NCBI GenBank assembly: GCA_001931535.1
Contig: CP016211.1
Coordinates: forward strand, 4,247,573 to 4,311,572
Length of the DNA: 64,000 nucleotides
Origin: Minicystis rosea
GTDB lineage: Bacteria > Myxococcota_A > Polyangia > Polyangiales > Polyangiaceae
Direction of reading: 5' to 3'
Positions 1 through 64,000 of this stretch are shown here, in pieces. The position numbers were made by a program, and so were the translations under genes. The notes beneath the pieces were generated by a model. It was not told where the DNA came from, did not search any database, and saw only the letters and a program-made list of their open reading frames with translations. Every line of letters begins with the position of its first letter. Positions within the stretch are counted from its first letter, which is position 1.

Positions 1-2818
1 CGAGCCCCAGACCCACGTACGATCCGCTCTGCACGCCCTGGCCCGGCACGCGATAGAAGCGCTCGAAGATGTGGGACAGTTGCTCGGCGGCGATGCCGGC
101 CCCCTCGTCGCGGACCGTCACGATCGCTTCCTGGCTCGACGCGCGCAGCGCCAGCGTGACCGGCCGATCCGGCGCCGAGTACTTGAACGCATTGGAGAGC
201 AGGTTGGACACCACTTCGCCGATGCGCTCGTCGTCCGCGACGGCGAGGACGGGCGCGTCGGGCAGCTCGAGCGAAAGCGCTCTCCGCGTGACCATCGACT
301 GCTCGGCCGCGGCGCTGCGGCAAACCTCGCCGAGATCGCAGGGCCGCTTCCGCACCGCGATCTGGCCACCGACGATCGCCGAGACGTTCAACATGTCCTC
401 GACCAAACGCGTCAGCCGATCGATCGACGTGTTCAGCTTCATGATCCGCGCACCGAGGACGGGATCGATCTTGTCGACCTTGTGCTGGACGAGCTGGACG
501 TTGAGCTTGAGGCACGTGAGCGGCGTCCGCAGCTCGTGGGACGCGAGCCCGAGGAAGACGTCCTTGAGCCTGGACTCGGCGGCATCGCGCCGCGCGCGCG
601 CGAGCTCCAAATGCGTACGCACGCGAGCCAAGAGCTCGCGGGCACCGAAGGGTTTCACGAGGTAGTCGTCGGCGCCCGAGCCGAGCGCCTCCACGGCGGC
701 GTCGTTGCCTCCACGTGCCGACAGGAGGATGACCGGGATGCTGGAAGTCCTCGAATCGTTGCGGAGCTCGTGCACCAGGCGAAGACCATCGAGCTCGGGC
801 ATGATGATGTCCGATAGGATCAGCGCCGGCGGATTCGCTTCCGCGCGCGCGAGGGCGACCGCGCCGTCCGGCACCGCCTCGACCTCGTAGATCGGTGCGA
901 GGAGCCGGACCAAATAGTCGCGCATCTCGGGATCATCCTCGGCGACGAGGATGCGCCCTGCGCCGGCGCTCCGCGCGGCGGCCGGCGCGGGCTCCAACGG
1001 CTCCGCGGGCCAGGCGAGCACATCGTTCGCGATCGACGCCGCGCGCGGCGGGCGGTTGGCCGACGACGTCGCCGCGACGGTGCGCTCCGGCGGCAAATGC
1101 CCCTTGCCTCGCGGGATCTCGATCACGAATGTCGTGCCCTGCCCCGGCGCGCTCTGCACGTGGATCGACCCTTTGTGGAGCCGGACAATCTGCTTCACCA
1201 GCGCGAGCCCGATGCCCAGGCCCTCCGCGTTCCGCGCCCGCGCATGGGGCACGCGATAGAAGCGCTCGAACAGGCGCGGCAGCGCGTCGGCGGGGATGCC
1301 CGTGCCGGTGTCGCGGACCGTGAGGCGCACGCGGTTGTCGAGCGCGCACAACCTCACCTCGATCGCTCCCTCGAAGGTGAATTTGAGCGCGTTCGAGACG
1401 AGGTTGAAGATGACTTGCTCCCACATGTTCGGAGCCACGAAGACTGGCTCGGGCAGCGATGGACAATCGATCGTGAGACCGAGCCCGGCCCGCGTCGCCG
1501 CCGGCTCGAACGCGCGCGCCGCCTCGCGCGTGAGGCCGGCGAGGTCGGTCGGCTCGTAGACGACCTTCACGCGGCCCACGTCGACCCGCGCGAAATCGAG
1601 CAGGGCCTCGACCTCGCGCATCAGTCGGTGGGCGTTGCGACGGACGCGATCGAGCTCGGCCCGCAGCGTCGGCGTGAGCGGCTCGGCGCCATCGGCGAGC
1701 ATGTCCTCGACCGGCCCGAGGATGAGCGTGAGCGGCGTGCGGAGCTCGTGGCCGACGTGGGTCAAGAACATCGTCTTCGCGCGGTCGAGCTCGAGCAGCG
1801 ACTCCGCGCGCCGGCGCGTCTCTTCCTGACGGCGCACGTCGACGAGCGCCGTCGCGATCTCGCGCGCGACGCGGCGCAGGAAGCAGCGGTATCCTTCGTC
1901 GAACGCGTTGACCGGGCTCAAGCCCGCGACCAGCGCGCCCAACGCGCGATCCTGCGCCGAGCAGGCCACGGGCACGACGACGGCGGACTGCGGCGCGCTG
2001 CCAAGCGCGATCGCGCTCAGCGACAGCGCATCTTCCTCGAAGCGGACCACGGCCATCTCGCCCGTCGCGATCACGCGGCCGACATCCCACTCACTCGAAG
2101 CGTCGTCCCGGAGATCCATCTTGCGGAAGCGCTCCGGCGCGTCGCCTGCGAGCCCCACGTCGGCACGGAGGGACGCCGTCGCCTTGCGCCGGTCGCGGAG
2201 ATACAGGAGCGCGAACGGGATGTCCTTGCTCGCCGCGGAGAGCGCGGCCTCGATGCGGCGGTGGAGATCGCTTTCGCTCCGAGCCGCGCCGAGCTCCTCG
2301 GCGAGCACGCGGAGCATGCGCTCACGCCGCTCGCTCACGACCGAGGCGGTCGTCTCGATGCCACAGGCGAGCGCACCAGAGACGCGTCCGTCGTCGTCCG
2401 TGATCGCGCTGAACGAGATTGAAGTGCTGATCTCCTCGATCTGCCCGCCGCGCTCGACGCGCAGCGAGAGATCCTTTCCGGTCACCGGTTGCCCCGTGTG
2501 CCACACGTGCGCGAGCGCCCACCCGAGGATGTCCCAGATCTCGGGCCACACCTCGCGCACCGTGAGACCGAGCGCCGTGGGATGCTTCTCGCCCAGGAAC
2601 GGGATGTACGCGTCGTTGTAGATCACGCGCGCGCTCGTCGGCGCCGAGCCCAGCATCAAGCAGAGCGGGAAGCCGCTTCCGAGCACCATCCGCACGGGGA
2701 CGGCGAGGCTCGCCGGCCAACCTTCGATGGGCCCGAGCGGCGTCGCCGACCAATCCAGCGAAGCCAAGAGCGCGCCGGTGGTGCCTGCGTGCGCGACGGC
2801 GGCCCGGAGATCCGTCAT
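1..2818 (-). CDS. Hybrid sensor histidine kinase, C-terminus truncated by the window start. Domain order is PAS/GAF sensor, HisKA, HATPase_c, REC, then a second HisKA and a partial second HATPase_c.
   Basis: Minus frame is open from the ATG at 2818 to the window start. H-box 1 reads FLTHVGHELRTPL (about 1700-1760). G-box 1 reads ERFYRVPHARARNAEGLGIGLA (about 1200-1290). REC reads RILVAEDDPEMRD...LILSDIIMPELDG (about 700-955). H-box 2 reads ASHELRTPLTCLKL (about 500-545). The second ATP-lid reads SHIFERFYRVPGQGVQSGSYVGLGL (1-80). The ORF track shows no complete ORF in this frame, consistent with a single ORF open at the edge. Confidence 0.8.
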   Translation of the reverse strand, partial: MTDLRAAVAHAGTTGALLASLDWSATPLGPIEGWPASLAVPVRMVLGSGFPLCLMLGSAPTSARVIYNDAYIPFLGEKHPTALGLTVREVWPEIWDILGWALAHVWHTGQPVTGKDLSLRVERGGQIEEISTSISFSAITDDDGRVSGALACGIETTASVVSERRERMLRVLAEELGAARSESDLHRRIEAALSAASKDIPFALLYLRDRRKATASLRADVGLAGDAPERFRKMDLRDDASSEWDVGRVIATGEMAVVRFEEDALSLSAIALGSAPQSAVVVPVACSAQDRALGALVAGLSPVNAFDEGYRCFLRRVAREIATALVDVRRQEETRRRAESLLELDRAKTMFLTHVGHELRTPLTLILGPVEDMLADGAEPLTPTLRAELDRVRRNAHRLMREVEALLDFARVDVGRVKVVYEPTDLAGLTREAARAFEPAATRAGLGLTIDCPSLPEPVFVAPNMWEQVIFNLVSNALKFTFEGAIEVRLCALDNRVRLTVRDTGTGIPADALPRLFERFYRVPHARARNAEGLGIGLALVKQIVRLHKGSIHVQSAPGQGTTFVIEIPRGKGHLPPERTVAATSSANRPPRAASIANDVLAWPAEPLEPAPAAARSAGAGRILVAEDDPEMRDYLVRLLAPIYEVEAVPDGAVALARAEANPPALILSDIIMPELDGLRLVHELRNDSRTSSIPVILLSARGGNDAAVEALGSGADDYLVKPFGARELLARVRTHLELARARRDAAESRLKDVFLGLASHELRTPLTCLKLNVQLVQHKVDKIDPVLGARIMKLNTSIDRLTRLVEDMLNVSAIVGGQIAVRKRPCDLGEVCRSAAAEQSMVTRRALSLELPDAPVLAVADDERIGEVVSNLLSNAFKYSAPDRPVTLALRASSQEAIVTVRDEGAGIAAEQLSHIFERFYRVPGQGVQSGSYVGLGL

Positions 2819-2845
2819 GGCCCAGCTCCACCGGAGCGGCCGCCC

Positions 2846-4036
2846 TCAAGCACCGGGCTGGAGGATGACTTTCGCGAAGCCATCGACGCGCCTGCTGAGC
2901 TTGGCGTAGGCCTCGGGCGCCTCTTCGAGGGGCACCCGATGGGTCACGACGAAGCTCGGGTGAGCCTGCCCCGAGACGACGAGATCGCGCAGGCCGCTGC
3001 AATAGCGCTTCACGGGCGTCTGGCCAGTCCCGAACGAGATCCCTTTTTCCCAGAGCTTGCCGAAGGAGATCTGGATCTCGCCCTTCTTGGCGTGCGGGTT
3101 GACCCCTCCGGGATCCTGCGGAACGTAGAGGCCGACGATGCCGATGTGTCCGGTCGGGTTGACGAGCCGGATGAGGTCCTCGATGACGCGATTCGGCTGC
3201 TCCGTGCCCGGATGCTCCCAGCTCATCGCTTGAAAGCCGACCGCCTCCACACCGCACATCACGCCGAGCATCTTGTCGCCCGCGCTGCTCGCGGCCGTTT
3301 CGCCCTCTCGCCGTCGCCGCGTGGCGACGATCTGCTCCACCGGATCCTTCCGCGAGAAGTCGATCGCCATGGCGCCCAGCGCCTCGGCCTTCGCCAGCCG
3401 ATCCGGGATGTAGTCGACGACGTAGATCTCGGTCGCACCGCGGAGGCGCGCACAGTACGCCGCCAGCAGCCCCACGGGCCCAGCGCCGAAGACGGCGACC
3501 GTCGTCCCGGGCCCGACGGCGGCGAGATCCGCTCCGAAGCAGCCGGTCGGAAAGACGTCTGCGAGCAGGACGAAGTCGTCCTCCCAACGGTCTCCCGGCT
3601 CTCCCGGCAGCGGTTGGCAATTCGTGTCGGCGAACGGGACGCGCAGATACTCCGCCTGCCCGCCGCGATAAGGGCCCATGCCGACATAACCGTACGCGCC
3701 GCCGTGCGCCTCGGGATTGACGTTGAGGCAGGCTGCCGTGTACCCGCGAACGCAATTGAAGCACGTCCCGCAGGAGATGTTGAAAGGCATCACCACCCGG
3801 TCGCCTTTCCGGACCTTCGTGACCTCCGGACCGACCTCCTCGACGACACCGAGCGGTTCGTGCCCGAGCACCGTGCCTGGCCGGACTGCCGTGCGCCCGT
3901 CGTACATGTGGAGATCACTCCCGCAAATGGCCGCCGAAGTGATCCGTATGATGGCGTCGGTCGGTTGCTCGATGACGGGATCCGGCACCTCCTCGACACA
4001 AACCGAGAAGGGCCCTCGATACACCACCGCTTTCAT
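2846..4036 (-). CDS. fdhA: Glutathione-independent formaldehyde dehydrogenase (Zn-dependent alcohol dehydrogenase family).
   Basis: Translation from the internal Met MKAVVYRG carries CGSDLHMY, GHEPLGVV, the structural-Zn Cys cluster CGTCFNCVRG, GGAYGYVGMGPYRGGQAEY, the GAGPVGL Rossmann motif and HTGQTPV. This matches P. putida FdhA closely. The upstream 113 codons of the track ORF are Arg-rich junk. Confidence 0.85.
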   Translation of the reverse strand: MKAVVYRGPFSVCVEEVPDPVIEQPTDAIIRITSAAICGSDLHMYDGRTAVRPGTVLGHEPLGVVEEVGPEVTKVRKGDRVVMPFNISCGTCFNCVRGYTAACLNVNPEAHGGAYGYVGMGPYRGGQAEYLRVPFADTNCQPLPGEPGDRWEDDFVLLADVFPTGCFGADLAAVGPGTTVAVFGAGPVGLLAAYCARLRGATEIYVVDYIPDRLAKAEALGAMAIDFSRKDPVEQIVATRRRREGETAASSAGDKMLGVMCGVEAVGFQAMSWEHPGTEQPNRVIEDLIRLVNPTGHIGIVGLYVPQDPGGVNPHAKKGEIQISFGKLWEKGISFGTGQTPVKRYCSGLRDLVVSGQAHPSFVVTHRVPLEEAPEAYAKLSRRVDGFAKVILQPGA

Positions 4037-4283
4037 GGCTCGTTCGCAGCACCCGTTGGGCTGCGCTTCCCCCTTCCTTCCGAGCATCGAGCATACCCCG
4101 AGCCACACACGGCACACGCACGCGACCGGCCTCATCCATCCAGGCCAGATACCGAGCGATGGAGCCCAACACCGTCGTCCCCCCTCGTGTCGTGGCCTCA
4201 CCTCGATGCTCTGCACGGCATCGTCAATCCAGGCTTTCCGAAGGTCGATACAATTGCCATTCTCCCGAGCCCAGCGAGACCTC

Positions 4284-4541
4284 ATGAAGACGAAACCCGC
4301 TCGAGATACGCTCACCCGCGCTCGCAATCCGATGCCCGCCTTCGTGCGCCGCGCCCTCGTGGAGCGCGCGCTCATGGATGCTTATCGCGGCCGCCCTCGC
4401 TATCAGCAGAACGACTATCTCGGGTGGATCGCGCGCGCCAAGCTCGACGCGACGAAGCAACGGCGGCTCGAGCAGATGCTGGACGAGCTCGCGCGCGGCG
4501 ACTGCTACATGAACATGCGCTGGAGCCCGGTGCGCCCCTGA
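4284..4541 (+). CDS. YdeI/OmpD-associated family small protein (about 85 aa).
   Basis: MKTKPARDTLTRARNPMPAFVRRALVERALMDAYRGRPRYQQNDYLGWIARAKLDATKQRRLEQMLDELARGD is the characteristic YdeI-family C-terminal signature. ATG at 4284. The rest of track ORF 3717..4541 upstream is antisense junk of fdhA. Confidence 0.55.
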   Translation: MKTKPARDTLTRARNPMPAFVRRALVERALMDAYRGRPRYQQNDYLGWIARAKLDATKQRRLEQMLDELARGDCYMNMRWSPVRP

Positions 4542-4634
4542 CGACGAGGGCGACGGCGCGCGGCGTCTTTCCTCTGCACGACGCCTGAGGACATGCGCTA
4601 GCGTATCGCCGCTCTTCACCGCCGAGGTGCCCGC

Positions 4635-6371
4635 GTGTCGCTTCACCATCGCTTCTTCGCGCCGACCGATGTCGTGTCCGATTTGCAGTGGGCCAAAGCT
4701 CGTTTGCTCGATCCGAGCGCGCCCGACGACGAGCGATCCCACGGCCGCGTGCACGACCTCGAGCTGATGCGGCGCTGGTCGGGGAGCGGGCGGCGGCCTG
4801 CTCGCGGCGGCCTCTTCTGTCAGGTGATCTTCGGGCCCATCGAGCCGCTCTCGTGCGCCTGCGGCGCGCTCCGCGGTCGAGCGCACGACGGCGAGACATG
4901 CGCAGAGTGCAGTGTCCTCTGCACCACGGCCGCGCTGCGGAGCCGGCGTCACGGCCACATCGAGGTGCGGGGCGTTCTTCATCCAGCGCTCGTCCCGCGC
5001 ATCGCCGAGACCCTGCGTTTGCCGCCCGGTCAGGTGTGGTCGATCGCGCGCGCCGAAGCATGGTTGGGAAGCGACGGCGTGCATGTCGTCGCGGATGGAG
5101 ATGATCCTCCGGACGGCGCCGCCACCGGCCCCGAAGCTCTGCGCGACGCGCTGCTCCGCGCGGGCGCCGATGCGCTGGCGGAGGTCGCAGTCCTCCAAGC
5201 CATCCCCGTGCCGCCGCCGAGCCTCCGGCCGTTCACCGGCGCGCTCAGCAAGGCCATGATCGATCCTTGGATTGGCCCGCTCAACGAGGCTTGGAGGGGG
5301 CTATTGATCGAGGCTGGCCAGCAGCAGAGGCTCGCCGAAATCGCGCCGCCGATGTTCGTGCACGACGCCCAACGCAAAGTGCAGGAGCTGTTCGCCACCG
5401 TCGTCCGCATGACGGTCTCACCGCCACCGCCGGCGCCCCCATGGCCCGCGTCCCGCGCTCCCGCGACGCCGCTCCCGCTGCAGCCGACGCCGGAGAACAT
5501 TCCAGAGGGTCTCTCGACGGACATCGTCTCGGTGCTCTTCGTCGACGAAGATCGCTTGTTCATCCAGCGCCCCCGCGGGTCGTGGCTCGTCACCACCAAG
5601 GGTGAAACCCTGGCCCAGTTTCCAACCTGTGGCCGAATCGCCACCAGCGTCCACGGATCGCGGATCCGCATGTCCTCGTGGATTGGGCAAGAGTGGGATT
5701 GGCTCCCCGACGGCGCGGAGCCCGACGTGCCGCAGACGAGCCTCGCCGTGCTCGATCTCGATACGGGACGATATCTCACCGACTACCCAACCGATCTCCC
5801 CCAACGCATCCTCGAAAACCATCAACCCGAGGATCTCGTGGCGGGGAGCGCGGGCGGTGAAGACGAGAGCATCCCGCTCCGGTGGGGTGGTGATCGGCCC
5901 GGTGTTTTGGCCGCAACCCGCGATGGATGCTTTGCCTGGGTCGGCGAGGGAGACGACGTCGCGGTCCTCGATCTCGACACCGGAGCGCCGGTTTTGGATC
6001 CGGTGATGCAAGGCTACTTCACGGAGGATGATCCGGTGTTGTCGCTCTCGTCCGACGAGGAGGCGGTGCGCAGCGACGGCGACGGCCACGAGACGGCCAC
6101 CGCCTTGGGAATCACGCCCGACAATGGGCTTCGCCTGCTTCACGACACAGGTGTGGTCAGCGACGGCGAGCGCCTGTGGTTCCGCATCGATGCCATGATC
6201 CTCGCGGCGGGCTTCAGCCCGAGCGCCGATGGCCTCGCGGTGGCCGTGGGGGACGAGATCGTGCTGCTCTCGGTGGCCGCCGATCCCGCAGTGCGCGGTC
6301 GCTTCCCTGCGCCCGGGCGCGAGGATGCGGGAGAAGGTTCACCGTCGGAAGATGATTCCAACGATGATTGA
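4635..6371 (+). CDS. Protein with an N-terminal domain homologous to the RNA polymerase beta-prime (RpoC) N-terminal Zn-binding/zipper region, fused to a PQQ/WD-like beta-propeller-like C-terminal region.
   Basis: GGLFCQVIFGPIEPLSCACGALRGRAHDGETCAECSV...RRHGHIEVRGVLHPALVPRIAETL aligns with E. coli beta-prime [38 protein letters not shown]...[29 protein letters not shown]. All four Zn Cys are kept. The C-terminal part has repeated VLDLDTG blocks and normal amino-acid composition. GTG start with no obvious SD. Confidence 0.6.
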   Translation: MSLHHRFFAPTDVVSDLQWAKARLLDPSAPDDERSHGRVHDLELMRRWSGSGRRPARGGLFCQVIFGPIEPLSCACGALRGRAHDGETCAECSVLCTTAALRSRRHGHIEVRGVLHPALVPRIAETLRLPPGQVWSIARAEAWLGSDGVHVVADGDDPPDGAATGPEALRDALLRAGADALAEVAVLQAIPVPPPSLRPFTGALSKAMIDPWIGPLNEAWRGLLIEAGQQQRLAEIAPPMFVHDAQRKVQELFATVVRMTVSPPPPAPPWPASRAPATPLPLQPTPENIPEGLSTDIVSVLFVDEDRLFIQRPRGSWLVTTKGETLAQFPTCGRIATSVHGSRIRMSSWIGQEWDWLPDGAEPDVPQTSLAVLDLDTGRYLTDYPTDLPQRILENHQPEDLVAGSAGGEDESIPLRWGGDRPGVLAATRDGCFAWVGEGDDVAVLDLDTGAPVLDPVMQGYFTEDDPVLSLSSDEEAVRSDGDGHETATALGITPDNGLRLLHDTGVVSDGERLWFRIDAMILAAGFSPSADGLAVAVGDEIVLLSVAADPAVRGRFPAPGREDAGEGSPSEDDSNDD

Positions 6372-6496
6372 CGGACTCGCCCGCCATCGCCGGCGCGCGG
6401 GCGCGCGTACGGACCGAGCGCACGCTGTGGACGATCGTGGATCGATGGCGCGCGGTCCGTGATATCGTCGCCGCCGCCATTCGAGGAGGCGCCCCG

Positions 6497-7081
6497 GTGA
6501 TTCGACGCATTGGTGCAGTGGCGATTGCGACCCTGTACATGGCCGTGAGCTGTGCACGTGGAACCGAGCTGGGGCCGGGCGGCGGCGGCGCGGGAGGCGC
6601 AGGCGGAAGCACGACGAGCTCGTGGTCGACGGGGTCGACGAGCTCGTCGAGCTCCAGCACCAGCGCGGTCTCGAGCTCGTCGAGCTCCAGCAGCTCGTCG
6701 AGCTCCAGCAGCTCGTCTTCCTCGAGCTCCAGCTCCTCCAGCTCGAGCAGCGGTACCGTCGACGCCGGCTCCCCCACTGGATTCGGCCCCTGCGTCACCG
6801 CAGCGGAGGTCGCGGCGCAAAGCACTCAGCTGTTGCAAGTCGGGTTCTGCTTCAACCCGTTTGCGTGCTTCCTCTGCGCTGACGATGCGGTGAATCCAGG
6901 CGACATCGTGTGCAGCCCCGCCTGTGTCTGCGCGGCGCTCCCGCCTTTCTGCGAGAGCGACGCGGGCACCGACGCGCCCGATGACGCTCCCGCCGACGCG
7001 CCCGATGATGCTCCGGTCGATGCCCCCGACGACGCATCGATCACCCTCGATGCCGGCGCCCCGGACGACGCCGGCCCGTGA
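6497..7081 (+). CDS. Secreted lipoprotein with a poly-Ser linker, a Cys-rich domain and a DAPDDAP-repeat tail.
   Basis: A GGAGG Shine-Dalgarno sits 6 nt before GTG 6497. The signal and lipobox read IRRIGAVAIATLYMAVSC. A 40-residue poly-Ser is encoded by a tandem agctcgtcgagctccagc DNA repeat (6640-6770). Eight Cys occur in about 60 aa. The longer track ORF starting at 6368 has no signal-peptide logic. Confidence 0.5.
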   Translation: MIRRIGAVAIATLYMAVSCARGTELGPGGGGAGGAGGSTTSSWSTGSTSSSSSSTSAVSSSSSSSSSSSSSSSSSSSSSSSSSSSGTVDAGSPTGFGPCVTAAEVAAQSTQLLQVGFCFNPFACFLCADDAVNPGDIVCSPACVCAALPPFCESDAGTDAPDDAPADAPDDAPVDAPDDASITLDAGAPDDAGP

Positions 7082-7234
7082 CGGCGATCCGACCGGCATG
7101 AAGGGATGACGACGCCGGCGGCCTTCGCTGGGTCGTGCGGCAAAGGCCCCTTCGCGATGATGATCGGAAACGGCCGGCATCGTCGCGTGTCGACGCCGTC
7201 GGGCGTGCTCTCAATCCAAAGGAAGGAAAAGCGA

Positions 7235-7452
7235 TGACGAGGTCGGCGCGGTTGCCCCAACGGCACCTCGGGGCGCTCCCAATCGCAGGTTGCGCGCCGT
7301 CTCCAGCCATGGGCGACATCGCCGAACAGCGACGGAGAAACATGCGTCCCGCCCTCCGGCAAGAGCAGATCGGAGCACGCCATCGACATCGACGCTTCGA
7401 CTTCATTCGACGCTCGAAAGCACATCACGTCGCCGTCGAGCTCGTCCCCTGA
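7235..7452 (+). CDS. Possible small lipoprotein ORF (72 aa) with a strong SD; low confidence.
   Basis: AAGGAAGGAAAAGCG precedes the ATG. The N-terminus MTRSARLPQRHLGALPIAGC has a lipobox-like LPIAGC. The remainder is Arg-rich, so it may be spurious. Confidence 0.25.
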
Positions 7453-7552
7453 AACGTAGATGCAGGGCCGGTCGACAAGCGACGATTCGCTGCCGTAACG
7501 TAACACCCACTATCCAAGCGGGGACTCGGGCGGCGCTCGGGCGGGGGACGAC

Positions 7553-7954
7553 ATGCAACGCTTCTCGTGGAAGTGCCACGGACCTCTTCTGCCCATGCTC
7601 GCGGCCCTCCAGCCGTATCATTGCCTCGCCGAGGCGCAGCTCGCCGACGTGCTGCTCGCCGAGGCGCGCATCGACGAAGCGCTGGAGCACGCATCCTCCG
7701 CGGCCGCGCGCCTCGAAACGTTAGGCACGATCGACGAGGGCGAGAGCCTCGTGCGCGTGGTCTACGCGGAGGCCTTGCGCGAAAACGGCGACGATGTCGG
7801 TTTCCGTGCCGCGCTCGCCACCGCACACGCACGGCTGCTCACGCGCGCCGCGCGCTTCCATCAAGACGCTGAGCGGCGCCGCTTTCCGGAGAACATCCCC
7901 GAGAACGCGCGTACCCTCGCGCTCGTCTCGCGCTGGTCGTCGTCGGCAGCCTGA
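7553..7954 (+). pseudogene. Gene remnant encoding only the C-terminal about 130 aa of a paralog of the kinase/AAA/TPR protein at 34343..38239.
   Basis: LGTIDEGESLVRVVYAEALRENGDDVGFRAALATAHARLLTRAARFHQDAERRRFPENIPENARTLAL parallels the C-terminus of the 1298-aa kinase, LGSIEDGEALVRLVHVEALAASGDREAFSRAATLARRRLLARAARIGDPAWRERFLTAVPENAQTLVL. There is no upstream kinase/AAA coding sequence. Confidence 0.45.
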
Positions 7955-8157
7955 CCCGGGCGCGGCTCGCGGCGCGTCGTGGAGCGCGGCCCGTCCTCGG
8001 GTGATTCGCGCGTCGCGGCCCGAGCGGAAGCTCGGCGTTGCGCGCGGCGAGCCTCCGATCAATAACGGGCCGCCCCGGGAGGCGCACGAGGGGCCGTCAT
8101 GTGGTGCACCGTGAAGACTGAGGAGCGTTCGGGAAAGCGGCCGCGGAGAGCGGGCGC

Positions 8158-10068
8158 ATGATCGTCCCTCAGCCCGGTGTCGTCATCGCGGGGAGGTACA
8201 CGCTCGTACGCCCTCTCGCGCGCGGCGGCATGGGCTCGGTCTGGATCGCGCACCACCGCGATCTCGAGGTCGACGTCACCGTGAAGTTCATGGCGCCGTC
8301 GCTCGTCGCGTCGCCCGATGCGCGCCTCCGCTTCGAGCGCGAGGCCAAAGGAGCGGCGCGGATCCGCAGCCAGCACGTGGTCCAAGTCCACGACTACGGC
8401 GTCGAGGACGAGACCCCTTACATCGTGATGGAGCTGCTCAAAGGCGAGAGCCTGTGGACGCGGCTCGCGCGGGAAGGTCGGCTCCCGCTCCCCGTCACGG
8501 CGCGCCTGCTCGTCCAAATCTGCAAGGCCCTGCGCACCGCACACGAGGCAGGCCTCGTGCATCGCGATCTCAAGCCCGGCAACATCTTCCTCGCGCTCAA
8601 GGACGACGACGAGGTGGTGACGGTCCTCGATTTCGGGATCGCCAAGACCTCGGGCATCGGCGACGCCACCGCCGACACCGACTCCGGGGTTCTGCTCGGC
8701 TCCGTGCACTACATGAGCCCGGAGCAGATCCGCAATTCACGCAAGGTCGATCTGCGCAGCGATCTCTGGGCCATCGGCGTCATCCTGTATCGCACGCTCG
8801 CCGGCCGCCTGCCCTTCCCCGGCGAGAACGTAGGCGACGTGCTCGTGCGCGTGTGCACCGATCCATGGCCCGCTCCGTCGACGATCTGCTCCGATCTCCC
8901 ATCACGGGTCGACGCGTTCTTCGAGCGCGCGCTGGCGCGTGATCCCGAGCGACGCTTCCAGTCCGCGCCGGAGATGGCCGAGGCCTTCAGCGCCATGGCG
9001 CTCGAAGCGGACGCCCCCGCATCGTCGGCCGCGCCCGCGCCGCCCTTCGTGGCCACGCCACCGGCCGCGCCCGCGCCGCCGGCATCGCAGCCACCGCCCT
9101 GGAGCCAGGTGGCACCGGCGAGCGCGCCCGCGCCTCGAGAAGCGGGCACGATGCGCATGAGCTCCGCCACCGCCGCGCAAGCAGCGCCGGCCTTCGCCCC
9201 GCAACGCGCAGCCTCGTCGCCCTCGATCGCACCGGCGGAGCCCATCGTGCCAGCGACGGCGCCCGCTCCGCCCACCTTCGCGCCGCCCACGCCGAGCGCC
9301 GGAGGGCGTTCGCTCCACGGCACCCTCATTCCCGCGCGCAGCGCCGTGGCCCAGCCCGCTCCGAGCCCCTTCGCGCAGGCCGCCCCGCCCCAACCCGCGC
9401 AACCGACTCAAAGCACCTTCGCGCCAAGCACGCTCGCGCAGGCCTCTCGAGACACTTTCTCGCCATCCACGCCGGCGCCGCAAAGCAACCTCGCTCGAAG
9501 CTCCTTCGACGAGCTGCCTCAAAGCACCTTCGGGCAAAGCACGCTCGCGCCGGCGCCGCAAAGCACCTTCGCGCCGCCCCCGCAGAGCACCCCGGCGCTG
9601 TCGATGCCAATCCCCAGCGCCCGCCCCGGCTCGAGCCCGATGCTCGCGCCGCCGAGCGAGCGGCCATCTCGCGTTCCTGCATCGGAGACGCTCCCCAAGC
9701 GCTCGTCCTCGCGCACCGTCGGCCTGGCGCTGGCGGCGACGGCGATCCTCGGTGTCCTCGGCGCCGCCATCCATTTCTCGGGCACATCACGCAGCGCCGC
9801 CACCGCGAGCACCGCTCCGCCGCCGGCCGCCACCCCGGCGCCGCCATCCGCCACCGCCGCGCCGCCGGCCGCCACCCTCGCACCAACGGCGAGCGCCACG
9901 TCCGAAGCCGAGCGCGCCACGCCTCCCACACCGAGCGCCACAGCGCTCTCCTCGGCGCCGGAGCCGCGCGCGCCCGAGCCCCCCAAGCGAGCCCCCACCG
10001 CGCCTACCGGTGCGCCGGCCAAGCCACCGTCGAAGCCGCGCAACAACCTCTTGGATCGCGCCGACTGA
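8158..10068 (+). CDS. Ser/Thr protein kinase (Hanks-type) with a Pro/Ala-rich linker, one TM helix and a Pro/Ala/Thr-rich C-terminal tail.
   Basis: The glycine loop reads LARGGMGSVW. The VAIK-like site reads VTVKFM. The catalytic loop reads HRDLKPGNIF, followed by DFGIAK and SPEQ. Imperfect QSTFAPSTLA repeats follow, then the TM segment VGLALAATAILGVLGAAIHF. Confidence 0.85.
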   Translation: MIVPQPGVVIAGRYTLVRPLARGGMGSVWIAHHRDLEVDVTVKFMAPSLVASPDARLRFEREAKGAARIRSQHVVQVHDYGVEDETPYIVMELLKGESLWTRLAREGRLPLPVTARLLVQICKALRTAHEAGLVHRDLKPGNIFLALKDDDEVVTVLDFGIAKTSGIGDATADTDSGVLLGSVHYMSPEQIRNSRKVDLRSDLWAIGVILYRTLAGRLPFPGENVGDVLVRVCTDPWPAPSTICSDLPSRVDAFFERALARDPERRFQSAPEMAEAFSAMALEADAPASSAAPAPPFVATPPAAPAPPASQPPPWSQVAPASAPAPREAGTMRMSSATAAQAAPAFAPQRAASSPSIAPAEPIVPATAPAPPTFAPPTPSAGGRSLHGTLIPARSAVAQPAPSPFAQAAPPQPAQPTQSTFAPSTLAQASRDTFSPSTPAPQSNLARSSFDELPQSTFGQSTLAPAPQSTFAPPPQSTPALSMPIPSARPGSSPMLAPPSERPSRVPASETLPKRSSSRTVGLALAATAILGVLGAAIHFSGTSRSAATASTAPPPAATPAPPSATAAPPAATLAPTASATSEAERATPPTPSATALSSAPEPRAPEPPKRAPTAPTGAPAKPPSKPRNNLLDRAD

Positions 10069-10087
10069 TCGAGCAAAAGGCCATGTG

Positions 10088-11020
10088 ATGCGCCAACTCC
10101 TCTGGCTCCCGGCGATCTTCCTCTGGACGCTCGTGCCCGCGGGCGCGCGCGCCCAGACCATCAGCCCCGAGGTCCACGCCCACGCGGAAGACACCTTCCG
10201 GCGCGGGCGCGACGCCTTCAACCAAGGTGAGTACAAGTCCGCGCTCCGGCTCTTTCGCACGAGCCAAGAGCTCGAAGCGGGCCGCGGCAAGCTCATCAAC
10301 ATCGCTTTTTGCGAAGAGAAGCTCGGCCTCGTGGCGTCGTCCGACAAGCACCTTCGCGAGGTCTTGCCGCAGCTCCCTACGGACGATCCGCGCATCGCGC
10401 TCGTGCAGCAGCACCTCGCCGAGCTTGCGCCGCGCATTCCTCATCTCCGCATCGTCCTCGCGGCCGGCGCGCCGCCCGGCACGCGTGTCAGCTACGATGA
10501 CACGCCCCTTCCCCAAACCTCGCTCGGCACCGAGATGGCCGTCGATCCAGGCACGCACGTGGTCAGCGCAAGCGCCCTCGGAAAACCGGAGAAGCGCTAC
10601 GAGGTGATCCTCGAAGAGGGCAAGCTCGTCGCCCTCACCGTCGATCCCGTGAACGCCGCACCACCACCGCCGCCGGCCGTCGCGCCGCCCTCGAACGAGA
10701 AGCGCACCGCCGGCTTCATCGTCGGAGGCTTCGGCGTCGCCGGCCTCGCCGCGGGCGCGGCCACGGGCATCGTCGCGCTCGTCGATCACGCCGCGATCGC
10801 GCGCGAGTGTCCCTCGCGCGTCAATTGCAGCCCCGAAGTCGTGCGCAAAGCCAACACCGGAAAGGCCTTATCCATCGCCAGCACGGCGACGTTCGCGGCG
10901 GGCGCCGCCGCCGTCGGGGTCGGGCTCTATCTCGTGCTCTCGAGCCGCTCACGCCCAACCACGGTGGGGATCTCGATCCTCCCCGACGGCGGACGCCTCG
11001 GCATCCAGGGGACTTACTGA
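10088..11020 (+). CDS. Secreted TPR-like/PEGA-domain protein with a C-terminal TM anchor.
   Basis: The signal peptide reads MRQLLWLPAIFLWTLVPAGARA. A TPR-like N-terminus follows (FNQGEYKSALRLF). The PEGA-like segment reads VSYDDTPLPQTSLGTEMAVDPGTHVVSASALG. A hydrophobic stretch AGFIVGGFGVAGLAAGAATGIVALV sits near the C-terminus. The ATG is 20 nt after the kinase stop. Confidence 0.7.
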   Translation: MRQLLWLPAIFLWTLVPAGARAQTISPEVHAHAEDTFRRGRDAFNQGEYKSALRLFRTSQELEAGRGKLINIAFCEEKLGLVASSDKHLREVLPQLPTDDPRIALVQQHLAELAPRIPHLRIVLAAGAPPGTRVSYDDTPLPQTSLGTEMAVDPGTHVVSASALGKPEKRYEVILEEGKLVALTVDPVNAAPPPPPAVAPPSNEKRTAGFIVGGFGVAGLAAGAATGIVALVDHAAIARECPSRVNCSPEVVRKANTGKALSIASTATFAAGAAAVGVGLYLVLSSRSRPTTVGISILPDGGRLGIQGTY

Positions 11021-11021
11021 C

Positions 11022-12386
11022 ATGAACCGAGCAAGCTGGAAGAGCTTCGGTCTCCTGATCCTTCCCACAGCCTGGGCCGGGTGCATCGCGCTCGAATGGG
11101 ACTACCGGGAAACATCTTCGTCCTCATCGTCCTCGTCTTCGTCGTCCTCGTCTTCGAGCGGCACCCCCAACGAATGCACCGGCGCCCCCGACGAAGTCGC
11201 ATGCGGCGTGGTCGGGCGCGTCTGTCGCAACGAGCAATGCGTCTGCGCGCAGGACGAGTGTGGCGGCCAATGCGTCGATCGGAACACGGATCCGAGCCAT
11301 TGCGGCAGTTGCGCCAACGCCTGCGGCAAGGGCATGACCTGTGTCGCGGGTGAATGCCAGTGCGGCCTCGGCCAATCGAAGTGCGACGGCAAGTGCGTGA
11401 GCACGGACAGCGACCCCGATCATTGCGGCGCCTGCAACCACGGTTGCCAGGGTGGAAAATGCGCGAGCTCGAAATGCGAGCCGCTCGTGCTCGCCAACGG
11501 GCAGACCGCGCCGGCCGGCATCGCCGTCGATGGTCAAAACGTCTATTGGACCAACTTCGGCAGTGGAACGGTGATGGCGATTCCCGTCGGTGGCAACGAC
11601 AACATGCCCACCACCTTGGCCGCGCCCGCGCCCGACGCCGGGCCTGCCGGCATCGCGGTCCAAGGCAATACGGTGTTCTGGGTGAACTACACCGCAGGCA
11701 CGGTGATGAGCGTACCCACCGGCGGCGGCCTATCCACCCCCCTCGCCACTGGGCAGAACAAGCCTTCCAGCATCGCCGTCGACGGCACCTACGTGTATTG
11801 GACCAACTATGGTGACGGCACCGTCATGAAGGTGCCCACGAAGAACGCCTCGGCCCCCGTCCCCCTCGCTTCGGGGCAGAGCTTTCCGCCGAAGCTCATC
11901 GATTCCGTGACGAGCGCCGTGCAGGGCCTCGCCGTCGACGGCACCCACGTCTATTGGACCAACTACGGTGACGGCAGCATCCGCAAAGTGGCCCTCGAGG
12001 GCGGCTCGGTGACGGCGATCGCCGAGAAGCAGAACAACCCTCAATGCCTCGCCGTGAACGGCACCAACGTCTATTGGACCAACCGGATCAGTGACTCGGA
12101 CGGCGCCGTCATGAAGGTCGCCACGAGCGGCGGTGAGCCCATCGTCCTCGCCGCCGGGCAGAGCGGCCCTTATGGCATCGCTTCGCAGGACCTGGCCGGC
12201 GTCTTCTGGACGAACAACAACCTCACCTTCGACAGCGGCACGGTGGCATCCGCGCCCCTCGCCGGCGGCGTCCACGTCTTCGTCGCCTCGGCACAAGCCC
12301 TCCCGACCGCCGTCGCCGTCGACGGCACCAGCGTTTACTGGCTGAATCACAACTTCGGCGGCTTCATCATGAAGGTCGCGAGATAG
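11022..12386 (+). CDS. Lipoprotein with a poly-Ser linker, a Cys-rich module and a six-bladed YWTD-type beta-propeller.
   Basis: The lipobox reads LLILPTAWAGC. Sixteen Ser are encoded by a tcgtcctcgtcttcg repeat. About 22 Cys follow in CxxC/CGxC patterns. Repeated blades read VYWTNFG, VFWVNYT, VYWTNYG (twice), VYWTNRI and VFWTNNN. The start is 1 nt after the previous stop. Confidence 0.75.
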   Translation: MNRASWKSFGLLILPTAWAGCIALEWDYRETSSSSSSSSSSSSSSSGTPNECTGAPDEVACGVVGRVCRNEQCVCAQDECGGQCVDRNTDPSHCGSCANACGKGMTCVAGECQCGLGQSKCDGKCVSTDSDPDHCGACNHGCQGGKCASSKCEPLVLANGQTAPAGIAVDGQNVYWTNFGSGTVMAIPVGGNDNMPTTLAAPAPDAGPAGIAVQGNTVFWVNYTAGTVMSVPTGGGLSTPLATGQNKPSSIAVDGTYVYWTNYGDGTVMKVPTKNASAPVPLASGQSFPPKLIDSVTSAVQGLAVDGTHVYWTNYGDGSIRKVALEGGSVTAIAEKQNNPQCLAVNGTNVYWTNRISDSDGAVMKVATSGGEPIVLAAGQSGPYGIASQDLAGVFWTNNNLTFDSGTVASAPLAGGVHVFVASAQALPTAVAVDGTSVYWLNHNFGGFIMKVAR

Positions 12387-12387
12387 C

Positions 12388-14199
12388 ATGCACGTCGTCT
12401 CCGCCTCTCCGCTCCGCGTCGCCTCGATCGTCTTTCAGCCGCGCAGAGGTGCCTTTGCGCTCACCGTCGTGTGCAAAGCCACCTTCCAGCTCGAGCCCGA
12501 CGTCTGCCGCCTCGCCGTCGCGCAGGAGGATCCGATCCAGGACGACATTCTCGGTGAGAGCGGCCTGCGCGCGCCGAGCGATCTCGTGCCCATGAAACCG
12601 CGCGCGGACGTCATCCTCGTGGGTCACGCCTTCGCTCCGGGAGGGCAGCCTGCGCGCACGGTGCGCGCGAGGCTCGTCGTGGGCGAGATCGACAAGTCCA
12701 TCGACGTCTTTTGCGATCGCATCTTTTGGCAGGACGGCCGGTTGCTCGAAGGACAGCCCTTCACCCAAATGCCAATCTCCTACGGGCGCGCCGCGTTCGG
12801 CCCGGAAAACCCGGCCGGCGTGCGCTTCGACGCGCCGCCCGACGCGAGCGGTGCGGTGCGGATTCCCAACCTGCAGCCCCAAGGCAGCCACATCGCCCGT
12901 CGCGGAGATACGTTTGCGCCCGTCGGATTCGGCCCCATCGCGCCGAGCTGGCCGGGCCGCGTGGAGAAGCTTCGACAGCACGCGGGCACGTGGTCGTTGC
13001 GGAGCCTCCGCGAATGGCCGCTCCCCGCCGAAATCGATCCTTCGTTCTTCAACGTCGCGCCGCGCGATCAACAGATGGAGGCAATTCAGCCCGACGAGCG
13101 GATCATCCTCGAAAACCTGTCCCCCGCTGCACCTCGCCTGGAGACGTGCCTGCCCGGCATTCAGCCCATCGCGCGCATGACGGCCGGCGGCCGGGCCGGC
13201 GAAGGGATGGCGCTCGTCGCCGACACGCTCACCATCGACACCGATCGATCCATCGTCACCGTGGTGTGGCGCGGGCGCGTGCCGCTCAACCACCCTGACG
13301 AATCCGGGCAGTTGGTGGTGACGATGGAAGGCGGCGACCTCCCCGGCGGCACAGCCATCCTCGGCGGCGAGGCCCACCCCGGCACCGTGCAGCTCGGCCC
13401 GGGCGGCGTCGCTCCTCCGATGCGAACGCCGTTTGCGGCCCCTTCGGGTGAAATCGAAACGCTCCTCGGCGGCAGCGGTGGTGGCCCAGCATTGCCGTTC
13501 ACCGCCGCCGGCAGCCCGTGGGTGGGTTTTCGCCCCAAGCCCCCTCCACCCAAGGACGCACCGCTGTCCGAGGGCACCGGCACGGTCTACGGCGTCAAGG
13601 GAAAGGCCAGAGACGTGCTGCCTTTCCCGGACGCCGCGCCCCGCGTCCCTCCGAGCGCGGCATTCGCACCGATGATCGATGTCGTGACGCCCGAGCCGCC
13701 CGCCCCGGAGGTGCGTGAGCCCGAGGCCCCGGAAACGCCTCCCCCACCCGAGCCGGAGCCGACGCCCAAAGCCGACATCGACATCTCGATCGAGCTTTGC
13801 GCGGCAATCCAAGCCTCCATCGACCGAAGCGGCGGGCAGAAGAAAGAGGTCTTGGAGAAACACGCTCTCTCCGACGACGTCTGGTCGGCCGCCGCCCAAC
13901 GCTGGGAAGCCGACATCGACACGGATGTCGAGCAGGGCAAAACCGATCTGCTCCAACGCTACGACGCGGCCTACATCGCGCAGATCGAAGAGGAGCGCGG
14001 GCCGATTCGACCCGAGGATTACGCGCGCCTCTCCGTCGCGGCGGAGCGCGGCACCACCGACGCCGTCCTCACCGAGCTCTCGATCCCCGAAGAGGCCGAG
14101 ATGCGCCTCGAGCGCGTTTGGCTCGACAAGGTGCTGCGCAGCCCGGCGCTCGCCAAACAGGTGCGCGAAGCGCGGGCCAAGGCCAGCGCCGAGGCCTGA
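12388..14199 (+). CDS. DUF2169 domain protein (T6SS-associated family) with an acidic/Pro-rich C-terminal half.
   Basis: The N-terminal core reads VASIVFQPRRGAFALTVVCKATFQLEPDV...DVILVGHAF...PVGFGPIAPSWPGR...FFNVAPRDQQ. It shares the (V/A)KATF / KGTF signature with the genes at 14204 and 45932. The ATG is 1 nt after the upstream stop. Confidence 0.75.
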   Translation: MHVVSASPLRVASIVFQPRRGAFALTVVCKATFQLEPDVCRLAVAQEDPIQDDILGESGLRAPSDLVPMKPRADVILVGHAFAPGGQPARTVRARLVVGEIDKSIDVFCDRIFWQDGRLLEGQPFTQMPISYGRAAFGPENPAGVRFDAPPDASGAVRIPNLQPQGSHIARRGDTFAPVGFGPIAPSWPGRVEKLRQHAGTWSLRSLREWPLPAEIDPSFFNVAPRDQQMEAIQPDERIILENLSPAAPRLETCLPGIQPIARMTAGGRAGEGMALVADTLTIDTDRSIVTVVWRGRVPLNHPDESGQLVVTMEGGDLPGGTAILGGEAHPGTVQLGPGGVAPPMRTPFAAPSGEIETLLGGSGGGPALPFTAAGSPWVGFRPKPPPPKDAPLSEGTGTVYGVKGKARDVLPFPDAAPRVPPSAAFAPMIDVVTPEPPAPEVREPEAPETPPPPEPEPTPKADIDISIELCAAIQASIDRSGGQKKEVLEKHALSDDVWSAAAQRWEADIDTDVEQGKTDLLQRYDAAYIAQIEEERGPIRPEDYARLSVAAERGTTDAVLTELSIPEEAEMRLERVWLDKVLRSPALAKQVREARAKASAEA

Positions 14200-14203
14200 T
14201 GTC

Positions 14204-15322
14204 ATGCCCACGAAGCGTGCTCCCGCGATCCCCGATCCGCGCCTGCAAACGATCAAGAACCTGACGCCGTTCGCCCTGTTCCAATGCGACAAGATGGGTG
14301 TCGGCCGCCGCTTTTACGATACGGTGACCGTCAAAGGCACCTTCGATTTGAAGCCGGGCTGCATGGAGCTCGCCCGCGAGCAGGCTCCAGTCCTGCTCGC
14401 GGACGATTATTGGGATCTGGAAACGCCCGAGCGCTCGAGCGTGAAGCGCGCCGGCGACGCGGTGCTCATCAAGCCCAGCACCGATGTCATCCTCACAGGC
14501 AGCGTGCATACGCCCGCAGGGAAGGCGCTCCGCGAATGGGACGCTGCCGTCCTCATCGAAGGACGCCGCGGCAAGGTCATCGACTACAGCGTTCAGGTCA
14601 CCGGACCACGCGTGTGGCGATACACCAGCACCCGCGGCTTCTCGCTCACGGATCCCGAGCCCACGGAGGAGGTTCCGATCCGTTACGAGCTTGCCTATGG
14701 CGGCGCCTACCTCGACCCGCGAAATGCTTCTCCCGAGGGCGATCCCAAGTGGATCGTCCACGAGCCCAACCCGAGCGGCACGGGCTTCTGTGACGAGCGC
14801 GCGCTGAGCCCAAACGAGCCCTACCGCGCACCACAATGGCAATCTCGCCTCGCGCCCGTGACGTCGCTCAACCACGATGTGCCCGTGTGCGGATTCGGCC
14901 CCATCTCCCGGCCCTGGAGCTCGCGCCTCCGCTACCAAGGCACCTGCGACGACGCTTGGGAGCAGGAGAACCGCGAGGCCGTCGCCAAAGGCCTTCCCGC
15001 CGACTATCCGGCCGACTTCGACGCTCGTTATTTCCAATGCGCGCATCCCTCCTTGATTGCCCCCGAGCACCTCGCGGGCGACGAGCACCTGGCCCTGGGT
15101 GGGATCGTCGCCGGTGAGGCTCGGTTCGTCACAGAGCTCCCTGGCATCGCCGTCGCGGCGCGCCTCCTCGACGGCTCCGGCGCATGGCACGACGAGCGGA
15201 TGCCGCTCGACACGGTGCACATCGATTTGGATGCAGGCGCCGTCCACCTGTGCTTTCGTCTCACCCTCGATCAAGCGCGCGACATCCTGGCGGCGGTGAT
15301 TTACACGACGGAGGCAACATGA
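14204..15322 (+). CDS. DUF2169 domain protein (second paralog).
   Basis: TPFALFQCDKMGVGRRFYDTVTVKGTFDLKPG...DVILTGSVHTP...VCGFGPISRPWSSR...YFQCAHPSL...LDTVHIDLDAG. The track ORF 13715..15322 begins inside the upstream gene. The ATG at 14204 follows the upstream stop by 4 nt. Confidence 0.75.
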   Translation: MPTKRAPAIPDPRLQTIKNLTPFALFQCDKMGVGRRFYDTVTVKGTFDLKPGCMELAREQAPVLLADDYWDLETPERSSVKRAGDAVLIKPSTDVILTGSVHTPAGKALREWDAAVLIEGRRGKVIDYSVQVTGPRVWRYTSTRGFSLTDPEPTEEVPIRYELAYGGAYLDPRNASPEGDPKWIVHEPNPSGTGFCDERALSPNEPYRAPQWQSRLAPVTSLNHDVPVCGFGPISRPWSSRLRYQGTCDDAWEQENREAVAKGLPADYPADFDARYFQCAHPSLIAPEHLAGDEHLALGGIVAGEARFVTELPGIAVAARLLDGSGAWHDERMPLDTVHIDLDAGAVHLCFRLTLDQARDILAAVIYTTEAT

Positions 15323-15669
15323 GCGAATCGCGACACATCGCCGATGCCGAAGCCGAGTTCCAAGTCGTCAACGTCACCCCCGACTTCTGCAAAGTGAACG
15401 GCAAGCGGGTGGCGTTCGACATCTTTCGGGATCTGACACCGCAGCGCGTGAACTATGCGAAGAAGGTCAGAGCGCGCGGCGTCCCCGTGCTGACGGTGGA
15501 CAGCGTCGTCGCCGGCGTGGTGGGGAACATGGGAGAGGGTGTGTTCTCGGGCGTGTCGAAGAGCTCGGGAGACGTGATCGTCGTTCAAGGCGTGGAGAAC
15601 GTCCGGGCCGAGCGCCGCTACGTGTGCCGAGATCAGGACATCTGTCTCATGAACGTGAAGGTGGGGTGA
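15319..15669 (+). CDS. PAAR-like protein (DUF4150 family) of 116 aa.
   Basis: GGAGG sits 5 nt before the ATG. The ATGA overlaps the previous stop. TPDFCKVNGKRVAF and GEGVFSGVSKSSGDVIVVQGVENV...NV resemble the DUF4150 (PAAR-like) PDVCKTP...GDEAG...GGV.S pattern. Confidence 0.6.
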   Translation: MSESRHIADAEAEFQVVNVTPDFCKVNGKRVAFDIFRDLTPQRVNYAKKVRARGVPVLTVDSVVAGVVGNMGEGVFSGVSKSSGDVIVVQGVENVRAERRYVCRDQDICLMNVKVG

Positions 15670-16634
15670 TGGCCGGCGCCCCCGACGACACCCTCGGTGG
15701 CTTGCTCCCACCGAGCTTCTCGAGCACCTTCCTGGCCAATGGCACCTTTGGGCGGATACGCACCGCGACCTGCCTCAAAGACGAGACCTACGAGCAGGGG
15801 CGAGCGCGTGAAGCGCTGGAGATCGCCGAGGAGCGATATCGCGCCGGCGGCCTCACCGGCCAGCAATCGCTACAACTTCGCGAGGAGATCGATCGCCTCT
15901 CCAAGATCGCTCGCCCCGGAATGGCCAACGCGTGGCCGCCGCTGAACGAAGCGGAGGTGCAAGCCATCGCGGACCAGCGGCGCGCCCTCAACACCGTAGG
16001 CATCTTTGCGGCCGGTCCGGTGATGGGCGCGCTCCCCGCGGCCGCGCGCATCGCCGGCGCCCCCGAGCCGGTGGTGGAAGCAGCAGCCCAGATCAACTTC
16101 GATCTGGCCACCTCCGGTGCCCTACACGGGCTCCCCAAAGGCACCGCCGAGCCGATCCCGATGGCGCGCACGATCACGGGCACGTACATCGAGCCGCACG
16201 TCGGAAAGCGCATCATCAAGATCAACGTCGATGCGTTCGCAGAGGGGCGCAACTTCCGCGACACCAACCAGGAGGCCCGCTCGCCCGAGGCCCGCGATCC
16301 CAACCGGGAGACGCCCATCGCCGAGCGCGTCAAGGCCAAGGAGGAGGCTTATTTCCTGAAGAAAGGCGAAGAAAGAGCGTTTCCCAACGGCAACATGGCG
16401 ACCGCACACGCCGAGATCGGCGCGCTCCAGCAGATCAACGAGGCCGGCCTCGCCAAAGGCAACGACATCCTCATCATCGTCTCGGGGGAGCGCGACGTGT
16501 GCTCTTTCTGCGTAGGCGACATCGCCGCCATGGGGCGCGAGATCGGCGCGCGCTCCATCACGGTCATCGACGTCTATCAAGGCAAGACCTTCTTCTGGAC
16601 AGAGGGCATGAGATCCATCGGAGATCCCCACTGA
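15669..16634 (+). CDS. Predicted T6SS-delivered polymorphic toxin. The N-terminal region is of unknown function. The C-terminal domain is a nucleic-acid/nucleotide deaminase (CDA fold).
   Basis: The start overlaps the PAAR-like stop (TGATG). Near the C-terminus the sequence reads NMATAHAEIGALQQINEAGLAKGNDILIIVSGERDVCSFCVGD. This places HAE 28 residues before CxxC, the zinc-deaminase signature (HAE at 16407-16415, CSFC at 16500-16511). Gene context: DUF2169, DUF2169, PAAR-like, toxin, then a small downstream ORF. Confidence 0.6.
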   Translation: MAGAPDDTLGGLLPPSFSSTFLANGTFGRIRTATCLKDETYEQGRAREALEIAEERYRAGGLTGQQSLQLREEIDRLSKIARPGMANAWPPLNEAEVQAIADQRRALNTVGIFAAGPVMGALPAAARIAGAPEPVVEAAAQINFDLATSGALHGLPKGTAEPIPMARTITGTYIEPHVGKRIIKINVDAFAEGRNFRDTNQEARSPEARDPNRETPIAERVKAKEEAYFLKKGEERAFPNGNMATAHAEIGALQQINEAGLAKGNDILIIVSGERDVCSFCVGDIAAMGREIGARSITVIDVYQGKTFFWTEGMRSIGDPH

Positions 16635-16647
16635 CAGGAGCATCCGC

Positions 16648-17061
16648 ATGAGCACCATGAGACTGTCGTGGGGTTTCGATCCCGGACCCAAAGCACGCGC
16701 CGAGCACCTGGCAGCGCCCACGTGGGCCGATGTCGAGGACAAGCTCGCTCGGCTCGCCGCCGCCCATACGGGCTCCATCAAGCTCGAGCTCCAACCGGCC
16801 CCCACGCTGGGCCCGCAGAGCCTCCAAGCCATCGCGGAGAATGGCACCTACCTCGTCATGCTGGGCGAGATGATCGAAGTCGACGGCGACGTCGATCACA
16901 ACGTGCGCACGCTCTACGATGCTTCCGCTACGCCGGGAAAGACGCTGATCATGGGCGATTTCTGGGACGCGCGCCAAACGTCGCGGGAGCCGGCCGTCGT
17001 GCGCGACGTCTTCAAAGACTTCTTCGAGACGGGCGACGTCTCCGCAGACAAGCTCTCTTGA
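16648..17061 (+). CDS. Putative cognate immunity protein (137 aa, cytoplasmic, acidic).
   Basis: It sits 13 nt downstream of the deaminase gene on the same strand and is of immunity-protein size. It contains LIMGDFWD with a conserved-looking Trp. The assignment is by position only. Confidence 0.45.
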   Translation: MSTMRLSWGFDPGPKARAEHLAAPTWADVEDKLARLAAAHTGSIKLELQPAPTLGPQSLQAIAENGTYLVMLGEMIEVDGDVDHNVRTLYDASATPGKTLIMGDFWDARQTSREPAVVRDVFKDFFETGDVSADKLS

Positions 17062-17171
17062 TGACGGGTTGTGCGGATGGCGCGCGGCGCGTTGCCCAGC
17101 GAAGGTGGCGAGTCGAGCGCGCGCACGATTGACCGAGAGAGCGGTGCACGGCCGCTCTCTCGGTCACATCT

Positions 17172-19490
17172 TCAGTTGAGGTCGATCGGATCGCCGATGA
17201 CCTGAACCTTGCCGCCTTGGAGCAGGGCGTCGGCTTCGGCCTTCACGGAGACCGCCTTCCCATCCACCTTCACCGAGTCCTTGCCCTTGACGATGATCTC
17301 GGTGCCTTCGAGCGTGATCTTCCCCGAGCTCTCCATCACGATCTTGGCCTTACCGCACTTGATCTCGATCTTCTTCCCGGCTTTGACGCTCTTCACGAGC
17401 CCGACCATCTCGTTGCTCATGAGGCCGACGGTCGTGCTCATGGCGCCGCCGACGGTCACCGAGTACATGCCGCCGACGGTCAGCGATTTGGCGAGGCCTA
17501 CCTTTTCGCTCGAGGCCTTTCCAACCGACTCGCTCTTCTGACCGCCGATCTTCACGCGCTGGCTCTTGCCGACCTTGACGCTCTCGTTCACGCCGACGAC
17601 GCGCGTGCGGCTCTTCCCCACCGTCTCGCGCTCGCTCCCCTTCACCTGCTTCACGCGGTCTTTGCCGATGGAGATCTCTTCGTCGTTCGCCACCACCTTT
17701 TGGCGATCGTGACCGATGACGACGGACTCGTCGTTCTTCACGAGCTTCTTCCGGTCGTGCTCGATGGTGATGGCCTCGTCGTTCTGGACGAGCTTCTGCC
17801 GATCGTGCGCGATGACGATGGTCTCGTCGTGGTTCACGATCCGCGTGCGATCGTGCTCGATCGTGATCTTCTCGTCGTGCTCGACCTTCTCCGTCCGGTC
17901 GTGGCCGATGGTGATGGTCTCGTCGTGCTTCACGAGCTTGTCGAGATCCTTCTCGGCTTGGATGTAGATCTGCTCGCGCCCCTTCGCGTCCTCCAAACGG
18001 ATCTCGTTGAAGCCGCCGCCGCCCGGGGAGGATTGGGTCTTCCACCCGCTCTGCGTCTTGTTGGCCGGCAAGGCGTAAGGCACGCGCTGCGTGGCCGTGT
18101 AGACACGGCCGGTGATCACGGGCCGATCCGGATCGCCGCCGAGGAAGTCGACGAGGACCTCCTGTCCGATGCGCGGCACGTTGATCATGCCGAAGCCGCC
18201 CCCGCTCCACGGGTGGCTCACGTGGATCCAACAAGAGCTGTTGTCATCCATCCGGCTCTCGCGATCCCAGTGGAAGTGCACGCGCACGCGCCCGAGCTCG
18301 TCGGTGTGGATCTCTTCGCCGGCGGGGCCGACCACCGTGGCGCTCTCCACACCGGAGATCTTCGGCCGCGGCGTCACGAGCGGCGGGCGGAAGGGCTGAT
18401 CCGTGCGGCGCGCCTCGCAACGATGGGTCCAGGCGCCGTCGTGCGTCCCGCGATGCGACGACTCGACCACGAGCACGGGCTTGCCTTTGCCGAGCTCGGC
18501 GCGCGGATGATCGAGGATGTCGAGCACCACCCCGGGGGCGAGATCGATGGCGTTGGTGTCGAACGAGCACACGCGCGCGCCGGCCCGCTTCGCTTCGAGG
18601 CGCTTCTTCGCGACGGACGCGCCCTCGCGCTCGTCGGTGCGCGTGCGGCCCTTGTCGTCGCCGAAGGGCGCGTCCCCCGCGGGCTCGGCGCCGAAGCTGA
18701 ACGCGCCGGGCACGTAGTGGAACCGCTCGAGCTTCGACTCCAGCCCGGCCTCCGGCGCGGAGGCCGCGGCGAGAAGCGCGTAGCCCGCGGGCAGGCGCGG
18801 GTCGTGATCGCGCACCGTGTAGCGGCCCGGGCGCACGCGTTGCCCGACGCGCACCTCGGTGACGTACTCGCGCGCGACGGCGCGGGTGGGTTTGTCTTCG
18901 AAGTGGAGGGACGGCCGAGCCTCGCCGGATTGCGGCGCGTCCGAGAGCACGAGGCGCGTCTCGGAGTCGCCCTGCTCGAAGAAGAACGAGATGCCCGCCT
19001 CCTCCAGCATCCGCGAGACGAAGGCGAAATCGGACTCGGCATATTGCACGCGATACTCGCGCTTCTTGTAGGTGCCCGAGATGCGGAGCTCGGGATCGAC
19101 GCCCCATTCCCGCAGAATCTTGCGCGCGATGTCGAGCTCGGAGAGCTGCTGGAACATGCGGTGATTGCGCCGCTGCGTGCTGAGCCAGAGGGCTGGGACG
19201 ATGTGAAGCTGATACGTCGAGAGGCCGGCCTCGGAGACCGCGACCTGCTGGATGTCCTTGCAGATCCCCGTCCAGAACCGGGTCGAGGAGAGCGCCGCCG
19301 TGCCGCCGTGCATGAGGAAGCTCGCCGGCCGGCCCACCACCGCATCGAAGTCGATGTTGGCCTGATCGGAGACCGCGACGATGACGATCTCGAAGAGCGC
19401 CGACATGCGCTCCTCCACCGCGAAGCTCCGGACGTCGAGCGCGTCACCGGAGTCGACGCGGACCACGAGGTTGCGCAGAGCGGCTGTCAT
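17172..19490 (-). CDS. vgrG: VgrG, the type VI secretion spike protein (Phage_GPD plus gp5-like C-terminal beta-helix repeats).
   Basis: The N-terminus MTAALRNLVVRVDSGDALDVRSFAVEERMSALFEIVIVAVSD is typical of VgrG. Also present are QLHIVPALWLSTQ..., the central GPD region and WIHVSHPWSGGGFGMINVPRIGQEV. A C-terminal array of 16-aa repeats (HDRTEKVEHDEKITIE, HDRTRIVNHDETIVIA, and so on) is encoded by DNA repeats at about 17600-17960. The start was chosen at the internal Met 19490 (the track start is 19607). Confidence 0.85.
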   Translation of the reverse strand: MTAALRNLVVRVDSGDALDVRSFAVEERMSALFEIVIVAVSDQANIDFDAVVGRPASFLMHGGTAALSSTRFWTGICKDIQQVAVSEAGLSTYQLHIVPALWLSTQRRNHRMFQQLSELDIARKILREWGVDPELRISGTYKKREYRVQYAESDFAFVSRMLEEAGISFFFEQGDSETRLVLSDAPQSGEARPSLHFEDKPTRAVAREYVTEVRVGQRVRPGRYTVRDHDPRLPAGYALLAAASAPEAGLESKLERFHYVPGAFSFGAEPAGDAPFGDDKGRTRTDEREGASVAKKRLEAKRAGARVCSFDTNAIDLAPGVVLDILDHPRAELGKGKPVLVVESSHRGTHDGAWTHRCEARRTDQPFRPPLVTPRPKISGVESATVVGPAGEEIHTDELGRVRVHFHWDRESRMDDNSSCWIHVSHPWSGGGFGMINVPRIGQEVLVDFLGGDPDRPVITGRVYTATQRVPYALPANKTQSGWKTQSSPGGGGFNEIRLEDAKGREQIYIQAEKDLDKLVKHDETITIGHDRTEKVEHDEKITIEHDRTRIVNHDETIVIAHDRQKLVQNDEAITIEHDRKKLVKNDESVVIGHDRQKVVANDEEISIGKDRVKQVKGSERETVGKSRTRVVGVNESVKVGKSQRVKIGGQKSESVGKASSEKVGLAKSLTVGGMYSVTVGGAMSTTVGLMSNEMVGLVKSVKAGKKIEIKCGKAKIVMESSGKITLEGTEIIVKGKDSVKVDGKAVSVKAEADALLQGGKVQVIGDPIDLN

Positions 19491-19642
19491 CTCCGCACCC
19501 CTGCTCGAGAACGAGGCAGCGTTCATCATTCCTCCCAAGGTGGGCCAAGCGACGAAGGGTGAAAGGGAGCTAACACGCTTCCCGGCGTCGCGAAAGCGCT
19601 GTCGCACGCGACGCCGTCACCCGCCCGTGATCACACTGCCTC

Positions 19643-20548
19643 CTACGCGCCGGCGAGGATGCGATCGCGCTGCTTCCGGTAGTCGACCTCGGCACCGATG
19701 GTGATTTGCGCCGCGGGAACGCGCGCACGGCTCACGAGACAACGCGAAGCGCCTCCCGCCTTCTCGCACAGCTCACGCATCGGAAGGAGGGTGACGCCGA
19801 GCCCCCAAGAGCGCATGAGATCCACGATGCGCAGAGGTGTGAGATGCGGCGCCAACACGTCGCGACCGACCGGCAGGCCGTTGGTCGCATAGAGCCTGAT
19901 CTCGTCGACGCTCACGGGCACGAGCGCGTCCGCGCCGAAGGCCCGCTCGAGCTGGGCCACGCCGTCGCCCGCGATCACCTCGGGGCACACCAGGATCTTG
20001 CCCACCGTTTCGAGCGGGAGCGCGGCCATGTTGCCGTGAAAGGCCGGTTGCTTGCACTCGAGGACGATCGCGTCGGCCGGGAACCAGGGTCGCACGGCGT
20101 CGAGCCCGGCGCGATCGGTGCGCCCGCCGAAGAACAGCAGCGTGCGCCCGCGCAGCTCGGCGACGTCGCCCTGCGCCTCCCAGAGGCCCGCGGGCAGATC
20201 GATGGGCCGGAGGCCGAGCGACGCGACGACGGGGCGCCACAGGTCGCGCTCGCGCACGCGATGAGGCGCGAACATGTTGGGCAGGAGGAACACGAGCTCG
20301 CCGTCGCGCTCGACCACCTGCCCGCATTCGGCCGCGTATGGCAGGCCGGTGAGCTCGGTGTCGGGCGGCGGGACGAGACACACCACGCGCCCTCCGCGCG
20401 CCTCGATGGCATCGGCGAGCCCAACCCACTCGCGGATCGCCGCGCGCGCATCGACGGGCGCGGCCGCCTCGCTGCGGAAATTGGCCCGGCCGCGAAGCCG
20501 CCACGTCGGCGCCGGCGGCGACATCAGGTAGAGATCGATCGCGTCCAT
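19643..20548 (-). CDS. Amidinotransferase-superfamily protein (DDAH/arginine-deiminase-like pentein fold).
   Basis: From the internal Met, MDAIDLYLMSPP... runs about 301 aa. A C-terminal GGASRCLVS matches the GGxxxC(M/L)(S/T) catalytic-Cys motif of this fold. The gene lies 36 nt upstream of vgrG on the same strand. The first 107 codons of the track ORF are low-complexity. Confidence 0.55.
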   Translation of the reverse strand: MDAIDLYLMSPPAPTWRLRGRANFRSEAAAPVDARAAIREWVGLADAIEARGGRVVCLVPPPDTELTGLPYAAECGQVVERDGELVFLLPNMFAPHRVRERDLWRPVVASLGLRPIDLPAGLWEAQGDVAELRGRTLLFFGGRTDRAGLDAVRPWFPADAIVLECKQPAFHGNMAALPLETVGKILVCPEVIAGDGVAQLERAFGADALVPVSVDEIRLYATNGLPVGRDVLAPHLTPLRIVDLMRSWGLGVTLLPMRELCEKAGGASRCLVSRARVPAAQITIGAEVDYRKQRDRILAGA

Positions 20549-21011
20549 GCCCGGACCATGCAACGACACCCGGCCCGCGCCAAGGCATGCCCGTACCGAA
20601 GAGGCGAGGCCGGCGCTCGTGCCGACGCAGCCGACACGACGATGCGCGACAATCACCCGTTGAATCAGGCAACTCGCAACGTCTCGTTCGTGCCCGGCCG
20701 CTCGCTCGGACCACAGCGCCGGCGGCGCGCGCTTGCACGCGCCCGCGTGCCCGGCAGATACGATATCTCCAACGACGCTGTCGACACCCGCGTCGGAGCA
20801 ACCCTGCTTCGACGAGGATCGACAGGACGACAACCAGATATCGAATCGGCCATCCGCCAACGCGAGCACCGAGATCCACGTCTCGAAATGGCGCGAGCCG
20901 GAGCAGCAACGCTACCCCGGCATCGCTCACGCTTGCTCGTAGAGCCTTGCACGTTGCCAAAAGACTTCTTCGCGCTCCGAATCGCCGGTCGCGACGTCTT
21001 TCAGTAGCTTG

Positions 21012-22160
21012 CTAGATCGTCAGCTCGTTCTCGATCTTGGAGAGCTGGTGGCGCGCCAAACCGAGGTTGCCGCGCTTGCGGTCGATGACGACGTAGAAGA
21101 AGAGCGACGTCCCGCCTTTTCGGAGCGGCCGGATGATGTGGTATTGCTTGCCCAGCGTGATCAGGAAGTCCTCGATGATGTCATCGAGCTTGAGCGCCTC
21201 GGCGACACGCATCTTGGCCCGGACGACCTCGGTGTTGCCCGCGGCGGCGACTTCGAGATCGAGGTTGGCACCGCCGCCCGCCGTGCCGAGCGTCATGCCG
21301 CTCTGCCAGTCCACGAGCGCGGCTCCGAGCGCGCCCTCGATCTCCATCGATGCCCGGAGGCTCTGCTGAATGGTCGCCATGTCGAACTCCTGTTGTCTCT
21401 TGTGGGCCTTGGTTGCTTCCTGAGCGGGGAGCAGCTCGATGTCCGCTTCCACGCCCAACATCTCCCAGTGCGCCGGCGAAGCCGCCGCGCTCTCCTCATC
21501 CCGGTACCGCGCCGATTCGAGCAAAAGGAACGAGAGTGGTTGGGTGATCGTCACCCGCTCCACCGGCACGGTGCCCAACACTTCGAGCGAAGTGTCGGGC
21601 AGGGAAAAGATCTCCATCGCTGCGGCGTCGCCCTGCGCTTCCACGGTGCGCGCGTCGATCAACGCTCCCTTCTCGAAGATGAGCGTCCCCGAGCCCGCGG
21701 TCGACGTGACGCGCAGCGCGCAACTCTGCTGCTCGACCTGAAGGAGCTGCACGAACCCCGCGATGGTCACCCCGCTCACGCGGGAGCGCGGGAGCTGGAG
21801 CATGCGCTCCACCGTTTGATGGAGCATGCCGAGGTCGATTGGCTTGTCGAGGCACGCGAGCGCGCCCAGCTCGCCCAGCGAGACGCGTGTCTCGTCGGTC
21901 GCGTGGGCCGAGACCACGATGACCTGCACGGGTAAGCGATGCGCGGCCACGTGCGCGACCAGATCGAGGCCGCTCCGCCCGGGCATTTGGAGATCGGTGA
22001 CGAGGACGTCGATGACCTCCCGCCCCAAGATCTCGAGCGCCTCGGTGCCCGTCGCCGCATCGAGGATTCGCACGCTCTTGAAGCGGGCGCGCAGACTGTC
22101 GACCGCGCTGGTCCGAAAGAGCGATTCGTCGTCGGCTACGAGGATGGTCCTGAGGGCCAT
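21012..22160 (-). CDS. Response regulator receiver plus DUF4388 plus a roadblock/LC7 (MglB-like) domain protein.
   Basis: The REC domain reads ILVADDE...DVLVTDLQMPGRSG...VIVVSAH. The DUF4388 segment reads GFVQLLQVEQQSCALRVTSTAGSGTLIFEKGALIDA. The roadblock-like C-terminus reads AAGNTEVVRAKMRVAEALKLDDIIEDFLITLGKQYHIIRP. Confidence 0.75.
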   Translation of the reverse strand: MALRTILVADDESLFRTSAVDSLRARFKSVRILDAATGTEALEILGREVIDVLVTDLQMPGRSGLDLVAHVAAHRLPVQVIVVSAHATDETRVSLGELGALACLDKPIDLGMLHQTVERMLQLPRSRVSGVTIAGFVQLLQVEQQSCALRVTSTAGSGTLIFEKGALIDARTVEAQGDAAAMEIFSLPDTSLEVLGTVPVERVTITQPLSFLLLESARYRDEESAAASPAHWEMLGVEADIELLPAQEATKAHKRQQEFDMATIQQSLRASMEIEGALGAALVDWQSGMTLGTAGGGANLDLEVAAAGNTEVVRAKMRVAEALKLDDIIEDFLITLGKQYHIIRPLRKGGTSLFFYVVIDRKRGNLGLARHQLSKIENELTI

Positions 22161-22233
22161 GCCGACGCCTCGAGCATGCGTCGTGCCGATCCGAGATCGC
22201 CTGAAATTCAGAGCCGCGCGGAGGCGCGCCGGA

Positions 22234-23646
22234 TCAAAGTGATCGCTCCGACGGATCGATTTGGTCGCTTACCACTCCATACTCGCGCAGCTTGCGCCGG
22301 AGGGTCGCGACGGAGACGCCGAGCGCGCGCGCCGCATGGGCGCGGTTGCCGCGCGAGCTTTCGAGCGCGGCGAGCACGTGCCGGCGCTCCAGCTCCGCGA
22401 GCGGGACGATCCCATCGTCACCGCGCGGCGGCGGGACCCGAGCGGTGTCCGTCCGCACGAGCGCGCCGTCGTCGATCGGCGGGGCCGATTCGGGAGCGCG
22501 ACGCGCGAGCAGCACCGAGGGCCGCAGAGGGCCCGGCCCCTGCAACACGAGGGCACGCTCCAGCACGTTGCGCAGCTCGCGCGTGTTGCCCGGCCAATCA
22601 TGGGCGGCGAGCGCGGCCAGCTCACCGTCCGCGAGCGTCGCGCCGCGCCCGCCGGTGAGCTGATCGAGCAAGTGCGCGCACAGCTCGGGCAGCTCCTCGA
22701 TGCGATGGCGGAGCGGCGGAAGATCGAGGCGCACGACGTTGAGGCGATAATAGAGATCGGCCCGCAGCGAGCCGCGCGTCACCGCCGTCTCCACATCCGC
22801 GTTGGTCGCCGCGATGATGCGAACCTCCACACGTCGCGGACGCGCGCCGCCCACGCGCCGCACCCAGCCCTCTTCGAGCGCCGTGAGCAGCTTGGCTTGG
22901 ATGGGCGCGTCGAGCTCGCCCACCTCGTCGAGGAAGAGCGTGCCTCCATCGGCCAGCTCGAAGAGCCCCTCGCGCGTCTGGCACGCGCCGGTGAACGAGC
23001 CGCGCTCCGATCCGAAGAGCTCGCTCTCCACGAGCCCCACCGGCAACGCGGCGCAGTTCACGTGCACGAACGGCCGCGAGGGCGATCCTTCCGCGTGAAT
23101 CGTCCGCGCGATCAGCGTCTTGCCCGTGCCCGTCTCACCGGTGATCAAGACCGGCGCGCGCACGTGCGCCGCGCGCGTGATCGTCTCGCGCAGCACGGCG
23201 GTCGCCGTGCTCCCGCCCAAGACGATGTCGCGACGCTCTGCGCTCCTGCGATGCTCGTCGGTGCCTTCACTCGAGATGGGCTCGAATTGGCGGAGCCCCC
23301 GGCGCACGGCCGCAGTGAGGACCGCGAGATCGACCGGCTTGGACAGGTAATCGAAGAGCCCGAGGCGGAGCGCCGCCACCGCGTTGTCGAGCTCCGGAAA
23401 GCCGGTGCACAGAATCACCTTCACCCGCGGATGCGCGCGAATCAGCTCGGGCACCAGCGACAGCCCGTCACCACCTTCGATGCGATTGTCGATGACGACG
23501 ACGGGGAACCCTTCGGTGGCGCGCGCCCGCGCTTCGTGGGCCGAGTGGGCCGGGACGACCGTGATGCCCTCGACGGCCAGCGCATCGACGAGCGCATCGC
23601 AGAAGAGGTCGTCGTCGTCGACGACGAGGATGCGGCGCGCGCTCAC
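22234..23646 (-). CDS. Sigma-54-dependent response regulator (NtrC family; REC, AAA+ sigma54-interaction and Fis HTH domains).
   Basis: The REC domain reads ILVVDDDDLF...VVVIDNRIEGGDG. The Walker A reads GETGTGKTLIA. The ESELFGSERGSFTGA (GAFTGA-like) loop is present. The C-terminal HTH reads RAHAARALGVSVATLRRKL. A 4-nt overlap with the upstream kinase indicates an operon. Confidence 0.9.
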   Translation of the reverse strand: MSARRILVVDDDDLFCDALVDALAVEGITVVPAHSAHEARARATEGFPVVVIDNRIEGGDGLSLVPELIRAHPRVKVILCTGFPELDNAVAALRLGLFDYLSKPVDLAVLTAAVRRGLRQFEPISSEGTDEHRRSAERRDIVLGGSTATAVLRETITRAAHVRAPVLITGETGTGKTLIARTIHAEGSPSRPFVHVNCAALPVGLVESELFGSERGSFTGACQTREGLFELADGGTLFLDEVGELDAPIQAKLLTALEEGWVRRVGGARPRRVEVRIIAATNADVETAVTRGSLRADLYYRLNVVRLDLPPLRHRIEELPELCAHLLDQLTGGRGATLADGELAALAAHDWPGNTRELRNVLERALVLQGPGPLRPSVLLARRAPESAPPIDDGALVRTDTARVPPPRGDDGIVPLAELERRHVLAALESSRGNRAHAARALGVSVATLRRKLREYGVVSDQIDPSERSL

Positions 23647-25217
23647 GGCGCCCCTCGCAGCGGCGGCGGCCGCACCGTCACCGGCGCTCTCTGCATGCTG
23701 CCGTCCGCGATCTCGGCGTCCAGCGAGACGACGAAGGCCGTCTCGCTGGCGCTCGTGGGATCGAGCTCGATGGTGCCGCGCATCATCGTCACGAGCTTGC
23801 GCGTGATGGCGAGCCCGAGCCCCGTCCCCTTGGTCTTCGTGGTGTGGAACGGCTTGAAGATGTGGACGCGTCGATCGGGCGGGATGCCTGGACCATTGTC
23901 GGCGATGGTGAGGAACACGTGCGTTCCGCGGCGCCGTGCGCTGATCCGGAGGCGCGGCGCCGGCCTCCCCGTGAGCGCGTCGAGCGCGTTGGTCACGAGG
24001 TTCAAGAGCACCTGATGGAGCGCCCGCGCGTCGGCGATCATCGCCCCCGTCCCCTCGTCGATCTGCACGACGAGCCGCACGCCGCGGCGCTCCACGTCAC
24101 GCTGGATGATGGTCGCGAGGCGCGTCAGGAACGGGCCGACGGGGATGGGCTCGAGCACCTGCCGCTGCGTGGCGTTGAAGCTCTGCATCGACCGGAGCAG
24201 ATACTCGACGCGCCCCACCTCCTGGAGCACGCGATCGAGGTAGTCCTCGACGCGCTCCGCGGGCAAGGTCCACAGGTTTTGCCGGAGGACGGTGAGCGCC
24301 GTCTTGATCGAGTTGATCGGATTGCCGAGCTCGTGCCGGAGCCCGGCGAAGACGTAGCCCACGTTCTCCACCAGGTTGGCCGCGTCGGCGATGTACTCGA
24401 GGCGTCGTTGGTGCGTGACGTCGCGCGCATCGACGATGAAGCGCAGCTCGGGCTCGAGGGTCGGGACGCGGGTGATGGAGACCGCGAGCCGGCGCGGCTC
24501 TCCGCGACGCCCGCTGGCCTCGTACTCGCCGTGCCACTCGTGGTCCGTGGAGAGGGCCGCGATGATCTCGCGGTACACGCGGAGCCGGCGCGGCGTGAGC
24601 CCCGTCGCCCGCGCCTCCTGCCCCAAGAGCTCGTCGAGCGGCGCGCCCACCATGGCCGCGCACGCGGGGTTCGCATGCAATACCCGGCCGAGCTCGTCGA
24701 GGATGAGGATGGCGTCCGCCGTGTGCTCGAACGCCGCGAGGAAGAGCAGGCTCGTCACCTCGCGGTTGCGCTCCTCGGTCGCGTCGCGCTGCACGTCGAC
24801 GAAGTGCGAGAGCCGTCCCGCGCGATCGCGCACGGGGACGACGTACCAAGACATCATGAACTCGCTGCCGTCGCGGCGATAATGAATGGCCTCGGCGCGC
24901 CCCTCACGCCCCTCGCGGAGATCTCGTTTGAGGGACTCGAGCACCGCGAGGCTCGTCTTCGGCCCGCGCAGGACCTCCGATGTCCGGCCGACGACCTCCT
25001 CCGGCGCGTAGCCGGTGAGCCGCGTAAAAGCCTCGTTGACGTACAGGATGCTGGGCCCGGGCTCGAGATCGGCGGTCGTGATGCAGATCGAATCGTGCAT
25101 CGTCGCCGCGACCGCGGCCAACGTCGCGAGATCCAGCCTGGGCGCCACGCAGGGCGTCTCCGGAGGTATGGACAATGGCAGATCCTGACTTCCGATCGAG
25201 TAGACCATAGTCACCAA
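23643..25217 (-). CDS. Cytoplasmic PAS-domain sensor histidine kinase, partner of the NtrC-family regulator.
   Basis: PAS repeats are present (ICITTADLEPGPSILYVNEAF...). The H-box reads AGLRHELGNPINSI. The N-box reads LLNLVTNALDA. The G-boxes read DNGPGIP and GTGLGLAI. Confidence 0.85.
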   Translation of the reverse strand: MVTMVYSIGSQDLPLSIPPETPCVAPRLDLATLAAVAATMHDSICITTADLEPGPSILYVNEAFTRLTGYAPEEVVGRTSEVLRGPKTSLAVLESLKRDLREGREGRAEAIHYRRDGSEFMMSWYVVPVRDRAGRLSHFVDVQRDATEERNREVTSLLFLAAFEHTADAILILDELGRVLHANPACAAMVGAPLDELLGQEARATGLTPRRLRVYREIIAALSTDHEWHGEYEASGRRGEPRRLAVSITRVPTLEPELRFIVDARDVTHQRRLEYIADAANLVENVGYVFAGLRHELGNPINSIKTALTVLRQNLWTLPAERVEDYLDRVLQEVGRVEYLLRSMQSFNATQRQVLEPIPVGPFLTRLATIIQRDVERRGVRLVVQIDEGTGAMIADARALHQVLLNLVTNALDALTGRPAPRLRISARRRGTHVFLTIADNGPGIPPDRRVHIFKPFHTTKTKGTGLGLAITRKLVTMMRGTIELDPTSASETAFVVSLDAEIADGSMQRAPVTVRPPPLRGAP

Positions 25218-26148
25218 CCCATCACGTTAGGCCCACGACGCACCGCAACGTCACCTCACCCGAAGCGCCACGGGTGAGGCCCCGCCCACACCAACTGCGC
25301 AAGGCATGGTCCGGCGCGCAACCGCTGCTGCGAAATCCCTTCGGAATAGCGCGGGAGCGCGGGAAGAGCAGAAGCTCCGCGTCCCCAACGCGTGAGCGCA
25401 GCTCGCCACCGAGCCATCGCATGACACCCCTTCCCTATTTCAACACACGATACAGCATCATCCCTCACGGGTGGAGTCCCTAAGCGCGCCGTGACGCGCC
25501 ATGACGTTTCATCGATATCCGGTAGGTGCCCAACGCATTTGCAGGACACATCACCTATGTGTGCTCGGATGTCGCACGAGCCTCGGGATACGGTGTTCCC
25601 CTCATCAATCGCACCTCCCGTGTCGTCGAGCCGAGCCCGCACGAACGTCCTCAGCCGATGTCATCCCCCATCCGTCGACACCGTTCAAGCGACTTCAGAG
25701 TGCCGATCTTCAGACTGTTGGACGGCTTACCCACAACACGCGCTGAGGGTGACATTGCATGCCCCCACCGCAATCGAAGTCACGATGCGACACCAACACC
25801 GAGGCTCGTGCCTGTGCCCGACATCCCTCGTCGAAGACGCCAATCGGTAAGCGCAGCGACCATGGAACGTCTCGATGGTAACGCGCGCTGCACGCATGTC
25901 TGAACATCGACGATGCACCCGATAAGAGCGCTCTCCGATCCACCACGGACACCACAGCGCTCGAGCCCGATGACACGTGTTCGGGCTCGCACGTCGGGCA
26001 GGCTCGAAGCGCGTCTTCGGCAATGGCACGATGGGCGTCATCGAAGGTGACCTCCCATCTCCTCAGGTCTATTCCAAAACACTTTCTTTCGGCGCCACCA
26101 TCGCTCGGGCGTCGATAGGAAGCGCCGGCGCGCCTCGTGTGTCGGGTG

Positions 26149-27606
26149 TCACGTCGCCTTCTTCGAAGCGTCGGTCCGATGCTCTTTCCCCTTGTCCCAC
26201 TCCATGTGGAAGGTGCCCGGCCGGTCGGTGCGCTGATAGGTGTGCGCGCCGAAGAGATCGCGTTGCGCCTGGATGAGGTTCGCCGGCAGGCGCTCACTTC
26301 GATACGTGTCGTAATAGGCAATCGACGCGGTGAGCCCCGGCGCGGGGAGACCGCTTTGGACGGCGCCCATGAGCGTCCTCCGCCAAGCATCCTGTCGGGC
26401 CGCCGCGGCGTCGCGGAAGCGGGCGGAGAGGAGCATGTTGGCGAGGCCCGGCTCCTCGCGGAACGTCTTCTTGATCTCGTCGAGGAACACCGCGCGGATG
26501 ATGCAACCGCCCTTCCAGATGCGGGCAATCTCGTCGAGCTTGATGCCGTATCCATATTGCCGATCGGCCGCCGCGATGAGCGCCATCCCTTGCGCGTACG
26601 AGCAGATCTTGCTGCAGTAGAGCGCCGCCTGCGCGTCGTCGACGAGCCCGGTGACGTCGCGTGCGGAGACGGCTTTGGGCCGCGGCCCCTCCAGCAGTGG
26701 CGCCGCGCGGCCCCGCTCTTCCTTCGCCGCCGAGAGCGTCCGTGCATCGACCGCTGCGGTGATGGTGGGAATGGCGACGCCGAGATCGAGCGCCGTTTGG
26801 GTCGTCCACCGCCCCGTGCCCTTCTGTCCGGCCGCGTCCAAGATGACGTCGATGAGATCACGGCCGCTGCCGCTGGGATCGGGCACGGCCACGACCTTGG
26901 CGGTGATCTCGATGAGGAAGCTCTGGAGCTCACCCTGGTTCCACCGCGAAAAGACGTCACGGAGCGTGCGGTTGTCGAGCCCGCCGCGCAGCCGCAGGAC
27001 ATCGTACGTCTCGGCGATGAGCTGCATGTCGCCGTACTCGATGCCGTTGTGCACCATCTTCACGAAATGCCCAGCGCCCTTGTCACCGACGTAGGTCACA
27101 CACGGCCCATCCTCGGTCTGCGCGGCGATTTTCGTGAGGATCGGCTCGAGGTGCCGATACGAATCTCGATCTCCACCGGGCATGAGGCTCGGCCCCCACA
27201 AGGCCCCTTCCTCACCGCCGGAGATGCCCATGCCGAAGAATTTGATGCCCGTGGGCGCGATGCGCGCGACGCGTCGTTCGGTGTCGAGGAAGTGCGAGTT
27301 GCCCCCGTCGATCACCACGTCTCCCGGCTCGAGCAGCGGGAGGATCTCGTCGATGACCTGATCCACCGGCTTGCCCGCCTGCACCATGAGGAGGATGCGC
27401 CGCGGCCGCTCCAGGATGCGCACGAAGTCGGCCGGCGTGCGCGCGCCCTCGATGCGCTTCCCCTTGGCCTCGGCCGCGAGAAACTGCTCGGTCTTCTCCC
27501 AGGTCCGGTTATGGACCGCGACCGGAAAACCGTTGCGCTCGATGTTGAGAGCGATGTTGCGCCCCATCACGCCGAGCCCGATGACACCGAACGCTTGTCC
27601 CGCCAT
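26149..27606 (-). CDS. gnd: 6-phosphogluconate dehydrogenase (decarboxylating, NADP-dependent).
   Basis: From the internal Met, MAGQAFGVIGLGVMGRNIALN (Rossmann fold) is followed by LLEPGDVVIDGGNSHF, GISGGEEGALWGPSLMPGG, HFVKMVHNGIEYGDMQLIAE and WRGGCIIR. The protein is 485 aa. Confidence 0.9.
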   Translation of the reverse strand: MAGQAFGVIGLGVMGRNIALNIERNGFPVAVHNRTWEKTEQFLAAEAKGKRIEGARTPADFVRILERPRRILLMVQAGKPVDQVIDEILPLLEPGDVVIDGGNSHFLDTERRVARIAPTGIKFFGMGISGGEEGALWGPSLMPGGDRDSYRHLEPILTKIAAQTEDGPCVTYVGDKGAGHFVKMVHNGIEYGDMQLIAETYDVLRLRGGLDNRTLRDVFSRWNQGELQSFLIEITAKVVAVPDPSGSGRDLIDVILDAAGQKGTGRWTTQTALDLGVAIPTITAAVDARTLSAAKEERGRAAPLLEGPRPKAVSARDVTGLVDDAQAALYCSKICSYAQGMALIAAADRQYGYGIKLDEIARIWKGGCIIRAVFLDEIKKTFREEPGLANMLLSARFRDAAAARQDAWRRTLMGAVQSGLPAPGLTASIAYYDTYRSERLPANLIQAQRDLFGAHTYQRTDRPGTFHMEWDKGKEHRTDASKKAT

Positions 27607-27718
27607 GGTGCCCGCCGCATGGAGCCTCGCCCGGCCGATGACAAGCGGCCGCGCTGCGCCCGCATCATCGATCGAGCGCGCTCGGGTTGCGCGGGTCACC
27701 CGCGCTCGGCGCGATGCT

Positions 27719-28654
27719 CTACGCTTCGAGCTTCATCCGCGACCACTCTTGCCCGAAGGTGACGATGCCCGTCTCCTCGGAGATGGCATTGCGCTCCATG
27801 AGCTCGATGTTCTTCACGAGGTCCGGCGAGGGTGGTTTGCGCGCCGCCTCGGTGGAGATGAAATCGATGACGGTCATGAGCGTGCCCTCTTTGGCCAAGA
27901 GGCGATGGAGAAAGGCATGTGCGGGGCAGTGAATGCGGGTGACCGCGCCCTTCGCGACGGCGCTGTCGGCCCCGACGTCCCACGTGAAGGCGCCGGAATG
28001 ATTCAAGAGGTCCAAAGCCTCTTCGATCAAGGTTTGATCGACGGTGAAGACCTCGCTCCCCGTGCGCCTCCGCCCGGCGACGAAGAGCGCGATGTTGACG
28101 AACTTGAGCACGTTCTTCGGCGCCCACTGCCGCGCGAAAGGCACGAGCATCTCCGCGGCTTCGGGGGACCGCCGCGCCACGATGTGGCGAAGGCCCTCGA
28201 TGTACCCTTCCACGAGCTGCACGAGATGCGCGATGGCCACCGCGATCCGCGGCTCCCGCTGATTCCAGCGCAGGCAATCGAGGGCTTCTTGCTGGGTGAA
28301 TTTCTTCATCGGGCTCTGCCGCCGCGTGGCCGCGTCGCTCCCGGCGATGGCTTCATCGATGGTGAAGCCAGGGACCAAATCGGCATGCCGCCCCTCCGGA
28401 AACAGGCGCATCGAGCACGCTTGCAGGACGAAGCGATGAACCATGCCCGTGGGCATGAGCCGTTCGGTGAGCTTGGAGAAGGCAAGCGCAGCGTCGTCCA
28501 CGTCCGCCTGCGTGACGGGCGCGCCCTCGTGCAGGAGCTGGAAGAAGCTCCGATGACACATCGGGCCCATCTCCGCATCGATGGTCGCCGCCGAAACACC
28601 GCGGGCGATCTCGTCCAAGCTCTGCGCCAGCGCTCGACGTGCTTCATTGTCCAC
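27719..28654 (-). CDS. Hypothetical protein (311 aa, cytoplasmic, helical composition).
   Basis: It is a clean ORF with balanced amino-acid composition, sitting between gnd and a lipoprotein gene. I recognise no family. The overlapping plus-strand ORFs are Arg/Gly-rich. Confidence 0.55.
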   Translation of the reverse strand: MDNEARRALAQSLDEIARGVSAATIDAEMGPMCHRSFFQLLHEGAPVTQADVDDAALAFSKLTERLMPTGMVHRFVLQACSMRLFPEGRHADLVPGFTIDEAIAGSDAATRRQSPMKKFTQQEALDCLRWNQREPRIAVAIAHLVQLVEGYIEGLRHIVARRSPEAAEMLVPFARQWAPKNVLKFVNIALFVAGRRRTGSEVFTVDQTLIEEALDLLNHSGAFTWDVGADSAVAKGAVTRIHCPAHAFLHRLLAKEGTLMTVIDFISTEAARKPPSPDLVKNIELMERNAISEETGIVTFGQEWSRMKLEA

Positions 28655-28814
28655 GAATCATCACCTCTGCTGCCCCGAAGCCATCGAGATGGCCGCGGGG
28701 AATGACGTCTTCACGCTCACGATGGGTCACCCGTGACCCTATCCGAAGACTTCGGACCTCAGGAAGCTCGATGTTCTCGACGCTCGCAAAGCGGGATTGT
28801 GGATCCGGAGGACA

Positions 28815-29402
28815 TCAAGGCGCATGCGCTCCTCGGGGAACGACGGTGATGGTGCGTGAAGCGTGCTTGCCCTTCATCGAGGCTCGAAGCGTCACGGTCC
28901 CCGGCTCCCGTGGGGAAGCCGTCTGGATCTGCCCGGCTCCGACGAAGCCCGAGCACACGGCTGCCATGTGCCCACAACGGGGTTGTCTCAAGCCAAAGGA
29001 CTCGGGAGCAGCCCACGCGATCTCCGATCCGAAGTCGAGATCCATCTCCCGCCCGCCGGCGTCATAGCCTTTGAGCCGATACTCGGGCGAAGGCACACTA
29101 CCCACCTCGACCCGATCGGGCCCTTCGATCTCGAGCCTCGCGAGCTCCACGATTTCGAAGGTGATGGTGGAGCTCGGGCAGCGCACCGTCGCCGACCCGA
29201 GCTGTTTGGTGCTGAAGCCTGCGGCGCTCACGTCATTGTGAACCTCGAGCGCGTCCTTGCTCCAGAAGCCCAGCTTGCACGGATACCCGGCACCGGATGG
29301 GAAGATCCCATGCGCGCCGAGCGGCACCCGATACTCCAGCGAGCCGCCACCACATGCCGTGAGCAGCACCAGGAAGAGGGCATGGGGGACGATGCGAGCC
29401 AT
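28815..29402 (-). CDS. Lipoprotein (about 195 aa).
   Basis: The internal Met gives MARIVPHALFLVLLTACGGG, a signal peptide with an LTAC lipobox. The mature part has normal composition. Upstream track codons are not signal-like. Confidence 0.6.
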   Translation of the reverse strand: MARIVPHALFLVLLTACGGGSLEYRVPLGAHGIFPSGAGYPCKLGFWSKDALEVHNDVSAAGFSTKQLGSATVRCPSSTITFEIVELARLEIEGPDRVEVGSVPSPEYRLKGYDAGGREMDLDFGSEIAWAAPESFGLRQPRCGHMAAVCSGFVGAGQIQTASPREPGTVTLRASMKGKHASRTITVVPRGAHAP

Positions 29403-29736
29403 GGGTGAGCCGGATCTCAGCACGAACGCGCCCGCGACGTGAGCCACGTCGGCGCAGCGCTCGTCCGAGCCCGTTCGCCGCACGCTCCCAAACGGGGCTC
29501 ACCAAACGCACGTCGAGCCAACGACCGCGACTGGGCGGTTGCCGTATCGCGCTCTCGAGGCATCCCCATGCCCGGACCACAGCGAATGACGTGGACTCGA
29601 GTCAGCCCGAACCTCCGCCACTTTCGTGACAGAAGGCGCTGACGCAACTTCCAAGACCGACTCAATCGCTACAAGCAGCCATCAATGGCAAGCGCTCGCA
29701 GACATGAATCACGGCTGGCCCCGCCAGCCGGGGGTT

Positions 29737-29754
29737 TGGGGCCGCTTGCGGCCC
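29737..29754 (-). terminator. GC-rich hairpin (GGGGCCGCAAGCGGCCCC on the minus strand) directly 3' of tRNA-Gly; a member of a conserved hairpin family.
   Basis: An 8-bp perfect stem with a 2-nt loop begins 14 nt after the tRNA 3' end. The motif CGCTTGCGGCCCCATCAC recurs at 33476-33498 and 34311-34336. No U-tract follows, as expected in high GC. Confidence 0.4.
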
Positions 29755-29768
29755 CATCACAAAATCAG

Positions 29769-29841
29769 AGCGGGACACGAGGTTCGAACTCGCGACCCTC
29801 AGCTTGGGAAGCTGATGCTCTACCAACTGAGCTAGTCCCGC
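29769..29841 (-). tRNA. tRNA-Gly (anticodon CCC).
   Basis: GCGGGACTAGCTCAGTTGGTAGAGCATCAGCTTCCCAAGCTGAGGGTCGCGAGTTCGAACCTCGTGTCCCGCT folds as a 7-bp acceptor stem, GCTC/GAGC D-stem, TCAGC/GCTGA anticodon stem with loop TTCCCAA, 5-nt variable loop and GTTCGAA T-loop. A GC hairpin follows immediately at 29737-29754. Confidence 0.85.
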
Positions 29842-29966
29842 GCTCTTCGAAGGACCTCATACCCAATCCCGGTCGCTTGCGCAACACCCTTCGCCATCTT
29901 GTTCGGTTCGTTCGAACGTGATGCGGCGGCTGCCCGCGGATGGCGGAGTTGTATTAAGGTCGCCTC

Positions 29967-31280
29967 GTGTCGCTCCGCCGCCTGATCGTCCTCGCGCCCG
30001 TCGCGTTCGCAGCGCTCGCCGGGCTCGCTTGTGGCTCGAAGACTCCGCCCGCCGGCACGCCGGCCGGGCCCACGATGACGTGCCCGCCGCCGATCGGCGT
30101 CGTGCCCAAGGAAGACTGTCACGAGATCTCCGAAGACTTCGGCGCGCTCGACGTCAACGGCGCGCTCCCGCTGGCGAGCCAAGGCAAGGGCGCAGAGCCG
30201 CGCATCGCCGCCATCAAGGCAGTCGGCGCGCTGGCCGCGTCGATCAAGGAGCAGCGGGTCAAGCTCTGCGAGCAGACGCAGAAGTGCAAGGTCTCCGCGG
30301 CCGAGCACGAAGAGCAGGACAAGAAGCTCACGAGCGCGATGCGCTCGCTCATCGATCTCTGGAACAAGCGGCGCTTCTCCGGCACGGACGAGGTCATCCG
30401 CTTCCGCGAAGCGGTGCGCGCGATCGACATGCGGGTCAACGGCAACGACGGCGTCGCCCCCGCGGCCGCCGCCAAGCCGCCGCGCACCTTCAAGGCCGAG
30501 GAAGCGTTCAGCCGCGTGGAGGACGCGGGCGTGGCGTTCCGCGTGGCGGGTACGTCGATCACGGTGAGCGCCACCGCCGCCGGCAACCGCGATGCGCTCC
30601 GCACCAAGGGCGACGCGGTCACGCTCGTCGGCGGGCATCGCTACCGCGTGAAGGTGATGGGTCAGTACACGCCGACGACGGCGCCCGTGATCCAACCGGG
30701 AGACGAGCTCACCGCGCGCTTCAAGTACCGCGCGGCGCAGGCTGCCGATCTCCAAGTCGCGCTGCGCTCGCTCGAGGATCCGGAGGGTGAGGGCGCGGAG
30801 AGCATCCGCGTCGGCGCCGGCGAGAAGAACGCGCGCGAGCTGAAGCTCACCGCCGATCCGCAGCAGACGGGCTTCTTTCTGGGCTTCGCGGTGAAGGGCG
30901 CGCCCGTGGAGCTCGATGACGTCGAGCTGCTCCGCGGCGGCAAGGTGATCTTGGCCGCGCGTGGTGAAGGCGCCGAGGACGCGGGCGTGAAGTCGGAGTG
31001 CTCGGTGTCGAAGGACAAGCCGCTCTCCGGCAAGGGCTCGCTGCAGTGCGCGCCGGGCAACGGCGATCGGCTGACGCTCGGCAAGCCCGAGGGCTACCTC
31101 GTCATCACGCTGCGCGATTCGGCGGGCGAGCGATCGACGCTGCGCACGCTGTCGCTCGCCGGCGGTCGCAGCGTCGACGCCGCGCTGCGCGAGGACGGCG
31201 GAGAGGTGACGATCTCGCTGGTGGGCGCAGGCTCGGCGACGATCGATCAGATCGAGGTCACCGATCTCGGCAGCGGCTGA
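29967..31280 (+). CDS. Lipoprotein (437 aa) of unknown function.
   Basis: GTG start with AAGGT upstream. The signal peptide MSLRRLIVLAPVAFAALAGLACGS has a lipobox AGLAC. Composition is normal throughout, with Cys pairs and a C-terminal beta-rich region. Confidence 0.7.
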   Translation: MSLRRLIVLAPVAFAALAGLACGSKTPPAGTPAGPTMTCPPPIGVVPKEDCHEISEDFGALDVNGALPLASQGKGAEPRIAAIKAVGALAASIKEQRVKLCEQTQKCKVSAAEHEEQDKKLTSAMRSLIDLWNKRRFSGTDEVIRFREAVRAIDMRVNGNDGVAPAAAAKPPRTFKAEEAFSRVEDAGVAFRVAGTSITVSATAAGNRDALRTKGDAVTLVGGHRYRVKVMGQYTPTTAPVIQPGDELTARFKYRAAQAADLQVALRSLEDPEGEGAESIRVGAGEKNARELKLTADPQQTGFFLGFAVKGAPVELDDVELLRGGKVILAARGEGAEDAGVKSECSVSKDKPLSGKGSLQCAPGNGDRLTLGKPEGYLVITLRDSAGERSTLRTLSLAGGRSVDAALREDGGEVTISLVGAGSATIDQIEVTDLGSG

Positions 31281-31425
31281 GAGAGAACCCCATCGGTGAG
31301 GCACGGTACCGCCACGAGCGCTGCTCGTGGCTGGGTCGCCGAGCCATGTGCCGAAGGTGGGAAGTGAGCGCGCGAACGATGGGTCGCGTTCCGGCGCGGC
31401 TCAATCGTTTGAGCTCAAACGATTG

Positions 31426-31953
31426 TCACTCGCCGCCGGCGTGGCGCGCGGGGGCGAAGGCGGTCGGCCACGTGGCGTCGGCGACCAGCTCGAAGGCGGC
31501 CATCGCCTCGCCGACGGCACGGGCGACCTCGGAAGAGGACGCATCCGGCGTGACCCACGGGAGCTCGCGGAGCGAGGCTGCGGAGGCCGGGATCCAGCGG
31601 AGGCTGCGGGTGACGAGCACCACCGGGAGGCCTTGCTTGCGCAGCTCCTGCGCGAGGCGAACACCGCCGGCGGGCGCAGGCGGGAGATCGAGGCAGACCA
31701 AGCACAAATCGAAGCGCGAGGCGGCTGCGGGTGAAGGCGCGTCGATGAGGCTGCCACGCAGCACGTCGCGCGCGTCGTCGACCGAGGGAGACTCGTAGAT
31801 GTCGACGTTGCCGAGCGCGTCCTCGATCGACTCGATGAGCGCGTTGCACGTGGAGGCGGTGGCGTCGTGCGCCAAGAGGAGCCGCCACCTGCGCGCGAGG
31901 CGCGTTCCGGATCCAGGTTCCACGAGCTCTTCCAACTTGTGACCCGTTCCCAT
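31426..31953 (-). CDS. Stand-alone receiver (REC)-like domain protein, probably atypical.
   Basis: From the internal Met (GGAGG upstream of the ATGATG), the sequence RLLLAHDATAS...FDLCLVCLDLPP...LPVVLVT resembles a CheY-like fold. It has a single acidic residue at the first acidic pair (HD rather than DD) and no clear conserved Lys. Confidence 0.45.
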   Translation of the reverse strand: MGTGHKLEELVEPGSGTRLARRWRLLLAHDATASTCNALIESIEDALGNVDIYESPSVDDARDVLRGSLIDAPSPAAASRFDLCLVCLDLPPAPAGGVRLAQELRKQGLPVVLVTRSLRWIPASAASLRELPWVTPDASSSEVARAVGEAMAAFELVADATWPTAFAPARHAGGE

Positions 31954-32303
31954 CATTCCCTCCAAAGCGCGACCGTGATCGGATTGTTCGGGATACGTGA
32001 GCGGCACGAACCACCTGCGCTCGCAACGACGGCGGTCCAGAGCCTCGGATGGTACCAGCCCTTGAGCCGAGCCCACCGACCATTTATAGGGAACCGCGCC
32101 GCGGCTCACCTAGTGGAATGCACGCGGTCCTTCGGCCGACGCGGCGCATCCACGTGGCCGACATCACGGCGATCGTGATGGTCTCATGAGCGTCCCCACG
32201 CGCTACGGGACACGCCTTAGGGCCTAAGGCACGCATCCCGACAGCCAAAGCAAGACGGCACGAACCACGACGTCGGCGAAGCCGGCGCAGAAGCGAGAAG
32301 ACG

Positions 32304-32576
32304 ATGAACCGACTGCAAGCCACGAGCAGGTGCGAGTGCCAGGCGATCCTCACCGCGGTGCTCGACGACAAGCGGCACGTGCTTCAGGGCACGGCGAGCC
32401 GGCTCGGGGCGAAGGAGACGGCGCCCGCGCACAGCATCGGTGCCGATCGCGAGAACTTCGACATCGGCTGGCTCTGCCCGTTCTGCGGTCGCAACACGCT
32501 GCGGACCTTCTCGGCAGGCGCGCTCCGCACGATCGCCGCGAGCGAGCCGGCCGACACCGCCGGCAAATCTGCCTGA
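32304..32576 (+). CDS. Small zinc-ribbon-like protein (90 aa).
   Basis: Two Cys pairs are present: CECQ near the N-terminus and CPFCGRN 45 residues later. It is the only frame in this region with non-Arg-rich composition. Confidence 0.35.
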   Translation: MNRLQATSRCECQAILTAVLDDKRHVLQGTASRLGAKETAPAHSIGADRENFDIGWLCPFCGRNTLRTFSAGALRTIAASEPADTAGKSA

Positions 32577-32696
32577 CGCAACGCAGGGCACGAGAGCTCG
32601 GCCGGCTGCCGCTCCGAGCGAGCCGGCGCCCGCGAGCCGTCATCGAGCGTCCCGTGTACCCGATGAGGCGTGCGGGACGCTCTCCGGCCGATCATC

Positions 32697-32832
32697 GATC
32701 GGTTGGAGCTCGAACGAATCCTCTCACCATCGAGCGCGAAGGACGGAAGGTCGAGATTGTTGGAGCTCCAACGAATCGCGGCGGTGGTGCAGCGCGCCGG
32801 ACGGATGGGAATGTTGGAGCTTCGACGAATGG
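32697..32832. repeat. Three spaced copies (period about 56 bp) of a palindromic element, TTGGAGCTC(C/G/T)(A/G)ACGAAT, whose perfect core is TTGGAGCTCCAA.
   Basis: Cores lie at 32703-32714 (ttggagctcgaa), 32759-32770 (ttggagctccaa, perfect) and 32814-32825 (ttggagcttcga). They are intergenic, between convergent small ORFs. The same core with the same flanks (atcgTTGGAGCTCCAAcga) recurs at 47706-47717 and 47748-47759. Confidence 0.6.
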
Positions 32833-32844
32833 CGGGCAGCGCTG

Positions 32845-33192
32845 TCAGGCCGCGGCCGAGAGGGCGGCGGCGAGGCGGGCAGTGACGGCGGCGCGCGCTT
32901 GGTCACCGGCGCGCGTGCGGAGCCAACGGGCTTGATGCAACGCGCGGGCAGCCTCGTCGACGAGACCCTGACGCGCGGCCTCGGCCCCGAGCAGCGTGTA
33001 CGTACGGGCGCGCCACTCGTCGAGCGCGCAGGCGCGGCGAAGGAACACCAGGGCACCGCGATCATCCCCCTTGCGACGCGCACGACGCGCGCGGGCGACG
33101 AGCGCCTCGACGGGATCGTCCGGCGAAAGCGCGGGCTCCGCGGGCCTCGAATCCATTTGCTGACGCTTCGCCGCTGATCGTCTCCGACTCAT
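32845..33192 (-). CDS. Small TPR-like protein (115 aa).
   Basis: GALVFLRRACALDEWRARTYTLLGAEAARQGLVDEAARALHQARWL looks like a single TPR unit. Composition is moderate but Arg/Ala-biased, so confidence is limited. Confidence 0.35.
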   Translation of the reverse strand: MSRRRSAAKRQQMDSRPAEPALSPDDPVEALVARARRARRKGDDRGALVFLRRACALDEWRARTYTLLGAEAARQGLVDEAARALHQARWLRTRAGDQARAAVTARLAAALSAAA

Positions 33193-33386
33193 GCCCCCAC
33201 CCCCCCAGGAGGCGATGCATCACGTCGGCCAACCTTGGGCAACTTTTCCGAGCACGCGATCGGGGGCTCGATGCGCGATTCGATGCGAGGGTGCGCACGA
33301 AAGGCGCAGGCCGCGCGCTCGAACGTCGCTGACGGTGGAGAAGATCGGGTGCCGAGGTGACGGCGAGACGAGATGGCGCGCGGAGC

Positions 33387-33510
33387 GAGATCAGCGCCGA
33401 CTCGTTCTGTGCGGGGTTCGGGGCCGCTTGCGACCCCATCGTGAGATCAGCGCCGGCTCGTCCGGCGCGGGGGTTAGGGCTGCTTGCGGCCCCATCACGC
33501 GGCGCGCTTG
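33387..33510. repeat. Tandem duplication of a roughly 57-bp hairpin-containing unit at the 3' end of the hydroxylase gene.
   Basis: Unit 1 reads gagatcagcgccgactcgttctgtgcggggttcggggccgcttgcgaccccatcgt. Unit 2 reads gagatcagcgccggctcgtccggcgcgggggttagggctgcttgcggccccatcac. Related copies lie at 34270-34340 and 29713-29760. Confidence 0.55.
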
Positions 33511-34136
33511 GTGTCGTCGCCCATCGTGCCGAAGACCCAGTCCCAGAGCGGGGACGAGACGCCGTAGCGAGCCTCGAGGCCGGTGTGGTGATGGATCATG
33601 TGATAGCGCTTGATCCAACGGCCCCAGCCCGAGCCCATGCGGAAGTGATGCACGGCGTAGTGCGTGCCGTCGTAGGCGAGGTAGCCGATGCCGAAGCCGA
33701 CGAAGAGCGGGTCGACGTAGGTCGCGCCGGCGACGATGCGGAAGAGGATGTAGAAGACGACGCCGAGCGGGATGCTCGCGCCCAGCGGCATCACCAAGCG
33801 ATCGCTGTCCTGCGGGAAATCGTGGTGGACGCCGTGGAGGACGAAGAACATGCGCCGCTGCCACGGACGCGGGCCGCTGAAGTGGAAGACCCAGCGGTGG
33901 AGCGTGTACTCGGCGAAGGTCCACACGAGGAGGCCGAGGAGGAAGAGGCCGACGAAGGCCATCGCTCCGACGCCGGCGCGCACGGCGTGGTACGCCACGT
34001 ACGCGAGCACCGGGAGCCAGAAGACGAAGGGCGTGGCCGGATGGATGCGTGAGAAGCGCTCGATGAGCGGGGTCTCGAACATCTGACACGTGACCGGACG
34101 CGTTGCGTTCGGGCGGTCCTGGACGGAGGCCGACAT
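33495..34136 (-). CDS. Fatty acid hydroxylase superfamily (sterol desaturase/CrtZ-like) integral membrane di-iron enzyme.
   Basis: The histidine boxes are HRWVFH, HGVHHDFP, HYAVHHF and HMIHHH, set in hydrophobic segments. The protein is 213 aa. Confidence 0.8.
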   Translation of the reverse strand: MSASVQDRPNATRPVTCQMFETPLIERFSRIHPATPFVFWLPVLAYVAYHAVRAGVGAMAFVGLFLLGLLVWTFAEYTLHRWVFHFSGPRPWQRRMFFVLHGVHHDFPQDSDRLVMPLGASIPLGVVFYILFRIVAGATYVDPLFVGFGIGYLAYDGTHYAVHHFRMGSGWGRWIKRYHMIHHHTGLEARYGVSSPLWDWVFGTMGDDTKRAA

Positions 34137-34310
34137 GGAGATCGTCCTAACGCAATCGGCGTGTGTCGGCCAGACTTCGTGACGAGGATTCGACGGTGCG
34201 TAGCGGGCTACGCTCGATCACGGACGTGGCTTGGGAGGCGCGATCGGAGTGAGGGCGTAGGCCGGCTTGTCCGGTGCGGGGCTTGGGCGCAGCGTGCTCA
34301 GCGCGGGATT

Positions 34311-34336
34311 GCCCGCCGCTTGCGGCCCGATCGTGG
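34311..34336 (-). terminator. GC hairpin of the CGCTTGCGGCCC family immediately 3' of the kinase/AAA/TPR gene.
   Basis: gcccgccgcttgcggcccgatcgtgg begins 7 nt after the stop at 34343. It is preceded by a second related block, gtgcggggcttgggc, at 34275-34290. Confidence 0.4.
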
Positions 34337-34342
34337 TCATGA

Positions 34343-37300
34343 TCAGGAGCGAAGGTCGGCGGACGAGAGGGAGCCGCCGGTGAGGACGAGCGTCTGGGCG
34401 TTCTCCGGGACGGCGGTGAGGAAGCGCTCGCGCCAAGCCGGGTCGCCGATGCGCGCGGCGCGCGCCAGGAGGCGGCGGCGCGCGAGGGTAGCAGCGCGGG
34501 AGAAGGCTTCGCGATCGCCCGACGCGGCGAGCGCTTCGACGTGAACGAGGCGGACGAGGGCTTCACCGTCTTCGATGGAGCCGAGCTCGTCGACGATGGC
34601 GAGCGCTTCGCGCGCGAGGACGAGCGCTTCGGCGGCGCGACCTTGGCGGAGGACGGCGCGCGCATGCAACGCCAAGGCAGGCGCACGAAGAGGCGGCGTG
34701 GTGCGGAGCAGATCGGTCGCGGCCGCGGCCTCGCGTTCGGCGCGGGCCGGATCGGCGGCGGAGAGCGCGATCTCGGCGAGGTAGCTGCGCGCGGCACCTT
34801 CGTGGCGCGGGTCCCCGAGGCGGCGGAAAGCGTCGGCGGCGCGCAGCTCGAGCTGCTCGGCTTCCTCCAAGCGGCCGAGGTGCGCGAGCGTGCGGCCGAG
34901 GTTCTGCGCGGCGGCGCTGGCGACGTCGACGAGGCCCATGCGCTCCGCGGCGGCGAGGGCGGCGCGCAGGGCGTCCTCGGCGCTGTCGAAGTCGCCGAGC
35001 TGCGCGAAGTTGCAGCCGAGGTTGGAGCGGACGGCGCAGGCGTTGCGACGATCGCCGGCGCTCTCCAGCGAGGCGAGCGAGGCTTCGAAGCGCGCGAGGC
35101 TCTCGCCCGGATCACCGGCGAGGCAGGCGCGAATGGCGGCGAGCTGCTCGAGCGCGGCGGCGACGGGCGCTTCGAGCATCGAGGGATCGGGCGCGACTTT
35201 GCGGAGGCGATCGATCATCCCATCGGCGGCGGCGTAGCGGCCGGCCATGACGAGGACGGTGGCGCACTCGCAGAGGCAGACGAGCTGCGCGCTGGCGGCA
35301 CCGCGGGCCGGCGCGGTGCGCGCGACGAGGGACATGCGATCCTCGACGCGATCGTAGCCGGCGAGGCGCCCGGCCGCGACCACGCTGAAGCCCACGGCGC
35401 GGAACCACGCGGCGGTGCCGATCGGTAAGAGCGCGGTGGCACCGGCGGCGCTCGCCTCCGCCTCCGCGAGCGCGCCGCGCCAGAGATGCGCTTCGGCTTG
35501 GATCAAGCGGAGGTAGCCGAGCTCTTCGCCTTCGGCGCCGCAGTCGACGCCGAAGGCGGCGCGCTCGACGGCGACGGTGAGATCGTCGGCTTCGAGGGCG
35601 AGCTCGGCCGCGCGACGGAACCAGCGGGCCGCGCGAGCTGGATCGGCGCCGCGACGGAAGTGCTCTGCGAGCGTCATGGCGTCCGCGTGCGCGTTGCGCT
35701 CGAGCCACTCGCCCGCGAGCATGTGGCCGAGCGCGCGATCCGGGCCGGTGAGCGTGGCGTAGGCGGCCTCGCGGACGAGGGCGTGCGCGAAGACGTAGAC
35801 CGCGTCGCCGGTGGGATCGGAGGCGCTCACCGGGATGACGATCTCGCGCGCGGCGAGCGCGTCGAGGGACGCGGCGACCTCGGCCTCGGATCGGCCGGGG
35901 ACCATGGCGAGGATGCCGCCGCGCGTGAAGCGTCGACCGAAGACGCTGGCCGCGCGCAGGACCCGCTTGGCCTCAGGGCCTTCGGCGTCGAGGCGCGCTT
36001 CGACGGTGCCGAGCACCGAGTCGGGCAGCGTCGCCTCGCGGCCCGCGGCGACGGCGCGCACCAGCTCTTCGAGGTAGAAAGGGTTGCCGTCGGCGCGATC
36101 GAGGACGCGGGCCACCACCTTCGCGTCAGCCTCGGCGCCGAGCGCGGTGCACACGAGCTGCTCGGAGGCCCGGCGTGGAAGCGGGCCCAACCGGATGAGC
36201 TGCACGTCGCGCTCGGCCCAGAGATCCGGGAAGCGATCGTGGATCTCGGGGCGCGCCAGCGCGAAGAACATGAGCGGCAGATCGCGGAGGTTGCGCAGCG
36301 TCGAGTCGACGAGGCGCATCGATGCGGCGTCGCTCCACTGGAGGTTGTCGAGGATCACGAGGACGGGCTGAGCGGCGCACTCCGCGGCGAGCCACTCCTC
36401 CCACGCGGCGCGCATGCCGTCGCCCATCAAGCGCGCGCTCTCGCGGGCCGCGCGGATGGCGCCGTCGCCGCCGTCCGGAAAGGGCGTGCCCGCGAGCTCG
36501 CCGAGGAACGCCGACGCGCGCGCCGCGACGGCGCGATCGAGGTGGCGCGCGACGCGGGCGCGCAGCTTGGCCTGACGGGCGGCGAGCGGCTCGCCGTCGA
36601 GGATGCCCGCGGCGCGGCGGACCAGATCGGCGATGATCGCGAAGGCCGAGCCGGCGCCGAGGCCTTCGCACGATCCGATGAGCACCTCCACGCGCTCGCT
36701 GCGCCGGCGCAGCGAGGTGAGGAGCTCGTGGCGGAGGCGGGTCTTGCCCATGCCCGCGTCGCCCACGACGAGGATGGCGCTCGCCGCCGGCTCGGAGACG
36801 CATCCATTGAAGATGCCCTCGAGCATCGCGAGCTCTCTCGCGCGGCCGATGCAGGGCATGGTGCGGCCGAGGAGAAGCGGCACGCCGTCGAACGCAGCGC
36901 GCTCGGGTTGGATGAAGCCGCCGGGGCCTTGTCGATCGACGCGGATGCGCCCCCCGATGAGCTCGGCGGTGGCCTCGTCGACATAGGCGCCCGTGGTGCG
37001 ACCGGCGCCGAGGGAGAGCACGGCGCGCTCGATCAAATCGCCGTCCACCACCTGCGCGGACACCTCGCCGCGGCCGCTGATCACGCACACGGGGAGCCCG
37101 CCGAAGCGCTCCTTGATGGCGAGGGCGCAGCGCGCGGCGCGCTCGGCGCGATCCACCGCGCTGCCCTCGCCCCACTGCGTGACGAGGAGCGAGCCACCGG
37201 CGAGCGCCATGGCCCGACCACCATGCGGCTCGACCGCGGCCTTGATGGCCGCGAGGCTCGGACGCCGGCGGCGGGCGGTGTCGTCGTCGACGCTGGGATC

Positions 37301-38239
37301 ACCGGCGAGGACGAGCGTCACGAGGCGCTGCTCGGAGAGCGTGAGCGAGGGCAAGGCCGCCGGCGGCGTGGAGACCGTGGCCGTGGGCGCGCCCAATCCA
37401 CGCACGAGATCGAGCGACTCCAACCGATCGAGCTCGGTGAGCACGGCCGCGGCATCGGATGGACGCGCGGCCGGATCGCGCGCCATCATGCGGGCCACGA
37501 GATCGTCGATCGGCTCGGGGATCGAAGGGCGGAGGATACGCAGGCGCGGCACCTCCTGCAGGAGGATCTTGGCCAGCATCGCCATGACCGTCGTCCCCTC
37601 GAACGCGGGGCGACCGGCGAGGCACTCGAAGAGGACGCATCCGAGCGAGAACAGATCCGCGCGCGGATCGTGCGCGGGCGCGCCCAGGATCTGCTCCGGC
37701 GCGATGTAGCCCGGGGTGCCGAGGAGCGCGCCGGTGCTGGTGAGGCGCTTGCCGTTCTCGCGACCGAGGCGGGCGATGCCGAAGTCGACGATCTTCACCC
37801 GCGCCACGTCGCCGCCGACGAGAAACAAGTTGCTCGGCTTGAGATCGCGGTGCACGAGGCCGCGCGCGTGCGCGAAGGCGAGCGCGTCGAGAGCGCGGCG
37901 GGCCAGCGTCAGCGTCTCGGCCGCGGTGAGCCCGCGGCGCAGCAAGCGAGCCGCGAGGTCCTCCCCGTCGAGCCATTCCATGGCCAGGTAGTGCTCGCCG
38001 GCGGCGGTGACGCCGTGGGCCACGTGCCGCACGATCCCCGGGTGGGAGAGGCCGGCGAGGATGTCGCCCTCGCGCGCGAAGCGCTCGACGTCGTGCGCAT
38101 CCTCTTCGCGGAGGATCTTCACCGCGACCCAGCCCCCGCCGACGCGGTCGCGCGCGCGGAACACGGTGCCCATCGCGCCTGCACCCGCTCTGCGCAAGGC
38201 CTCGAAGCGCTCCTCGAACACCACCGCAGTGACCACCAA
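34343..38239 (-). CDS. Ser/Thr protein kinase fused to a cyclase-like segment, a P-loop NTPase (AAA/STAND) domain and C-terminal TPR repeats (1298 aa).
   Basis: The glycine loop reads GAGAMGTVF, with VAVK, HRDLKPSNLF, DFGIAR and APEQ. The P-loop reads GDAGMGKTRL. A long helical/TPR C-terminus ends ...RERFLTAVPENAQTLVL. The overlapping 2009-aa plus-strand ORF is antisense junk. Confidence 0.85.
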   Translation of the reverse strand: MVVTAVVFEERFEALRRAGAGAMGTVFRARDRVGGGWVAVKILREEDAHDVERFAREGDILAGLSHPGIVRHVAHGVTAAGEHYLAMEWLDGEDLAARLLRRGLTAAETLTLARRALDALAFAHARGLVHRDLKPSNLFLVGGDVARVKIVDFGIARLGRENGKRLTSTGALLGTPGYIAPEQILGAPAHDPRADLFSLGCVLFECLAGRPAFEGTTVMAMLAKILLQEVPRLRILRPSIPEPIDDLVARMMARDPAARPSDAAAVLTELDRLESLDLVRGLGAPTATVSTPPAALPSLTLSEQRLVTLVLAGDPSVDDDTARRRRPSLAAIKAAVEPHGGRAMALAGGSLLVTQWGEGSAVDRAERAARCALAIKERFGGLPVCVISGRGEVSAQVVDGDLIERAVLSLGAGRTTGAYVDEATAELIGGRIRVDRQGPGGFIQPERAAFDGVPLLLGRTMPCIGRARELAMLEGIFNGCVSEPAASAILVVGDAGMGKTRLRHELLTSLRRRSERVEVLIGSCEGLGAGSAFAIIADLVRRAAGILDGEPLAARQAKLRARVARHLDRAVAARASAFLGELAGTPFPDGGDGAIRAARESARLMGDGMRAAWEEWLAAECAAQPVLVILDNLQWSDAASMRLVDSTLRNLRDLPLMFFALARPEIHDRFPDLWAERDVQLIRLGPLPRRASEQLVCTALGAEADAKVVARVLDRADGNPFYLEELVRAVAAGREATLPDSVLGTVEARLDAEGPEAKRVLRAASVFGRRFTRGGILAMVPGRSEAEVAASLDALAAREIVIPVSASDPTGDAVYVFAHALVREAAYATLTGPDRALGHMLAGEWLERNAHADAMTLAEHFRRGADPARAARWFRRAAELALEADDLTVAVERAAFGVDCGAEGEELGYLRLIQAEAHLWRGALAEAEASAAGATALLPIGTAAWFRAVGFSVVAAGRLAGYDRVEDRMSLVARTAPARGAASAQLVCLCECATVLVMAGRYAAADGMIDRLRKVAPDPSMLEAPVAAALEQLAAIRACLAGDPGESLARFEASLASLESAGDRRNACAVRSNLGCNFAQLGDFDSAEDALRAALAAAERMGLVDVASAAAQNLGRTLAHLGRLEEAEQLELRAADAFRRLGDPRHEGAARSYLAEIALSAADPARAEREAAAATDLLRTTPPLRAPALALHARAVLRQGRAAEALVLAREALAIVDELGSIEDGEALVRLVHVEALAASGDREAFSRAATLARRRLLARAARIGDPAWRERFLTAVPENAQTLVLTGGSLSSADLRS

Positions 38240-38389
38240 CGCTCACGTGTACCGGAGATCCGCGGGCGCCGGGAGCGGAAAGTGGCTGCCCTCGCATCGA
38301 GATGCGAGCGCCCGATGTCTCACCTGCGGCGGCTCCCGCTGCCCTCGCCCGCGCCGCGCGCCGGAGACCGCGGCTTCGAGCGCTGGATC

Positions 38390-40522
38390 TCAGCGTTTCT
38401 GTGCGGCCGCCCAGAACGTCGCCACGTCCTCGAGGCGGTCGGTCCGGCGCGCGGGCGGCAGCACCGACATCATCGTCGTGCCGTAACCACGGGTCCGGAT
38501 GCGCCGATCGAGGATGGCCACGATCCCGCGATCGCTGCGCGCCCGGATCAACCGGCCGAACCCCTGCTTCAGCGTGATCGCTGCCTCGGGCACGCTGTAG
38601 CTGACGAACGGGTTGCCTCCGGATTCCTCGATGGCCCGGCAGCGCGCCGCCACGACCGGGTCCGTCGGCACGGCGAAGGGCAGCTTGTCGATCACCACCA
38701 AGCGGAGCGCGTCGCCCGGCACGTCGACCCCTTCCCAAAAGCTCATGGTGGCGATGAGGACGCCGTCTCCCGAGGCCCGGAAGCGCCGCACCAACATCAG
38801 CTTGGGCGCGTCGCCCTGAACCAACGCCGGCCGCGGCGTGCGACCGCGCAGCGCCGCCGCGAAGGCATGCATGGCCCGCACGGACGTGCACAGCACGAAG
38901 GCGCCTCCGCCGGTGATGGCCACGAGCTCGGCGATGCGATCGGCGGCGCGCTCGACGAAGGCAGGATCGTTCACCTCCGGAAGATCGCGCGGGGTGTAGA
39001 GGAGGGCCGCGCTCTTGTAGTCGAAGGGAGACGGCACCTCGAGCTCGTCGATGGGCACCGTCGTCGTCTCCACGAGGCCCATGCGCGATCGCAGGAAGCG
39101 GAACGGGCTGCCCCCGGAGGCGCTGGCGGCGGAGGTGGTGAGCGTCGCGCTGGTGAGCACCACCGCGCCGATGGGCTCGATCACGCGCTCGCGGAAGAGG
39201 CTCCCCACGTGGATCGGCGACGCTCCCACCGAGATCGATCGAGGCCTTACCTCGAGCCACGTCACTTGGTTCTGTGTGATGTCGACGATGCGCGCCGCGT
39301 CGGCGCGGAGCTGCGTGGCCCGCTGCGCGATCATGCGCACGCCCTCGTCCTTGCCCATCGCCTGCGCGTAGTTGGCGAGCGCCTCGAGGACTTCGTCGAA
39401 CGTGTGGTACGCGTCGGCAACCTCACCCGTCCACGCCTCCGGACCGAGCGTGATGCGCCCCTCCGGGCGGCCGACCTCGCCGTTCGCCGTCACGAGCTTC
39501 GCGAGCGCGTCGAAGAAGGCCTCGGCGGCCTCTTGCACGATAGCGGTGAGCGCCGTCCCCTCCCCCTTCGCGCGCACCGGATCGGCGAGGCCCGCGGCCA
39601 CGAATGCGCGATCCGCGTCGCGCAAGAGCGACTCCAAGCGAGCCCGCGAGAGGCGCACGCCGAAGAAGTCCGTGGCCACGCTCTCCAGCTCGTGGGCCTC
39701 GTCGAAGATGACCGCGTCGTACGGCGGCAACGCGCCGGCGCCGCCGAAGCCGCGGCCCTCGGCGGCCATCTTCACCGAGAGATCGGCGAAGAAGAGGTGA
39801 TGGTTGACGATGATGAGGCGGGCCTCTTCGAGATCGCGCTTCATGCGCGTCACGAAGCAGCGATCGTAGAAGGCGCAGTTCTGACCGACGCGCGTCTCGC
39901 TCGAAGAGCAGACCTCGCGCCAGATGGGATCGCCCTCCGGCAGCGAGACGAGCTCGGCCATGTCGCCCGTCTCCGTGTCCTCGGCCCACGCTTCGAGCAG
40001 CGGCAGCGAGCGCCGCACGTTGGCATCGGCGAGCGCGTTCGCGCTCTTCCTGAGCTCGTCGTAGCGCCGCAGGCACAGGTAGTTGCCGAGCCCCTTGCCC
40101 AGCGCAGCCTGCGGATCGAGGCCCAGATGCTCGGCGATGAGCGGGATGTCCTTGGTGATGATCTGCTCTTGCAGCGCCTTGGTCGCGGTGGAGACGACCA
40201 CCTTCTTCCCGCTCAGGATGGCCGGCACCAAGTACGCGAGCGTCTTGCCCGTGCCCGTGCCCGCCTCGCAGAGCAGCGTGCGATCGTGCGCGAGCGCGCG
40301 CTCGACCGCGTCGGCCATGGCGAGCTGGCCCTCGCGCTCTTCGTAGCCGGGGAAGGCCTTCGACAGCGGACCGGCAGGCCCGAGCAGGCGCCGCGAAGCG
40401 CCCATGAGAACGGGCCCAGCGCCGGCGCGCGACGATCCCCGCGGTGCCTCGTCCGCCTCCATGCCGCGAGGCTTAGCAGCTCGGTGAGCGTCTGGTGCGC
40501 GCTCCCAATCGTCGGTCGCCAT
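38390..40522 (-). CDS. dinG: DinG-family (Rad3-related) ATP-dependent DNA helicase with an Fe-S cluster; start codon uncertain.
   Basis: The Walker A reads CEAGTGTGKTLAYL. The four-Cys Fe-S module reads CSSSETRVGQNCAFYDRC. The DEAH box reads VIFDEAHELE, and the C-terminal motifs are present. Candidate starts lie at 40522, 40462 and 40405, none with a good SD. Confidence 0.85.
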   Translation of the reverse strand: MATDDWERAPDAHRAAKPRGMEADEAPRGSSRAGAGPVLMGASRRLLGPAGPLSKAFPGYEEREGQLAMADAVERALAHDRTLLCEAGTGTGKTLAYLVPAILSGKKVVVSTATKALQEQIITKDIPLIAEHLGLDPQAALGKGLGNYLCLRRYDELRKSANALADANVRRSLPLLEAWAEDTETGDMAELVSLPEGDPIWREVCSSSETRVGQNCAFYDRCFVTRMKRDLEEARLIIVNHHLFFADLSVKMAAEGRGFGGAGALPPYDAVIFDEAHELESVATDFFGVRLSRARLESLLRDADRAFVAAGLADPVRAKGEGTALTAIVQEAAEAFFDALAKLVTANGEVGRPEGRITLGPEAWTGEVADAYHTFDEVLEALANYAQAMGKDEGVRMIAQRATQLRADAARIVDITQNQVTWLEVRPRSISVGASPIHVGSLFRERVIEPIGAVVLTSATLTTSAASASGGSPFRFLRSRMGLVETTTVPIDELEVPSPFDYKSAALLYTPRDLPEVNDPAFVERAADRIAELVAITGGGAFVLCTSVRAMHAFAAALRGRTPRPALVQGDAPKLMLVRRFRASGDGVLIATMSFWEGVDVPGDALRLVVIDKLPFAVPTDPVVAARCRAIEESGGNPFVSYSVPEAAITLKQGFGRLIRARSDRGIVAILDRRIRTRGYGTTMMSVLPPARRTDRLEDVATFWAAAQKR

Positions 40523-40570
40523 TCCTCGACATCACCGACGATTTCGTGGCAGTCCGCGCGGCGCGAACCG

Positions 40571-41044
40571 TCAGCGCGCCGCGCCGGGCTCGCCCACCGG
40601 CGTGCCGTCGACCGTCGGCGGCGCCGCCTTCTCGATGGACAGGGCGAAGCGCGCCTCGGTGACGGCGGCCTCGAGATCGGCCACGGCCTTCTCGAACGAG
40701 ACCTCGCACCACGTGTCGAGCGTGCGCTGCCCATCGCCGGGATCGACCACGCGGCGGACCTCGGCCGAGGCCTCCTCGTAGCCGCGATCGACGGCGGGCG
40801 CCGCGAGACGGCGGGCACGCTCGAAGAGATGCGCTTCCCCTTCGTTGGGGAAATCGTTGTGCTGGGCGCGCACGACGAAGCCCACCCGCGTGGCCGGCGG
40901 CTCGCCGGCGCGGATGAAGATCTGCGCATCCATCAGCAGGTTTTCGCGCACCCGATCCGCGAGGTGCACCGTGTTCCCTCGCGTCTGGTAGATCTCGAGC
41001 CCAGCTTCACGCAGGGCCTTCTTGATTTCTGCAGGCGTCGGCAT
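40571..41044 (-). CDS. Hypothetical protein (157 aa).
   Basis: It is a clean ORF with normal composition downstream of the PilZ gene on the same strand. I recognise no family. Confidence 0.5.
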   Translation of the reverse strand: MPTPAEIKKALREAGLEIYQTRGNTVHLADRVRENLLMDAQIFIRAGEPPATRVGFVVRAQHNDFPNEGEAHLFERARRLAAPAVDRGYEEASAEVRRVVDPGDGQRTLDTWCEVSFEKAVADLEAAVTEARFALSIEKAAPPTVDGTPVGEPGAAR

Positions 41045-41130
41045 CGACCGTGTCCGCGTGCCGGATGGGCCGGCGCATGCACTTTTCGCAAATTCCTGCG
41101 GTCCCCGTCAAGCAGAGGGACCGGGCGCCG

Positions 41131-41634
41131 TCACGGTTCTCCGTCGCGGGAGCTCTCCGCCGGCGCTTCGAGGGCCTGTTTCAGCTCCTCGGGGGTCAGG
41201 TCGAGCTGCCTCGCCAGCGCGGCCGGGGAGATCTCGATCGACGAATCCAGCTCCACGCCGGGCGGCGCCGCATGGAGCCGCTCGAGGAACTCCACGCCGA
41301 CGATCATCCCGTCCGGCTCCTCCTGCGTCCACACGATGCGCCCGCGGTGGCGGAGCCCCTCCTCCGCGATGTCGACGTCGAGCTCCTCGCCGAGGTCGAC
41401 GCGATCCTCGACGATCGCGCGCAGGCCGCCGCGGCTGATGTTCAACGCCCAGCCGGGCAGCTCGAGCGGGCTCCCATCCGCGCCCGCCGGATCGCGGAAG
41501 AACGAGACGCGATAACTGACGTTGCGCCGCGCTCCACCGGTGGCACGGCGCGTCGGCGGCAGGCCCGGGACCGGGATCCCGATCGGTGGCGTGAGGTTAC
41601 GACGGTTCACGAGGGTAACGTGTAGGATACACAC
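41131..41634 (-). CDS. PilZ domain protein (c-di-GMP binding); true start possibly internal.
   Basis: The RRxxxR motif reads ARRNVSYRV and the (D/N)xSxxG motif reads ALNISRGGLRAIV. The first 30 codons from the track Met look non-coding. Confidence 0.6.
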   Translation of the reverse strand: MCILHVTLVNRRNLTPPIGIPVPGLPPTRRATGGARRNVSYRVSFFRDPAGADGSPLELPGWALNISRGGLRAIVEDRVDLGEELDVDIAEEGLRHRGRIVWTQEEPDGMIVGVEFLERLHAAPPGVELDSSIEISPAALARQLDLTPEELKQALEAPAESSRDGEP

Positions 41635-41918
41635 GGCTCCGCACTGCTGGCGAGGCTGAACGCCGGGCGCCCAGAGACACGACGTTCAGGATCCATCGAA
41701 AGACGAAGCCTCATCCATCGAGAGGCCGAATGCCACGCGCCTCACCGATCCACCGCGAGGAGAGCGCGATCGAGCCTCGAAATCCCCTGCAGATCGATGC
41801 AGCGTGCGACGAAGGTCGAAGGAAGCCGGCGCGTAACCGAGGAGGTCGACGTGAGGCCGGGAGCGGCGCGGGCGGTTCGAGGTTGGGGAGATGGGAAAGA
41901 GCGGCTCTTTCCCGAAGC

Positions 41919-42440
41919 TCAGTGCGAGGGGCCGGTCGGGTGCTCGCTGCCGTCGCCGGGCTCGTTGTAGATGACGGCCGGCTCGAGGATGCTGAGCTGC
42001 TCGCGCTTGATGCCGACGCCCTTGTCCGAGAAGAAGAGGTCGTTCTCGCTGAGCGTGGGGCGCACGCGGGCGATGAAGAGGATGGCGTCGGCGCTGCGGG
42101 TGTAGCCGAGCTGCACGATCGAGCCCTTGGGCCAGGAGCCGCCGTCGAAGGTGAGCTCGCGGCGGAGCGTGTAGAAGCCTTGGTCCGGCATCTTCTCGAG
42201 CGACTCGACCCAGCTCGGGCTGCGGATGTCGTTGATCGCCGTCTCGACGTGGAAGTGCCAGCGGTTGTGGACGTTGTGATCCGGCGGGATCACGCTCGGC
42301 AGCGGCCGCCCGCTGTCCGTCGCGTGGTGATTGTGGAAGTAGACCAGGGTGCCGGCCGGCACCGCCGCCTCGTTGCCAGGGAGCGCCTTGGTCGCCCGGT
42401 AGAGGCCGCAATCGCGCGTTTGATTCTTGGGGGTCGCCAT
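41919..42440 (-). CDS. Hypothetical protein (173 aa) rich in His/Trp motifs.
   Basis: From the internal Met, MATPKNQTRDCGLYRATKALPG...YFHNHHATD...DHNVHNRWHFHVE has normal composition. The upstream 59 track codons are Arg/Pro-rich. Confidence 0.5.
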   Translation of the reverse strand: MATPKNQTRDCGLYRATKALPGNEAAVPAGTLVYFHNHHATDSGRPLPSVIPPDHNVHNRWHFHVETAINDIRSPSWVESLEKMPDQGFYTLRRELTFDGGSWPKGSIVQLGYTRSADAILFIARVRPTLSENDLFFSDKGVGIKREQLSILEPAVIYNEPGDGSEHPTGPSH

Positions 42441-42712
42441 GAGTCCGCCCGACCTAACGCCGCCGGGCGTCGCAGTAAAGGTAGGCCGAACGAATTTGGC
42501 GCGGCCGGTCGAAGCCCCCAAGCGCGGCGAAAGCGGGCAGATGGTCGCGCGCGTGGGAGGCACGACAGACGAGGCGCGGGCCGGGTGGCGGAGATTTTCG
42601 TCACGCCCCACGTCCACGCGGGCATCCGACTGGACGCGTTCGCTTGGCCGACGCGAAACGTGTGTGTGTGGTCGGGGCCGTCTCGTGCTATGCCGGCCGC
42701 GCTGGAGCGCCC

Positions 42713-44515
42713 GTGAACAAACTCACCTCCGTCCTCGGTGCCGCCGCCGTCATTGCGATCGCGGTGGTTTTCATTCTCCAATTCCGACCCGCCAGCAACG
42801 CGGGCCGCAGCGACAGCGGTCCAACCTGCGCGGTCGAGGTGCACGGGAGCTGCGCCGTCACAGCGACGGAGTTCCAAGCAGCCTATCGGCTCGTCGCTTG
42901 GAACTTCGATCCGGGCCGGCTCAAGGCCATGGGCCTCCGGCGGCACGTCGCCGACGGCTTGCTCGAGCGCTGGCTGTTGACGCAGGACGCGAAGCGCCTC
43001 GGCATCAGCATCTCGGACGACGACCTCACCGCCGAGCTGGGTCACGGCCGCGCGCACGTCTCGCTCCCGGCCGCCGACATGAGCCCGACCGCGCCGCTCG
43101 GCCGCAACCTCGGCCTCGGGGACGACATGTTCCGCGTCCTCCCGGTCAAGAACCCGAAGACCAAGAAGTACGACCCCAAGGTCTACGACAAGCAGGTCCG
43201 CCAGATCACGCGCCTCTCGACGCCTGATTTCCGCGCCTACCAGCGCGAGGAGATCGTCGCGGCCCGCATGCGCGATCTCATCCGCGGCCGCGCGCGCATC
43301 GGCGAGAACGAGGCCTTCGAGCAGTACGCCCGCGACAAGTCGTCGGTGACGCTCGACTACGCGCGGTTCGATCGCCGCTTCTACGCGGACCTCGTCGTCG
43401 ATCAGTCCCCCAAGGCCATCGAGGCCTGGGCCGACGCGCACAAGGACGATCTCGACAAGGTGTGGGAGGCGCGCAAGGCGCAGATCCTCCCCGAGTGCCG
43501 CAGCGTGCGCGAGATCGTCTTCAAGCTCGACGGCACCACCGCGACCGACGAGGAGAAGGCCAAGGTCAAGGCTCGCATCGAGCGCGCCAAGGATCGTCTC
43601 GCCAAGGGTGAGGACTTCGCCGACGTGGCCCGCAGCATGAGCGATGGCACCACGGCGAACCGCGGCGGCGAGGTCGGCTGCCTCCTCAAGGGCAAGGCGC
43701 CGAAGCCGCTGGAGGACGCGGTGAACGCGCTCGCCGCCGGCAAGGTGAGCGACGTCGTCACCACGGAGCACGCGCTCTACCTGCTCAAGATCGACACCAT
43801 CGCCAAGGACGCGGACGCCGAGAAGCTCGGCCGCCTGCAGACGGCCCGCGAGCTGTACGTGACGCAGGAGGCCGATCGCCTGGCGCTCGAGGCGTCGAAG
43901 AAGGTGAGCGCCGCCGCCAAGGGCGGGAAGTCGCTCAAGGACGCGCTCGATCAGTACCTCGCCGAGCTCGCCAAGACGAAGGCGCCGGCCGAGGGCGAGA
44001 AGAAGAAGGACAAGAAGGCCGACGAGAAGAAGGCCGACAAGGGCGACAAGAAGGCTGACGAGAAGAAGGCCGACGAGAAGAAGGTCGACGAGGATCGCGA
44101 GCCGCTCACGATCGCGAACCACCCGAACCGGCCCACGCTCGAGACGACGATGCCCTTCAACATCGCGGGCGAGCCGATCACCGGCGTGCGCTCCAGCGCC
44201 GAGCTGACCAAGATCGCGTTCGGGCTGGAGAAGCCGGGCGATGCGGCGAGCGACGCCCTCGCGTTCGAGGATGGGTACCTCTCCATCGCGCTCAAGGAGA
44301 AGGCGCCGGCGTCGAAGGAGTCGTGGGAGAAGGAGCGCGAGTACTACGTCGCCAACATGCGCGCGTACAAGGCGAGCGACTCGCTCACCGCGTACGTGAA
44401 GCGCCTCCAGAGCACGCTCGCGAGCGACGCCAAGTACACGAAGGAGCTCGTCGAGGAGCCGAAGGGTCAAAGCTCCGAGTCGGGCCCGGCGCCCCTCGAG
44501 GACGACGGCGAGTAG
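42713..44515 (+). CDS. Periplasmic chaperone/peptidyl-prolyl isomerase of the PpiD/SurA family (N-terminal anchor, SurA-N-like domain, parvulin domain, Lys-rich linker).
   Basis: GTG start with GGAG 5 nt upstream. The TM segment reads LTSVLGAAAVIAIAVVFIL. The parvulin block reads GGEVGCLLKGKAPKPLEDAVNALAAGKVSDVVTTEHALYLLKI. A K/D/E-rich KKADEKKAD repeat follows. Confidence 0.8.
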   Translation: MNKLTSVLGAAAVIAIAVVFILQFRPASNAGRSDSGPTCAVEVHGSCAVTATEFQAAYRLVAWNFDPGRLKAMGLRRHVADGLLERWLLTQDAKRLGISISDDDLTAELGHGRAHVSLPAADMSPTAPLGRNLGLGDDMFRVLPVKNPKTKKYDPKVYDKQVRQITRLSTPDFRAYQREEIVAARMRDLIRGRARIGENEAFEQYARDKSSVTLDYARFDRRFYADLVVDQSPKAIEAWADAHKDDLDKVWEARKAQILPECRSVREIVFKLDGTTATDEEKAKVKARIERAKDRLAKGEDFADVARSMSDGTTANRGGEVGCLLKGKAPKPLEDAVNALAAGKVSDVVTTEHALYLLKIDTIAKDADAEKLGRLQTARELYVTQEADRLALEASKKVSAAAKGGKSLKDALDQYLAELAKTKAPAEGEKKKDKKADEKKADKGDKKADEKKADEKKVDEDREPLTIANHPNRPTLETTMPFNIAGEPITGVRSSAELTKIAFGLEKPGDAASDALAFEDGYLSIALKEKAPASKESWEKEREYYVANMRAYKASDSLTAYVKRLQSTLASDAKYTKELVEEPKGQSSESGPAPLEDDGE

Positions 44516-44521
44516 CCGCTG

Positions 44522-45802
44522 ATGCTCGCCCACCACGACACGGTCCTGCCGAACGGCCTCCGGGTCGTGCTCGTCCCGATGCCGGGCGTGCATCGCGCGG
44601 TCGCCTCGCTCTACCTCCGGGTCGGCTCGCGCTTCGAGACGGCCGAGAACAACGGGATCTCCCACTTCCTCGAGCACATGGTCTTCCGCGGCACGGCCTC
44701 GCTGCCGAGCGCGCATGATCAGGCGCTCGCCTTCGAGCGGCTCGGCGCCACGCTCTACGCGGCCACGCACGTGGACCACGGCTTGATGACGGTCTCGGTC
44801 CCGCCGCAGAACCTGGAGCGCGTGCTCGCGCTCCTCGGTGAGGTGACGATCGCGCCGCGCTTCACGGACATCGAGGTCGAGCGCGGCATCGTGCACGAAG
44901 AGATCCTCGAGGATCTCGACGACGACGGCCGCGACATCGACGCCGACAACCTGGCCCGCGCGCTCATCTACGAGGGGCACCCGCTCGGCTTCACCATCAC
45001 CGGCGACATCAAGACGCTGGCCCGCTTCGACGATCGCATGCTGCGCGCGCACCACGCGCAGCACTACACGGGCGAGAACGCGGTGCTCTGCGTGGCCGGG
45101 AAGATCGGCGATCTCGACGGGACCATGCGCACCGTGGAGCGCTGCTTCGGATCCATGCCGCGCGGCAAGCGGGCCGCGATCACGCCGCCGCCCGATGGGC
45201 AGAAGAAGGCGCGCTTCTCCTTCGTGGAGAACACCTCGAGCCAAACGGATCTGCGCATCGCCTTCCGCGCCGCCAGCGAGCGCGATCCGCACGAGCCGGC
45301 CGTGGAGATGCTGCTCCGCATCCTCGACGACGGCATGTCCACGCGCCTCTACGAGCGCATCTGCGATCGCCTCGGGCTCTGCTACGACGTGTCCGGCATG
45401 TTCGAGGCCTACGAGGACGACGGCGTCCTCGACATCGCCGCCGGCGCCGCGCACGAGCGCGCGCTCGTGGTGACGCGCGAGATCTTCTCGCTGCTCCGCG
45501 ACGTGTCGCAGAACGGACCGACCGAGGACGAGCTCGCGAAGGCGCGCGATCGGCACCAATGGTCGCTGGAGGCGATGCTCGACGACGCCGACGGCGTGGC
45601 CGGTTTCTACGGCCTCGCGGCCCTCGCCGACATCGCTCGCACCCCGACGGAGCGGCACGCCGAGCTCGCGCGCGTCACGCGCGAGGACGTGCGCGCCGCC
45701 GCGCAGTCGGTGTTCCGCGCCGACCGCATGAGCGTCGTGGCCGTGGGCCTGCTCAGCGACGGCGACGAGCGGAAGCTCGAGAAGCTCGTGAAGGCTTTCT
45801 AG
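44522..45802 (+). CDS. M16-family (pitrilysin-like) zinc metallopeptidase.
   Basis: The inverted zincin motif HFLEH is present (NNGISHFLEHMVFRGT), followed by the downstream Glu region and a second M16 C-terminal half. The gene lies 7 nt after the PpiD-like stop. Confidence 0.85.
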   Translation: MLAHHDTVLPNGLRVVLVPMPGVHRAVASLYLRVGSRFETAENNGISHFLEHMVFRGTASLPSAHDQALAFERLGATLYAATHVDHGLMTVSVPPQNLERVLALLGEVTIAPRFTDIEVERGIVHEEILEDLDDDGRDIDADNLARALIYEGHPLGFTITGDIKTLARFDDRMLRAHHAQHYTGENAVLCVAGKIGDLDGTMRTVERCFGSMPRGKRAAITPPPDGQKKARFSFVENTSSQTDLRIAFRAASERDPHEPAVEMLLRILDDGMSTRLYERICDRLGLCYDVSGMFEAYEDDGVLDIAAGAAHERALVVTREIFSLLRDVSQNGPTEDELAKARDRHQWSLEAMLDDADGVAGFYGLAALADIARTPTERHAELARVTREDVRAAAQSVFRADRMSVVAVGLLSDGDERKLEKLVKAF

Positions 45803-45931
45803 ACGCTGCCCAACGCCGTCACGAGCGCACCGGAGCTACGTGAAGCGCGAGCAGAGCGCTGCCTCCTGGATGCGGCGCTCGCCCCGGTCGCGGCCCTGTT
45901 CAGGTTCAGGGCTCGCCGGTAGAGTGGGCAC

Positions 45932-47911
45932 GTGCCACTGCTTTGGCCGATCGCCGTCGTCGCGCTGAGGCCCATTTCGTGCGGCGCGGTGCGATGGCGG
46001 GCGGGCGGCGTGCCGCGGGTCAGCATCATCGCCAAGGCCACCTTCGGGATGGTGCACGAAGGTCGAGCACGGCTGCTCCCGCCGCTCGATGTGATCAGCG
46101 AAGATCGCATGCGCGCGTCCGGCGCCCTCGACGAAGCTTCCGATCTCGCGCCTTACCTCCCGTGCGCCGGTGTGACGCTGAGCGGCCACGCGCATGCGCC
46201 GGGCGGCCGGCCCGCGACGGCCACGATGGTGCGGCTCTCCATTCATCGAGAGCAGCGCACGTTGCTGGACAAGAAGCTTCACGTCTTCGGTCATCGGCCG
46301 CTCGGGTCGAGCGCTGCGCCGCAACCGTTCCGCACGATCCCGCTGACGTGGGAGCACGCGCACGGCGGCCCCGGCGTCGACGACAACCCCGCCGGCTGTG
46401 GATTGCGCGGGCTGCCGAACATCGTCGATCCCGCCGCCGCGGCGCGCTCGGCGGGCTTCGCTCCGATCGCCCGCACGTGGGGCTCACGGCGCCGGCTCGC
46501 AGGCGCGATCGATCCGGCCGCGCTGCTGAGACCTGCGCCGGAGCTGCCCGATGGATTCGATTTCCGCTGGTTTCATGCGGCGCCCCGCGACCAGCACATC
46601 GAGCTGCTCCGCGGTGACGAGCACGTCGTCCTCGAGGGCATGCACGCCGCGCTTCCGCGCATGTCCACCCGGCTTCCTTCGGCGCGCGTCGAGGCACGCG
46701 TGCACGCGCCCGGCGCGCCGCCACGTCCGGTGGAGATGCTCGCCGACACGCTGGTCATCGACGCCGATCGCCAGACGTTGGCCGTGGTGTGGCGCGGGAG
46801 CTTCGCCGTCGACGCGGCCTTCGGCGACACGCTCGCGCATCTCCGAGCCTACGTCGGGCTGGAGCTGCCGGGCCATCCATGCACGTGGCCCGACGCGGGT
46901 GACATCGCGATGTCCGGCGCGCTGCAGCGGCCGGGATATCCAGCGCCGCCCATGCCGCTGCGCACGACGACGCCGGCCGCCGAGCCGACGCGCACTCCAT
47001 CGGGATACCCCGCGCCGCCCATCCCCATGCGCGCCCAAGCTCCCGCCGCCGATCCTCGCGCGGCCGCGCGCCCCACGGACACGCCGCGACCGCGCTTCTT
47101 CGACGACGCCGAGAAACGCGGCGACCCCAAGGCGATCTCCATCACGGGCATGCGACACGCGAGCGACGCGCATCCATTCCGGCCATCACCGAGCGCCGCG
47201 ATGCCATCCGCGCCCTTCGTCGCGGGATACCCGCCTCCGCCGGCACCGAACGCTGTGATGCCGTCAGCACCGTTCGGAGCTGGATACCCGCCTTCGCCGG
47301 CACCAAACGCTGTGATGCCGTCAGCGCCGTTCGGAGCTGGATACCCGCCTCCGCCGGCACCGAACGCGGCGATGCCATCGGCACCCTTCGTTGCGGGATA
47401 CCCACCTCCGCCCGCGCCGAGCGCAGCGATGGATCCCTCACCGCGAGCGGTGGCCTTCGACGATGACGACCGAACCACGATGCTCGATCTCGGGCCGGCC
47501 CAGGCTCCGCGGCGCACGCCTTTCGCCATCACGGAGCCGGGCGCGCGGCCGTCGGGGCCTTCCCTTCCGCTGCCCGGCGCACCGTGGAGCCCGCGCGTGG
47601 ACGCGCCCGTGCCGCCGCTCGCCGGCGACGAGACCTTGGAAACGAAGGCCGTCGACGTGCTCACGACAGCAGCGCCAACGCCCGTCGTCCCGCCGGCTCC
47701 AATCGTTGGAGCTCCAACGATCGACCAGCCGACGGCCGCGCCAATCGTTGGAGCTCAAACGATCGACGTCCTCGCGCACGCCAACCTGGAGGCGACCGAT
47801 CTGCGCGACGCCGATCTGGAGCGGGCCAACCTCTTCGCGGCGAAACGCGCCACCACGAACCTGAACGGTGCCAACACCGCGGACGTGATCGAGATCGATC
47901 CGGAAGCATGA
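45932..47911 (+). CDS. DUF2169 domain protein (third paralog) with internal 19-aa tandem repeats and a C-terminal pentapeptide-repeat segment.
   Basis: The N-terminal core reads VSIIAKATFGMVHEG...VTLSGHAHAPGG...FAPIARTWGSR...RWFHAAPRDQH. Four copies of MPSAPF(V/G)AGYPP(P/S)PAP(N/S)A(V/A) are encoded by 57-bp DNA repeats (47195-47430). The C-terminus reads LAHANLEATDLRDADLERANLFAAKRATTNLNGANTADV, typical of pentapeptide repeats. GTG start. Confidence 0.75.
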   Translation: MPLLWPIAVVALRPISCGAVRWRAGGVPRVSIIAKATFGMVHEGRARLLPPLDVISEDRMRASGALDEASDLAPYLPCAGVTLSGHAHAPGGRPATATMVRLSIHREQRTLLDKKLHVFGHRPLGSSAAPQPFRTIPLTWEHAHGGPGVDDNPAGCGLRGLPNIVDPAAAARSAGFAPIARTWGSRRRLAGAIDPAALLRPAPELPDGFDFRWFHAAPRDQHIELLRGDEHVVLEGMHAALPRMSTRLPSARVEARVHAPGAPPRPVEMLADTLVIDADRQTLAVVWRGSFAVDAAFGDTLAHLRAYVGLELPGHPCTWPDAGDIAMSGALQRPGYPAPPMPLRTTTPAAEPTRTPSGYPAPPIPMRAQAPAADPRAAARPTDTPRPRFFDDAEKRGDPKAISITGMRHASDAHPFRPSPSAAMPSAPFVAGYPPPPAPNAVMPSAPFGAGYPPSPAPNAVMPSAPFGAGYPPPPAPNAAMPSAPFVAGYPPPPAPSAAMDPSPRAVAFDDDDRTTMLDLGPAQAPRRTPFAITEPGARPSGPSLPLPGAPWSPRVDAPVPPLAGDETLETKAVDVLTTAAPTPVVPPAPIVGAPTIDQPTAAPIVGAQTIDVLAHANLEATDLRDADLERANLFAAKRATTNLNGANTADVIEIDPEA

Positions 47912-49041
47912 AGCCGGCGGGGCGCCGGCCGAGCGGTTCGGCTATCCTCGCGCGCATGGCCTTCCGCTTTCCTTGGGTCGCCTTCACGATCGTGTCGCTC
48001 GTGGCAGCGTGCTCCGGTCGCGAGAGCGGGCCTCCGGGCAACAGCTCCACGTCGGGCGGCGACGGCGGCGAGGGTGGCGGCACCGGCGGCCATGGCGGCG
48101 CCGGCGGCCATGGCGGCGCGACGACGAGCACCAGCAGCGCGACCTCCGCGAGCAGCAGCTCCGGCAAGCCGATGGACGACGCGGGCGCCGATGCCTCGGA
48201 CGGCGGTGACTACGACTGCATGGTCTCGGGCGTGCCGGGCCAGTGCCTCGACGTCTCCGACTGCGCGGCGCTCGGCGATCATCACTCGACCCCGGGCTTC
48301 TGCCCCGGCCCCACCCAAATCCAGTGCTGCACGCCCTACGGCGAAGCGCTGTGCGATCCGATGGTCCACGTCTTCCCCAACGCCGGGAAGACCACCGAAG
48401 CGCCCGGCGGCGGCAACTGCCCCGCGGGGATGATCGCGGTGAGCAATTTCTGCATCGACAAGTACGAGGCCACGTTGGTGCGCGGCGACGACGGGACCTC
48501 GTGGTCGCCGTACTTCAACCCGGGCGACATTCCGATGATCGCCGTCTCCGTCGCGGGCGCGGTGCCGCAGGGCTACATCGACGGCGTGCAGGCCGGCGAG
48601 GCCTGCCTCAACGCGGGCAAGCGGCTCTGCACCGATACGGAGTGGCTACGCGCGTGCCGCGGTCCGAACGGGACGACCTATCCGTACGGCAACACGAAGA
48701 TGCTCGGCGTCTGCAACGATCATCGCGACGTGCACCCGGCCGTCGAATACTTCGGGACGAGCGATTCGTGGATCTGGTCGCACATCGACAACGCGTGCAT
48801 CAACCAGATCCCCGAGTCGGTGGACACGACGGGCGCGCGGACGGGCTGCGTCACCGCCGAGGGCGCGTTCGACATGATGGGGAACGTGCACGAGTGGACG
48901 GCCGACCCGGCCGGCACGTTCCGCGGCGGCTACTACGTGGACACGGTGCTGAACGGCAACGGCTGTCTCTACGTGACGACCGCGCACAACACGCTGCACT
49001 GGGACTACTCGACGGGCTTCCGCTGCTGCGCGGATCCGTGA
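47908..49041 (+). CDS. Lipoprotein with a Gly-rich linker, a Cys-rich segment and a formylglycine-generating-enzyme (FGE/SUMF1)-type sulfatase-modifying domain.
   Basis: The ATGA overlaps the upstream stop. The lipobox reads FTIVSLVAACSG. The FGE-domain signatures are CIDKYEAT, CTDTEWLRACRG, YPYGN and GNVHEWTADPAGTFRGGYY. Confidence 0.8.
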   Translation: MKPAGRRPSGSAILARMAFRFPWVAFTIVSLVAACSGRESGPPGNSSTSGGDGGEGGGTGGHGGAGGHGGATTSTSSATSASSSSGKPMDDAGADASDGGDYDCMVSGVPGQCLDVSDCAALGDHHSTPGFCPGPTQIQCCTPYGEALCDPMVHVFPNAGKTTEAPGGGNCPAGMIAVSNFCIDKYEATLVRGDDGTSWSPYFNPGDIPMIAVSVAGAVPQGYIDGVQAGEACLNAGKRLCTDTEWLRACRGPNGTTYPYGNTKMLGVCNDHRDVHPAVEYFGTSDSWIWSHIDNACINQIPESVDTTGARTGCVTAEGAFDMMGNVHEWTADPAGTFRGGYYVDTVLNGNGCLYVTTAHNTLHWDYSTGFRCCADP

Positions 49042-49113
49042 GGCATCACGCGCGCCGCGGTGATCGCGAGACGCCGGCCGGCGAAGCGGCCACGGCCGGC
49101 GTCACCGACGCAA

Positions 49114-49428
49114 TCAGCTCTTCGGGGTGAGGAGCTTCTGCAGCTCGCCGTTCTGGAACATCTCCATGATGATGTCGCTGCCGCCGACGAACTGGCCATC
49201 GACGTAGACCTGCGGGATCGTCGGCCAGTTGGAGAAGTCCTTGATGCCCTGGCGCAGCGCCGGATCGGCGAGGACGTTGACGTCCTTGAAGTCGGCGCCG
49301 CACTTCTTCAGCACCTCGACGGCGCGCGCCGAGAAGCCGCACTGCGGGAAGTTCTTCGTCCCCTTCATGAAGAGGACGACCCGGTTCTTCTCCACGGTCT
49401 CGCGAATGGTGCTCTGAATGTCGCTCAT
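49114..49428 (-). CDS. grxD: Monothiol glutaredoxin (Grx4/GrxD type, CGFS active site).
   Basis: [24 protein letters not shown]...[19 protein letters not shown] is 104 aa and matches the family closely. Confidence 0.9.
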
Positions 49429-49804
49429 AGGCCCCTGTTTGCACGAAGTCGCGGCGTATGCCAGCCGCGCTTTCCTCCTCGCCTTTCCTTCGTGCGCGCC
49501 GGGCTGTCAACCGGTCCCCCGTCGCGGCGGACCGCACCGCGACGGTGGTGGTGGTCACGCCACAGGCCGGACGATCGCGTGGGACCGTGAAAGGTGGGCC
49601 CGCCCGGCCCCGTTGCTCCCAGGGCCCGTCGCGATCGTGCATCTCCTTTCTGCGCTGCCGCGAACGGGTGTAGAACAGCCCCGTACATCGAACGTCTACC
49701 CGAGCAGGCCGACCCGGAAGCATGAGCCCTCGGCGGCGCGACGCGCGTCCATGTGACCGCATCCTCCCGCCGGCCGGTGAAGCCGTACCAACCAAGGAGA
49801 CCGT

Positions 49805-50551
49805 ATGCGCTTGTCCCTCCTCGTTCCTGCGACGCTGCTCTTCCTGCTGCCGATCGGCTGCGGCGGAAACGAGCAGCCGCCCATGGATCCCAGCCAGCAG
49901 CAATACGGTCAGCCCGGTGGCTACGGCCAGCCCGGCCAGCCGGGACAGCCCGGTGGCTACGGCCAGCCAGGGCAGCCCGGTGGCTATGGCCAGCCCGGCG
50001 GTTACGGGCAGCCCGGTGGCTACGCCCAGCCGGGACAGCCCGGCGGCTACGGCCAGCCCGGCGGCTATGGGCAGCCCGGTGGCTATGGCCAGCCCGGCGG
50101 TTACGGGCAGCCCGGCGCGCAGCCGCCCGCAGGTGGTGGTCAGGCGCAGCCGATCGCGCCCGCGGCGGCCGCGGCGGCGTCGCCCGTGTTGATCGGCCTC
50201 GGTGCGAGCGAAGCGCCCGGCGCGCGCCCGAACGGCGGCGTCATCGCCGGCCAGTTCCAGGAAGGGCAAACGCTGGAGCAGCCCATCAACGTCGAGCCCG
50301 GCAAGTGTTACACGGTCGTCGCGATGGGGATGGGCATCCAGCAGCTCGACGTGCAGCTCGTCGCGCAGCCGATGCCGAACTTCCCGCCGACGGTGCTCGC
50401 GCAATCGCAGGGTCAGGGCCCGCAGGCGACCCTCGGCGGCAAGGCCGCCGGTTGCTGGAAGAACCCGCTCCCCATCGGCGGTCCGGCGAAGGTCGTGATT
50501 CGCGCGACGCGCGGCGCCGGCATGGCGGCCGCGCAGGTCTACACGAAGTAA
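49805..50551 (+). CDS. Lipoprotein with a long GGYGQPGQP low-complexity repeat and a conserved C-terminal domain.
   Basis: The lipobox reads LLFLLPIGC. About 16 (G)GYGQPG(QP) units are encoded by tandem cagcccggtggctacggc DNA repeats (49910-50110). The C-terminal 110 aa has normal composition. Confidence 0.7.
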
Positions 50552-50755
50552 GCCCTTCGCAGAAACGTCGCGAGCGCCATCACGCTCGTCCTCGCGTTCG
50601 CGACGCTCGTCCCCGTCATCCTTCCCACGCCGCACGCACCGTCGAGCGTGCCTCCGATGCGCCTCCGGTTTCCGTTCCGGAGGCGTGAGGGGCAGCGCTC
50701 GGCGTGCACACAGAGGTCGGCCCGCGGTTCGCTACGGTGGAAGCTGGAGCGCCAT

Positions 50756-52744
50756 GTGAGCGAGTCCAGCCAACCTATCTTCGCCCCGGACGCGGCCCGT
50801 CCGGAGGTCACATCCCCCATCGAACGCAGGATCGCGTTGCACCTCGGAGACCTCCGCTGTCGGGGGTGCGGCCGGCGTGCAGAAACGATCCTCCGCGCCA
50901 TCCCCGGCGTGCGGACCGCGACGGTTCGCTGGCGCGAGGAGCGCGCGGACGTTCGCTTCGACGTCCAGCGAACGTCGGAGAGCGATCTCGCGGCAGCGCT
51001 GATCCGCGCCGGCTACGACGTCAGGGACACGTCGCGCGCCGCGCGCGCACCGGGCGTCGATCTCGCCATCGCGCTGGTGGCGCTCGCCAACATCATGCTG
51101 CTCGCGGTGCGCGGCGGATCCGGGCGAGCCGTCTTCGTCGCGGAGCTCGCCCTCGCGAGCATCGCGGTGCTCGCCGCCGGCGCGGCGCTCGGCCGGCGCG
51201 CGATCGCGCTGCTGCGTCGCGGGCTCCTCGATCGCGACGCCCTCGCGCTGGCCGCGGCGACCGCTGTGCTCGGCCTCGGCTTGCACGATCTGCTCGCGCA
51301 TCGAGCGCCCAGCGGCGGCCTCGCCGGGCTCGGGCTGCGCCTCGCGCCGCGGCCACCGGAGCCGGGATCCGGCTTCGTGGCGGCGGCCGCCATCGCGGTG
51401 GCGGCGCTCGCCATGCGCTTCGTCGAGGACGCGCTGCGACGACGCGCGCGCCGCGATCTGGACGCGGCGCTCGAGGATCGCGCGCCGGCAGGTCGCAGCG
51501 ACGCAGGCGACGCCGAGGTCAGGGCCGCGCTCGCGCGCCTCACCGAGGCCGAAGCCACACCGCCCGATGGCACGTGGGAGGACGCCGCCGTGCGCGGGAT
51601 CATCACCGCGGCGCTCGGCTGCGCGTCCTTCGCGCTCGTCACGCATGGCTGCTTGGGCGGAGGTCCGCTCGGGCCGCTCGCCGTCACCGCCGCCATCGCC
51701 GTGCTCGTGGTCGCGTCGCCGTCGATGATCCTCGCCGCCGCGCCGGCGGCGCGCGCCATCGCGGTGCTGCGCGCGCGGGCCGCCGGCGTGATCGTGAAGG
51801 ATCCGGCGGCGCTCGTGGCCCTCGCCGCCGTCGACGTCGCGTGCTTGGAGAAGAACGGGACGGTCACCTCCGCGCGACGCCACGTGCGCGACGTGGTGTG
51901 GATGCCCGGCGTCCTGCCCGATCTGCAGCTCATCGCCGACGTGGCCGCGCTCGAGCAGCTCTCTGCGCACCCGGCCGGGCGCGCCGTCGCCGCCTACCTC
52001 GCCGCGGCCCGCGTCGATCCCACGCCGCTCGGCGCCGACGCGCGCGTGACGGAGTCGCCCAACGGCATCGCCGGCCGCATGCGCGGCGCGCTCGTCGAGG
52101 TGGGATCACCGGCGCGCTTCGGCCTCGCGGATCACGACGGAACGGCCGGCACGAGCGCCGTGGTGTTCGGTCGCAACGGCGTCGCCCATGGCCGCTTCGA
52201 GCTGCACACGCCGCTCCGCGAGAACGCGATCGCCGCGATCCAGGCGCTCTCCGCGCGCGGCGTGCGCCCCTTGCTGCTCAGCGGCGACGCGCCCGCGGCC
52301 ACCGCGCAGGCGGCGCGCCACCTCGGCATCCCGGCCTCGGGCGGCCTCGGGCCCGCGGAAAAGGCGCTCGCCATCCGCGACCTCCAGGTCCGCGGCGCGC
52401 GCGTGCTCCTCGTCGGTGACGGCTCGCGCGACGCGGCCTTCGGAGCGCAGGCCGACGTGAGCATCGCGGTGGCGCCGGACACGCTCCCGGGCGCGGTCCG
52501 CGCGCGCATCGTCCTCACCGACGATCGCATCGATCGCCTCCCTGCGCTCGTGGACCTCGGCCGATCGCTGCGCGCCGTGCTCCGCCAGAACGCGGCCTTC
52601 GCCACCGTGTACAACGCCGTGCTGATCCCGGCCGCCGCGCTCGGCTACGTGCCGCCGCTGCTCGCCGCCGGGCTCGCGCTCCTGGAGACCATGCTCGGCC
52701 TCGCCAACGCCGCGCGCCTCCTCCGCGCGCGCGTCGGCGCGTGA
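50756..52744 (+). CDS. P1B-type (heavy-metal) ATPase homolog with an N-terminal HMA domain whose core catalytic motifs are all degenerate; a probable pseudo-ATPase.
   Basis: GGAG sits 7 nt before GTG 50756. The HMA domain reads LGDLRCRGCG. The fold aligns with CopA/ZntA (LSAHPAGRAVAAYL; LLSGDAPAATAQAARHLGI; PAEKALAIRDLQ). However, the TM6 CPC motif is SPS (about 51708), DKTGT is EKNGT (51845-51868), TGDN is SGDA, and GDGxNDxP is GDGSRDAA (52415-52432). Confidence 0.7.
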   Translation: MSESSQPIFAPDAARPEVTSPIERRIALHLGDLRCRGCGRRAETILRAIPGVRTATVRWREERADVRFDVQRTSESDLAAALIRAGYDVRDTSRAARAPGVDLAIALVALANIMLLAVRGGSGRAVFVAELALASIAVLAAGAALGRRAIALLRRGLLDRDALALAAATAVLGLGLHDLLAHRAPSGGLAGLGLRLAPRPPEPGSGFVAAAAIAVAALAMRFVEDALRRRARRDLDAALEDRAPAGRSDAGDAEVRAALARLTEAEATPPDGTWEDAAVRGIITAALGCASFALVTHGCLGGGPLGPLAVTAAIAVLVVASPSMILAAAPAARAIAVLRARAAGVIVKDPAALVALAAVDVACLEKNGTVTSARRHVRDVVWMPGVLPDLQLIADVAALEQLSAHPAGRAVAAYLAAARVDPTPLGADARVTESPNGIAGRMRGALVEVGSPARFGLADHDGTAGTSAVVFGRNGVAHGRFELHTPLRENAIAAIQALSARGVRPLLLSGDAPAATAQAARHLGIPASGGLGPAEKALAIRDLQVRGARVLLVGDGSRDAAFGAQADVSIAVAPDTLPGAVRARIVLTDDRIDRLPALVDLGRSLRAVLRQNAAFATVYNAVLIPAAALGYVPPLLAAGLALLETMLGLANAARLLRARVGA

Positions 52745-52748
52745 GCGA

Positions 52749-53933
52749 TCAACCGAGCGTCTTGAAGGATCGCGACGACGGCGCCGGGTTGGTGTTGCCG
52801 GGGATCGGCAGCAGCACCCGCAACGCGAACCCACCGGAGGGCGTGCGCTCGCCCGTGATGCGACCGCCGTGCGCGCTCACCAGCTCGCGCGCGAGGAACA
52901 AGCCGAGCCCTGCACCGCGCCGGCGGCGCTCGGCGCCCGGCGCCAGACCGCGGCGCCAGGGCTCGAAGAGCTGATCCACGTCGTCGCTGCGGAGACCGGG
53001 GCCATCGTCCTTCACCAAGATGCAGGCGCCTTCGCGACCGAGGGCCGAGACCTCCACCGTGACGGCGGCGGTGTCGCTGCTCTGGCAAGCGCTCGTCACC
53101 AAGGTCGTGAGGATGCGAAGGATCGCCTCGTCGTCCCAGAGGCCCGGCACCTCGACCACGTTCACGCGGAGCGGCGGGTGCTTGCCGACGTCGATGCGCT
53201 CGCAGGCGAGCTTCACGATCGTGCCCAGATCGCCGTGTCGCAGGCTGAGGCGGGCGCCGCCGGCGGCGCTGCTCCGCCGCGCGAACGCGCCCATGTCGTC
53301 GATGAGCCGATCCATGAGGCGCGTCAGCTCGATCACGCGATCCATGTCCTCGACACAGCGCTCGCGGGTCGGCTTGGGGAGCCGCGCGAGCCGCTCGGCC
53401 ACGACCTGGATGCCGATCGTGGGCTCGCGCAGATCCTGCCCGAGCGCGCCGATGATGCGCCGGGCCGGCTCGACGACGACCCCCGCATCCATGAACATGC
53501 CGAGCGCGCCTTTGGCGCCGCTCGGCCCGTAGACCGGCAGGAGCCAACCGAGATGCGAATCGCCGCTCCCTTCCGGCCCGCCGGAGAGCGCCGAGCCGTC
53601 GAGGGTGGCGCTGCTGCCCGCATAGACGAGATCGAGCTTGGCGCGCCAAGCGCGCTCGACCTCGGGCTGCGAGCGAAAGAGCGGCTTGCCCACCACGCTC
53701 ACGCGCAGCGCGGCGAGCGATCGATACTGGCGGTTGTGCGCGAGGCACAGGACCTCGGGGCCCCACACCAGAAACGCGGCGCCGGGAGCGCTCGAAACGA
53801 TCGACACGTTGGCGTCCACCACCGCGCGATCGGCGGCGCTCACCAGCTCGTCGAGGCTCGCCACCGAGACACCGGAGCGCGCCGAATCAGGGGTCACTCC
53901 GGACCGGTTCGAAGGCGTCATTTCCTGAGTCAC
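52749..53933 (-). CDS. Histidine-kinase-like protein with HATPase_c G-boxes but no phospho-acceptor His and a degenerate N-box.
   Basis: G1 reads VKDDGPGL and G2 reads GAGLGLFLAREL. At the H-box position the sequence is GALGQDLREPTIGIQVV (53401-53450), where canonical kinases have SHELRTPL. At the N-box position it is LVTSACQS, with no Asn. The N-terminal region is PAS-like. Confidence 0.6.
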   Translation of the reverse strand: MTQEMTPSNRSGVTPDSARSGVSVASLDELVSAADRAVVDANVSIVSSAPGAAFLVWGPEVLCLAHNRQYRSLAALRVSVVGKPLFRSQPEVERAWRAKLDLVYAGSSATLDGSALSGGPEGSGDSHLGWLLPVYGPSGAKGALGMFMDAGVVVEPARRIIGALGQDLREPTIGIQVVAERLARLPKPTRERCVEDMDRVIELTRLMDRLIDDMGAFARRSSAAGGARLSLRHGDLGTIVKLACERIDVGKHPPLRVNVVEVPGLWDDEAILRILTTLVTSACQSSDTAAVTVEVSALGREGACILVKDDGPGLRSDDVDQLFEPWRRGLAPGAERRRRGAGLGLFLARELVSAHGGRITGERTPSGGFALRVLLPIPGNTNPAPSSRSFKTLG

Positions 53934-54089
53934 TCCGGAGCGTGGGCGCCCAGCGGAGTATGGAAGACTCTACCAGAGCGTCAGCGCGCCGACCGATCTT
54001 TCTTCCCACAGCGGCCTGCGCGCCGAGACTGCGGCCGCTCTCGAGACTTCGCCCGCTCCCCGCGAGCGCGCTATCATCGCTCTGCTTTC

Positions 54090-55670
54090 ATGCGCGCATT
54101 TCGGCTTGGCATCGTGATGGCCCTCGTGCTGTGCGGGGCGCTCCCCGCCTGCGGCGCAGGGGAAGCCGGCTCCAGCACCGGGGGCAGCGGCGGTGGCACC
54201 ACGGTGCCGCCCAACCATGCGTCCGTGCGCTTCGACGAGACGGGCACCCTCGCGCTCGCGCCAGGATCCACGCACGTGCTCGGCGTCGTCGGCGAGCCGG
54301 CCGCGCCCTACGCGATCGCGTTCACGTTGCTCGGATCGCCGCTCGACGGCTGGCTCGATCCGCCCGTCACCACCGCCGGCTCGACGGGTCACGCCGGCGT
54401 GGAGCTCCACGCGCCTTCGCAGGCCACCACGTTCCACGTCCGCGCCTCGCTGCTCGACGAAAAGGGCGCGCCCGGCGCCAGCGCGGAGCGCGCGGTCGCC
54501 GTCAGCGATCAAGGCTTCGGCTCGATCCGCGTCGAGCCCATGTACGGCGGCCACCGGACCGTGACGGAGTGGACGGCGAGCGTCGTCGCCGGTCCCACCT
54601 GCAACGATCTCGCGACGACCCTGCCCGAGGAACCGCCCGGCGCGCTCGGCGCCACGGCCCCCGCCGGCGCGGTGCCCATCATCAAGAACGCGCCCGTCGG
54701 CCCCAACCTCGCCGTCGTCATCCGCGCCGGCCACTTCGCGTGGGGCTGCGCCAACACCACCGCGCTCACGCCCGGCGGCACCGTGACCGTCCCCGTGAAG
54801 GTCATCGACAAAGCCCTCGATCTCACGGGCGCGAGCCTCCTCACGACCTTCGATTTCAGCGGGGCCGCGGCGGCGCTCTCGCCGCTCCTCGCGGCCGCCG
54901 GCGCGCTCGTCGCCGAGACCTTCCTCCCGAGCAACGGCAAGGAAGGGTCGGTGATCTTGAACGCCATGGCGGCGTTGGTCCCCAGCAGCAGCACGGCAGC
55001 GTTCTCCACGCAGCGCATCGACAAGGGATGGGATGCGCTCGCGACCGCGCACTTCTCCAAGCTCGCGCCCGGCCTGCGCGATCGGCTCGTCCTCTGGTCC
55101 TCCGCCGGCCTCGCGTCGCAGTCGCTGTCGCTCGACGCGCTCCTCGCCTCCGGCAACCCAGGCCCCGCGACGGCGACCGTGACGCGCTTCGGTGACGTCG
55201 ACGGCGCGGCCGCCGGCGCCTCCAAGAGCGTCCCGCTCACGTGGAGCGCGGAGCCGCAGGACAAAGTGATCCTCAGCGCCGACATCGGGTGGGAGCCGTC
55301 CCGCTTCGCCGGCAATGCCGCGCTCGCGGCGGCGCAGGTGGACGTGCCCGACGCCGCCTCCGTGTCCGACGCGCTCGTCGCGGTCGCCGACTGCCCCGGC
55401 CTCGCGTACGCCCTCGGCAGCTTCGGTACCTGCGACGCCGCCTGCATCGAGCAGCTCTGCGAGAAGGCCATCGGCACCCGCTTCGGCGCGGCCCTCGATG
55501 CCTCGCTCAAGACCGCGGCGCTCGGCACCCTGTCCATCAAAGCCTCGGCCGACGCCACGGTCGGGGACACCGCGCAGCCCACCGGCCTCTCGGGCCACTG
55601 GCTCGGCGACCTCGCGGTCGGGGGAACGAGCATCTCCCTGAGCGGCACGCTCACCGCGCCCGCGCCGTAG
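54090..55670 (+). CDS. Large lipoprotein (526 aa), Ala/Gly/Ser/Thr-rich, of unknown function.
   Basis: The lipobox reads MALVLCGALPACGAG. Beta-rich composition is consistent across the ORF. The track ORF 52869..55670 extends far upstream through antisense of the kinase-like gene. The ATG at 54090 fits the signal peptide. Confidence 0.65.
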   Translation: MRAFRLGIVMALVLCGALPACGAGEAGSSTGGSGGGTTVPPNHASVRFDETGTLALAPGSTHVLGVVGEPAAPYAIAFTLLGSPLDGWLDPPVTTAGSTGHAGVELHAPSQATTFHVRASLLDEKGAPGASAERAVAVSDQGFGSIRVEPMYGGHRTVTEWTASVVAGPTCNDLATTLPEEPPGALGATAPAGAVPIIKNAPVGPNLAVVIRAGHFAWGCANTTALTPGGTVTVPVKVIDKALDLTGASLLTTFDFSGAAAALSPLLAAAGALVAETFLPSNGKEGSVILNAMAALVPSSSTAAFSTQRIDKGWDALATAHFSKLAPGLRDRLVLWSSAGLASQSLSLDALLASGNPGPATATVTRFGDVDGAAAGASKSVPLTWSAEPQDKVILSADIGWEPSRFAGNAALAAAQVDVPDAASVSDALVAVADCPGLAYALGSFGTCDAACIEQLCEKAIGTRFGAALDASLKTAALGTLSIKASADATVGDTAQPTGLSGHWLGDLAVGGTSISLSGTLTAPAP

Positions 55671-55804
55671 CCCGCCGCGCGAACGACGGGCTTCGGCTCC
55701 TGCGGCGCGTCGTAGCTCCGGTCGTCCGGGCCGGCGGTGCCGGCGAAAAGATTCCTGTTTTCGGCCTTCTCGTGCGGTCGACACGTCCCGTATGCTGGCG
55801 CGCC

Positions 55805-58800
55805 ATGCGGACGTCTTTCTTGTTCGGCTCCTGCGCGCTCCTCGCACTTGGCACCGGCCTCGGCTTTGGAGCGCTCGCCGCGAGCTGCGGCGGCACCACA
55901 CCCGTGGGCTCCGGTGGTTCAGGCAGCACGGGCACCGGCGGGACCGGCGGCTCCGTCGAGCAGCCGATGCCCGGTGAGATCTGCACCGATTCGACGCTGG
56001 ATCCTTCGCAGATCAAGATCCGCGTCACGCCCGCGAAGATCTTCCTGCCGACCTGCGCCGATGGAGCGTCGGGCTGTACCACGCGCACGGTGAAGGTCTT
56101 CGTCGATCCCGACACGTGCCAGCCGAGCCCGGTCACCTTCGAGGTGCCGAGCGATCAGCAGGACATCGTGCGCACGCCGGCGGCGACGCAGGTCTCGCTC
56201 CACCACGACGAGGTCCCCGTCACCATCACCGCCGGCTCGAAGCCGGGCACCGCGACGATCACCGTGAAGGTCGCCGTCCAGCCCGATCCCGCGAACAAGG
56301 ACGCGAAGCCCGTCGAGGTCACCACGCCCATCACGGTCGAGGTGCTCGACCCCGCGGTGCCCACCTGCACCGGGACGCCGGCCTCGGGCACCGTGCACGC
56401 GGACGCCGTGCCCGTCGCGCTCGGCGCCGCGAGCATCCGCCTGCCCAAGGGCGCCGACACCGCGCCGTACAACAGCTTCCTCTGGAGCGTGCCGGCCTTC
56501 GACGCGACCGTCGGGTGCTCCGCCGATCTGTCGATGCCCGGCCACGTCGCGCTCGGGCCCGCCATCACGTTCGGCCCTGAAACGAAGGTCTTCCCGCGCG
56601 AGGTGCCGCTCTCGATCCCGGTGAACCCCGGGCTCTTCCCGAGCACGGCGCGCCTGCGTCACCTCGTGGTCGCGTACTCGGGCCCGGCCTTCAAGAAGCC
56701 GCGCGCCATCCCGATCGCCGACGCGCACTTCGAGCAGGTCAACGGCCAGTGGGCGCTCCGGTTCATGGCGCCGCGCCTCGGCACGTACCAAGCGTTCGTG
56801 CCCACCGACGCGGGCACCAAGTCGATCAAGCGCCAGCTCAGCTACCGCGGCGTCACCGGCGTCTCCATGGGCGGCGGCGGCTCGGCCACGTTCGGCCTGC
56901 GCCACCACGATCTCTTCGACGTCATCGCGCCGCTCGGCGGCCCCGTCGATTGGACGTGGCTGCTCAACTACATCGAGACGAACCACCTCGGCGGCTTCCG
57001 TCCCATCACCAAGGGGACCACGCTCCCGCAGATCCAGCTCGCCGCCACCGCGTGCACCGTCGACACCGACTGCCAGAACGACGAGAAGTGCATCGGCCCG
57101 ATGGGCAACCCGCCGGGCAAGTGCGTGCTCATGCCCAAGCCCACGGAGCCGTACCTCCACCCGCAGACGTTCAACACCTGGTGGTACGAATACCCGCGCG
57201 CCGGCAACGGCGGCAGCTTCGCGCGCGACGACTACTCGCAGATCTTCCGCGACCTCGCGCTCATGTACGGCAACCCGAACGGCGACAACTTCTCGCCCAA
57301 CGGAGAGAACCTGCCGGCCGGCGTGCCGCCCGATCACGGCAGCGTCGTCGGCGATCATCCGAACCGCGAGTGCGCCGTCTGGGTCGATCCGCTCGACTGC
57401 GCCGACGGGACGGACACCTGCCCCGAGAAGCAGAAGCAGCAGGAGATCCACAACAACTGCCCGCACGAGCGCTGCAGCCACACGCTCACGCTCAACAACT
57501 ATTACGACGACGAGTACAACCCCGACGGCATCTTCCCGGTCATCACGGTCTGCGACGGCAGCCCGCAGAACCAGTCGCTCACGCCGTACGCCAACACCTG
57601 GAGCGCGGGCACGAACGACTACCCGCTCGAGGTCGGCCTGGCCGTCGACTACAACGGGAATGGGGTCCGCGACGAGCTCGAGCCCATCATCCGCGCGGGT
57701 CACGAGCCGTGGCGCGACGTCGGCACCGACGGCGTTCCGAGCTCGCAGGAGCCCGGCTACGTGGCCGGCGTGAACGAGGACCCGGCCGGCGACGACTACG
57801 ACGCGCAGTACAACCCGACCGGCACCGAAGGCGATCACCGCTACCAGCAGGGCGAGCCCTTCGACGACTACGGCCTCGACGGCGTGCAGGGCACGAAGCA
57901 GCAGCCCGCCGACGGCTGGAAGAAGCCGGGCGACGGCTACGACGTCGGCGAGGGCGACGGGAAGTTCACCGTCTCGCGCGGCCTCCAGCGCTTCTGGGAC
58001 GGCGACGCGCACTCGATCGTCCGCCGCATGGTCGATCCGAGCAAGGTGCCCGGCGGCGACCTCGGTGACGACGCGCTCTCCCGCATCGACTTCTGGACCG
58101 ACGGCGGCCTGCGCGACCTCTTCAACTTCGGCGTCGACGCGCAGCACCTCATCGGCACGTTCGCGGCCCGCGGCCGCGGCGTCACGTACCTGACCGGCTT
58201 CGGCCAGGCGCCCGGCCTCGATCCGTCGATGCCCAGCGCCTACGATCCCAAGCTCGTCGACTTCGACGATCTCCCGGGCGTCGTCTTCCAGCGCTACGGC
58301 AAGATCGATCCGACGGCGACCGACATCGAGAACGGCAGCGGCCAGCACGTCGGCACCGGCCTCGAGGTGGCGTCGCGTCTCGAAGCGGCGTTCTACTTCA
58401 TCGCCTCGCGCTGGCGGCACCGCACCGATCTGACCCTCCGCGTCGAGGACAGCGACGACACCAACTCGATCCCCGACTGCCTCGAAGGCAGCCACACCAT
58501 CACGTTCCCGCCGGAGGGCACGGCCACCGGCCCCTCGGGTCGCCGCGCCCCCATGGGCATCAGCTTCCCGCCCGGGTACTGCAACAAGCACCTGCAGAAC
58601 ATCCGCTACCCGGTCATCTACCTGCTCCACGGCTACGGCCAGGGGCCGGAAGATCTCGAGGCGACCATCGTCCTCCTGAAGAACTGGATGAACGACTCCC
58701 GCCTCAGCGGCGCCCGCCGCCTGCCCAAGGCCATCATCGTCTACGTCGACGGCCGCTGCCGCACCAACCCCGACGGCTCCGCCGAGTGCATCCGCGGCAG

Positions 58801-58924
58801 CTTCTTCACCGACAGCGTGCGCAAGACCGGCGCCCAGGACGAGCAGTGGTGGCTCGAGCTCAGCGACTACGTGAGCAAGACCTACCGCACGCTCCCGGGC
58901 GAATCGATCGAGTGGACGCCGTAG
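55805..58924 (+). CDS. Large lipoprotein (1039 aa) with N-terminal Ig-like beta domains, Cys-rich inserts and an esterase-family alpha/beta-hydrolase module.
   Basis: The lipobox reads LGFGALAASCGG. The nucleophile elbow reads GVSMGGGGS (GxSxG). The motif YLLHGYGQGPED is typical of the putative-esterase family. Many paired Cys are present. Confidence 0.75.
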   Translation: MRTSFLFGSCALLALGTGLGFGALAASCGGTTPVGSGGSGSTGTGGTGGSVEQPMPGEICTDSTLDPSQIKIRVTPAKIFLPTCADGASGCTTRTVKVFVDPDTCQPSPVTFEVPSDQQDIVRTPAATQVSLHHDEVPVTITAGSKPGTATITVKVAVQPDPANKDAKPVEVTTPITVEVLDPAVPTCTGTPASGTVHADAVPVALGAASIRLPKGADTAPYNSFLWSVPAFDATVGCSADLSMPGHVALGPAITFGPETKVFPREVPLSIPVNPGLFPSTARLRHLVVAYSGPAFKKPRAIPIADAHFEQVNGQWALRFMAPRLGTYQAFVPTDAGTKSIKRQLSYRGVTGVSMGGGGSATFGLRHHDLFDVIAPLGGPVDWTWLLNYIETNHLGGFRPITKGTTLPQIQLAATACTVDTDCQNDEKCIGPMGNPPGKCVLMPKPTEPYLHPQTFNTWWYEYPRAGNGGSFARDDYSQIFRDLALMYGNPNGDNFSPNGENLPAGVPPDHGSVVGDHPNRECAVWVDPLDCADGTDTCPEKQKQQEIHNNCPHERCSHTLTLNNYYDDEYNPDGIFPVITVCDGSPQNQSLTPYANTWSAGTNDYPLEVGLAVDYNGNGVRDELEPIIRAGHEPWRDVGTDGVPSSQEPGYVAGVNEDPAGDDYDAQYNPTGTEGDHRYQQGEPFDDYGLDGVQGTKQQPADGWKKPGDGYDVGEGDGKFTVSRGLQRFWDGDAHSIVRRMVDPSKVPGGDLGDDALSRIDFWTDGGLRDLFNFGVDAQHLIGTFAARGRGVTYLTGFGQAPGLDPSMPSAYDPKLVDFDDLPGVVFQRYGKIDPTATDIENGSGQHVGTGLEVASRLEAAFYFIASRWRHRTDLTLRVEDSDDTNSIPDCLEGSHTITFPPEGTATGPSGRRAPMGISFPPGYCNKHLQNIRYPVIYLLHGYGQGPEDLEATIVLLKNWMNDSRLSGARRLPKAIIVYVDGRCRTNPDGSAECIRGSFFTDSVRKTGAQDEQWWLELSDYVSKTYRTLPGESIEWTP

Positions 58925-59039
58925 CGCGCCCCCGCGCCGGCTTCGCCCTCCTCGCGAAGCCGGCGCACCACGGCTCCCCCCGAGCCGCTGTCTCCAATCC
59001 CTCCCCGATCCGTCGAACCCAACCCACTGCCAACGGCGG

Positions 59040-59257
59040 AGGTGTGCTGCGCGTTGGGCGACCCGGTGGAAGCGTTCCGGAGGGTGTCCTGCGCGTTGGG
59101 CGACCCGGTGGAAGCGTTCCGGAGGGTGTCCTGCGCGTTGGGCGACCCGGTGGAAGCGTTCCAGAGGGTGTGCCGCGCGTTGGGTGACCCGGTGGAACCG
59201 TTCCGGAGGGTGTGCTGCGCGTTGGGCGACCCGGTGGAACCGTTCCGGAGGGTCCGG
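59040..59257. repeat. 39-bp tandem repeat, about 5.6 copies, in a convergent intergenic region.
   Basis: The unit gt(c/g)ctgcgcgttgggcgacccggtggaa(g/c)cgttcc(g/a)gagggt starts at 59040, 59079, 59118, 59157 and 59196, plus a partial copy. It contains a near-palindrome GGAAGCGTTCC. No frame gives a plausible protein. Confidence 0.8.
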
Positions 59258-59413
59258 TAACGCCGTCGCCACCACGGAAGTGGCGGAAGCCGGCGTCGGT
59301 GACGCCGTTTCCACCGAGGGAGCGGCGAAATCGGCGCCCAAGCTGGCGAGCTCGAGCGCCGAGGGTGGCGACTTCCGTGGCGGCGGGTCGGTGCGGTGGA
59401 GACGGCGGGGCGA

Positions 59414-60331
59414 TCAGACCGTCTGACAGACGTCCTGCACGAGGCCGCGGAACCAGGCGTGCGCAGGGTCGTGGGTCTGGCGCTCGTGCCAGAAGGCGCT
59501 GACCGTGAAGTCGGACAGCTCGATGGGTGGGGCCACCATCGTGAGGGGCAGCATCGCGGCGAAGCCGCGGGCGATGCGCTCGGGGAGCGTGAGGAGCAGA
59601 TCCGACTGCGCGACCACGAGGGGCGCGGCCAGAAAGTGCGGGATCATCAGGGCGACGCGACGCTTCTTGCCGAGGCCGTGGAGCGCGGTGTCGACGAAGC
59701 CGCCGCGCCGCCCGCGCGGGGAGATGAGCGCGTGATCGAGCGCGACGAACTCGTCCAAGGAGAGCGCGCCGTGCACCTTCGGGTGCCCCGTGCGCGCGAT
59801 GCACACGAAGCGCTCGTGGAAGAGGCGGCGCGACACCATCCAGGGATCGTCGGCGTCGTAGAGCACGCCCACCGCGAGATCGACCTCGCCGTCGGCGAGC
59901 TGCTTCTCGATGGTCTCCATGCGGAGCTGCCGCACCACGAGATCGACGGCGGGCGCGTCGGTGCGCAGGCGCGCGAGGAGCGGAGGCACGAGCACGAACG
60001 AGCCGAAGTCCACACACGCGAGGACGAACGGGCGCCGCGCCTCCCGCGGCTCGAAGCGGGGCGTTTGATGGAGCGCGCGATCGATCTCGCCGAGCGCGCG
60101 GCGCACGGGCTCGACCAGCTCGAGCGCGCGCGGCGTCGGCACCATGCCCTGCGGCGTGCGCACGAAGAGCGGATCGCCCACCAGCTTGCGCAGCCGTCCG
60201 AGCGCGTGGCTCATTGCCGGCTGCGTCAGGCCCACGCGCTCGGCGGCGCGGGTGACGTGGCCCTCTGCGACCAGCGCGTCGAAGACCACGAGCAGGTTGA
60301 GATCGGTCGTGGAGAGCCGCGGCGCGTGCAT
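59414..60331 (-). CDS. LysR-family transcriptional regulator.
   Basis: From the internal Met, the N-terminal wHTH reads LNLLVVFDALVAEGHVTRAAERVGLTQPAMSHALGRLR, followed by a LysR substrate-binding domain. The upstream 35 track codons are Gly/Arg junk. Confidence 0.85.
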   Translation of the reverse strand: MHAPRLSTTDLNLLVVFDALVAEGHVTRAAERVGLTQPAMSHALGRLRKLVGDPLFVRTPQGMVPTPRALELVEPVRRALGEIDRALHQTPRFEPREARRPFVLACVDFGSFVLVPPLLARLRTDAPAVDLVVRQLRMETIEKQLADGEVDLAVGVLYDADDPWMVSRRLFHERFVCIARTGHPKVHGALSLDEFVALDHALISPRGRRGGFVDTALHGLGKKRRVALMIPHFLAAPLVVAQSDLLLTLPERIARGFAAMLPLTMVAPPIELSDFTVSAFWHERQTHDPAHAWFRGLVQDVCQTV

Positions 60332-60333
60332 GC

Positions 60334-61695
60334 TCAACGGCGGCGACGGCGGCGCATGGCCGCGAGCAGACCGACGAGCGCCGCGCCCGAGGCCGCCATC
60401 GAGGCCGCGCCCGTCGCCGGTGCCGCCGTGGCGCACCCGCTGTCGCCGCCCCCGGCGCCGGACGACGACGACGCACCACCACCGGACGACCCGCTCGTCG
60501 CGCTGCCGCTCGCGCCTCCATCGGGCGCGTCACAGCTCACCGCGCTGATGTTGGCGGCCGTCACCGGCCACTGCGAGACGCAGTGCTGCGCGACGTTGCT
60601 CGACGGATCGCAGGTCAGCGGCCCGCACAGACCGCCGAGGTGCATGAGCGGCGTGAACGTCTTGCCTTGGTCCTTCGAGATCCCGGCGGTGAAGCCGTCG
60701 ATGAACTCGTCCGCGCAGGCGTAGAGCCCATCCGCCGTCCACGTCAGGCACTTCGCGCCCACGCTCGAGACCTTGGTGAACGCGAGCGTGCTCGTGGGCG
60801 CGGTCCACACGCCGTCCTTGTCGCCGCCCACCGCCACCGTGGCCCCGTCCGGCGAGAGCGCGAAGCCGAAGAGATCACCCGTGCTCTCGAAGACCTTCGT
60901 CCACGTCTGCCCGCCGTCCTTCGTGACGACGAGCTGATCCTGCGGCGCGCCGTCGAGGCGCACGTACACGATGTCGGGGTTGTTCGGATCGATGGCGCCG
61001 ACATAGGGCAGGTGCGTGTCGTCGCTGCCCGGGATCGGCTTCTCCTGCCAGGTCGCGCCGCGATCGTCGGAGCGGTGGAGCACGCCCGCGTAGTTCGGCG
61101 GCCCCATGCGCCCGCTCACGTAGACGCGGTTGCGATCGGACGGCCCCGTCTCGACCGTCAGCGCGAGGAACTGCTTCGGCAGATCGGTCCCTGCCTGCGT
61201 CCACGTCTTGCCGTTGTCGGCCGTCTGCCAGAGCTGCCCCAAGAAGACCGGCTGCCCGGCGTCGTCCTGGCCGGTGCTGTTGGAGACGACGAGCACGCCC
61301 TTGGTCGCGTCGACCTTGTCGACCGCGAGATCGACGACGTACCGCTTGTCGATCCCGCCGCCGACGAACGACCAACCGCAACCATGATCGCGGGAGACGC
61401 TGAGCCCCTCGAAGATGCCCGCGAGGATGGTGCCGTCCGCCATGAACGACATCATCGGATCTTCCGATCCGGAGAAGCCCACCGCGGATTCGCAGACCCA
61501 CTCCCAACGCTGCCCAGCGTTCTTCGTGAACAGGATGCCGTAGGTGGCGCGCACCATGATCGTACCTGGATTCGCAGGATCCAGCGCGATCTGGCCGGCG
61601 GCGGGGTACCGCCCGTTGGCCGCGGCGCCCGCGGAGAAGGTGAGGGTCGCCGCCAACACGGAGAGGGCGGCCGTTCGGCTAGGAGAAGCTCGCAT
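60334..61695 (-). CDS. Secreted BNR/sialidase-like beta-propeller protein with a MYXO-CTERM-type sorting tail.
   Basis: The signal peptide reads MRASPSRTAALSVLAATLTFSAGAAA. Repeated SxDxGxTW BNR-like motifs are present (TADNGKTW, SDDRGATW, TKDGGQTW, SKDQGKTF). The C-terminus reads GCATAAPATGAASMAASGAALVGLLAAMRRRRRR, that is Cys, then a hydrophobic helix, then a poly-Arg tail. Confidence 0.8.
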   Translation of the reverse strand: MRASPSRTAALSVLAATLTFSAGAAANGRYPAAGQIALDPANPGTIMVRATYGILFTKNAGQRWEWVCESAVGFSGSEDPMMSFMADGTILAGIFEGLSVSRDHGCGWSFVGGGIDKRYVVDLAVDKVDATKGVLVVSNSTGQDDAGQPVFLGQLWQTADNGKTWTQAGTDLPKQFLALTVETGPSDRNRVYVSGRMGPPNYAGVLHRSDDRGATWQEKPIPGSDDTHLPYVGAIDPNNPDIVYVRLDGAPQDQLVVTKDGGQTWTKVFESTGDLFGFALSPDGATVAVGGDKDGVWTAPTSTLAFTKVSSVGAKCLTWTADGLYACADEFIDGFTAGISKDQGKTFTPLMHLGGLCGPLTCDPSSNVAQHCVSQWPVTAANISAVSCDAPDGGASGSATSGSSGGGASSSSGAGGGDSGCATAAPATGAASMAASGAALVGLLAAMRRRRRR

Positions 61696-61734
61696 CGCGC
61701 GCAGTGTACCGCGAAGCGAGCGATCGGGCGGCGG

Positions 61735-62064
61735 TCAGCGGCTCGGATAACCGTGGAACGGCGCCCGATAGCGACCTTGCCCCATCAGCGTGCGCTGGCG
61801 GGAGAGCTCCACGGGCTCGCGGCGGAAGATCATCCAGCCGTCCGGCGTCGGATAGAACCAGCGGCCGTCCACCAGGTACACGTACGAACCGCCGAAGGCC
61901 ACGTGCGGATAGGCCCAGATGTTCGGCGGCACCACGTCGGCGCGCACCATCCAGTCCCCGTCCGCGTAGGCGACCGAGAAGGCCCTGGCCGGCTGAATCG
62001 TGGCCTCGCACCCCGCCGCAGCCAGCGCCGCGATCGCCGCGAGCGCGACCCCGCCCACGCGCAT
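61735..62064 (-). CDS. Small lipoprotein (about 109 aa).
   Basis: The internal Met gives MRVGGVALAAIAALAAAGCEAT with an AAGC lipobox. The mature part is W/Y-rich (WMVRADVVPPNIWAYPHVAFGGSYVYLVDGRWFYP). Confidence 0.45.
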   Translation of the reverse strand: MRVGGVALAAIAALAAAGCEATIQPARAFSVAYADGDWMVRADVVPPNIWAYPHVAFGGSYVYLVDGRWFYPTPDGWMIFRREPVELSRQRTLMGQGRYRAPFHGYPSR

Positions 62065-62393
62065 CCAGGGGACTACCCAACGCGGCGCGGAATCCTCGCG
62101 CCGCGCGCCGTTCGCATCGGTGGCGTTGGTCGACACAGTTCCCTCCTCGGGGCGGGGCGGAGAGCAACGCGGGTGCCATGGGCGGCCGTCCGGTTCGTGC
62201 TCTGCCCACGCTGAGCTTGGCCCTCCGCGCCGCCTGGGGCTAAACCGGAACATGCCGAACGCGGAGGGATCGTGGGCCGTACGGGTTCCGGTCTTCCGTC
62301 GCGTCCCGGCTTGGACTACGAGCTAGCCTCGAACCTGCCCGGCCGGCAAACTGGGCGCGCGGCTCGCACGAGCCGGCCTCGAAAGGAATCAGC

Positions 62394-62615
62394 ATGAAGA
62401 TCGTCGCCCGTGTCCTGCCCCTCGTGCTCGCGCTGATGGTGCCTTCGCTCGCCTTCGCGGGGACGCCGAACGCGAAGAAGTCGCACGCGGGCCAGACCAC
62501 GAAGCGCGTCAAGGCGCAGGCCAAGCCGCACAAGGCCGTGAAGGCCAAGGCGCCCAAGGCCGCGAAGAAGGCGCCCAAGGCGCCCAAGGCCGCGAAGAAG
62601 GCCGCCATCAAGTGA
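62394..62615 (+). CDS. Small secreted, highly basic Lys/Ala-repeat protein (73 aa, histone-H1/AlgP-like KPAA repeats).
   Basis: AAGGAA sits 6 nt before the ATG. The signal peptide reads MKIVARVLPLVLALMVPSLAFA. The mature part reads KAQAKPHKAVKAKAPKAAKKAPKAPKAAKKAAIK. Confidence 0.5.
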   Translation: MKIVARVLPLVLALMVPSLAFAGTPNAKKSHAGQTTKRVKAQAKPHKAVKAKAPKAAKKAPKAPKAAKKAAIK

Positions 62616-62904
62616 TGGGCTCGTCCGGACGAGCTCGCGCGGTGTAGCACCGGGCGGTCGCCGTCATCATCACCGAGCGCGCCTCGGTCGACCTCCTCCG
62701 CGCTTCGTTTCACGCATTTCCGGACACATCGACAGCGGACGTCTCCGTGGTGATCACGATGGGACCGTGAGCGGGCCCATCCTCGTGCTGCCATGGCCGC
62801 GCGCCGGAGCAAGATTCCGTTGCCGCGCCCACGAATGGCGGCGCTTCCTGCGCGTCGAAGCAAGTAGGTAACGGTCTCCTACCGAGGATAGAGGGGTCTC
62901 GAAA

Positions 62905-63347
62905 ATGAATCGCAAACGATCCATGACGGTGGCCGCAGCGGCGCTCCTCCCGGTGATGCTGCTCATGTTCGGCAACGGTTGCTCGAGCTGCAAAAAGGAC
63001 GACGACGACAAGCCCGCCACGACGGCGAGCGCGGCTCCGCCTCCGGCGCCGACGCCCTCGGCGCCCGCCACGGTCACCCCGAAGAGCCGGTCGACGCCGG
63101 CACCGATGCCGGCGATGCGGGCCTCGACGCGGGCAAGCCGGGCGGCGGCTCGGCGGCGGGCAGCATCGCCAAGTGCTGTGCCGCGCTCCAGCAGAACGCC
63201 AACTCGGCGCCGCTCGATCAGAAGCCCTACTACATGGCCGCGGCCAACGCCTGCAACGGCATGCGCAACACGCCGAGCGCGCAACAGGCGTTCGCGCAGC
63301 TCCGCATGTTCCTCGCCGGCGCGAAGATGCCCGGCGCCTGCAAGTAG
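62905..63347 (+). pseudogene. Lipoprotein gene disrupted by an apparent -1/+2 frameshift near 63040-63090 (a pseudogene or a sequencing error).
   Basis: Frame A begins with the lipoprotein signal MNRKRSMTVAAAALLPVMLLMFGNGCSSC, then turns Arg-rich after about 63100. Frame B (track ORF 62979..63347) carries the plausible C-terminus DAGTDAGDAGLDAG...IAKCCAALQQNANSAPLDQKPYYMAAANACNGMRNTPSAQQAFAQLRMF but has no signal peptide and no credible start. Confidence 0.4.
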
Positions 63348-63446
63348 CGCCGCGCCCGAGGCCCTCGGGCCTCTGCATCGCATCCCGCTTCATCGCCTCG
63401 CCGGCCGCTCCATGCGACGGCGGGGCGATGCTCGTTCCATGGGTCG

Positions 63447-64000
63447 TCAGTCGATGCCGGCTTGGTCACCGTCGTCGTCGCAGGTCGCCCACGACATCGT
63501 CGCCGTCGATCGCGCGAAGCCCCAGCGTCCTTCGCGATCCACGGCGATGACGCCGCCGGTCGCGCCGACGCGCGCGCGGAGCTCGTCGATCGTGGAGCGG
63601 GCCGCGTCCTCCGCCGCGATGCCCGCGGCCATCCGCAGCGTCACGAGGCGCGCCACGCCGAGCCGGATCATGCCTTCGCCGTGGCCCGTGGTCGACACGG
63701 CGCCCGCGAGATCGTCCGCGTACGTGCCCGCGCCGATGAGCGGCGAGTCCCCTACCCGACCGACGCGCTTGTTGATCATCCCGCCCGTGCTCGTCGCCGC
63801 GGCGACGTTGCCGGCGCGATCGCGCGCCACCGCGCCGACCGTGCCGCCGGCCCAGCCCGTCGCGCCGCCCAACGCGCGCGCAGCCTCGAAGGCCACGCGG
63901 GCAGCGGGCGTGATCAACGCTTCCTCCGCTACCTCGACGAAGCCGCGCGCGAGCGCGAAGCGATGCGCGCCGTGTGCGGCGTAGAGCACGTGCCGCCCAT
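63447..64000 (-). CDS. Isoaspartyl peptidase / L-asparaginase (Ntn-hydrolase, plant-type asparaginase family). The N-terminus lies beyond the window end.
   Basis: The C-terminal (beta-subunit) signatures are GTVGAVARDRAGNVAAATSTGGMINKRVGRVGDSPLIGAGTYAD...AVSTTGHGE. The ORF is open at the window edge. Confidence 0.8.
   Translation of the reverse strand, partial: GRHVLYAAHGAHRFALARGFVEVAEEALITPAARVAFEAARALGGATGWAGGTVGAVARDRAGNVAAATSTGGMINKRVGRVGDSPLIGAGTYADDLAGAVSTTGHGEGMIRLGVARLVTLRMAAGIAAEDAARSTIDELRARVGATGGVIAVDREGRWGFARSTATMSWATCDDDGDQAGID

What the first reader, a model, noticed from the sequence alone, without database searches (positions are those of the whole stretch)
4635..6371. Stand-alone paralog of the RNA polymerase beta-prime N-terminal zinc-binding/zipper region fused to a beta-propeller-like domain
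Residues about 55-140 align convincingly with the N-terminus of RpoC, with all four Zn-ligand Cys conserved (4807-4915). The remainder is unrelated, with repeated VLDLDTG blocks. At roughly 40-45% identity the divergence argues against a recent pseudogene fragment of the housekeeping rpoC. In beta-prime, this region contacts upstream DNA/nascent RNA and sigma. A free copy could be an RNAP mimic, decoy or competitor, for example a regulator or an anti-phage or anti-sigma-like factor. I know of no described family with this fusion.
Basis: partly seen in the sequence, partly recalled or inferred. Interest (0 to 1): 0.7.

Follow-up and report, generated by a model that had tools for sequence, protein, structure and literature searches.

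The report
Stand-alone RNA polymerase clamp paralog
This myxobacterial gene encodes a non-catalytic copy of the first ~300 residues of the RNA polymerase beta-prime subunit (zinc domain, lid and clamp helices, where sigma and NusG factors dock) joined to an acidic six-bladed propeller; it belongs to a large family of RNA-polymerase-fragment paralogs for which I found no description and whose function is untested.

Summary
ORF 4635-6371 (+), 578 aa, from Minicystis rosea, is a real gene under purifying selection, with full-length orthologs in Polyangium and Nannocystis.

A profile search shows a wider superfamily. Class I is beta-prime-N plus propeller. Class II is beta-prime-N plus TIGR02996. 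Class III is beta flap plus beta C-terminus plus beta-prime N-terminus with a dead active site, sometimes with an alpha-CTD. Every named member I looked up is Myxococcota.

I found no conserved gene neighbours, no match to known defence-system models and no paper describing these proteins.

My best reading is a cytoplasmic clamp mimic that binds a factor normally docking on the clamp. The partner is unknown. The window's own subfamily has lost the three sigma70-contact residues that classes II and III keep.

The parts
4624..4627 (+). Shine-Dalgarno-like GAGG, 7 nt upstream of the GTG start
   Evidence: Read directly from the sequence.
4635..6371 (+). Complete CDS of 578 aa plus stop. It encodes a beta-prime-N clamp paralog fused to a propeller.
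4635..5429 (+). N-terminal beta-prime-like clamp-core domain, residues 1-265. Residues 28-265 align to E. coli beta-prime 25-315.
4806..4970 (+). Zipper and zinc-binding domain equivalent, residues 58-112, with Cys codons at 4854, 4860, 4899 and 4908. Its net charge is only +1, against +7 in E. coli.
5205..5279 (+). Lid-equivalent segment, residues 191-215: PVPPPSLRPF...DPWIGP. This holds the most conserved motif of the subfamily. It is 3 residues longer than the beta-prime lid.
   Evidence: Invariant columns P191, P193-195, R198, P199 and D210-P215. Aligned to beta-prime 243-264.
5274..5417 (+). Clamp-helices (coiled-coil) equivalent, residues 214-261, a helical hairpin. The tip motif R232-L233-x-E235...P238 is retained. 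The sigma70-contact positions R275, E295 and A302 are replaced by E226, A245 and L252.
   Evidence: DSSP helices 214-236 and 239-261 at pLDDT >93. Alignments.
5418..5528 (+). Pro-rich linker, residues 262-298. It is ordered in the high-confidence model.
5529..6308 (+). Six-bladed beta-propeller, residues 299-558. It is strongly acidic (net -29, pI 4.1). The VLDLDTG motif sits at nt 5748-5768 and 5964-5984. LRWGGDRP is invariant among the 17 close homologs.
6318..6368 (+). Disordered acidic C-terminal tail, residues 562-578. It is not conserved.

Best explanation
Shown: the gene encodes a soluble cytoplasmic protein that cannot polymerise RNA. Its first 265 residues are a diverged copy of the RNA polymerase beta-prime clamp core (zipper/zinc-binding domain, lid, clamp helices). 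This copy is held in a fixed orientation on an acidic six-bladed propeller. It is one branch (class I) of a superfamily of RNA-polymerase-fragment paralogs. Every named member I looked up comes from Myxococcota.

Inferred: the protein works as a clamp mimic. It presents, outside the polymerase, the surface on which clamp-docking factors normally sit. Those factors are region 2 of sigma factors and the NGN domain of NusG-family proteins. By binding one such partner in trans it would sequester, hold or deliver it. The propeller would serve as a second binding or sensing platform, or as a structural substitute for the missing beta and beta-prime C-terminal clamp pieces.

The window's own subfamily has replaced the three classical sigma70-contact residues. 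Its partner is therefore probably not the housekeeping sigma bound in the canonical way. A co-evolved specialised partner is more likely.
For: Homology and fold:
- hhalign 99.5%, E 5.8e-23, family residues 28-265 against beta-prime 25-315.
- The lid plus clamp-helix profile alone hits beta-prime 239-315 at E 3e-11.
- Foldseek top 50 hits are all beta-prime or gamma chains.

No catalysis: the homology ends before the rudder and NADFDGD.

A functional gene:
- Orthologs at 44-60% identity occur in several genera.
- dN/dS is 0.2-0.35 in both domains.
- The AF2 model has pLDDT 91.7 and pTM 0.90.

Cytoplasmic: no signal peptide or transmembrane segment.

Protein binding rather than nucleic-acid binding: the zinc-binding domain's positive charge falls from +6.0 in RpoC to +0.8 in class I, and the propeller has pI about 4.1-4.5 in all 17 close homologs.

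Superfamily logic:
- The sister classes are also non-catalytic, yet they keep factor-docking surfaces at RpoC-like levels. In class III R275 and E295 are 100% conserved, and several members sampled (P0123, P0102, P0104, P0108, P0127, P0154) keep an intact beta flap-tip helix EEKLLRA[IL]FG. In class II both residues are 87% conserved.
- These are the residues and the helix needed for sigma binding (PMC8321222, which also cites Young et al. 2001 for the isolated beta-prime coiled-coil acting on sigma70).
- The clamp-helix tip (R281, L282, D/E284, P288, hydrophobic 290/291) and Q300 stay above 80-94% conserved in class I.
- The C-terminal modules vary between classes (propeller, TIGR02996 plus about 290 aa, alpha-CTD). 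This is the pattern of a constant binding module joined to variable sensor or adaptor modules.

Genes are scattered and solitary in housekeeping-type neighbourhoods, as expected for a trans-acting factor.
Against: - No partner has been identified and no binding has been tested.
- In the window's subfamily the three positions whose mutation impairs sigma70 binding are changed: R275 to E226 (family consensus A), E295 to A245, A302 to L252.
- No sigma, anti-sigma or NusG gene is a conserved neighbour. An ECF sigma lies 1.4 kb downstream in only 1 of 11 loci examined.
- The conserved tip residues could be purely structural.
- I could not see the coordinates of the model. I therefore do not know whether the propeller leaves the clamp-helix face free or covers it.
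- Class assignments and the NJ tree are rough.
- Most superfamily members come from unnamed metagenome contigs.
Confidence: 0.42

Rival explanations
1. Exapted scaffold. The beta-prime fragment has lost all connection with transcription. It serves only as a folded platform for a propeller-mediated protein-protein or small-molecule function.
For: The sigma70-contact residues are lost in this subfamily. The most conserved motifs are family-specific and have no beta-prime counterpart: DPWIGP, LRWGGDRP, QPEDL. No transcription gene is a conserved neighbour. Some class I members lack the ZBD segment altogether.
Against: All four Zn Cys, the PxPPxxRP lid motif, the clamp-helix tip and Q300 remain conserved over deep divergence. 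The sister classes retain intact sigma-docking elements, so the ancestral role of the module was probably factor binding.
Confidence: 0.25
2. Decoy or guard against agents that attack the RNAP clamp, such as phage-encoded RNAP-binding proteins or interbacterial toxins. The free clamp copy would soak up the inhibitor or sense it.
For: A free copy of a common target surface is the logic of a decoy. The variable repeat-type C-terminal modules resemble sensor domains. The family is diverse and evolves moderately fast. Myxobacteria are rich in conflict systems, and a T6SS effector island lies 6-13 kb downstream in this window.
Against: No PADLOC hit for the protein, its neighbours or the sister classes. 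No effector domain in the protein. No conserved neighbours and no defence-island context in 11 loci. The T6SS island is not conserved next to the orthologs.
Confidence: 0.12
3. RNAP-binding accessory or assembly competitor. The fragment docks on the C-terminal clamp part of beta, the natural partner of the beta-prime N-terminus. It would do so in free beta or alpha2-beta intermediates and so modulate core assembly.
For: In class III the beta C-terminal clamp piece (E. coli 1241-1339) is fused in cis to the beta-prime N-terminus. This shows that the two pieces belong together. Class I lacks that piece.
Against: pTM 0.90 indicates a self-contained two-domain fold that needs no extra subunit. The N-terminal 25 residues are helical and family-specific, not the beta-pairing strand of beta-prime. 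In assembled core the site is already occupied by beta-prime.
Confidence: 0.1
4. Nucleic-acid-binding protein that uses the zinc-binding domain, zipper and lid as they are used in the RNA exit channel and at upstream DNA.
For: These elements contact RNA and DNA within RNAP (established knowledge of bacterial RNAP structure). Several top propeller matches are RNA-binding NHL domains such as Brat and TRIM71.
Against: The ZBD net charge falls to +1 in the window protein and +0.8 as the class I mean, against +6 in RpoC. The propeller is strongly acidic. The NHL matches score no better than lectin, Kelch or WD40 propellers at 6-15% identity.
Confidence: 0.06
5. Pseudogene fragment of rpoC, or an assembly chimera.
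For: None beyond the partial similarity to rpoC.
Against: The reading frame is intact in at least 9 independent assemblies with the same architecture. dN/dS is below 0.4 in both domains. The model of the whole protein is confident.
Confidence: 0.01

Closest known systems
Bacterial RNA polymerase beta-prime subunit (RpoC), N-terminal clamp core, E. coli residues ~25-315
   Same: Homologous sequence and fold. The four-Cys zinc-binding domain, the PxPPxxRP lid motif and the clamp-helix hairpin with its conserved tip and Q300 are all present.
   Different: Only about 265 of about 1400 residues are present. There is no rudder, no NADFDGD/DPBB, no bridge helix and no trigger loop. The score is 48 bits against the rpoC equivalog cut-off of 963.5. 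The ZBD has lost its basic charge, and the sigma70-contact residues R275, E295 and A302 are replaced. A propeller is fused to it.
Engineered stand-alone archaeal RNAP clamp (PDB 3QQC, a fusion of B, A' and A'' pieces crystallised with Spt4/5)
   Different: It is artificial. It contains the B and A'' C-terminal clamp pieces that class I lacks and class III has. It has no propeller.
Isolated beta-prime coiled-coil and N-terminal fragments that bind sigma70 in vitro (Young et al. 2001, cited in PMC8321222)
   Same: The same segment of beta-prime, acting outside the polymerase as a sigma-region-2 ligand.
   Different: These are laboratory fragments of the housekeeping subunit with R275, E295 and A302 intact. 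The window protein has all three changed.
Naturally split beta-prime N-terminal subunits: cyanobacterial and plastid gamma (RpoC1), and the jumbo-phage AR9 non-virion RNAP beta-prime-N (7s00_d)
   Different: To my knowledge these are true catalytic subunits that assemble into a polymerase and, at least gamma, carry the NADFDGD region. This was not checked here. The window protein ends before that region.
Anti-sigma factors
   Same: The proposed logic is the same: a sigma-binding module joined to a sensor module, acting in trans by sequestration.
   Different: There is no anti-sigma domain fold and no ZAS motif. The gene is not co-transcribed with a sigma gene. Binding is untested. If the proposal is right, the protein would mimic the polymerase side of the interface, which would be a different principle.
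Full-length rpoB paralogs of Nonomuraea and other actinomycetes (PMC5431353)
   Same: A bacterial paralog of an RNAP large subunit with a regulatory role.
   Different: Those are complete subunits that are reported to give a second form of RNA polymerase (PMC5431353 abstract). This protein is a truncated, non-catalytic fragment.

Membership tests
RpoC / beta-prime subunit (NCBIfam TIGR02386 equivalog) | Full-length match above the curated cut-off of 963.5 bits | tested here: not met
   48 bits, with the best-scoring stretch covering residues 54-112 (2 stretches in all).
RpoC / beta-prime subunit | Catalytic NADFDGD Mg-binding loop within the double-psi beta-barrel | tested here: not met
   Homology to beta-prime ends at E. 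coli residue ~315. What follows is a propeller.
RpoC / beta-prime subunit | N-terminal four-Cys zinc-binding domain | tested here: met
   C74, C76, C89 and C92 align to E. coli C70, C72, C85 and C88. They are invariant in 17 homologs and 91% conserved across class I.
RpoC / beta-prime subunit | Lid plus clamp helices (coiled-coil) | tested here: met
   hhalign result. The segment-only profile gives E 3e-11. Helical hairpin at 214-261.
Pfam PF04997 RNA_pol_Rpb1_1 (clamp core domain) | Score above the gathering threshold of 39.7 bits | tested here: inconclusive
   The window protein scores 19.8 bits, E 5e-4. Seven of 17 close homologs carry a precomputed PF04997 hit. Profile and structure comparisons are decisive for homology.
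Sigma-binding beta-prime coiled-coil | Residues R275, E295 and A302, which are needed for holoenzyme formation | tested here: not met
   The window protein has E226, A245 and L252. Across class I the positions are only 38%, 55% and 52% conserved. They are kept in class II (87%, 87%, 67%) and class III (100%, 100%, 65%). The role of these residues is taken from PMC8321222.
Anti-sigma factors | Genetic linkage to a cognate sigma factor gene | tested here: not met
   An ECF sigma lies nearby in 1 of 11 loci (L081) and in none of the others.
Anti-sigma factors | Direct binding and inhibition of a sigma factor | not testable with these tools
   Needs two-hybrid or pull-down experiments, or multimer structure prediction.
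Six-bladed beta-propellers (NHL, fucose-lectin, YWTD and Kelch-like folds) | Six four-stranded blades, with a structural match to solved propellers | tested here: met
Known anti-phage defence systems (PADLOC-DB 2.0) | Match to a defence-system protein model, or a conserved defence-type operon | tested here: not met
   No hits. No conserved neighbours.
Class II paralogs (beta-prime-N plus TIGR02996 repeat-companion domain) | TIGR02996 domain after the clamp-like domain | tested here: not met
   Absent from the window protein. Present in 7 of 10 class II proteins sampled.

The most novel reading that the evidence does not exclude
Myxococcota carry a graded series of catalytically dead RNA-polymerase surrogates. 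At one end are near-complete sigma-docking platforms: beta flap-tip helix, beta clamp piece, beta-prime N-terminal half and alpha-CTD. At the other end are minimal clamp modules on propellers or TIGR02996 repeats. These proteins would trap, store or deliver sigma and NusG-family factors by imitating the polymerase itself, and in the alpha-CTD forms might occupy promoters. That would be a regulatory principle not described for bacteria. The window protein would be the most derived member, with a switched partner.
Probability: 0.3. Interest if true: 0.85.

Novelty: new variant of a known kind. Interest (0 to 1): 0.66.

Why it matters
The beta-prime clamp helices and zinc-binding domain are the central docking hub of bacterial transcription. 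Sigma factors, NusG and RfaH bind there, and phage regulators and the coupled ribosome are also thought to. A naturally evolved, free-standing, non-catalytic copy of this hub would be a ready-made probe for who binds the clamp. If it sequesters factors, it would also be a new class of transcription regulator that mimics the polymerase rather than the promoter or the sigma factor.

At least 112 sequence clusters score at E <= 1e-30 in the profile search. The sister classes are catalytically dead, yet several members sampled keep the flap-tip helix, the sigma-contact residues and in some cases an alpha-CTD. This makes the question directly testable in organisms with very large sigma and regulator repertoires.

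There is also an annotation error to correct. The M. rosea protein is labelled 'DNA-directed RNA polymerase beta' subunit protein', which it is not.

Tried and rejected
1. Conserved gene neighbourhood. I compared the window with 10 other loci (L001-L004, L081-L084, L087, L088) using tblastn, all-against-all blastp and precomputed Pfam labels. Nothing is shared across genera. Synteny exists only within Polyangium (PGA_cap, a ~410-aa gene, the target, a ~240-aa gene, a ~230-aa gene). Ser/Thr kinases lie nearby in 4 loci, and I judge this to be chance in kinase-rich myxobacterial genomes.
2. The genome-contig scan was swamped by genuine rpoC, because the pattern GIFCQxIFGP also fits rpoC. Only 4 true family loci came back.
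3. The metagenome-contig scan with a query lacking the ZBD returned one 2.5-kb contig.
4. The search for homologous proteins with a diverse alignment returned only the close family. A search with distant member P0023 gave 4 hits.
5. The afdb50 fold library was not available.
6. Literature. Six full-text searches on paralogs and one for TIGR02996 found nothing on these proteins. Iyer & Aravind 2012 (PMC3769190), the paper most likely to mention them, is not held. Prior description therefore cannot be excluded.
7. PADLOC gave no hits. PHROGs gave only RpoC- and RpoB-like families.
8. The promoter and terminator scan was uninformative.
9. I could not check that the genuine rpoC of M. rosea is intact.
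10. The first AF2 model, built from 17 close sequences, was mediocre (pLDDT 74.7, pTM 0.54). It was superseded by the 36-sequence model.
11. Model coordinates and PAE are not returned by the tool, so the inter-domain interface could not be mapped.
Full report
**1. What is at the coordinates**

The ORF 4635..6371 (+) encodes 578 aa from a GTG start. A GAGG lies 7 nt upstream of the start. GC by codon position is 0.73/0.52/0.79, the pattern of a real gene in this ~69% GC window.

The identical protein is on record from Minicystis rosea, a 16-Mb myxobacterium, under the name 'DNA-directed RNA polymerase beta' subunit protein'. Sixteen further cluster representatives cover 97% of the query (86% for the most distant, P0017). 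They come from Nannocystis, Polyangium and metagenomes and are 31-60% identical.

Nine orthologous genes for which I hold DNA have intact frames and the same start, MSL(R/H)DRFF. Pairwise dN/dS is 0.2-0.35 in both halves for unsaturated pairs. The locus is therefore not a pseudogene and not an assembly chimera.

**2. The beta-prime similarity is real and larger than reported**

phmmer against PDB sequences aligns residues 52-112 to the beta-prime zipper and zinc-binding region. Whole-sequence E-values run from 8e-13 to 2e-10 for about 60 distinct chains. A second, weaker stretch (residues 182-258) aligns to the beta-prime lid and clamp helices. NCBIfam rpoC models hit at about 1e-13, but with 48 bits against a cut-off of 963.5. 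Pfam Rpb1_1 is sub-threshold at 19.8 against 39.7 bits.

Profile methods settle the matter:
- hhalign of the 17-sequence family against E. coli beta-prime 1-473 gives 99.5% probability and E 5.8e-23. It aligns 231 columns, family residues 28-265 against beta-prime 25-315.
- A profile that lacks the zinc domain entirely (residue 186 to the end) still hits beta-prime 239-315 at E 3e-11 to 1e-8. This excludes the 'generic zinc ribbon' refutation.
- tblastn of real rpoC genes from many phyla matched query residues 54-251 at 24-28% identity.

The four Zn ligands are C74, C76, C89 and C92 (nt 4854, 4860, 4899, 4908). Identity to E. coli over residues 52-112 is 25/61 = 41%.

**3. Structure**

With 17 close sequences AlphaFold2 gave a mediocre model (pLDDT 74.7, pTM 0.54). 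With 36 diverse family members it gave mean pLDDT 91.7 and pTM 0.90. That indicates a confident fold with a fixed arrangement of the two domains.

Foldseek against the PDB returns only beta-prime or gamma chains in the top 50. E is about 1e-14 over ~280 columns at 22-24% identity. TMq is 0.32 normalised to 578 residues, which I estimate at roughly 0.7 over the N-domain alone.

- Plastid gamma, and Pol I and Pol II largest subunits.
- The split beta-prime-N subunit of phage AR9.

Residues 214-236 and 239-261 form the helical hairpin that corresponds to the clamp helices. Homology ends at E. coli residue ~315, before the rudder and far before NADFDGD. The protein therefore cannot be a polymerase.

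The propeller is strongly acidic in every close homolog (net -22 to -34, pI 4.1-4.5). There is no signal peptide or transmembrane segment.

**4. It is one branch of a large, unannotated superfamily**

A profile of the family was searched against 1.84 billion representative proteins. It gave 3887 hits at E <= 1e-3 and 112 at E <= 1e-30. I classified the top 150 with separate N-domain and propeller HMMs and with Pfam and NCBIfam.

- Class I: beta-prime-N plus propeller, the window's type, 430-690 aa. At least ~60 clusters at 50% identity. Some lack the ZBD segment or the middle segment but keep the lid, clamp helices and propeller.
- Class II: beta-prime-N plus TIGR02996 'repeat-companion' domain plus ~290 further residues. 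Seven of 10 sampled have the domain. P0073 comes from a Myxococcales MAG.
- Class III: 740-960 aa, with a beta part followed by a beta-prime part.
  - The beta part consists of the flap (in P0123, flap-tip helix EEKLLRAIFG intact) and the beta C-terminal clamp piece, E. coli 1241-1339.
  - The beta-prime part runs from residue 1 to about 490, and the catalytic loop is destroyed. For example, P0123 reads 'LAPGGVAVVHVPAT' where RpoC has NADFDGDQMAVHVPLT.
  - P0101, P0123 and P0092 also carry a C-terminal alpha-CTD.
  - The P0123 cluster comes from Polyangiaceae and Sandaracinus MAGs, on contigs up to 348 kb.

A rough NJ tree places classes I, II and the dead class III in separate groups away from genuine RpoC. 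The topology and the root should not be over-read. All family loci I fetched have 59-72% GC, and every named source is Myxococcota.

**5. Clues to function**

(a) Genomic context. No neighbour is conserved across genera in 11 loci. There is no PADLOC hit and no effector domain. This fits a solitary trans-acting factor and argues against a multi-gene defence system.

(b) Charge. The ZBD's net charge falls stepwise: RpoC +6.0, class III +4.7, class II +3.0, class I +0.8, and +1 in the window protein. Together with the acidic propeller, this argues against nucleic-acid binding and for protein binding.

(c) Docking residues. R275, E295 and A302 of the beta-prime coiled-coil are needed for holoenzyme formation, and the beta flap-tip helix binds sigma region 4 (PMC8321222). 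Conservation across classes is as follows:
- The non-catalytic classes II and III keep R275 and E295 at 87-100%, and A302 at 65-67%. Class III members also keep the flap-tip helix. Exposed residues in a protein with no polymerase role should drift unless the docking function is retained.
- Across class I these positions are only about half conserved (38%, 55%, 52%).
- In the window's own subfamily they are replaced by E226, A245 and L252.
- The hairpin tip (R281, L282, D/E284, P288, hydrophobic 290/291) and Q300 stay above 80-94% conserved in class I.

(d) A free clamp can bind its factor. This is shown by the engineered archaeal clamp with Spt4/5 (3qqc) and, from the literature, by beta-prime coiled-coil fragments acting on sigma70 (Young et al. 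2001, cited).

**6. Interpretation**

Shown: the protein is a conserved, cytoplasmic, non-catalytic paralog of the beta-prime clamp core, held in a fixed arrangement with an acidic six-bladed propeller. It is a member of a paralog superfamily whose named members are all Myxococcota.

Inferred (confidence about 0.4): it acts as a clamp mimic that binds a clamp-docking partner in trans. For this subfamily the partner is probably not the housekeeping sigma in canonical mode.

Rivals, in descending order:
- An exapted scaffold with no link to transcription (0.25).
- A decoy for agents that target RNAP (0.12).
- A binder of beta or of assembly intermediates (0.10).
- A nucleic-acid binder (0.06).
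- A pseudogene or chimera (about 0.01).

**7. Comparison with what is known, and novelty**

The protein is not an RpoC ortholog: it fails the equivalog score and lacks the catalytic motif. It matches no defence-system model. Its only similarity to anti-sigma factors is the proposed logic.

I found no Pfam or NCBIfam family for the architecture. No paper in the searchable library describes stand-alone beta-prime-N paralogs. The one review most likely to mention them could not be read.

I rate it a new variant of a known kind: a new architecture built on a known domain, with an untested but plausible new regulatory principle. Interest is about 0.66. The existence of natural free clamps, and especially of the dead flap-clamp-alpha-CTD 'pseudo-polymerases', would surprise transcription specialists and is directly testable.

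Noticed in passing
Proteins P0123, P0101, P0093, P0102, P0104, P0107, P0127 and others (not in the window): Class III 'pseudo-polymerases' of 740-960 aa. They combine the beta flap (flap-tip helix EEKLLRA[IL]FG intact in several, e.g. P0123, P0102, P0104), the beta C-terminal clamp piece and beta-prime residues 1 to about 490, with the catalytic NADFDGD lost. P0101, P0123 and P0092 add an alpha-CTD by Pfam or NCBIfam (P0092 has no beta part); P0127 only shows an alpha-CTD-like motif by my regex. R275 and E295 are 100% conserved. The P0123 cluster is from Polyangiaceae and Sandaracinus MAGs.
   Followed up: partly
Proteins P0073, P0075, P0081, P0087, P0088, P0103, P0105 (not in the window): Class II paralogs: a beta-prime-N clamp-like domain followed by a TIGR02996 'repeat-companion' domain and ~290 uncharacterised residues. 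NCBI names P0073 only as 'TIGR02996 domain-containing protein'.
   Followed up: partly
Proteins P0146 (1141 aa), P0166 (1200 aa), P0136 (1348 aa): Near-full-length RpoC-like proteins with a degenerate catalytic loop: 'NADLDGGE', 'RIHFAGER' and 'DVNFDGD' in place of NADFDGD. They may be full-length dead RpoC paralogs. Their taxonomy is unknown.
   Followed up: no
window 11022-19607: A T6SS effector island. It holds a STIG1-like/propeller protein (11022-12386), DUF2169 (12388-14199), a Deam_C deaminase toxin (15624-16634), DUF6911 as a likely immunity protein (16648-17061), and VgrG on the minus strand (17172-19607). It is not conserved next to the orthologs.
   Followed up: partly
window 6368-7081 (+): An ORF that overlaps the target's stop codon by 4 nt. 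It has a long poly-Ser run, DAPDDAP repeats, Cys-rich stretches and an internal lipoprotein-like signal (…ATLYMAVSC). There is no Pfam or PADLOC hit and no homolog next to the orthologs. The true start is probably internal, near 6500.
   Followed up: partly
window 8158-10068 (+): A Ser/Thr protein kinase with a very long Pro/Ala-rich tail. Kinases also lie within a few kb of the orthologs in L002, L003 and L084, the last together with a SpoIIE/PP2C phosphatase. I judge this to be chance but did not test it statistically.
   Followed up: partly
L001 9700-10360 (Nannocystis radixulma): About 400 bp downstream of the ortholog lies a ~180-bp duplicate of its own 3' end (…AAAFSPAAERLAIAADDEIVIIAVSNPPAILGRFAAPNDG). 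An MbtH-like ORF sits on the opposite strand. This looks like an insertion with a target-end duplication.
   Followed up: partly
L085 6001-7568 (JGI metagenome contig): The family gene is split here into a 295-aa N-domain ORF (P0020) and an adjacent 224-aa propeller ORF. This is probably a frameshift or sequencing error rather than a distinct architecture.
   Followed up: partly
Class I proteins P0028, P0034, P0036, P0039, P0041, P0038, P0043, P0051, P0057: Some class I members lack a recognisable ZBD segment (N-domain HMM positions 35-105) or the middle segment, but keep the lid, clamp helices and propeller. This suggests that lid, clamp helices and propeller are the conserved functional core.
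   Followed up: no
window 4635-6371; NCBI record of Minicystis rosea: The public annotation 'DNA-directed RNA polymerase beta' subunit protein' (UniRef: 'DNA-directed RNA polymerase') is misleading. The protein lacks every catalytic element.
   Followed up: yes

Follow-up and report, generated by a model that had tools for sequence, protein, structure and literature searches.

A stretch of the 16-Mb Minicystis rosea genome (locus tag A7982_03648) holds a type VI secretion system (T6SS) module for a cargo effector. Its type (VgrG/DUF2169/PAAR-like) is already known, some of its parts are uncharacterised, and it is one of many such effector islands in this organism, which has 61 vgrG paralogues (PMC5801462). 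The plus strand (12388-17061) encodes a pair of distantly related DUF2169 proteins, then a PAAR-like protein (116 aa), a toxin (321 aa) and an acidic DUF6911 protein (137 aa). A T6SS vgrG converges on these genes, its end (17172) lying 110 bp from that of the last of them (17061; Table 1). A first-pass annotation had read these genes as an auxiliary T6SS effector island with an orphan vgrG, and HMM, structure-prediction and comparative evidence uphold that reading: its gene coordinates and spacings, the 110 bp included, were all borne out, and the DUF2169, PAAR-like, deaminase, immunity and VgrG families each gave a profile match, the PAAR-like one below the Pfam cut-off. As it had also stated, the window (the whole 64-kb stretch of DNA analysed) has no T6SS core family in any sizeable ORF. 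We consider it probable that the island is an auxiliary effector-loading module of M. rosea, serving an apparatus encoded elsewhere in the genome; published support for such an apparatus is indirect, from the 61 vgrG paralogues and from T6SS genes in metagenome bins of Minicystis (PMC11821767).

Table 1. Positions of island features and associated genes in the 64-kb window
Feature	Position	Strand	Evidence or remarks
DUF2169-A, long-form, 603 aa	12388..14199	+	Pfam PF09937, E 2.7e-68
DUF2169-B, short-form (TvpA-like), 372 aa	14204..15322	+	Pfam PF09937, E 1.1e-68
PAAR-like protein (DUF4150/PIPY-type), stand-alone, 116 aa	15319..15669	+	PF13665, E 1.2e-5
Toxin N-terminal domain, residues 1-177	15669..16199	+	conserved core ~residues 20-165, helical
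Toxin C-terminal zinc-deaminase domain (Deam_C), residues 178-321	16200..16634	+	PF24241, E 5.8e-33
Immunity candidate (DUF6911), 137 aa, pI 4.7	16648..17061	+	PF21852, E 1.4e-25
Inverted repeat, perfect 15-bp, 7-nt loop	17130..17166	.	between convergent immunity gene and vgrG
Orphan vgrG, 772 aa from ATG at 19490	17172..19490	-	TIGR03361, E 2.6e-146, 488 bits
Gene adjacent upstream of vgrG, weakly like guanidino-modifying superfamily (DDAH/ArgZ-like)	19643..20548	-	NCBIfam
Third DUF2169 gene, long-form, solitary	45932-47911		same window

Gene organisation of the island

The proposal of a seven-gene plus-strand operon stands as far as its tight junctions go: there are gaps of 1 nt at 11020/11022 and at 12386/12388, of 4 nt between the two DUF2169 genes and of 13 nt between toxin and immunity genes, while the PAAR-like gene overlaps DUF2169-B by ATGA and the toxin gene overlaps the PAAR-like gene by TGATG. 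Its T6SS genes are combined with two of another kind, both for exported proteins: the first gene encodes a membrane protein with signal peptide and TPR, the second a Cys-rich lipoprotein-like beta-propeller, and for neither is a T6SS role known. The inverted repeat between the convergent genes is, judging by position, probably a bidirectional terminator.

Spike, tip and DUF2169 proteins

VgrG contains the Pfam domains Phage_GPD, Phage_base_V and Gp5_trimer_C, and has alternative starts at 19529 and 19607. An orthologous VgrG, also convergent, is found in locus L001, and in L088 a VgrG with a C-terminus related to residues 596-746 is encoded directly upstream of, and co-directionally with, the DUF2169-B-type gene. 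The gene upstream of the M. rosea vgrG had been said to have an amidinotransferase fold; it has a weak, sub-threshold dimethylargininase/arginine dihydrolase likeness (NCBIfam dimethylargininase, E 2e-13, with 50 bits where the cut-off is 300; PDB Sll1336, E 0.002). It has no Pfam match and no counterpart in the syntenic L001, and is at most a candidate member of the module.

The 116-aa protein scores 25.9 bits against PF13665, under the Pfam cut-off of 31, yet it covers profile positions 5-103 of 108, and a profile of five orthologues matches the T6SS Rhs effector 8qjc_A (E 6.5e-6) over residues 2-119, its PAAR-like N-terminus; on these alignments we identify it as a PAAR-like spike tip. Opposite the canonical P-V-P-Y the orthologue set shows V-(P/A)-F, and the M. 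rosea protein has RVAF against the family P(I/V)P(Y/F).

DUF2169 proteins chaperone PIPY/DUF4150 tips (PMC11883445; PMC13373197). The two M. rosea paralogues, only 26% identical to each other, both match 8vth_A, a crystal structure of DUF2169 (E 4e-7 for DUF2169-A, 6e-10 for DUF2169-B). In L001-L003, L005, L087 and L088 the PAAR-like gene is immediately preceded by an orthologue of DUF2169-B, and in L092 by a 374-aa DUF2169 gene, so that gene order points to DUF2169-B as the paralogue accompanying the PAAR-like gene in other genomes. In DUF2169-A the DUF2169 domain (residues 21-295) leads through a Pro-rich linker into ~145 aa of C-terminal sequence, and the last 149 residues of the protein (455-603) have no Pfam match.

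The part played by DUF2169-A is a close call. We give slightly less than even weight to its standing outside the loading machinery of this effector, as a general or separate VgrG-spike accessory of Minicystis-like genomes which is here no more than a neighbour and may, for example, partner a different PAAR protein. Of the two long-form orthologues in L001, one adjoins a second VgrG (VgrG2) and a canonical PAAR_motif gene; L087 has a C-terminal fragment of a long-form gene on the opposite strand; in L088 no long-form gene separates the vgrG from the DUF2169-B-type gene directly after it; a solitary long-form gene occurs in our own window; and DUF2169 and DUF4150 genes stand at 1:1 in >80% of genomes (PMC11883445). 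Against this, the DUF2169-A stop is only 4 nt from the DUF2169-B start, and the order A-B-PAAR-like is kept in L001, although L001 comes from a close relative.

The deaminase and its immunity partner

The toxin consists of two modules, an N-terminal domain and a C-terminal deaminase. The zinc-deaminase signature noticed in the first pass is that of Deam_C, with its catalytic motif intact and all family-invariant catalytic residues kept, as well as invariant motifs of its own (DxNQxAR and PNGNM). The C-terminus has a cytosine-deaminase fold: its model matches DddA, SsdA and DddB, while a sequence search of the PDB gave no match with E below 0.05. PF24241 alone was significant, with sub-threshold similarity to the MafB19 and Pput2613 Pfam models. 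An exhaustive search with the toxin gave 253 representative proteins at E <= 0.001; among the 150 listed, 127 match the deaminase part only, in carrier proteins of 79-4902 aa, and ~22 match the N-terminal domain only. Across ~80 genomes, mostly Pseudomonadota, Deam_C is the terminal domain of Rhs-type and other carriers.

Of the 93 Deam_C ORFs in the loci scanned in those genomes, 87 have a DUF6911-like ORF directly downstream (one also follows Deam_C in L004, an Rhs-tip example, and in L089), an adjacency which argues that the two are a toxin-immunity pair; the acidic ORF proposed as immunity gene is indeed of this family (Table 1).

The substrate is most probably DNA. That it is instead RNA (tRNA, rRNA or mRNA), or free cytidine or nucleotides, keeps some weight but is the less probable case: the experimentally characterised interbacterial toxins which the model matches, DddA, SsdA and DddB, have DNA substrates, and where 175 enzymes were screened, toxin families accounted for nearly all the activity detected on DNA. 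MafB19 and Pput2613 were among these families, and our domain has sub-threshold similarity to the Pfam models of those names, although, as the authors of the screen state, the Iyer profile on which they relied is not the same as Pfam MafB19-deam.

A toxin N-terminal domain linked to the PAAR-like gene

The first-pass annotation had found nothing recognisable in the N-terminal 240 aa of the toxin; this does not hold, as the deaminase begins near residue 180 and the N-terminal domain, although without a significant Pfam or NCBIfam match, is common to ~22 representative clusters among the matches listed. These proteins, of 131-414 aa, end in differing toxin domains (Colicin_D, Ntox50, Ntox46 and GH-E) and are encoded on contigs of 44 to 72% G+C. 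The N-domain gene of six further effector contexts begins either at the stop of a PAAR-like gene encoding 114-117 aa or no more than 16 nt from it (the two coordinates coincide in four contexts and are 4-16 nt apart in two), and a DUF2169-B-type gene precedes the PAAR-like gene in the five with sufficient upstream sequence. The trio of DUF2169-B-type, PAAR-like and N-domain effector genes is thus found in L001, L005, L087, L088 and L092, with at least the last two genes in L093/L094; one N-domain effector (P0053, L091) belongs to an orphan toxin/immunity cassette array that lacks a PAAR-like gene. The AlphaFold2 (AF2) model is confident for three helices (39-59, 64-81 and 94-114) and not for the remainder (mean pLDDT 68). 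Since the model is partly confident and matches no known fold, it is from gene linkage that we suggest a docking role for this domain.

A rather unlikely alternative is that the N-domain serves not for loading but for translocation or membrane entry, taking the toxin across the recipient inner membrane in the manner of the transmembrane N-termini of prePAAR effectors, in which case a DUF2169 protein, perhaps DUF2169-A, would shield it in the producer. The toxin needs access to the cytoplasm, an extra DUF2169 is present, hydrophobic PIPY surfaces have been proposed to penetrate membranes (Sachar 2025, PMC11883445), and the domain has a conserved Gly/Pro-rich hydrophobic stretch (NNLGxxxGGPVFxALPAxxRxLGAPE), modelled with low confidence, whose Kyte-Doolittle mean over 19 residues peaks at 1.1-1.6 in 16 of 17 homologues. 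However, this is under the usual transmembrane-helix threshold of 1.6, conserved Arg, Glu and Pro lie inside the segment, and so close a translational coupling to the PAAR-like gene is what would be expected of a stoichiometric partner. Loading and membrane entry are not mutually exclusive and could coexist.

A proposed loading and delivery mechanism

We propose that the convergent VgrG would form the spike and the PIPY-type PAAR-like protein its cap, with DUF2169-B acting as a TvpA-type chaperone to keep the hydrophobic tip loadable. The toxin, its gene translationally coupled to that of the tip, would be a cargo effector whose helical N-domain docks non-covalently to the PAAR-like/VgrG tip; after firing, Deam_C may deaminate cytosine in recipient nucleic acid, causing toxicity or mutagenesis, and DUF6911 could bind the deaminase to protect the producer and its kin. 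That the island is instead a silent or decaying orphan with no working T6SS user, one among dozens of redundant vgrG loci, would suit the lack of core genes in the window, the many vgrG paralogues and the lost proline of the PIPY-like motif, but is very improbable given seven intact, tightly coupled ORFs, a complete set of catalytic residues, a retained cognate immunity gene and high third-position G+C (0.81-0.90) in the ORFs that pass the coding filter, among them DUF2169-A, the immunity gene and vgrG.

Comparison with known systems

The combination of DUF2169 adaptors with a deaminase payload had been called not a textbook arrangement. This was overstated: vgrG-DUF2169-DUF4150-toxin-immunity is an established T6SS module, as in Agrobacterium tumefaciens Tde2 and Pseudomonas aeruginosa Tse7 (Sachar 2025, PMC11883445; Monlezun 2026, PMC13373197). 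Narrower oddities do stand, namely the separate tip and toxin genes, the dedicated toxin N-domain and the second, long-form DUF2169.

The A. tumefaciens locus, VgrG2-Tap2/Atu3641 (DUF2169)-Tde2 (DUF4150-toxin)-Tdi2 (Tvp Class I, DUF2169 synteny type B), shares with M. rosea a VgrG and a PAAR-like tip, a DUF2169 chaperone of a single domain, a toxin that acts (in M. rosea, by prediction) on nucleic acid in the cytoplasm and has its immunity gene downstream, and the lack of TvpB-, TvpC- or TvpD-type genes. It differs in that the M. rosea PAAR-like tip is a separate protein and the toxin a cargo with its own conserved N-domain, a deaminase rather than a Tde2-type DNase; the long-form DUF2169 precedes the chaperone, and vgrG is convergent instead of upstream. 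A stand-alone DUF4150-type PAAR with a C-terminally extended DUF2169 also recalls Serratia marcescens VgrG1-Paar1 with TvpAB/TvpB/TvpC (Tvp Class III), but M. rosea has neither a pentapeptide-repeat TvpB domain nor a DUF3540 TvpC, its DUF2169-A extension belongs to no Pfam family, and its cognate effector is obvious, adjoining the tip gene.

T6SS deaminase toxins are already known (DddA; SsdA was deposited as a T6S toxin). Compared with DddA-DddI of Burkholderia cenocepacia (BaDTF1), SsdA of Pseudomonas syringae (BaDTF2) and DddB (BaDTF3), the predicted M. rosea deaminase is of a different sequence family, PF24241, with its own motifs and with DUF6911 as immunity family. Among myxobacteria, vgrG2-tsxE/tsxI of Myxococcus xanthus is likewise an orphan vgrG adjoining an effector-immunity pair, a likeness taken from the published description; there the T6SS core is encoded elsewhere and the system acts in sibling/kin conflict (PMC5801462).

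Organisation of the island and its T6SS assignment

The M. rosea toxin gene lies in a tightly packed run of plus-strand genes which converges on an orphan vgrG, in a window of ~69% G+C. From position 10088 on, the plus-strand junctions are gaps of 1, 1, 4 and 13 nt together with ATGA and TGATG overlaps, and 110 bp separate the end of the DUF6911 gene, encoding the candidate immunity protein, from that of vgrG. Between these two convergent genes lies a perfect inverted repeat of 15 bp (7-nt loop), probably a bidirectional terminator. In its coordinates, its junctions and the distance to vgrG, the layout is as the first-pass annotation had described it. In Minicystis rosea (16.04-Mb contig) the toxin ORF corresponds, at 100% identity, to hypothetical protein A7982_03648, for which the NCBI annotation places the start one codon upstream; a look-up of the exact toxin sequence gave no match.

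Features of the effector island and neighbouring genes (positions in the window)
Feature	Position	Strand	Protein (aa)
Ser/Thr kinase	8158-10068	+	
Signal-peptide/TPR membrane protein	10088-11020	+	
Cys-rich lipoprotein-like beta-propeller (MXAN_6577-like)	11022-12386	+	
DUF2169-A (long form)	12388-14199	+	603
DUF2169-B (short form)	14204-15322	+	372
PAAR-like protein	15319-15669	+	116
Toxin	15669-16634	+	321
DUF6911 protein	16648-17061	+	137
Inverted repeat	17130-17166		
vgrG	17172-19490	-	772
Gene just upstream of vgrG	19643-20548	-	
Regulatory block	21012-25217	-	
ORF within regulatory block	23643-25217	-	524
Third long-form DUF2169	45932-47911	+	~659

The VgrG protein scores 488 bits on TIGR03361 (cut-off 186) and 353 bits on TIGR01646 (cut-off 122), also matches Phage_GPD, Phage_base_V and Gp5_trimer_C, and qualifies as a T6SS VgrG (TssI); an eCIS or phage-tail origin of the spike is rejected, because the T6SS-specific VgrG models match so strongly. 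No T6SS core family (tssA-M, hcp) turned up when all sizeable ORFs of the 64-kb window were scanned against Pfam, in agreement with the earlier reading. As 61 vgrG paralogues have been reported in M. rosea (PMC5801462), this island is one among many; Minicystis metagenome bins are also reported to encode T6SS (PMC11821767). What had been observed in the sequence is confirmed, including the profile support for the proposed DUF2169, deaminase and VgrG families, and the interpretation is supported: the evidence favours a T6SS cargo-effector module of known kind, with a variant organisation. Three of its components are uncharacterised, namely the toxin N-domain (residues 1-177), the Deam_C deaminase family (residues 178-321 of the toxin) taken together with its immunity protein, DUF6911, and the second DUF2169 protein.

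The DUF2169 proteins and the PAAR-like tip

The formation of VgrG-PIPY/DUF4150 spikes depends on DUF2169 proteins as chaperones (Sachar 2025, PMC11883445), and three Tvp classes have been defined by them (Monlezun 2026, PMC13373197). DUF2169-A and DUF2169-B each score ~231 bits on PF09937 (cut-off 25) and both match the solved DUF2169 structure 8vth_A; they share 26% identity and are therefore old paralogues and not the product of a recent duplication. By gene context, the ATGA overlap of DUF2169-B with the PAAR-like gene and the linkage to vgrG would make DUF2169-B a TvpA-type protein, and the same adjacency recurs at comparison loci L001, L005, L087, L088 and L092. Among the loci compared, DUF2169-A is seen only here and at L001, a closely related metagenomic locus, where a second copy of the DUF2169-A type adjoins another VgrG gene and a canonical PAAR gene; the C-terminus of DUF2169-A has no Pfam match. 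The accessories of Tvp Classes II and III (DUF6484, DUF3540, PRK06147/thiolase-like and pentapeptide-repeat TvpB) gave no Pfam match among the island proteins, the nearest approach being DUF6484, which matches weakly within the OB-fold of VgrG.

Against PF13665 the PAAR-like protein scores 25.9 bits, short of the cut-off of 31, with an E value of 1.2e-5 and full-length coverage; its orthologues at L001-L003, L087 and L088 have an unmarked precomputed PF13665 match (E <= 1e-5), and those of the other orthologues are weak. A profile of five orthologues matches 8qjc_A, a T6SS Rhs effector, at its PAAR-like N-terminus (E 6.5e-6), and the canonical PVPY of 8qjc lies opposite V(P/A)F (RVAF in M. rosea). 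Taken together, the PF13665 score, the profile match and this alignment indicate a divergent member of the DUF4150/PIPY group. The P(I/V)P(Y/F) motif is absent as such: 5/5 sequences lack the first proline, and M. rosea and one orthologue have Ala in place of the second.

The N-domain and its link to stand-alone PAAR-like tips

An exhaustive search of 1.84 billion representative proteins gave 253 relatives of the toxin at E <= 0.001. Among the best 150 of these 253, ~22 match the N-domain only (residues ~12-175); they are proteins of 131-414 aa whose C-termini are other toxin domains (Colicin_D, Ntox50, Ntox46, GH-E), and the N-domain is carried in front of at least five different toxin domains. 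It has no significant Pfam or NCBIfam match; a weak Pfam match to DUF7856 (E 3e-4 to 1e-3) was dismissed as noise, being found in 0/23 other family members scanned. A homologue search with the N-domain alignment returned a single protein.

The N-domain and deaminase halves were modelled separately, because joint MAFFT alignments of both homologue sets misaligned the N-domain. Its AF2 model has confident helices at residues 39-59, 64-81 and 94-114, with low confidence at a conserved N-terminal NGTxGRI motif and a Gly/Pro-rich hydrophobic stretch. A transmembrane reading of that stretch was not adopted, its hydropathy being below the usual threshold. A search of solved folds with the model reached only generic helical proteins (best E 0.38), none of them a meaningful match.

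We read the contexts of 11 N-domain genes, on contigs of 44-72% G+C, and found that in six other effectors (L001-L003, L005, L087, L088, L092, L093/L094) the N-domain gene starts no more than 16 nt from the stop of a PAAR-like gene of 114-117 aa. In 4/6 of these contexts the effector start and the PAAR-like stop share one coordinate; at L088 the two genes overlap by 4 nt and at L087 they lie 15 nt apart. Wherever enough upstream sequence exists, the gene preceding the PAAR-like gene is of the DUF2169-B type, and at L088 a VgrG gene, related to that of the window, lies directly upstream. These shared contexts therefore define a conserved unit, in which VgrG and DUF2169-B accompany a stand-alone PAAR-like tip, a cargo effector with the N-domain and an immunity gene.

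Of the exceptions, L086 and L089 encode proteins with a partial N-domain only, and at L090 the 589 nt upstream of the N-domain gene contain no called gene. At L091 the N-domain effector, P0053, sits in an orphan toxin/immunity cassette array (3979-9265) of Colicin_immun, Endonuclea_NS_2/YezG-like pairs and MafI2, which adjoins a phage-type integrase and lacks a PAAR-like gene; the array resembles a store of effector modules that have been displaced.

At L001 (10001-10966) the orthologous N-domain effector has a different, unassigned C-terminal domain, and it ends 5 nt from the end of a convergent vgrG, leaving no room for an immunity gene. Either its immunity gene is elsewhere, or its target is not a sibling bacterium.

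The deaminase domain and its DUF6911 partner

The C-terminal domain of the toxin matches PF24241 (Deam_C) at E 7e-34 and 117 bits (cut-off 27), and has only sub-threshold matches to MafB19-deam, Pput2613-deam and dCMP_cyt_deam_1. In an alignment of 32 family members, the motifs DxNQxAR, PNGNM, AHAE and CxxC show little or no variation, and the M. rosea protein keeps them all, its zinc/catalytic motifs being AHAE and CSFC. The deaminase model (pLDDT 95.5) matches only the CDA fold, the structures found (figures as given) being a PPR-DYW RNA editor (9.8), DddB/BaDTF3 (9.2), TOD6 (8.0), cytidine deaminase (7.9), DddA (7.2) and SsdA (7.1). Foldseek with this model likewise gave CDA-fold proteins only, at E >= 0.03 and TM 0.4-0.5. 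Searching the PDB by sequence, first with the whole toxin and also with a profile of the deaminase, returned nothing significant, the matches being marginal and limited to the HAE/CxxC region, and neither HMM nor PDB matches place the domain in the DddA-like (BaDTF1), SsdA-like/DYW (BaDTF2) or DddB/MsddA-like (BaDTF3) sequence families. On the strength of the motifs, the CDA-fold model and these null PDB searches, we regard the predicted fold and the active site as established, and the family as distinct from every characterised deaminase toxin. Literature searches on PF24241 and DUF6911 found no papers and no characterised member. By analogy with DddA, SsdA and DddB, the substrate of the putative deaminase is most likely DNA cytosine; it may instead be RNA or nucleosides.

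Deaminase-only matches (residues ~180-320) make up 127 among the best 150 of the 253 relatives, with the domain C-terminal on carriers of 79-4902 aa. Scanning contigs of one genome per species for the family pattern N[GA][NS]Mx[TD]AHAE gave 83 loci, mostly of Pseudomonadota, including Pseudomonas, Serratia, Enterobacter, Erwinia, Pantoea, Photorhabdus, Xanthomonas and Neisseria; that no Myxococcota appear here is to be read cautiously, since M. rosea itself was not returned. Its sequence fits the pattern, and its genome may be absent from, or masked in, the collection.

When these and the other comparison loci are taken together, 87/93 deaminase ORFs are followed by a DUF6911-like ORF that starts within ~100 nt (in one case ~260 nt), the six without one being mostly truncated fragments. 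The small ORF behind the M. rosea toxin, earlier singled out as an acidic immunity gene, is indeed acidic (pI 4.7) and matches DUF6911 (E 1.4e-25). None of the scan loci has a DUF2169, PAAR-like or N-domain gene, and therefore Deam_C/DUF6911 is a mobile toxin-immunity pair which has been fused to different delivery systems; at L004, for example, it follows an Rhs gene. With Deam_C on such varied carriers, the N-domain joined to different toxin domains and DUF6911 encoded directly downstream of Deam_C, the system has the hallmarks of a polymorphic toxin system, in which toxin domains move between unrelated delivery domains and the cognate immunity gene follows. Among the best 150 of the 253 matches, the M. 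rosea toxin is the only full fusion of N-domain and deaminase, P0005 being a protein with a partial N-domain and Deam_C.

Relation to known effector systems

The closest known arrangement is Class I (synteny type B), as in VgrG2-Tap2-Tde2 of A. tumefaciens. Unlike that system, M. rosea has its tip and toxin split, an effector with an N-domain of its own and an extra long-form DUF2169, giving a ratio of DUF2169 to PAAR-like genes of 2:1, compared with 1:1 in >80% of genomes (PMC11883445). The first-pass annotation had called the combination of DUF2169 adaptors and a deaminase payload not textbook; this is right only in part, as T6SS deaminase effectors were already known in DddA and in SsdA, deposited as a T6S toxin, and what is unusual lies in these three features.

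Other T6SS effectors are recognised by the markers MIX, FIX and RIX. In the same way the sequence of the N-domain can serve to find the cargo effectors of PAAR-like (DUF4150) spikes, and it suggests how a stand-alone PAAR-like tip could recruit interchangeable toxins. We also advance, tentatively, a joint reading which we consider possible but rather doubtful: that the N-domain (~145 residues), as a domain not described before, would both mark and load the cargo effectors that go with stand-alone, PIPY-divergent PAAR-like tips; that, with the second long-form DUF2169, it would represent a fourth organisation of the DUF2169 (Tvp) spike-loading systems in Minicystis-like genomes, with tip and toxin on separate proteins and with the N-domain accepting whatever toxin domain is placed behind it; and that Deam_C/DUF6911 would form a new family of bacterial deaminase toxins, with a substrate preference of its own.

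Judged from its loci in species-representative genomes, Deam_C, a putative family of interbacterial deaminases, is widespread; it is far removed from DddA, SsdA and DddB and appears to be as yet uncharacterised. Its substrate and sequence context are worth measuring, because such enzymes have repeatedly become tools for base editing and methylome sequencing. For myxobacterial biology, the island provides one concrete, testable effector-immunity pair among the many vgrG loci of M. rosea.

Flanking genes

The kinase, TPR membrane protein and beta-propeller genes precede the DUF2169 genes with gaps of 1-19 nt. Their order is the same in L001 (3121-6812), a synteny which may reflect mere close kinship; the TPR/beta-propeller group consists of exported proteins without a known T6SS role. 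The third long-form DUF2169 (PF09937 E 5.5e-60; 33% identical to DUF2169-A) has an M16 peptidase gene upstream and an FGE-sulfatase-like ORF and a glutaredoxin gene downstream, Pfam scans of its neighbours revealing neither VgrG nor PAAR. Immediately upstream of vgrG lies a gene, missing from the syntenic locus L001, whose protein has weak, sub-threshold similarity to dimethylargininase and arginine dihydrolase, of the guanidino-modifying enzyme superfamily; it may encode a second effector or be unrelated to the island. A regulatory block adjoins the island and encodes a DUF4388 response regulator and a sigma-54 enhancer-binding response regulator, together with what looks, from its sequence, like a putative sensor histidine kinase.

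Follow-up and report, generated by a model that had tools for sequence, protein, structure and literature searches.

The MafB19 clade of deaminase toxins was defined on Neisseria MafB by Iyer et al. 2011 (PMC3239186). Its signatures are an asparagine at the end of strand 2, an HxE motif in helix 2, a valine at the end of strand 3, a +xxCxxC motif in helix 3 and a glycine at the start of strand 4, and its members are delivered by the T2SS, the T5SS, the T6SS or MafB-N, with fusions to RHS or haemagglutinin repeats (PMC3239186). Outside this clade, DddA, SsdA and a BaDTF3 toxin deaminate DNA and are both toxic and mutagenic (PMC7901873; PMC13346905). On the delivery side, DUF2169 proteins co-occur with PAAR-like domains of the DUF4150/PIPY type and are required for a functional PIPY–VgrG spike, and in Tse7, VP1415 and PefE a single protein combines the toxin with the PIPY domain (PMC11883445).

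The locus considered here lies in a 64-kb window, by which we mean the whole stretch of DNA that was analysed, and its features are collected in Table 1. Its host, Minicystis rosea, is a myxobacterium with a 16-Mb genome. We propose, with a probability of roughly three in four, that the effector gene specifies a two-domain T6SS cargo effector, in which a MafB19-type deaminase is joined to an N-terminal loading domain, is paired with a DUF6911 immunity protein and converts C to U in DNA. The effector is a fairly ordinary example of a toxin family that has already been catalogued; what it brings to the MafB19 family is a myxobacterial T6SS-cargo example and not a new enzyme class. The translated product is 100% identical to the M. 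rosea hypothetical protein A7982_03648, for which NCBI places the start one codon earlier, at a GTG (15666). Elsewhere in the window there is no second copy of the N-terminal domain, the deaminase domain, the immunity gene or the PAAR-like gene.

Table 1. Positions of the effector, its domains and the neighbouring features in the window.
Feature	Position	Strand	Evidence or remark
DUF2169 gene 1, 603 aa	12388..14199	+	Pfam PF09937, E 2.7e-68
DUF2169 gene 2, 372 aa	14204..15322	+	Pfam PF09937, E 1.1e-68
Stand-alone PAAR-like gene (DUF4150/Tox-PAAR-like), 116 aa, presumed spike tip	15319..15669	+	Pfam PF13665
Effector gene, 321 aa	15669..16634	+	Translation of window ORF
N-terminal modular domain (residues ~12-175)	15702..16193	+	Shared by relatives with other C-termini
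Deaminase toxin domain (residues 181-318), by sequence	16209..16622	+	Pfam PF24241 Deam_C / MafB19 clade
Replaceable cassette, toxin domain plus immunity gene	16076..17169	.	blastn of window against L001
Immunity candidate, 137 aa	16648..17061	+	Pfam PF21852 DUF6911, E 1.4e-25; weak Imm1, E 0.038
Perfect 15-bp inverted repeat, 7-nt loop	17130..17166	.	Between convergent immunity gene and vgrG
VgrG spike protein, 811 aa	17172..19607	-	Phage_GPD, E 2.5e-71; Gp5_trimer_C, E 1.5e-51; Phage_base_V, E 2e-13

In the effector, the segment HAEIGALQQ begins at residue 247 (nt 16407-16433), with HAE itself at residues 247-249 (nt 16407-16415), and CSFC occupies residues 278-281 (nt 16500-16511). E249 and C278 are separated by 28 residues, and V277 stands just before the first Cys. 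When all six frames of the 64-kb window were searched with the regular expression H[AC]E-x(20-35)-CxxC, a single site was found, that of the effector. The preliminary description had singled out this HAE...CxxC pair and its 28-residue spacing, and both the translation and the six-frame search confirm it.

The family to which the domain belongs is apparent from the Pfam comparison. In Pfam, the MafB19 clade is represented by PF24241 (Deam_C), which overlaps in part with PF14437 (MafB19-deam). Residues 181-318 of the effector match positions 3-133 of the 136 positions of the PF24241 profile with 114.1 bits (E 5.8e-33), and since the cut-off of this model is 27 bits, a quarter of the effector's score, the match is far beyond chance. 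Echoes below threshold are seen for MafB19-deam, dCMP_cyt_deam_1 and Pput2613-deam. By BLASTP, the domain is 45% identical over 130 aa (E 1e-27) to the C-terminus of N. gonorrhoeae MafB (fragment P0044, PF06255+PF24241). A profile made from three sequences recovered 107 relatives, all of them with PF24241, among which are a Neisseria gonorrhoeae “MafB family polymorphic toxin” (PF06255+PF24241) and fragments named filamentous haemagglutinin or adhesin; the hosts include Pseudomonas aeruginosa, P. syringae, Serratia, Yersinia and Xanthomonas. In this set the Deam_C domain forms the C-termini of filamentous-haemagglutinin/CdiA, RHS and Neisseria MafB toxins. An exhaustive search of 1.84 billion representatives yielded 253 clusters, and among the matches listed the proteins that carry the deaminase reach 4902 aa.

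All five MafB19 signatures can be located in the effector. They are N240; H247-A-E249; V271, within the strand DILIIVSG; R275-x-x-C278-x-x-C281, which reads R275-D-V-C278-S-F-C281; and G293, which precedes the strand SITVID. In an alignment of 74 sequences, the H, A and E and both Cys are conserved at 90% or more, and N240 is the only column that is invariant. Judged by its sequence, then, the toxin domain is a regular member of PF24241 and of the MafB19 clade. Two small departures set it apart from other members of the clade, namely an insertion of 6 residues following helix 1 and a single additional residue ahead of the first Cys.

An AlphaFold2 model of the deaminase domain, built on the 74-sequence alignment, has a pLDDT of 89 and a pTM of 0.81, with residues 185 to 311 as its folded part. 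The predicted order of elements is a β-hairpin, helix 1, a short strand, helix 2, strand 3, helix 3 and two antiparallel strands. Helix 2 begins right after H247 and helix 3 right after C278, with the C-terminal β-hairpin coming next. The structural relatives of the model, with their scores, are PPR-DYW (9.5), DddB/BaDTF3 (9.2), TOD6 (8.4), cytidine deaminase (8.0), DddA (7.5) and SsdA (7.1), followed by Blasticidin-S deaminase, APOBEC3G/H and TadA. A Foldseek search of the PDB returned nothing at E<=1e-3; the top entries were deaminases, with TM values of 0.4-0.5. PDB sequence searches found no solved structure for the MafB19 clade. Given the predicted fold and the deaminase-type structural relatives, the deaminase fold of the C-terminal domain is confirmed at the level of the model, and the placement of the motifs suggests that H247, C278 and C281 form a single zinc site.

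How the domain had been read before can now be put beside these results. The preliminary description had placed HAE and CxxC on the metal site of a deaminase fold; this is borne out by the predicted structure and the structural comparison, in which deaminase-type proteins come out on top and the two motifs fall at the starts of helix 2 and helix 3. The functional call was thus right in kind, and it went astray in novelty, in the family chosen for comparison and in domain size. The deaminase had been called new and possibly a divergent clade, which does not agree with a domain that is regular in PF24241 and 45% identical to Neisseria MafB, the MafB19 prototype. A valine in place of proline before the first Cys had been regarded as an oddity, and it turns out to be the rule, the family consensus being VCGYC. 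The supposed minimal core of about 80 aa is a domain of about 135 aa, both by Pfam (181-318) and by the secondary structure of the AlphaFold model (185-311). Finally, DddA-like and SCP1.201-like toxins had been offered as the comparison; no SCP1.201 Pfam match is found in the effector at E<=1, and the MafB19 clade takes their place. DddA (BaDTF1, SCP1.201-like, from Burkholderia cenocepacia) belongs to another clade and shows 15-16% identity to the effector domain in structural alignment. The domain is likewise distinct from DddB (BaDTF3, Pput_2613-like), as the Pput2613-deam match has 15.4 bits (E 0.017), under the 25-bit cut-off.

What would such a domain deaminate? When 175 deaminases were screened, nearly all of the DNA-active enzymes fell into five families, one of which was MafB19 as defined by the Iyer profile; these enzymes act on ssDNA and dsDNA, and MafB19 tends to prefer C before G (bioRxiv 10.1101/2023.06.29.547047). 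In addition, MafB19 (PF14437) members have been used as base editors that deaminate C in ssDNA (bioRxiv 10.1101/2023.05.21.541555). The transfer of these data to the effector equates PF24241 with the screen's MafB19 family through the common Neisseria MafB prototype and not through a direct match. Because of this literature on MafB19, and of that on DddA, SsdA and BaDTF3, C-to-U conversion in the DNA of the target cell is the most likely activity, and the substrate of the effector is probably DNA cytosine, by extrapolation from the family data only. The individual substrate preferences of DddB and of SsdA (BaDTF2, bacterial DYW-like) are not transferable to it.

The main rival of the DNA cytosine reading is an RNA target, with the same toxin–immunity–T6SS set delivering a deaminase that would act on C or A in tRNA, rRNA or mRNA and so poison translation. 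It draws on PDB searches with the protein and the 74-sequence profile, which found no solved relative and whose sole likeness to solved proteins is a set of weak HAE...CxxC alignments (E 0.27-0.9) to TadA-like proteins (2a8n) and guanine deaminases. One relative, P0037, is named “tRNA-specific A34 adenosine deaminase”, although this is an automatic name without experimental weight. In the above screen, four of the five active toxin families had at least one enzyme with an RNA activity above that of APOBEC3A (bioRxiv 10.1101/2023.06.29.547047). Against this, the MafB19 enzymes were DNA-active on ssDNA and dsDNA in that same screen and deaminated ssDNA C as base editors (bioRxiv 10.1101/2023.05.21.541555), and DNA is the substrate of the three families of bacterial deaminase toxins that have been characterised (DddA, SsdA and DddB). 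We therefore regard an RNA target as distinctly unlikely. A further alternative, that the substrate is free nucleotides or nucleosides (dCTP/CTP or a cofactor) or that the enzyme is dead and toxic by binding alone, is very improbable. The catalytic H and E and both Cys are intact and conserved, and therefore the domain is not dead; moreover, the family is confined to the C-termini of polymorphic toxins with dedicated immunity genes, and polymeric DNA is the substrate of family members (bioRxiv 10.1101/2023.06.29.547047).

With DNA cytosine as the preferred substrate, the zinc would be coordinated by H247, C278 and C281, with E249 acting as the proton shuttle. On the model of the tested family members and of DddA, SsdA and DddB, the toxin would turn cytosine into uracil in the DNA of the victim. 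Uracil in DNA would then lead to breakage by base-excision repair, replication arrest and C-to-T mutation.

The immunity candidate starts 13 nt past the effector stop. A DUF6911 gene is next after Deam_C in all four loci examined, which are the window, L009 (a metagenomic relative with part of the N-terminal domain), L010 (an orphan RHS C-terminal module) and L011 (an orphan CdiA module of Serratia plymuthica), and the four DUF6911 proteins are 30-37% identical, with 26 invariant columns in their alignment. Because this linkage to Deam_C is conserved, DUF6911 appears to behave as the cognate immunity family of Deam_C toxins and can be assigned to that role on these grounds; the DUF6911 protein would protect the producer and its kin by binding the toxin and blocking it. 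The arrangement is that of a polymorphic toxin–immunity pair, with a C-terminal toxin, varied delivery regions and a small cognate gene directly downstream. The effector–immunity position between the PAAR-like gene and a small ORF, to which the earlier reading had also drawn attention, thus holds, with DUF6911 downstream and a T6SS spike module around it.

The toxin and immunity segment can be exchanged as a cassette while the delivery module in front of it is conserved, as can be seen by comparison with the metagenomic contig L001, which is syntenic with positions 8141-19491 of the window. Blastn aligns the two sequences across the DUF2169 genes and the PAAR-like gene and on to about codon 135 of the effector; the match ends at 16075 and resumes at 17170, in vgrG. 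Between these breakpoints, L001 has a different toxin domain and no immunity ORF. A swap of this kind is the recombination behaviour expected of polymorphic toxins.

The N-terminal domain deserves separate consideration. After an NGTxGRI..C motif come five predicted helices, and the helical region contains LRxEIDRLS and GAPExVVE motifs. The AlphaFold model of the domain is all-helical, with a pLDDT of 71. No Pfam or NCBIfam model covers residues 1-175, as had been anticipated when the domain was described as uncharacterised. DUF7856 came up for the query alone, with 19.3 bits against a cut-off of 30.2 bits, and was dropped because it is below threshold and absent from all 23 relatives. None of these 23 has any Pfam match to an N-terminal family. 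Of the 150 relatives listed, 22 share only the N-terminal domain with the effector and have other C-termini. Those that Pfam recognises behind it are Colicin_D, Ntox50, Ntox46, GH-E or Deam_C, many others being unrecognised, and in all the domain is combined with at least five other types of toxin. A word-indexed profile search that started from the N-domain alignment returned nothing, and a scan of genome contigs matched 85 patterns and confirmed none of them. Because of the latter result, the taxonomic range of the domain is poorly defined, and its matches are mostly metagenomic.

Gene order is the best guide to what this domain does. It was tabulated for the loci of ten proteins, that is, the window and nine relatives. 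In eight of the ten (the window, P0002, P0138, P0181, P0212, P0168, P0208 and P0213) the N-domain gene comes directly after a PAAR-like gene of 114-117 aa, with a stop/start overlap of 1-4 nt except in L008, where there is a gap of 15 nt. DUF2169 lies upstream at N-domain loci wherever the upstream ORF could be scanned. The two exceptions are L004, where what is left of the PAAR-like gene is degraded and lies among orphan cassettes, and L009, with a different N-terminal extension. Because the PAAR-like gene lies directly upstream, we infer that the N-terminal domain docks the cargo onto the stand-alone PAAR-like tip.

A different role for the N-terminal domain has to be weighed at this point, as a domain for translocation across the inner membrane of the target or as a pre-toxin linker without a specific partner. 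Such a role would suit a conserved, moderately hydrophobic segment rich in Gly, Pro and Ala at residues ~108-150, which is predicted with low confidence and in which the best 19-residue Kyte–Doolittle mean is 1.1-1.6 in most members; furthermore, in P0111 and P0215 the helical part stands behind unrelated N-terminal regions. The hydrophobicity is, however, under the usual transmembrane threshold in nearly all members, and in eight of ten loci the gene is strictly adjacent to, and translationally coupled with, one for a PAAR-like protein of 114-117 aa, which points to a physical partnership. A transmembrane helix in the Gly/Pro-rich segment was itself considered and set aside, the Kyte–Doolittle mean being mostly below 1.6. 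On balance, we find a translocation or linker role rather unlikely and prefer docking of the cargo. Loading and translocation are not mutually exclusive roles.

The surroundings of the effector agree with its assignment to the T6SS. The module runs DUF2169–DUF2169–PAAR-like–effector–immunity, with vgrG convergent with the effector operon, and it is a T6SS spike-loading set. DUF2169, the PAAR-like gene and vgrG adjoin the effector, and the same order is found in the loci of seven further relatives. The first DUF2169 protein has its domain at residues 21-295, followed by a long Pro-rich/helical C-terminal extension; lone DUF2169 genes of 351-386 aa occupy the equivalent position in L001, L005, L008, L012 and L014. 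The genes are tightly packed, as the stop of DUF2169 gene 2 overlaps the PAAR-like start by 4 nt (ATGA) and the PAAR-like stop overlaps the effector ATG by 1 nt. The PAAR-like protein scores 25.9 bits (E 1.2e-5) with PF13665, under the 31-bit cut-off, has “VAFDI” where the PIPY motif would be expected, and is 47-77% identical to 116-aa orthologues in L001, L005, L006 and L008 that are recorded as Tox-PAAR-like. The inverted repeat between the convergent genes is possibly a bidirectional terminator hairpin; it lacks a T tract and is not called by a consensus terminator scan. Consensus scanning of the operon revealed neither a sigma-70-like promoter nor a convincing terminator. Core genes of the T6SS, such as those for TssB/C and Hcp, are absent from the window ORFs scanned, so that an active T6SS in the M. 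rosea genome is an assumption.

Under that assumption, the sequence of events would be as follows. The two DUF2169 chaperones would help the PAAR-like tip to cap the neighbouring VgrG spike, and the N-terminal helical domain of ~170 aa would attach the effector to this 116-aa tip, which is translationally coupled upstream. Firing of the T6SS would then carry the complex into a neighbouring cell.

It is tempting to go a step further, in a proposal to which we would give somewhat less than even odds. The N-terminal domain may be an undescribed T6SS “cargo marker” for stand-alone PAAR-like tips of 114-117 aa (DUF4150/PIPY-type) and their DUF2169 chaperones, that is, the split version of fused PIPY–toxin effectors; separately, the deaminase may have an unusual substrate or context preference (dsDNA, CpG). 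If the former is true, new toxin domains, several of them with no Pfam match, could be mined with the help of the marker; if the latter is true, a preference for dsDNA or CpG would be useful for base editing. The MafB19 family has already been screened for DNA-deaminase tools, and a compact domain of ~135 aa that comes with its antidote, DUF6911, would lend itself well to structural studies and to base-editor work.

How does this effector compare with the known systems? With respect to the toxin, it resembles the MafB19-clade domains of Neisseria MafB and of the Pseudomonas/Serratia CdiA/RHS C-termini, with 45% identity to MafB and all of the signatures, and it has the DUF6911 immunity partner in common with the RHS and CdiA versions, whereas SUFU/SUKH proteins are listed as the immunity partners of the clade by Iyer et al. 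(PMC3239186). It differs from them in being a small T6SS cargo with an uncatalogued N-terminal domain instead of a MafB-N, RHS or filamentous haemagglutinin fusion; DddA itself is a large effector with yet another delivery region. With respect to delivery, the locus has the same accessory set as the DUF2169–DUF4150(PIPY)–VgrG modules of P. aeruginosa Tse7, V. parahaemolyticus VP1415 and Agrobacterium Tde2. In contrast to these, there are two tandem DUF2169 genes, VAFDI replaces PIPY, and tip and toxin are two polypeptides, a stand-alone PAAR-like protein of 116 aa and a toxin that has a conserved N-terminal domain of its own. That uncatalogued domain would mark small cargo effectors that work with stand-alone PAAR-like tips, and in this way the DUF2169–PIPY–VgrG model would be extended from fused to split effectors.

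In the metagenomic locus L001, which is syntenic to the window, the effector P0002 carries the same N-terminal domain as the window effector but a different C-terminal domain, for which no Pfam match was found. No immunity-protein ORF is present at this effector locus, and the convergent vgrG begins 6 nt past the P0002 stop. The immunity gene for P0002 may lie elsewhere or, alternatively, the toxin may not be aimed at bacteria.

The relative P0155, which also shares the N-terminal domain, closes an array of orphan toxin/immunity cassettes in its locus, comprising Endonuclea_NS_2 with a YezG-like gene (twice) and Colicin_immun. An immunity gene, MafI2, lies downstream of P0155, a phage-type integrase is found nearby, and upstream the PAAR-like gene survives only as a degraded remnant. 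In the window itself, the PAAR-like, effector and immunity genes (15319-17061) have a G+C content of 62–66%, versus 69.6% for the window as a whole, a difference that fits a cassette exchanged by horizontal transfer.

Features of the window and of two related loci
Feature	Position	Strand	Remarks
454-aa protein	window 11022-12386	+	directly 5' of the DUF2169 genes
First of two tandem DUF2169 genes	window 12388-14199	+	~300-aa C-terminal extension
Perfect inverted repeat, 15 bp, 7-nt loop	window 17130-17166		between convergent immunity gene and vgrG
Candidate ORF, 2009 aa	window 35486-41515	+	long opposite-strand ORFs overlap
Third DUF2169 gene, 659 aa	window 45932-47911	+	E 5.5e-60
ORF with FGE-sulfatase domain	window 47584-49041		next after third DUF2169 gene
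P0002 effector	L001:8001-8966		JGI 3300036768 contig; L001 syntenic to window 8141-19491
P0155 locus	L004:1-9592		GCA_009612815.1 contig WBZS01001192.1

The 454-aa protein combines a 17-serine run and Stig1-like Cys-rich repeats with a beta-propeller-like region (a weak Vgb_lyase/DUF5050 match), and a counterpart occupies the equivalent place in L001. The tandem DUF2169 pair likewise recurs in related loci, e.g., at L001 4827-6554 and 6551-7654. The C-terminal extension of the first DUF2169 gene consists of a Pro-rich linker followed by a helical tail, and it has no Pfam match. The third DUF2169 gene is 30 kb away from the effector module, and none of the neighbouring large ORFs scanned matched a PAAR-like protein or VgrG. 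For the 2009-aa candidate ORF, the Pfam search gave nothing at E<=1e-5.

The inverted repeat was not called by the consensus terminator scan because it lacks a T tract. The neighbouring DUF6911 immunity candidate (window 16648-17061, + strand) weakly matches PDB 6anz_A (E 0.002), an entry labelled “uncharacterized protein”. On the strength of this sequence match, the DUF6911 immunity family may already have a solved relative in 6anz_A, one that has gone unrecognised.
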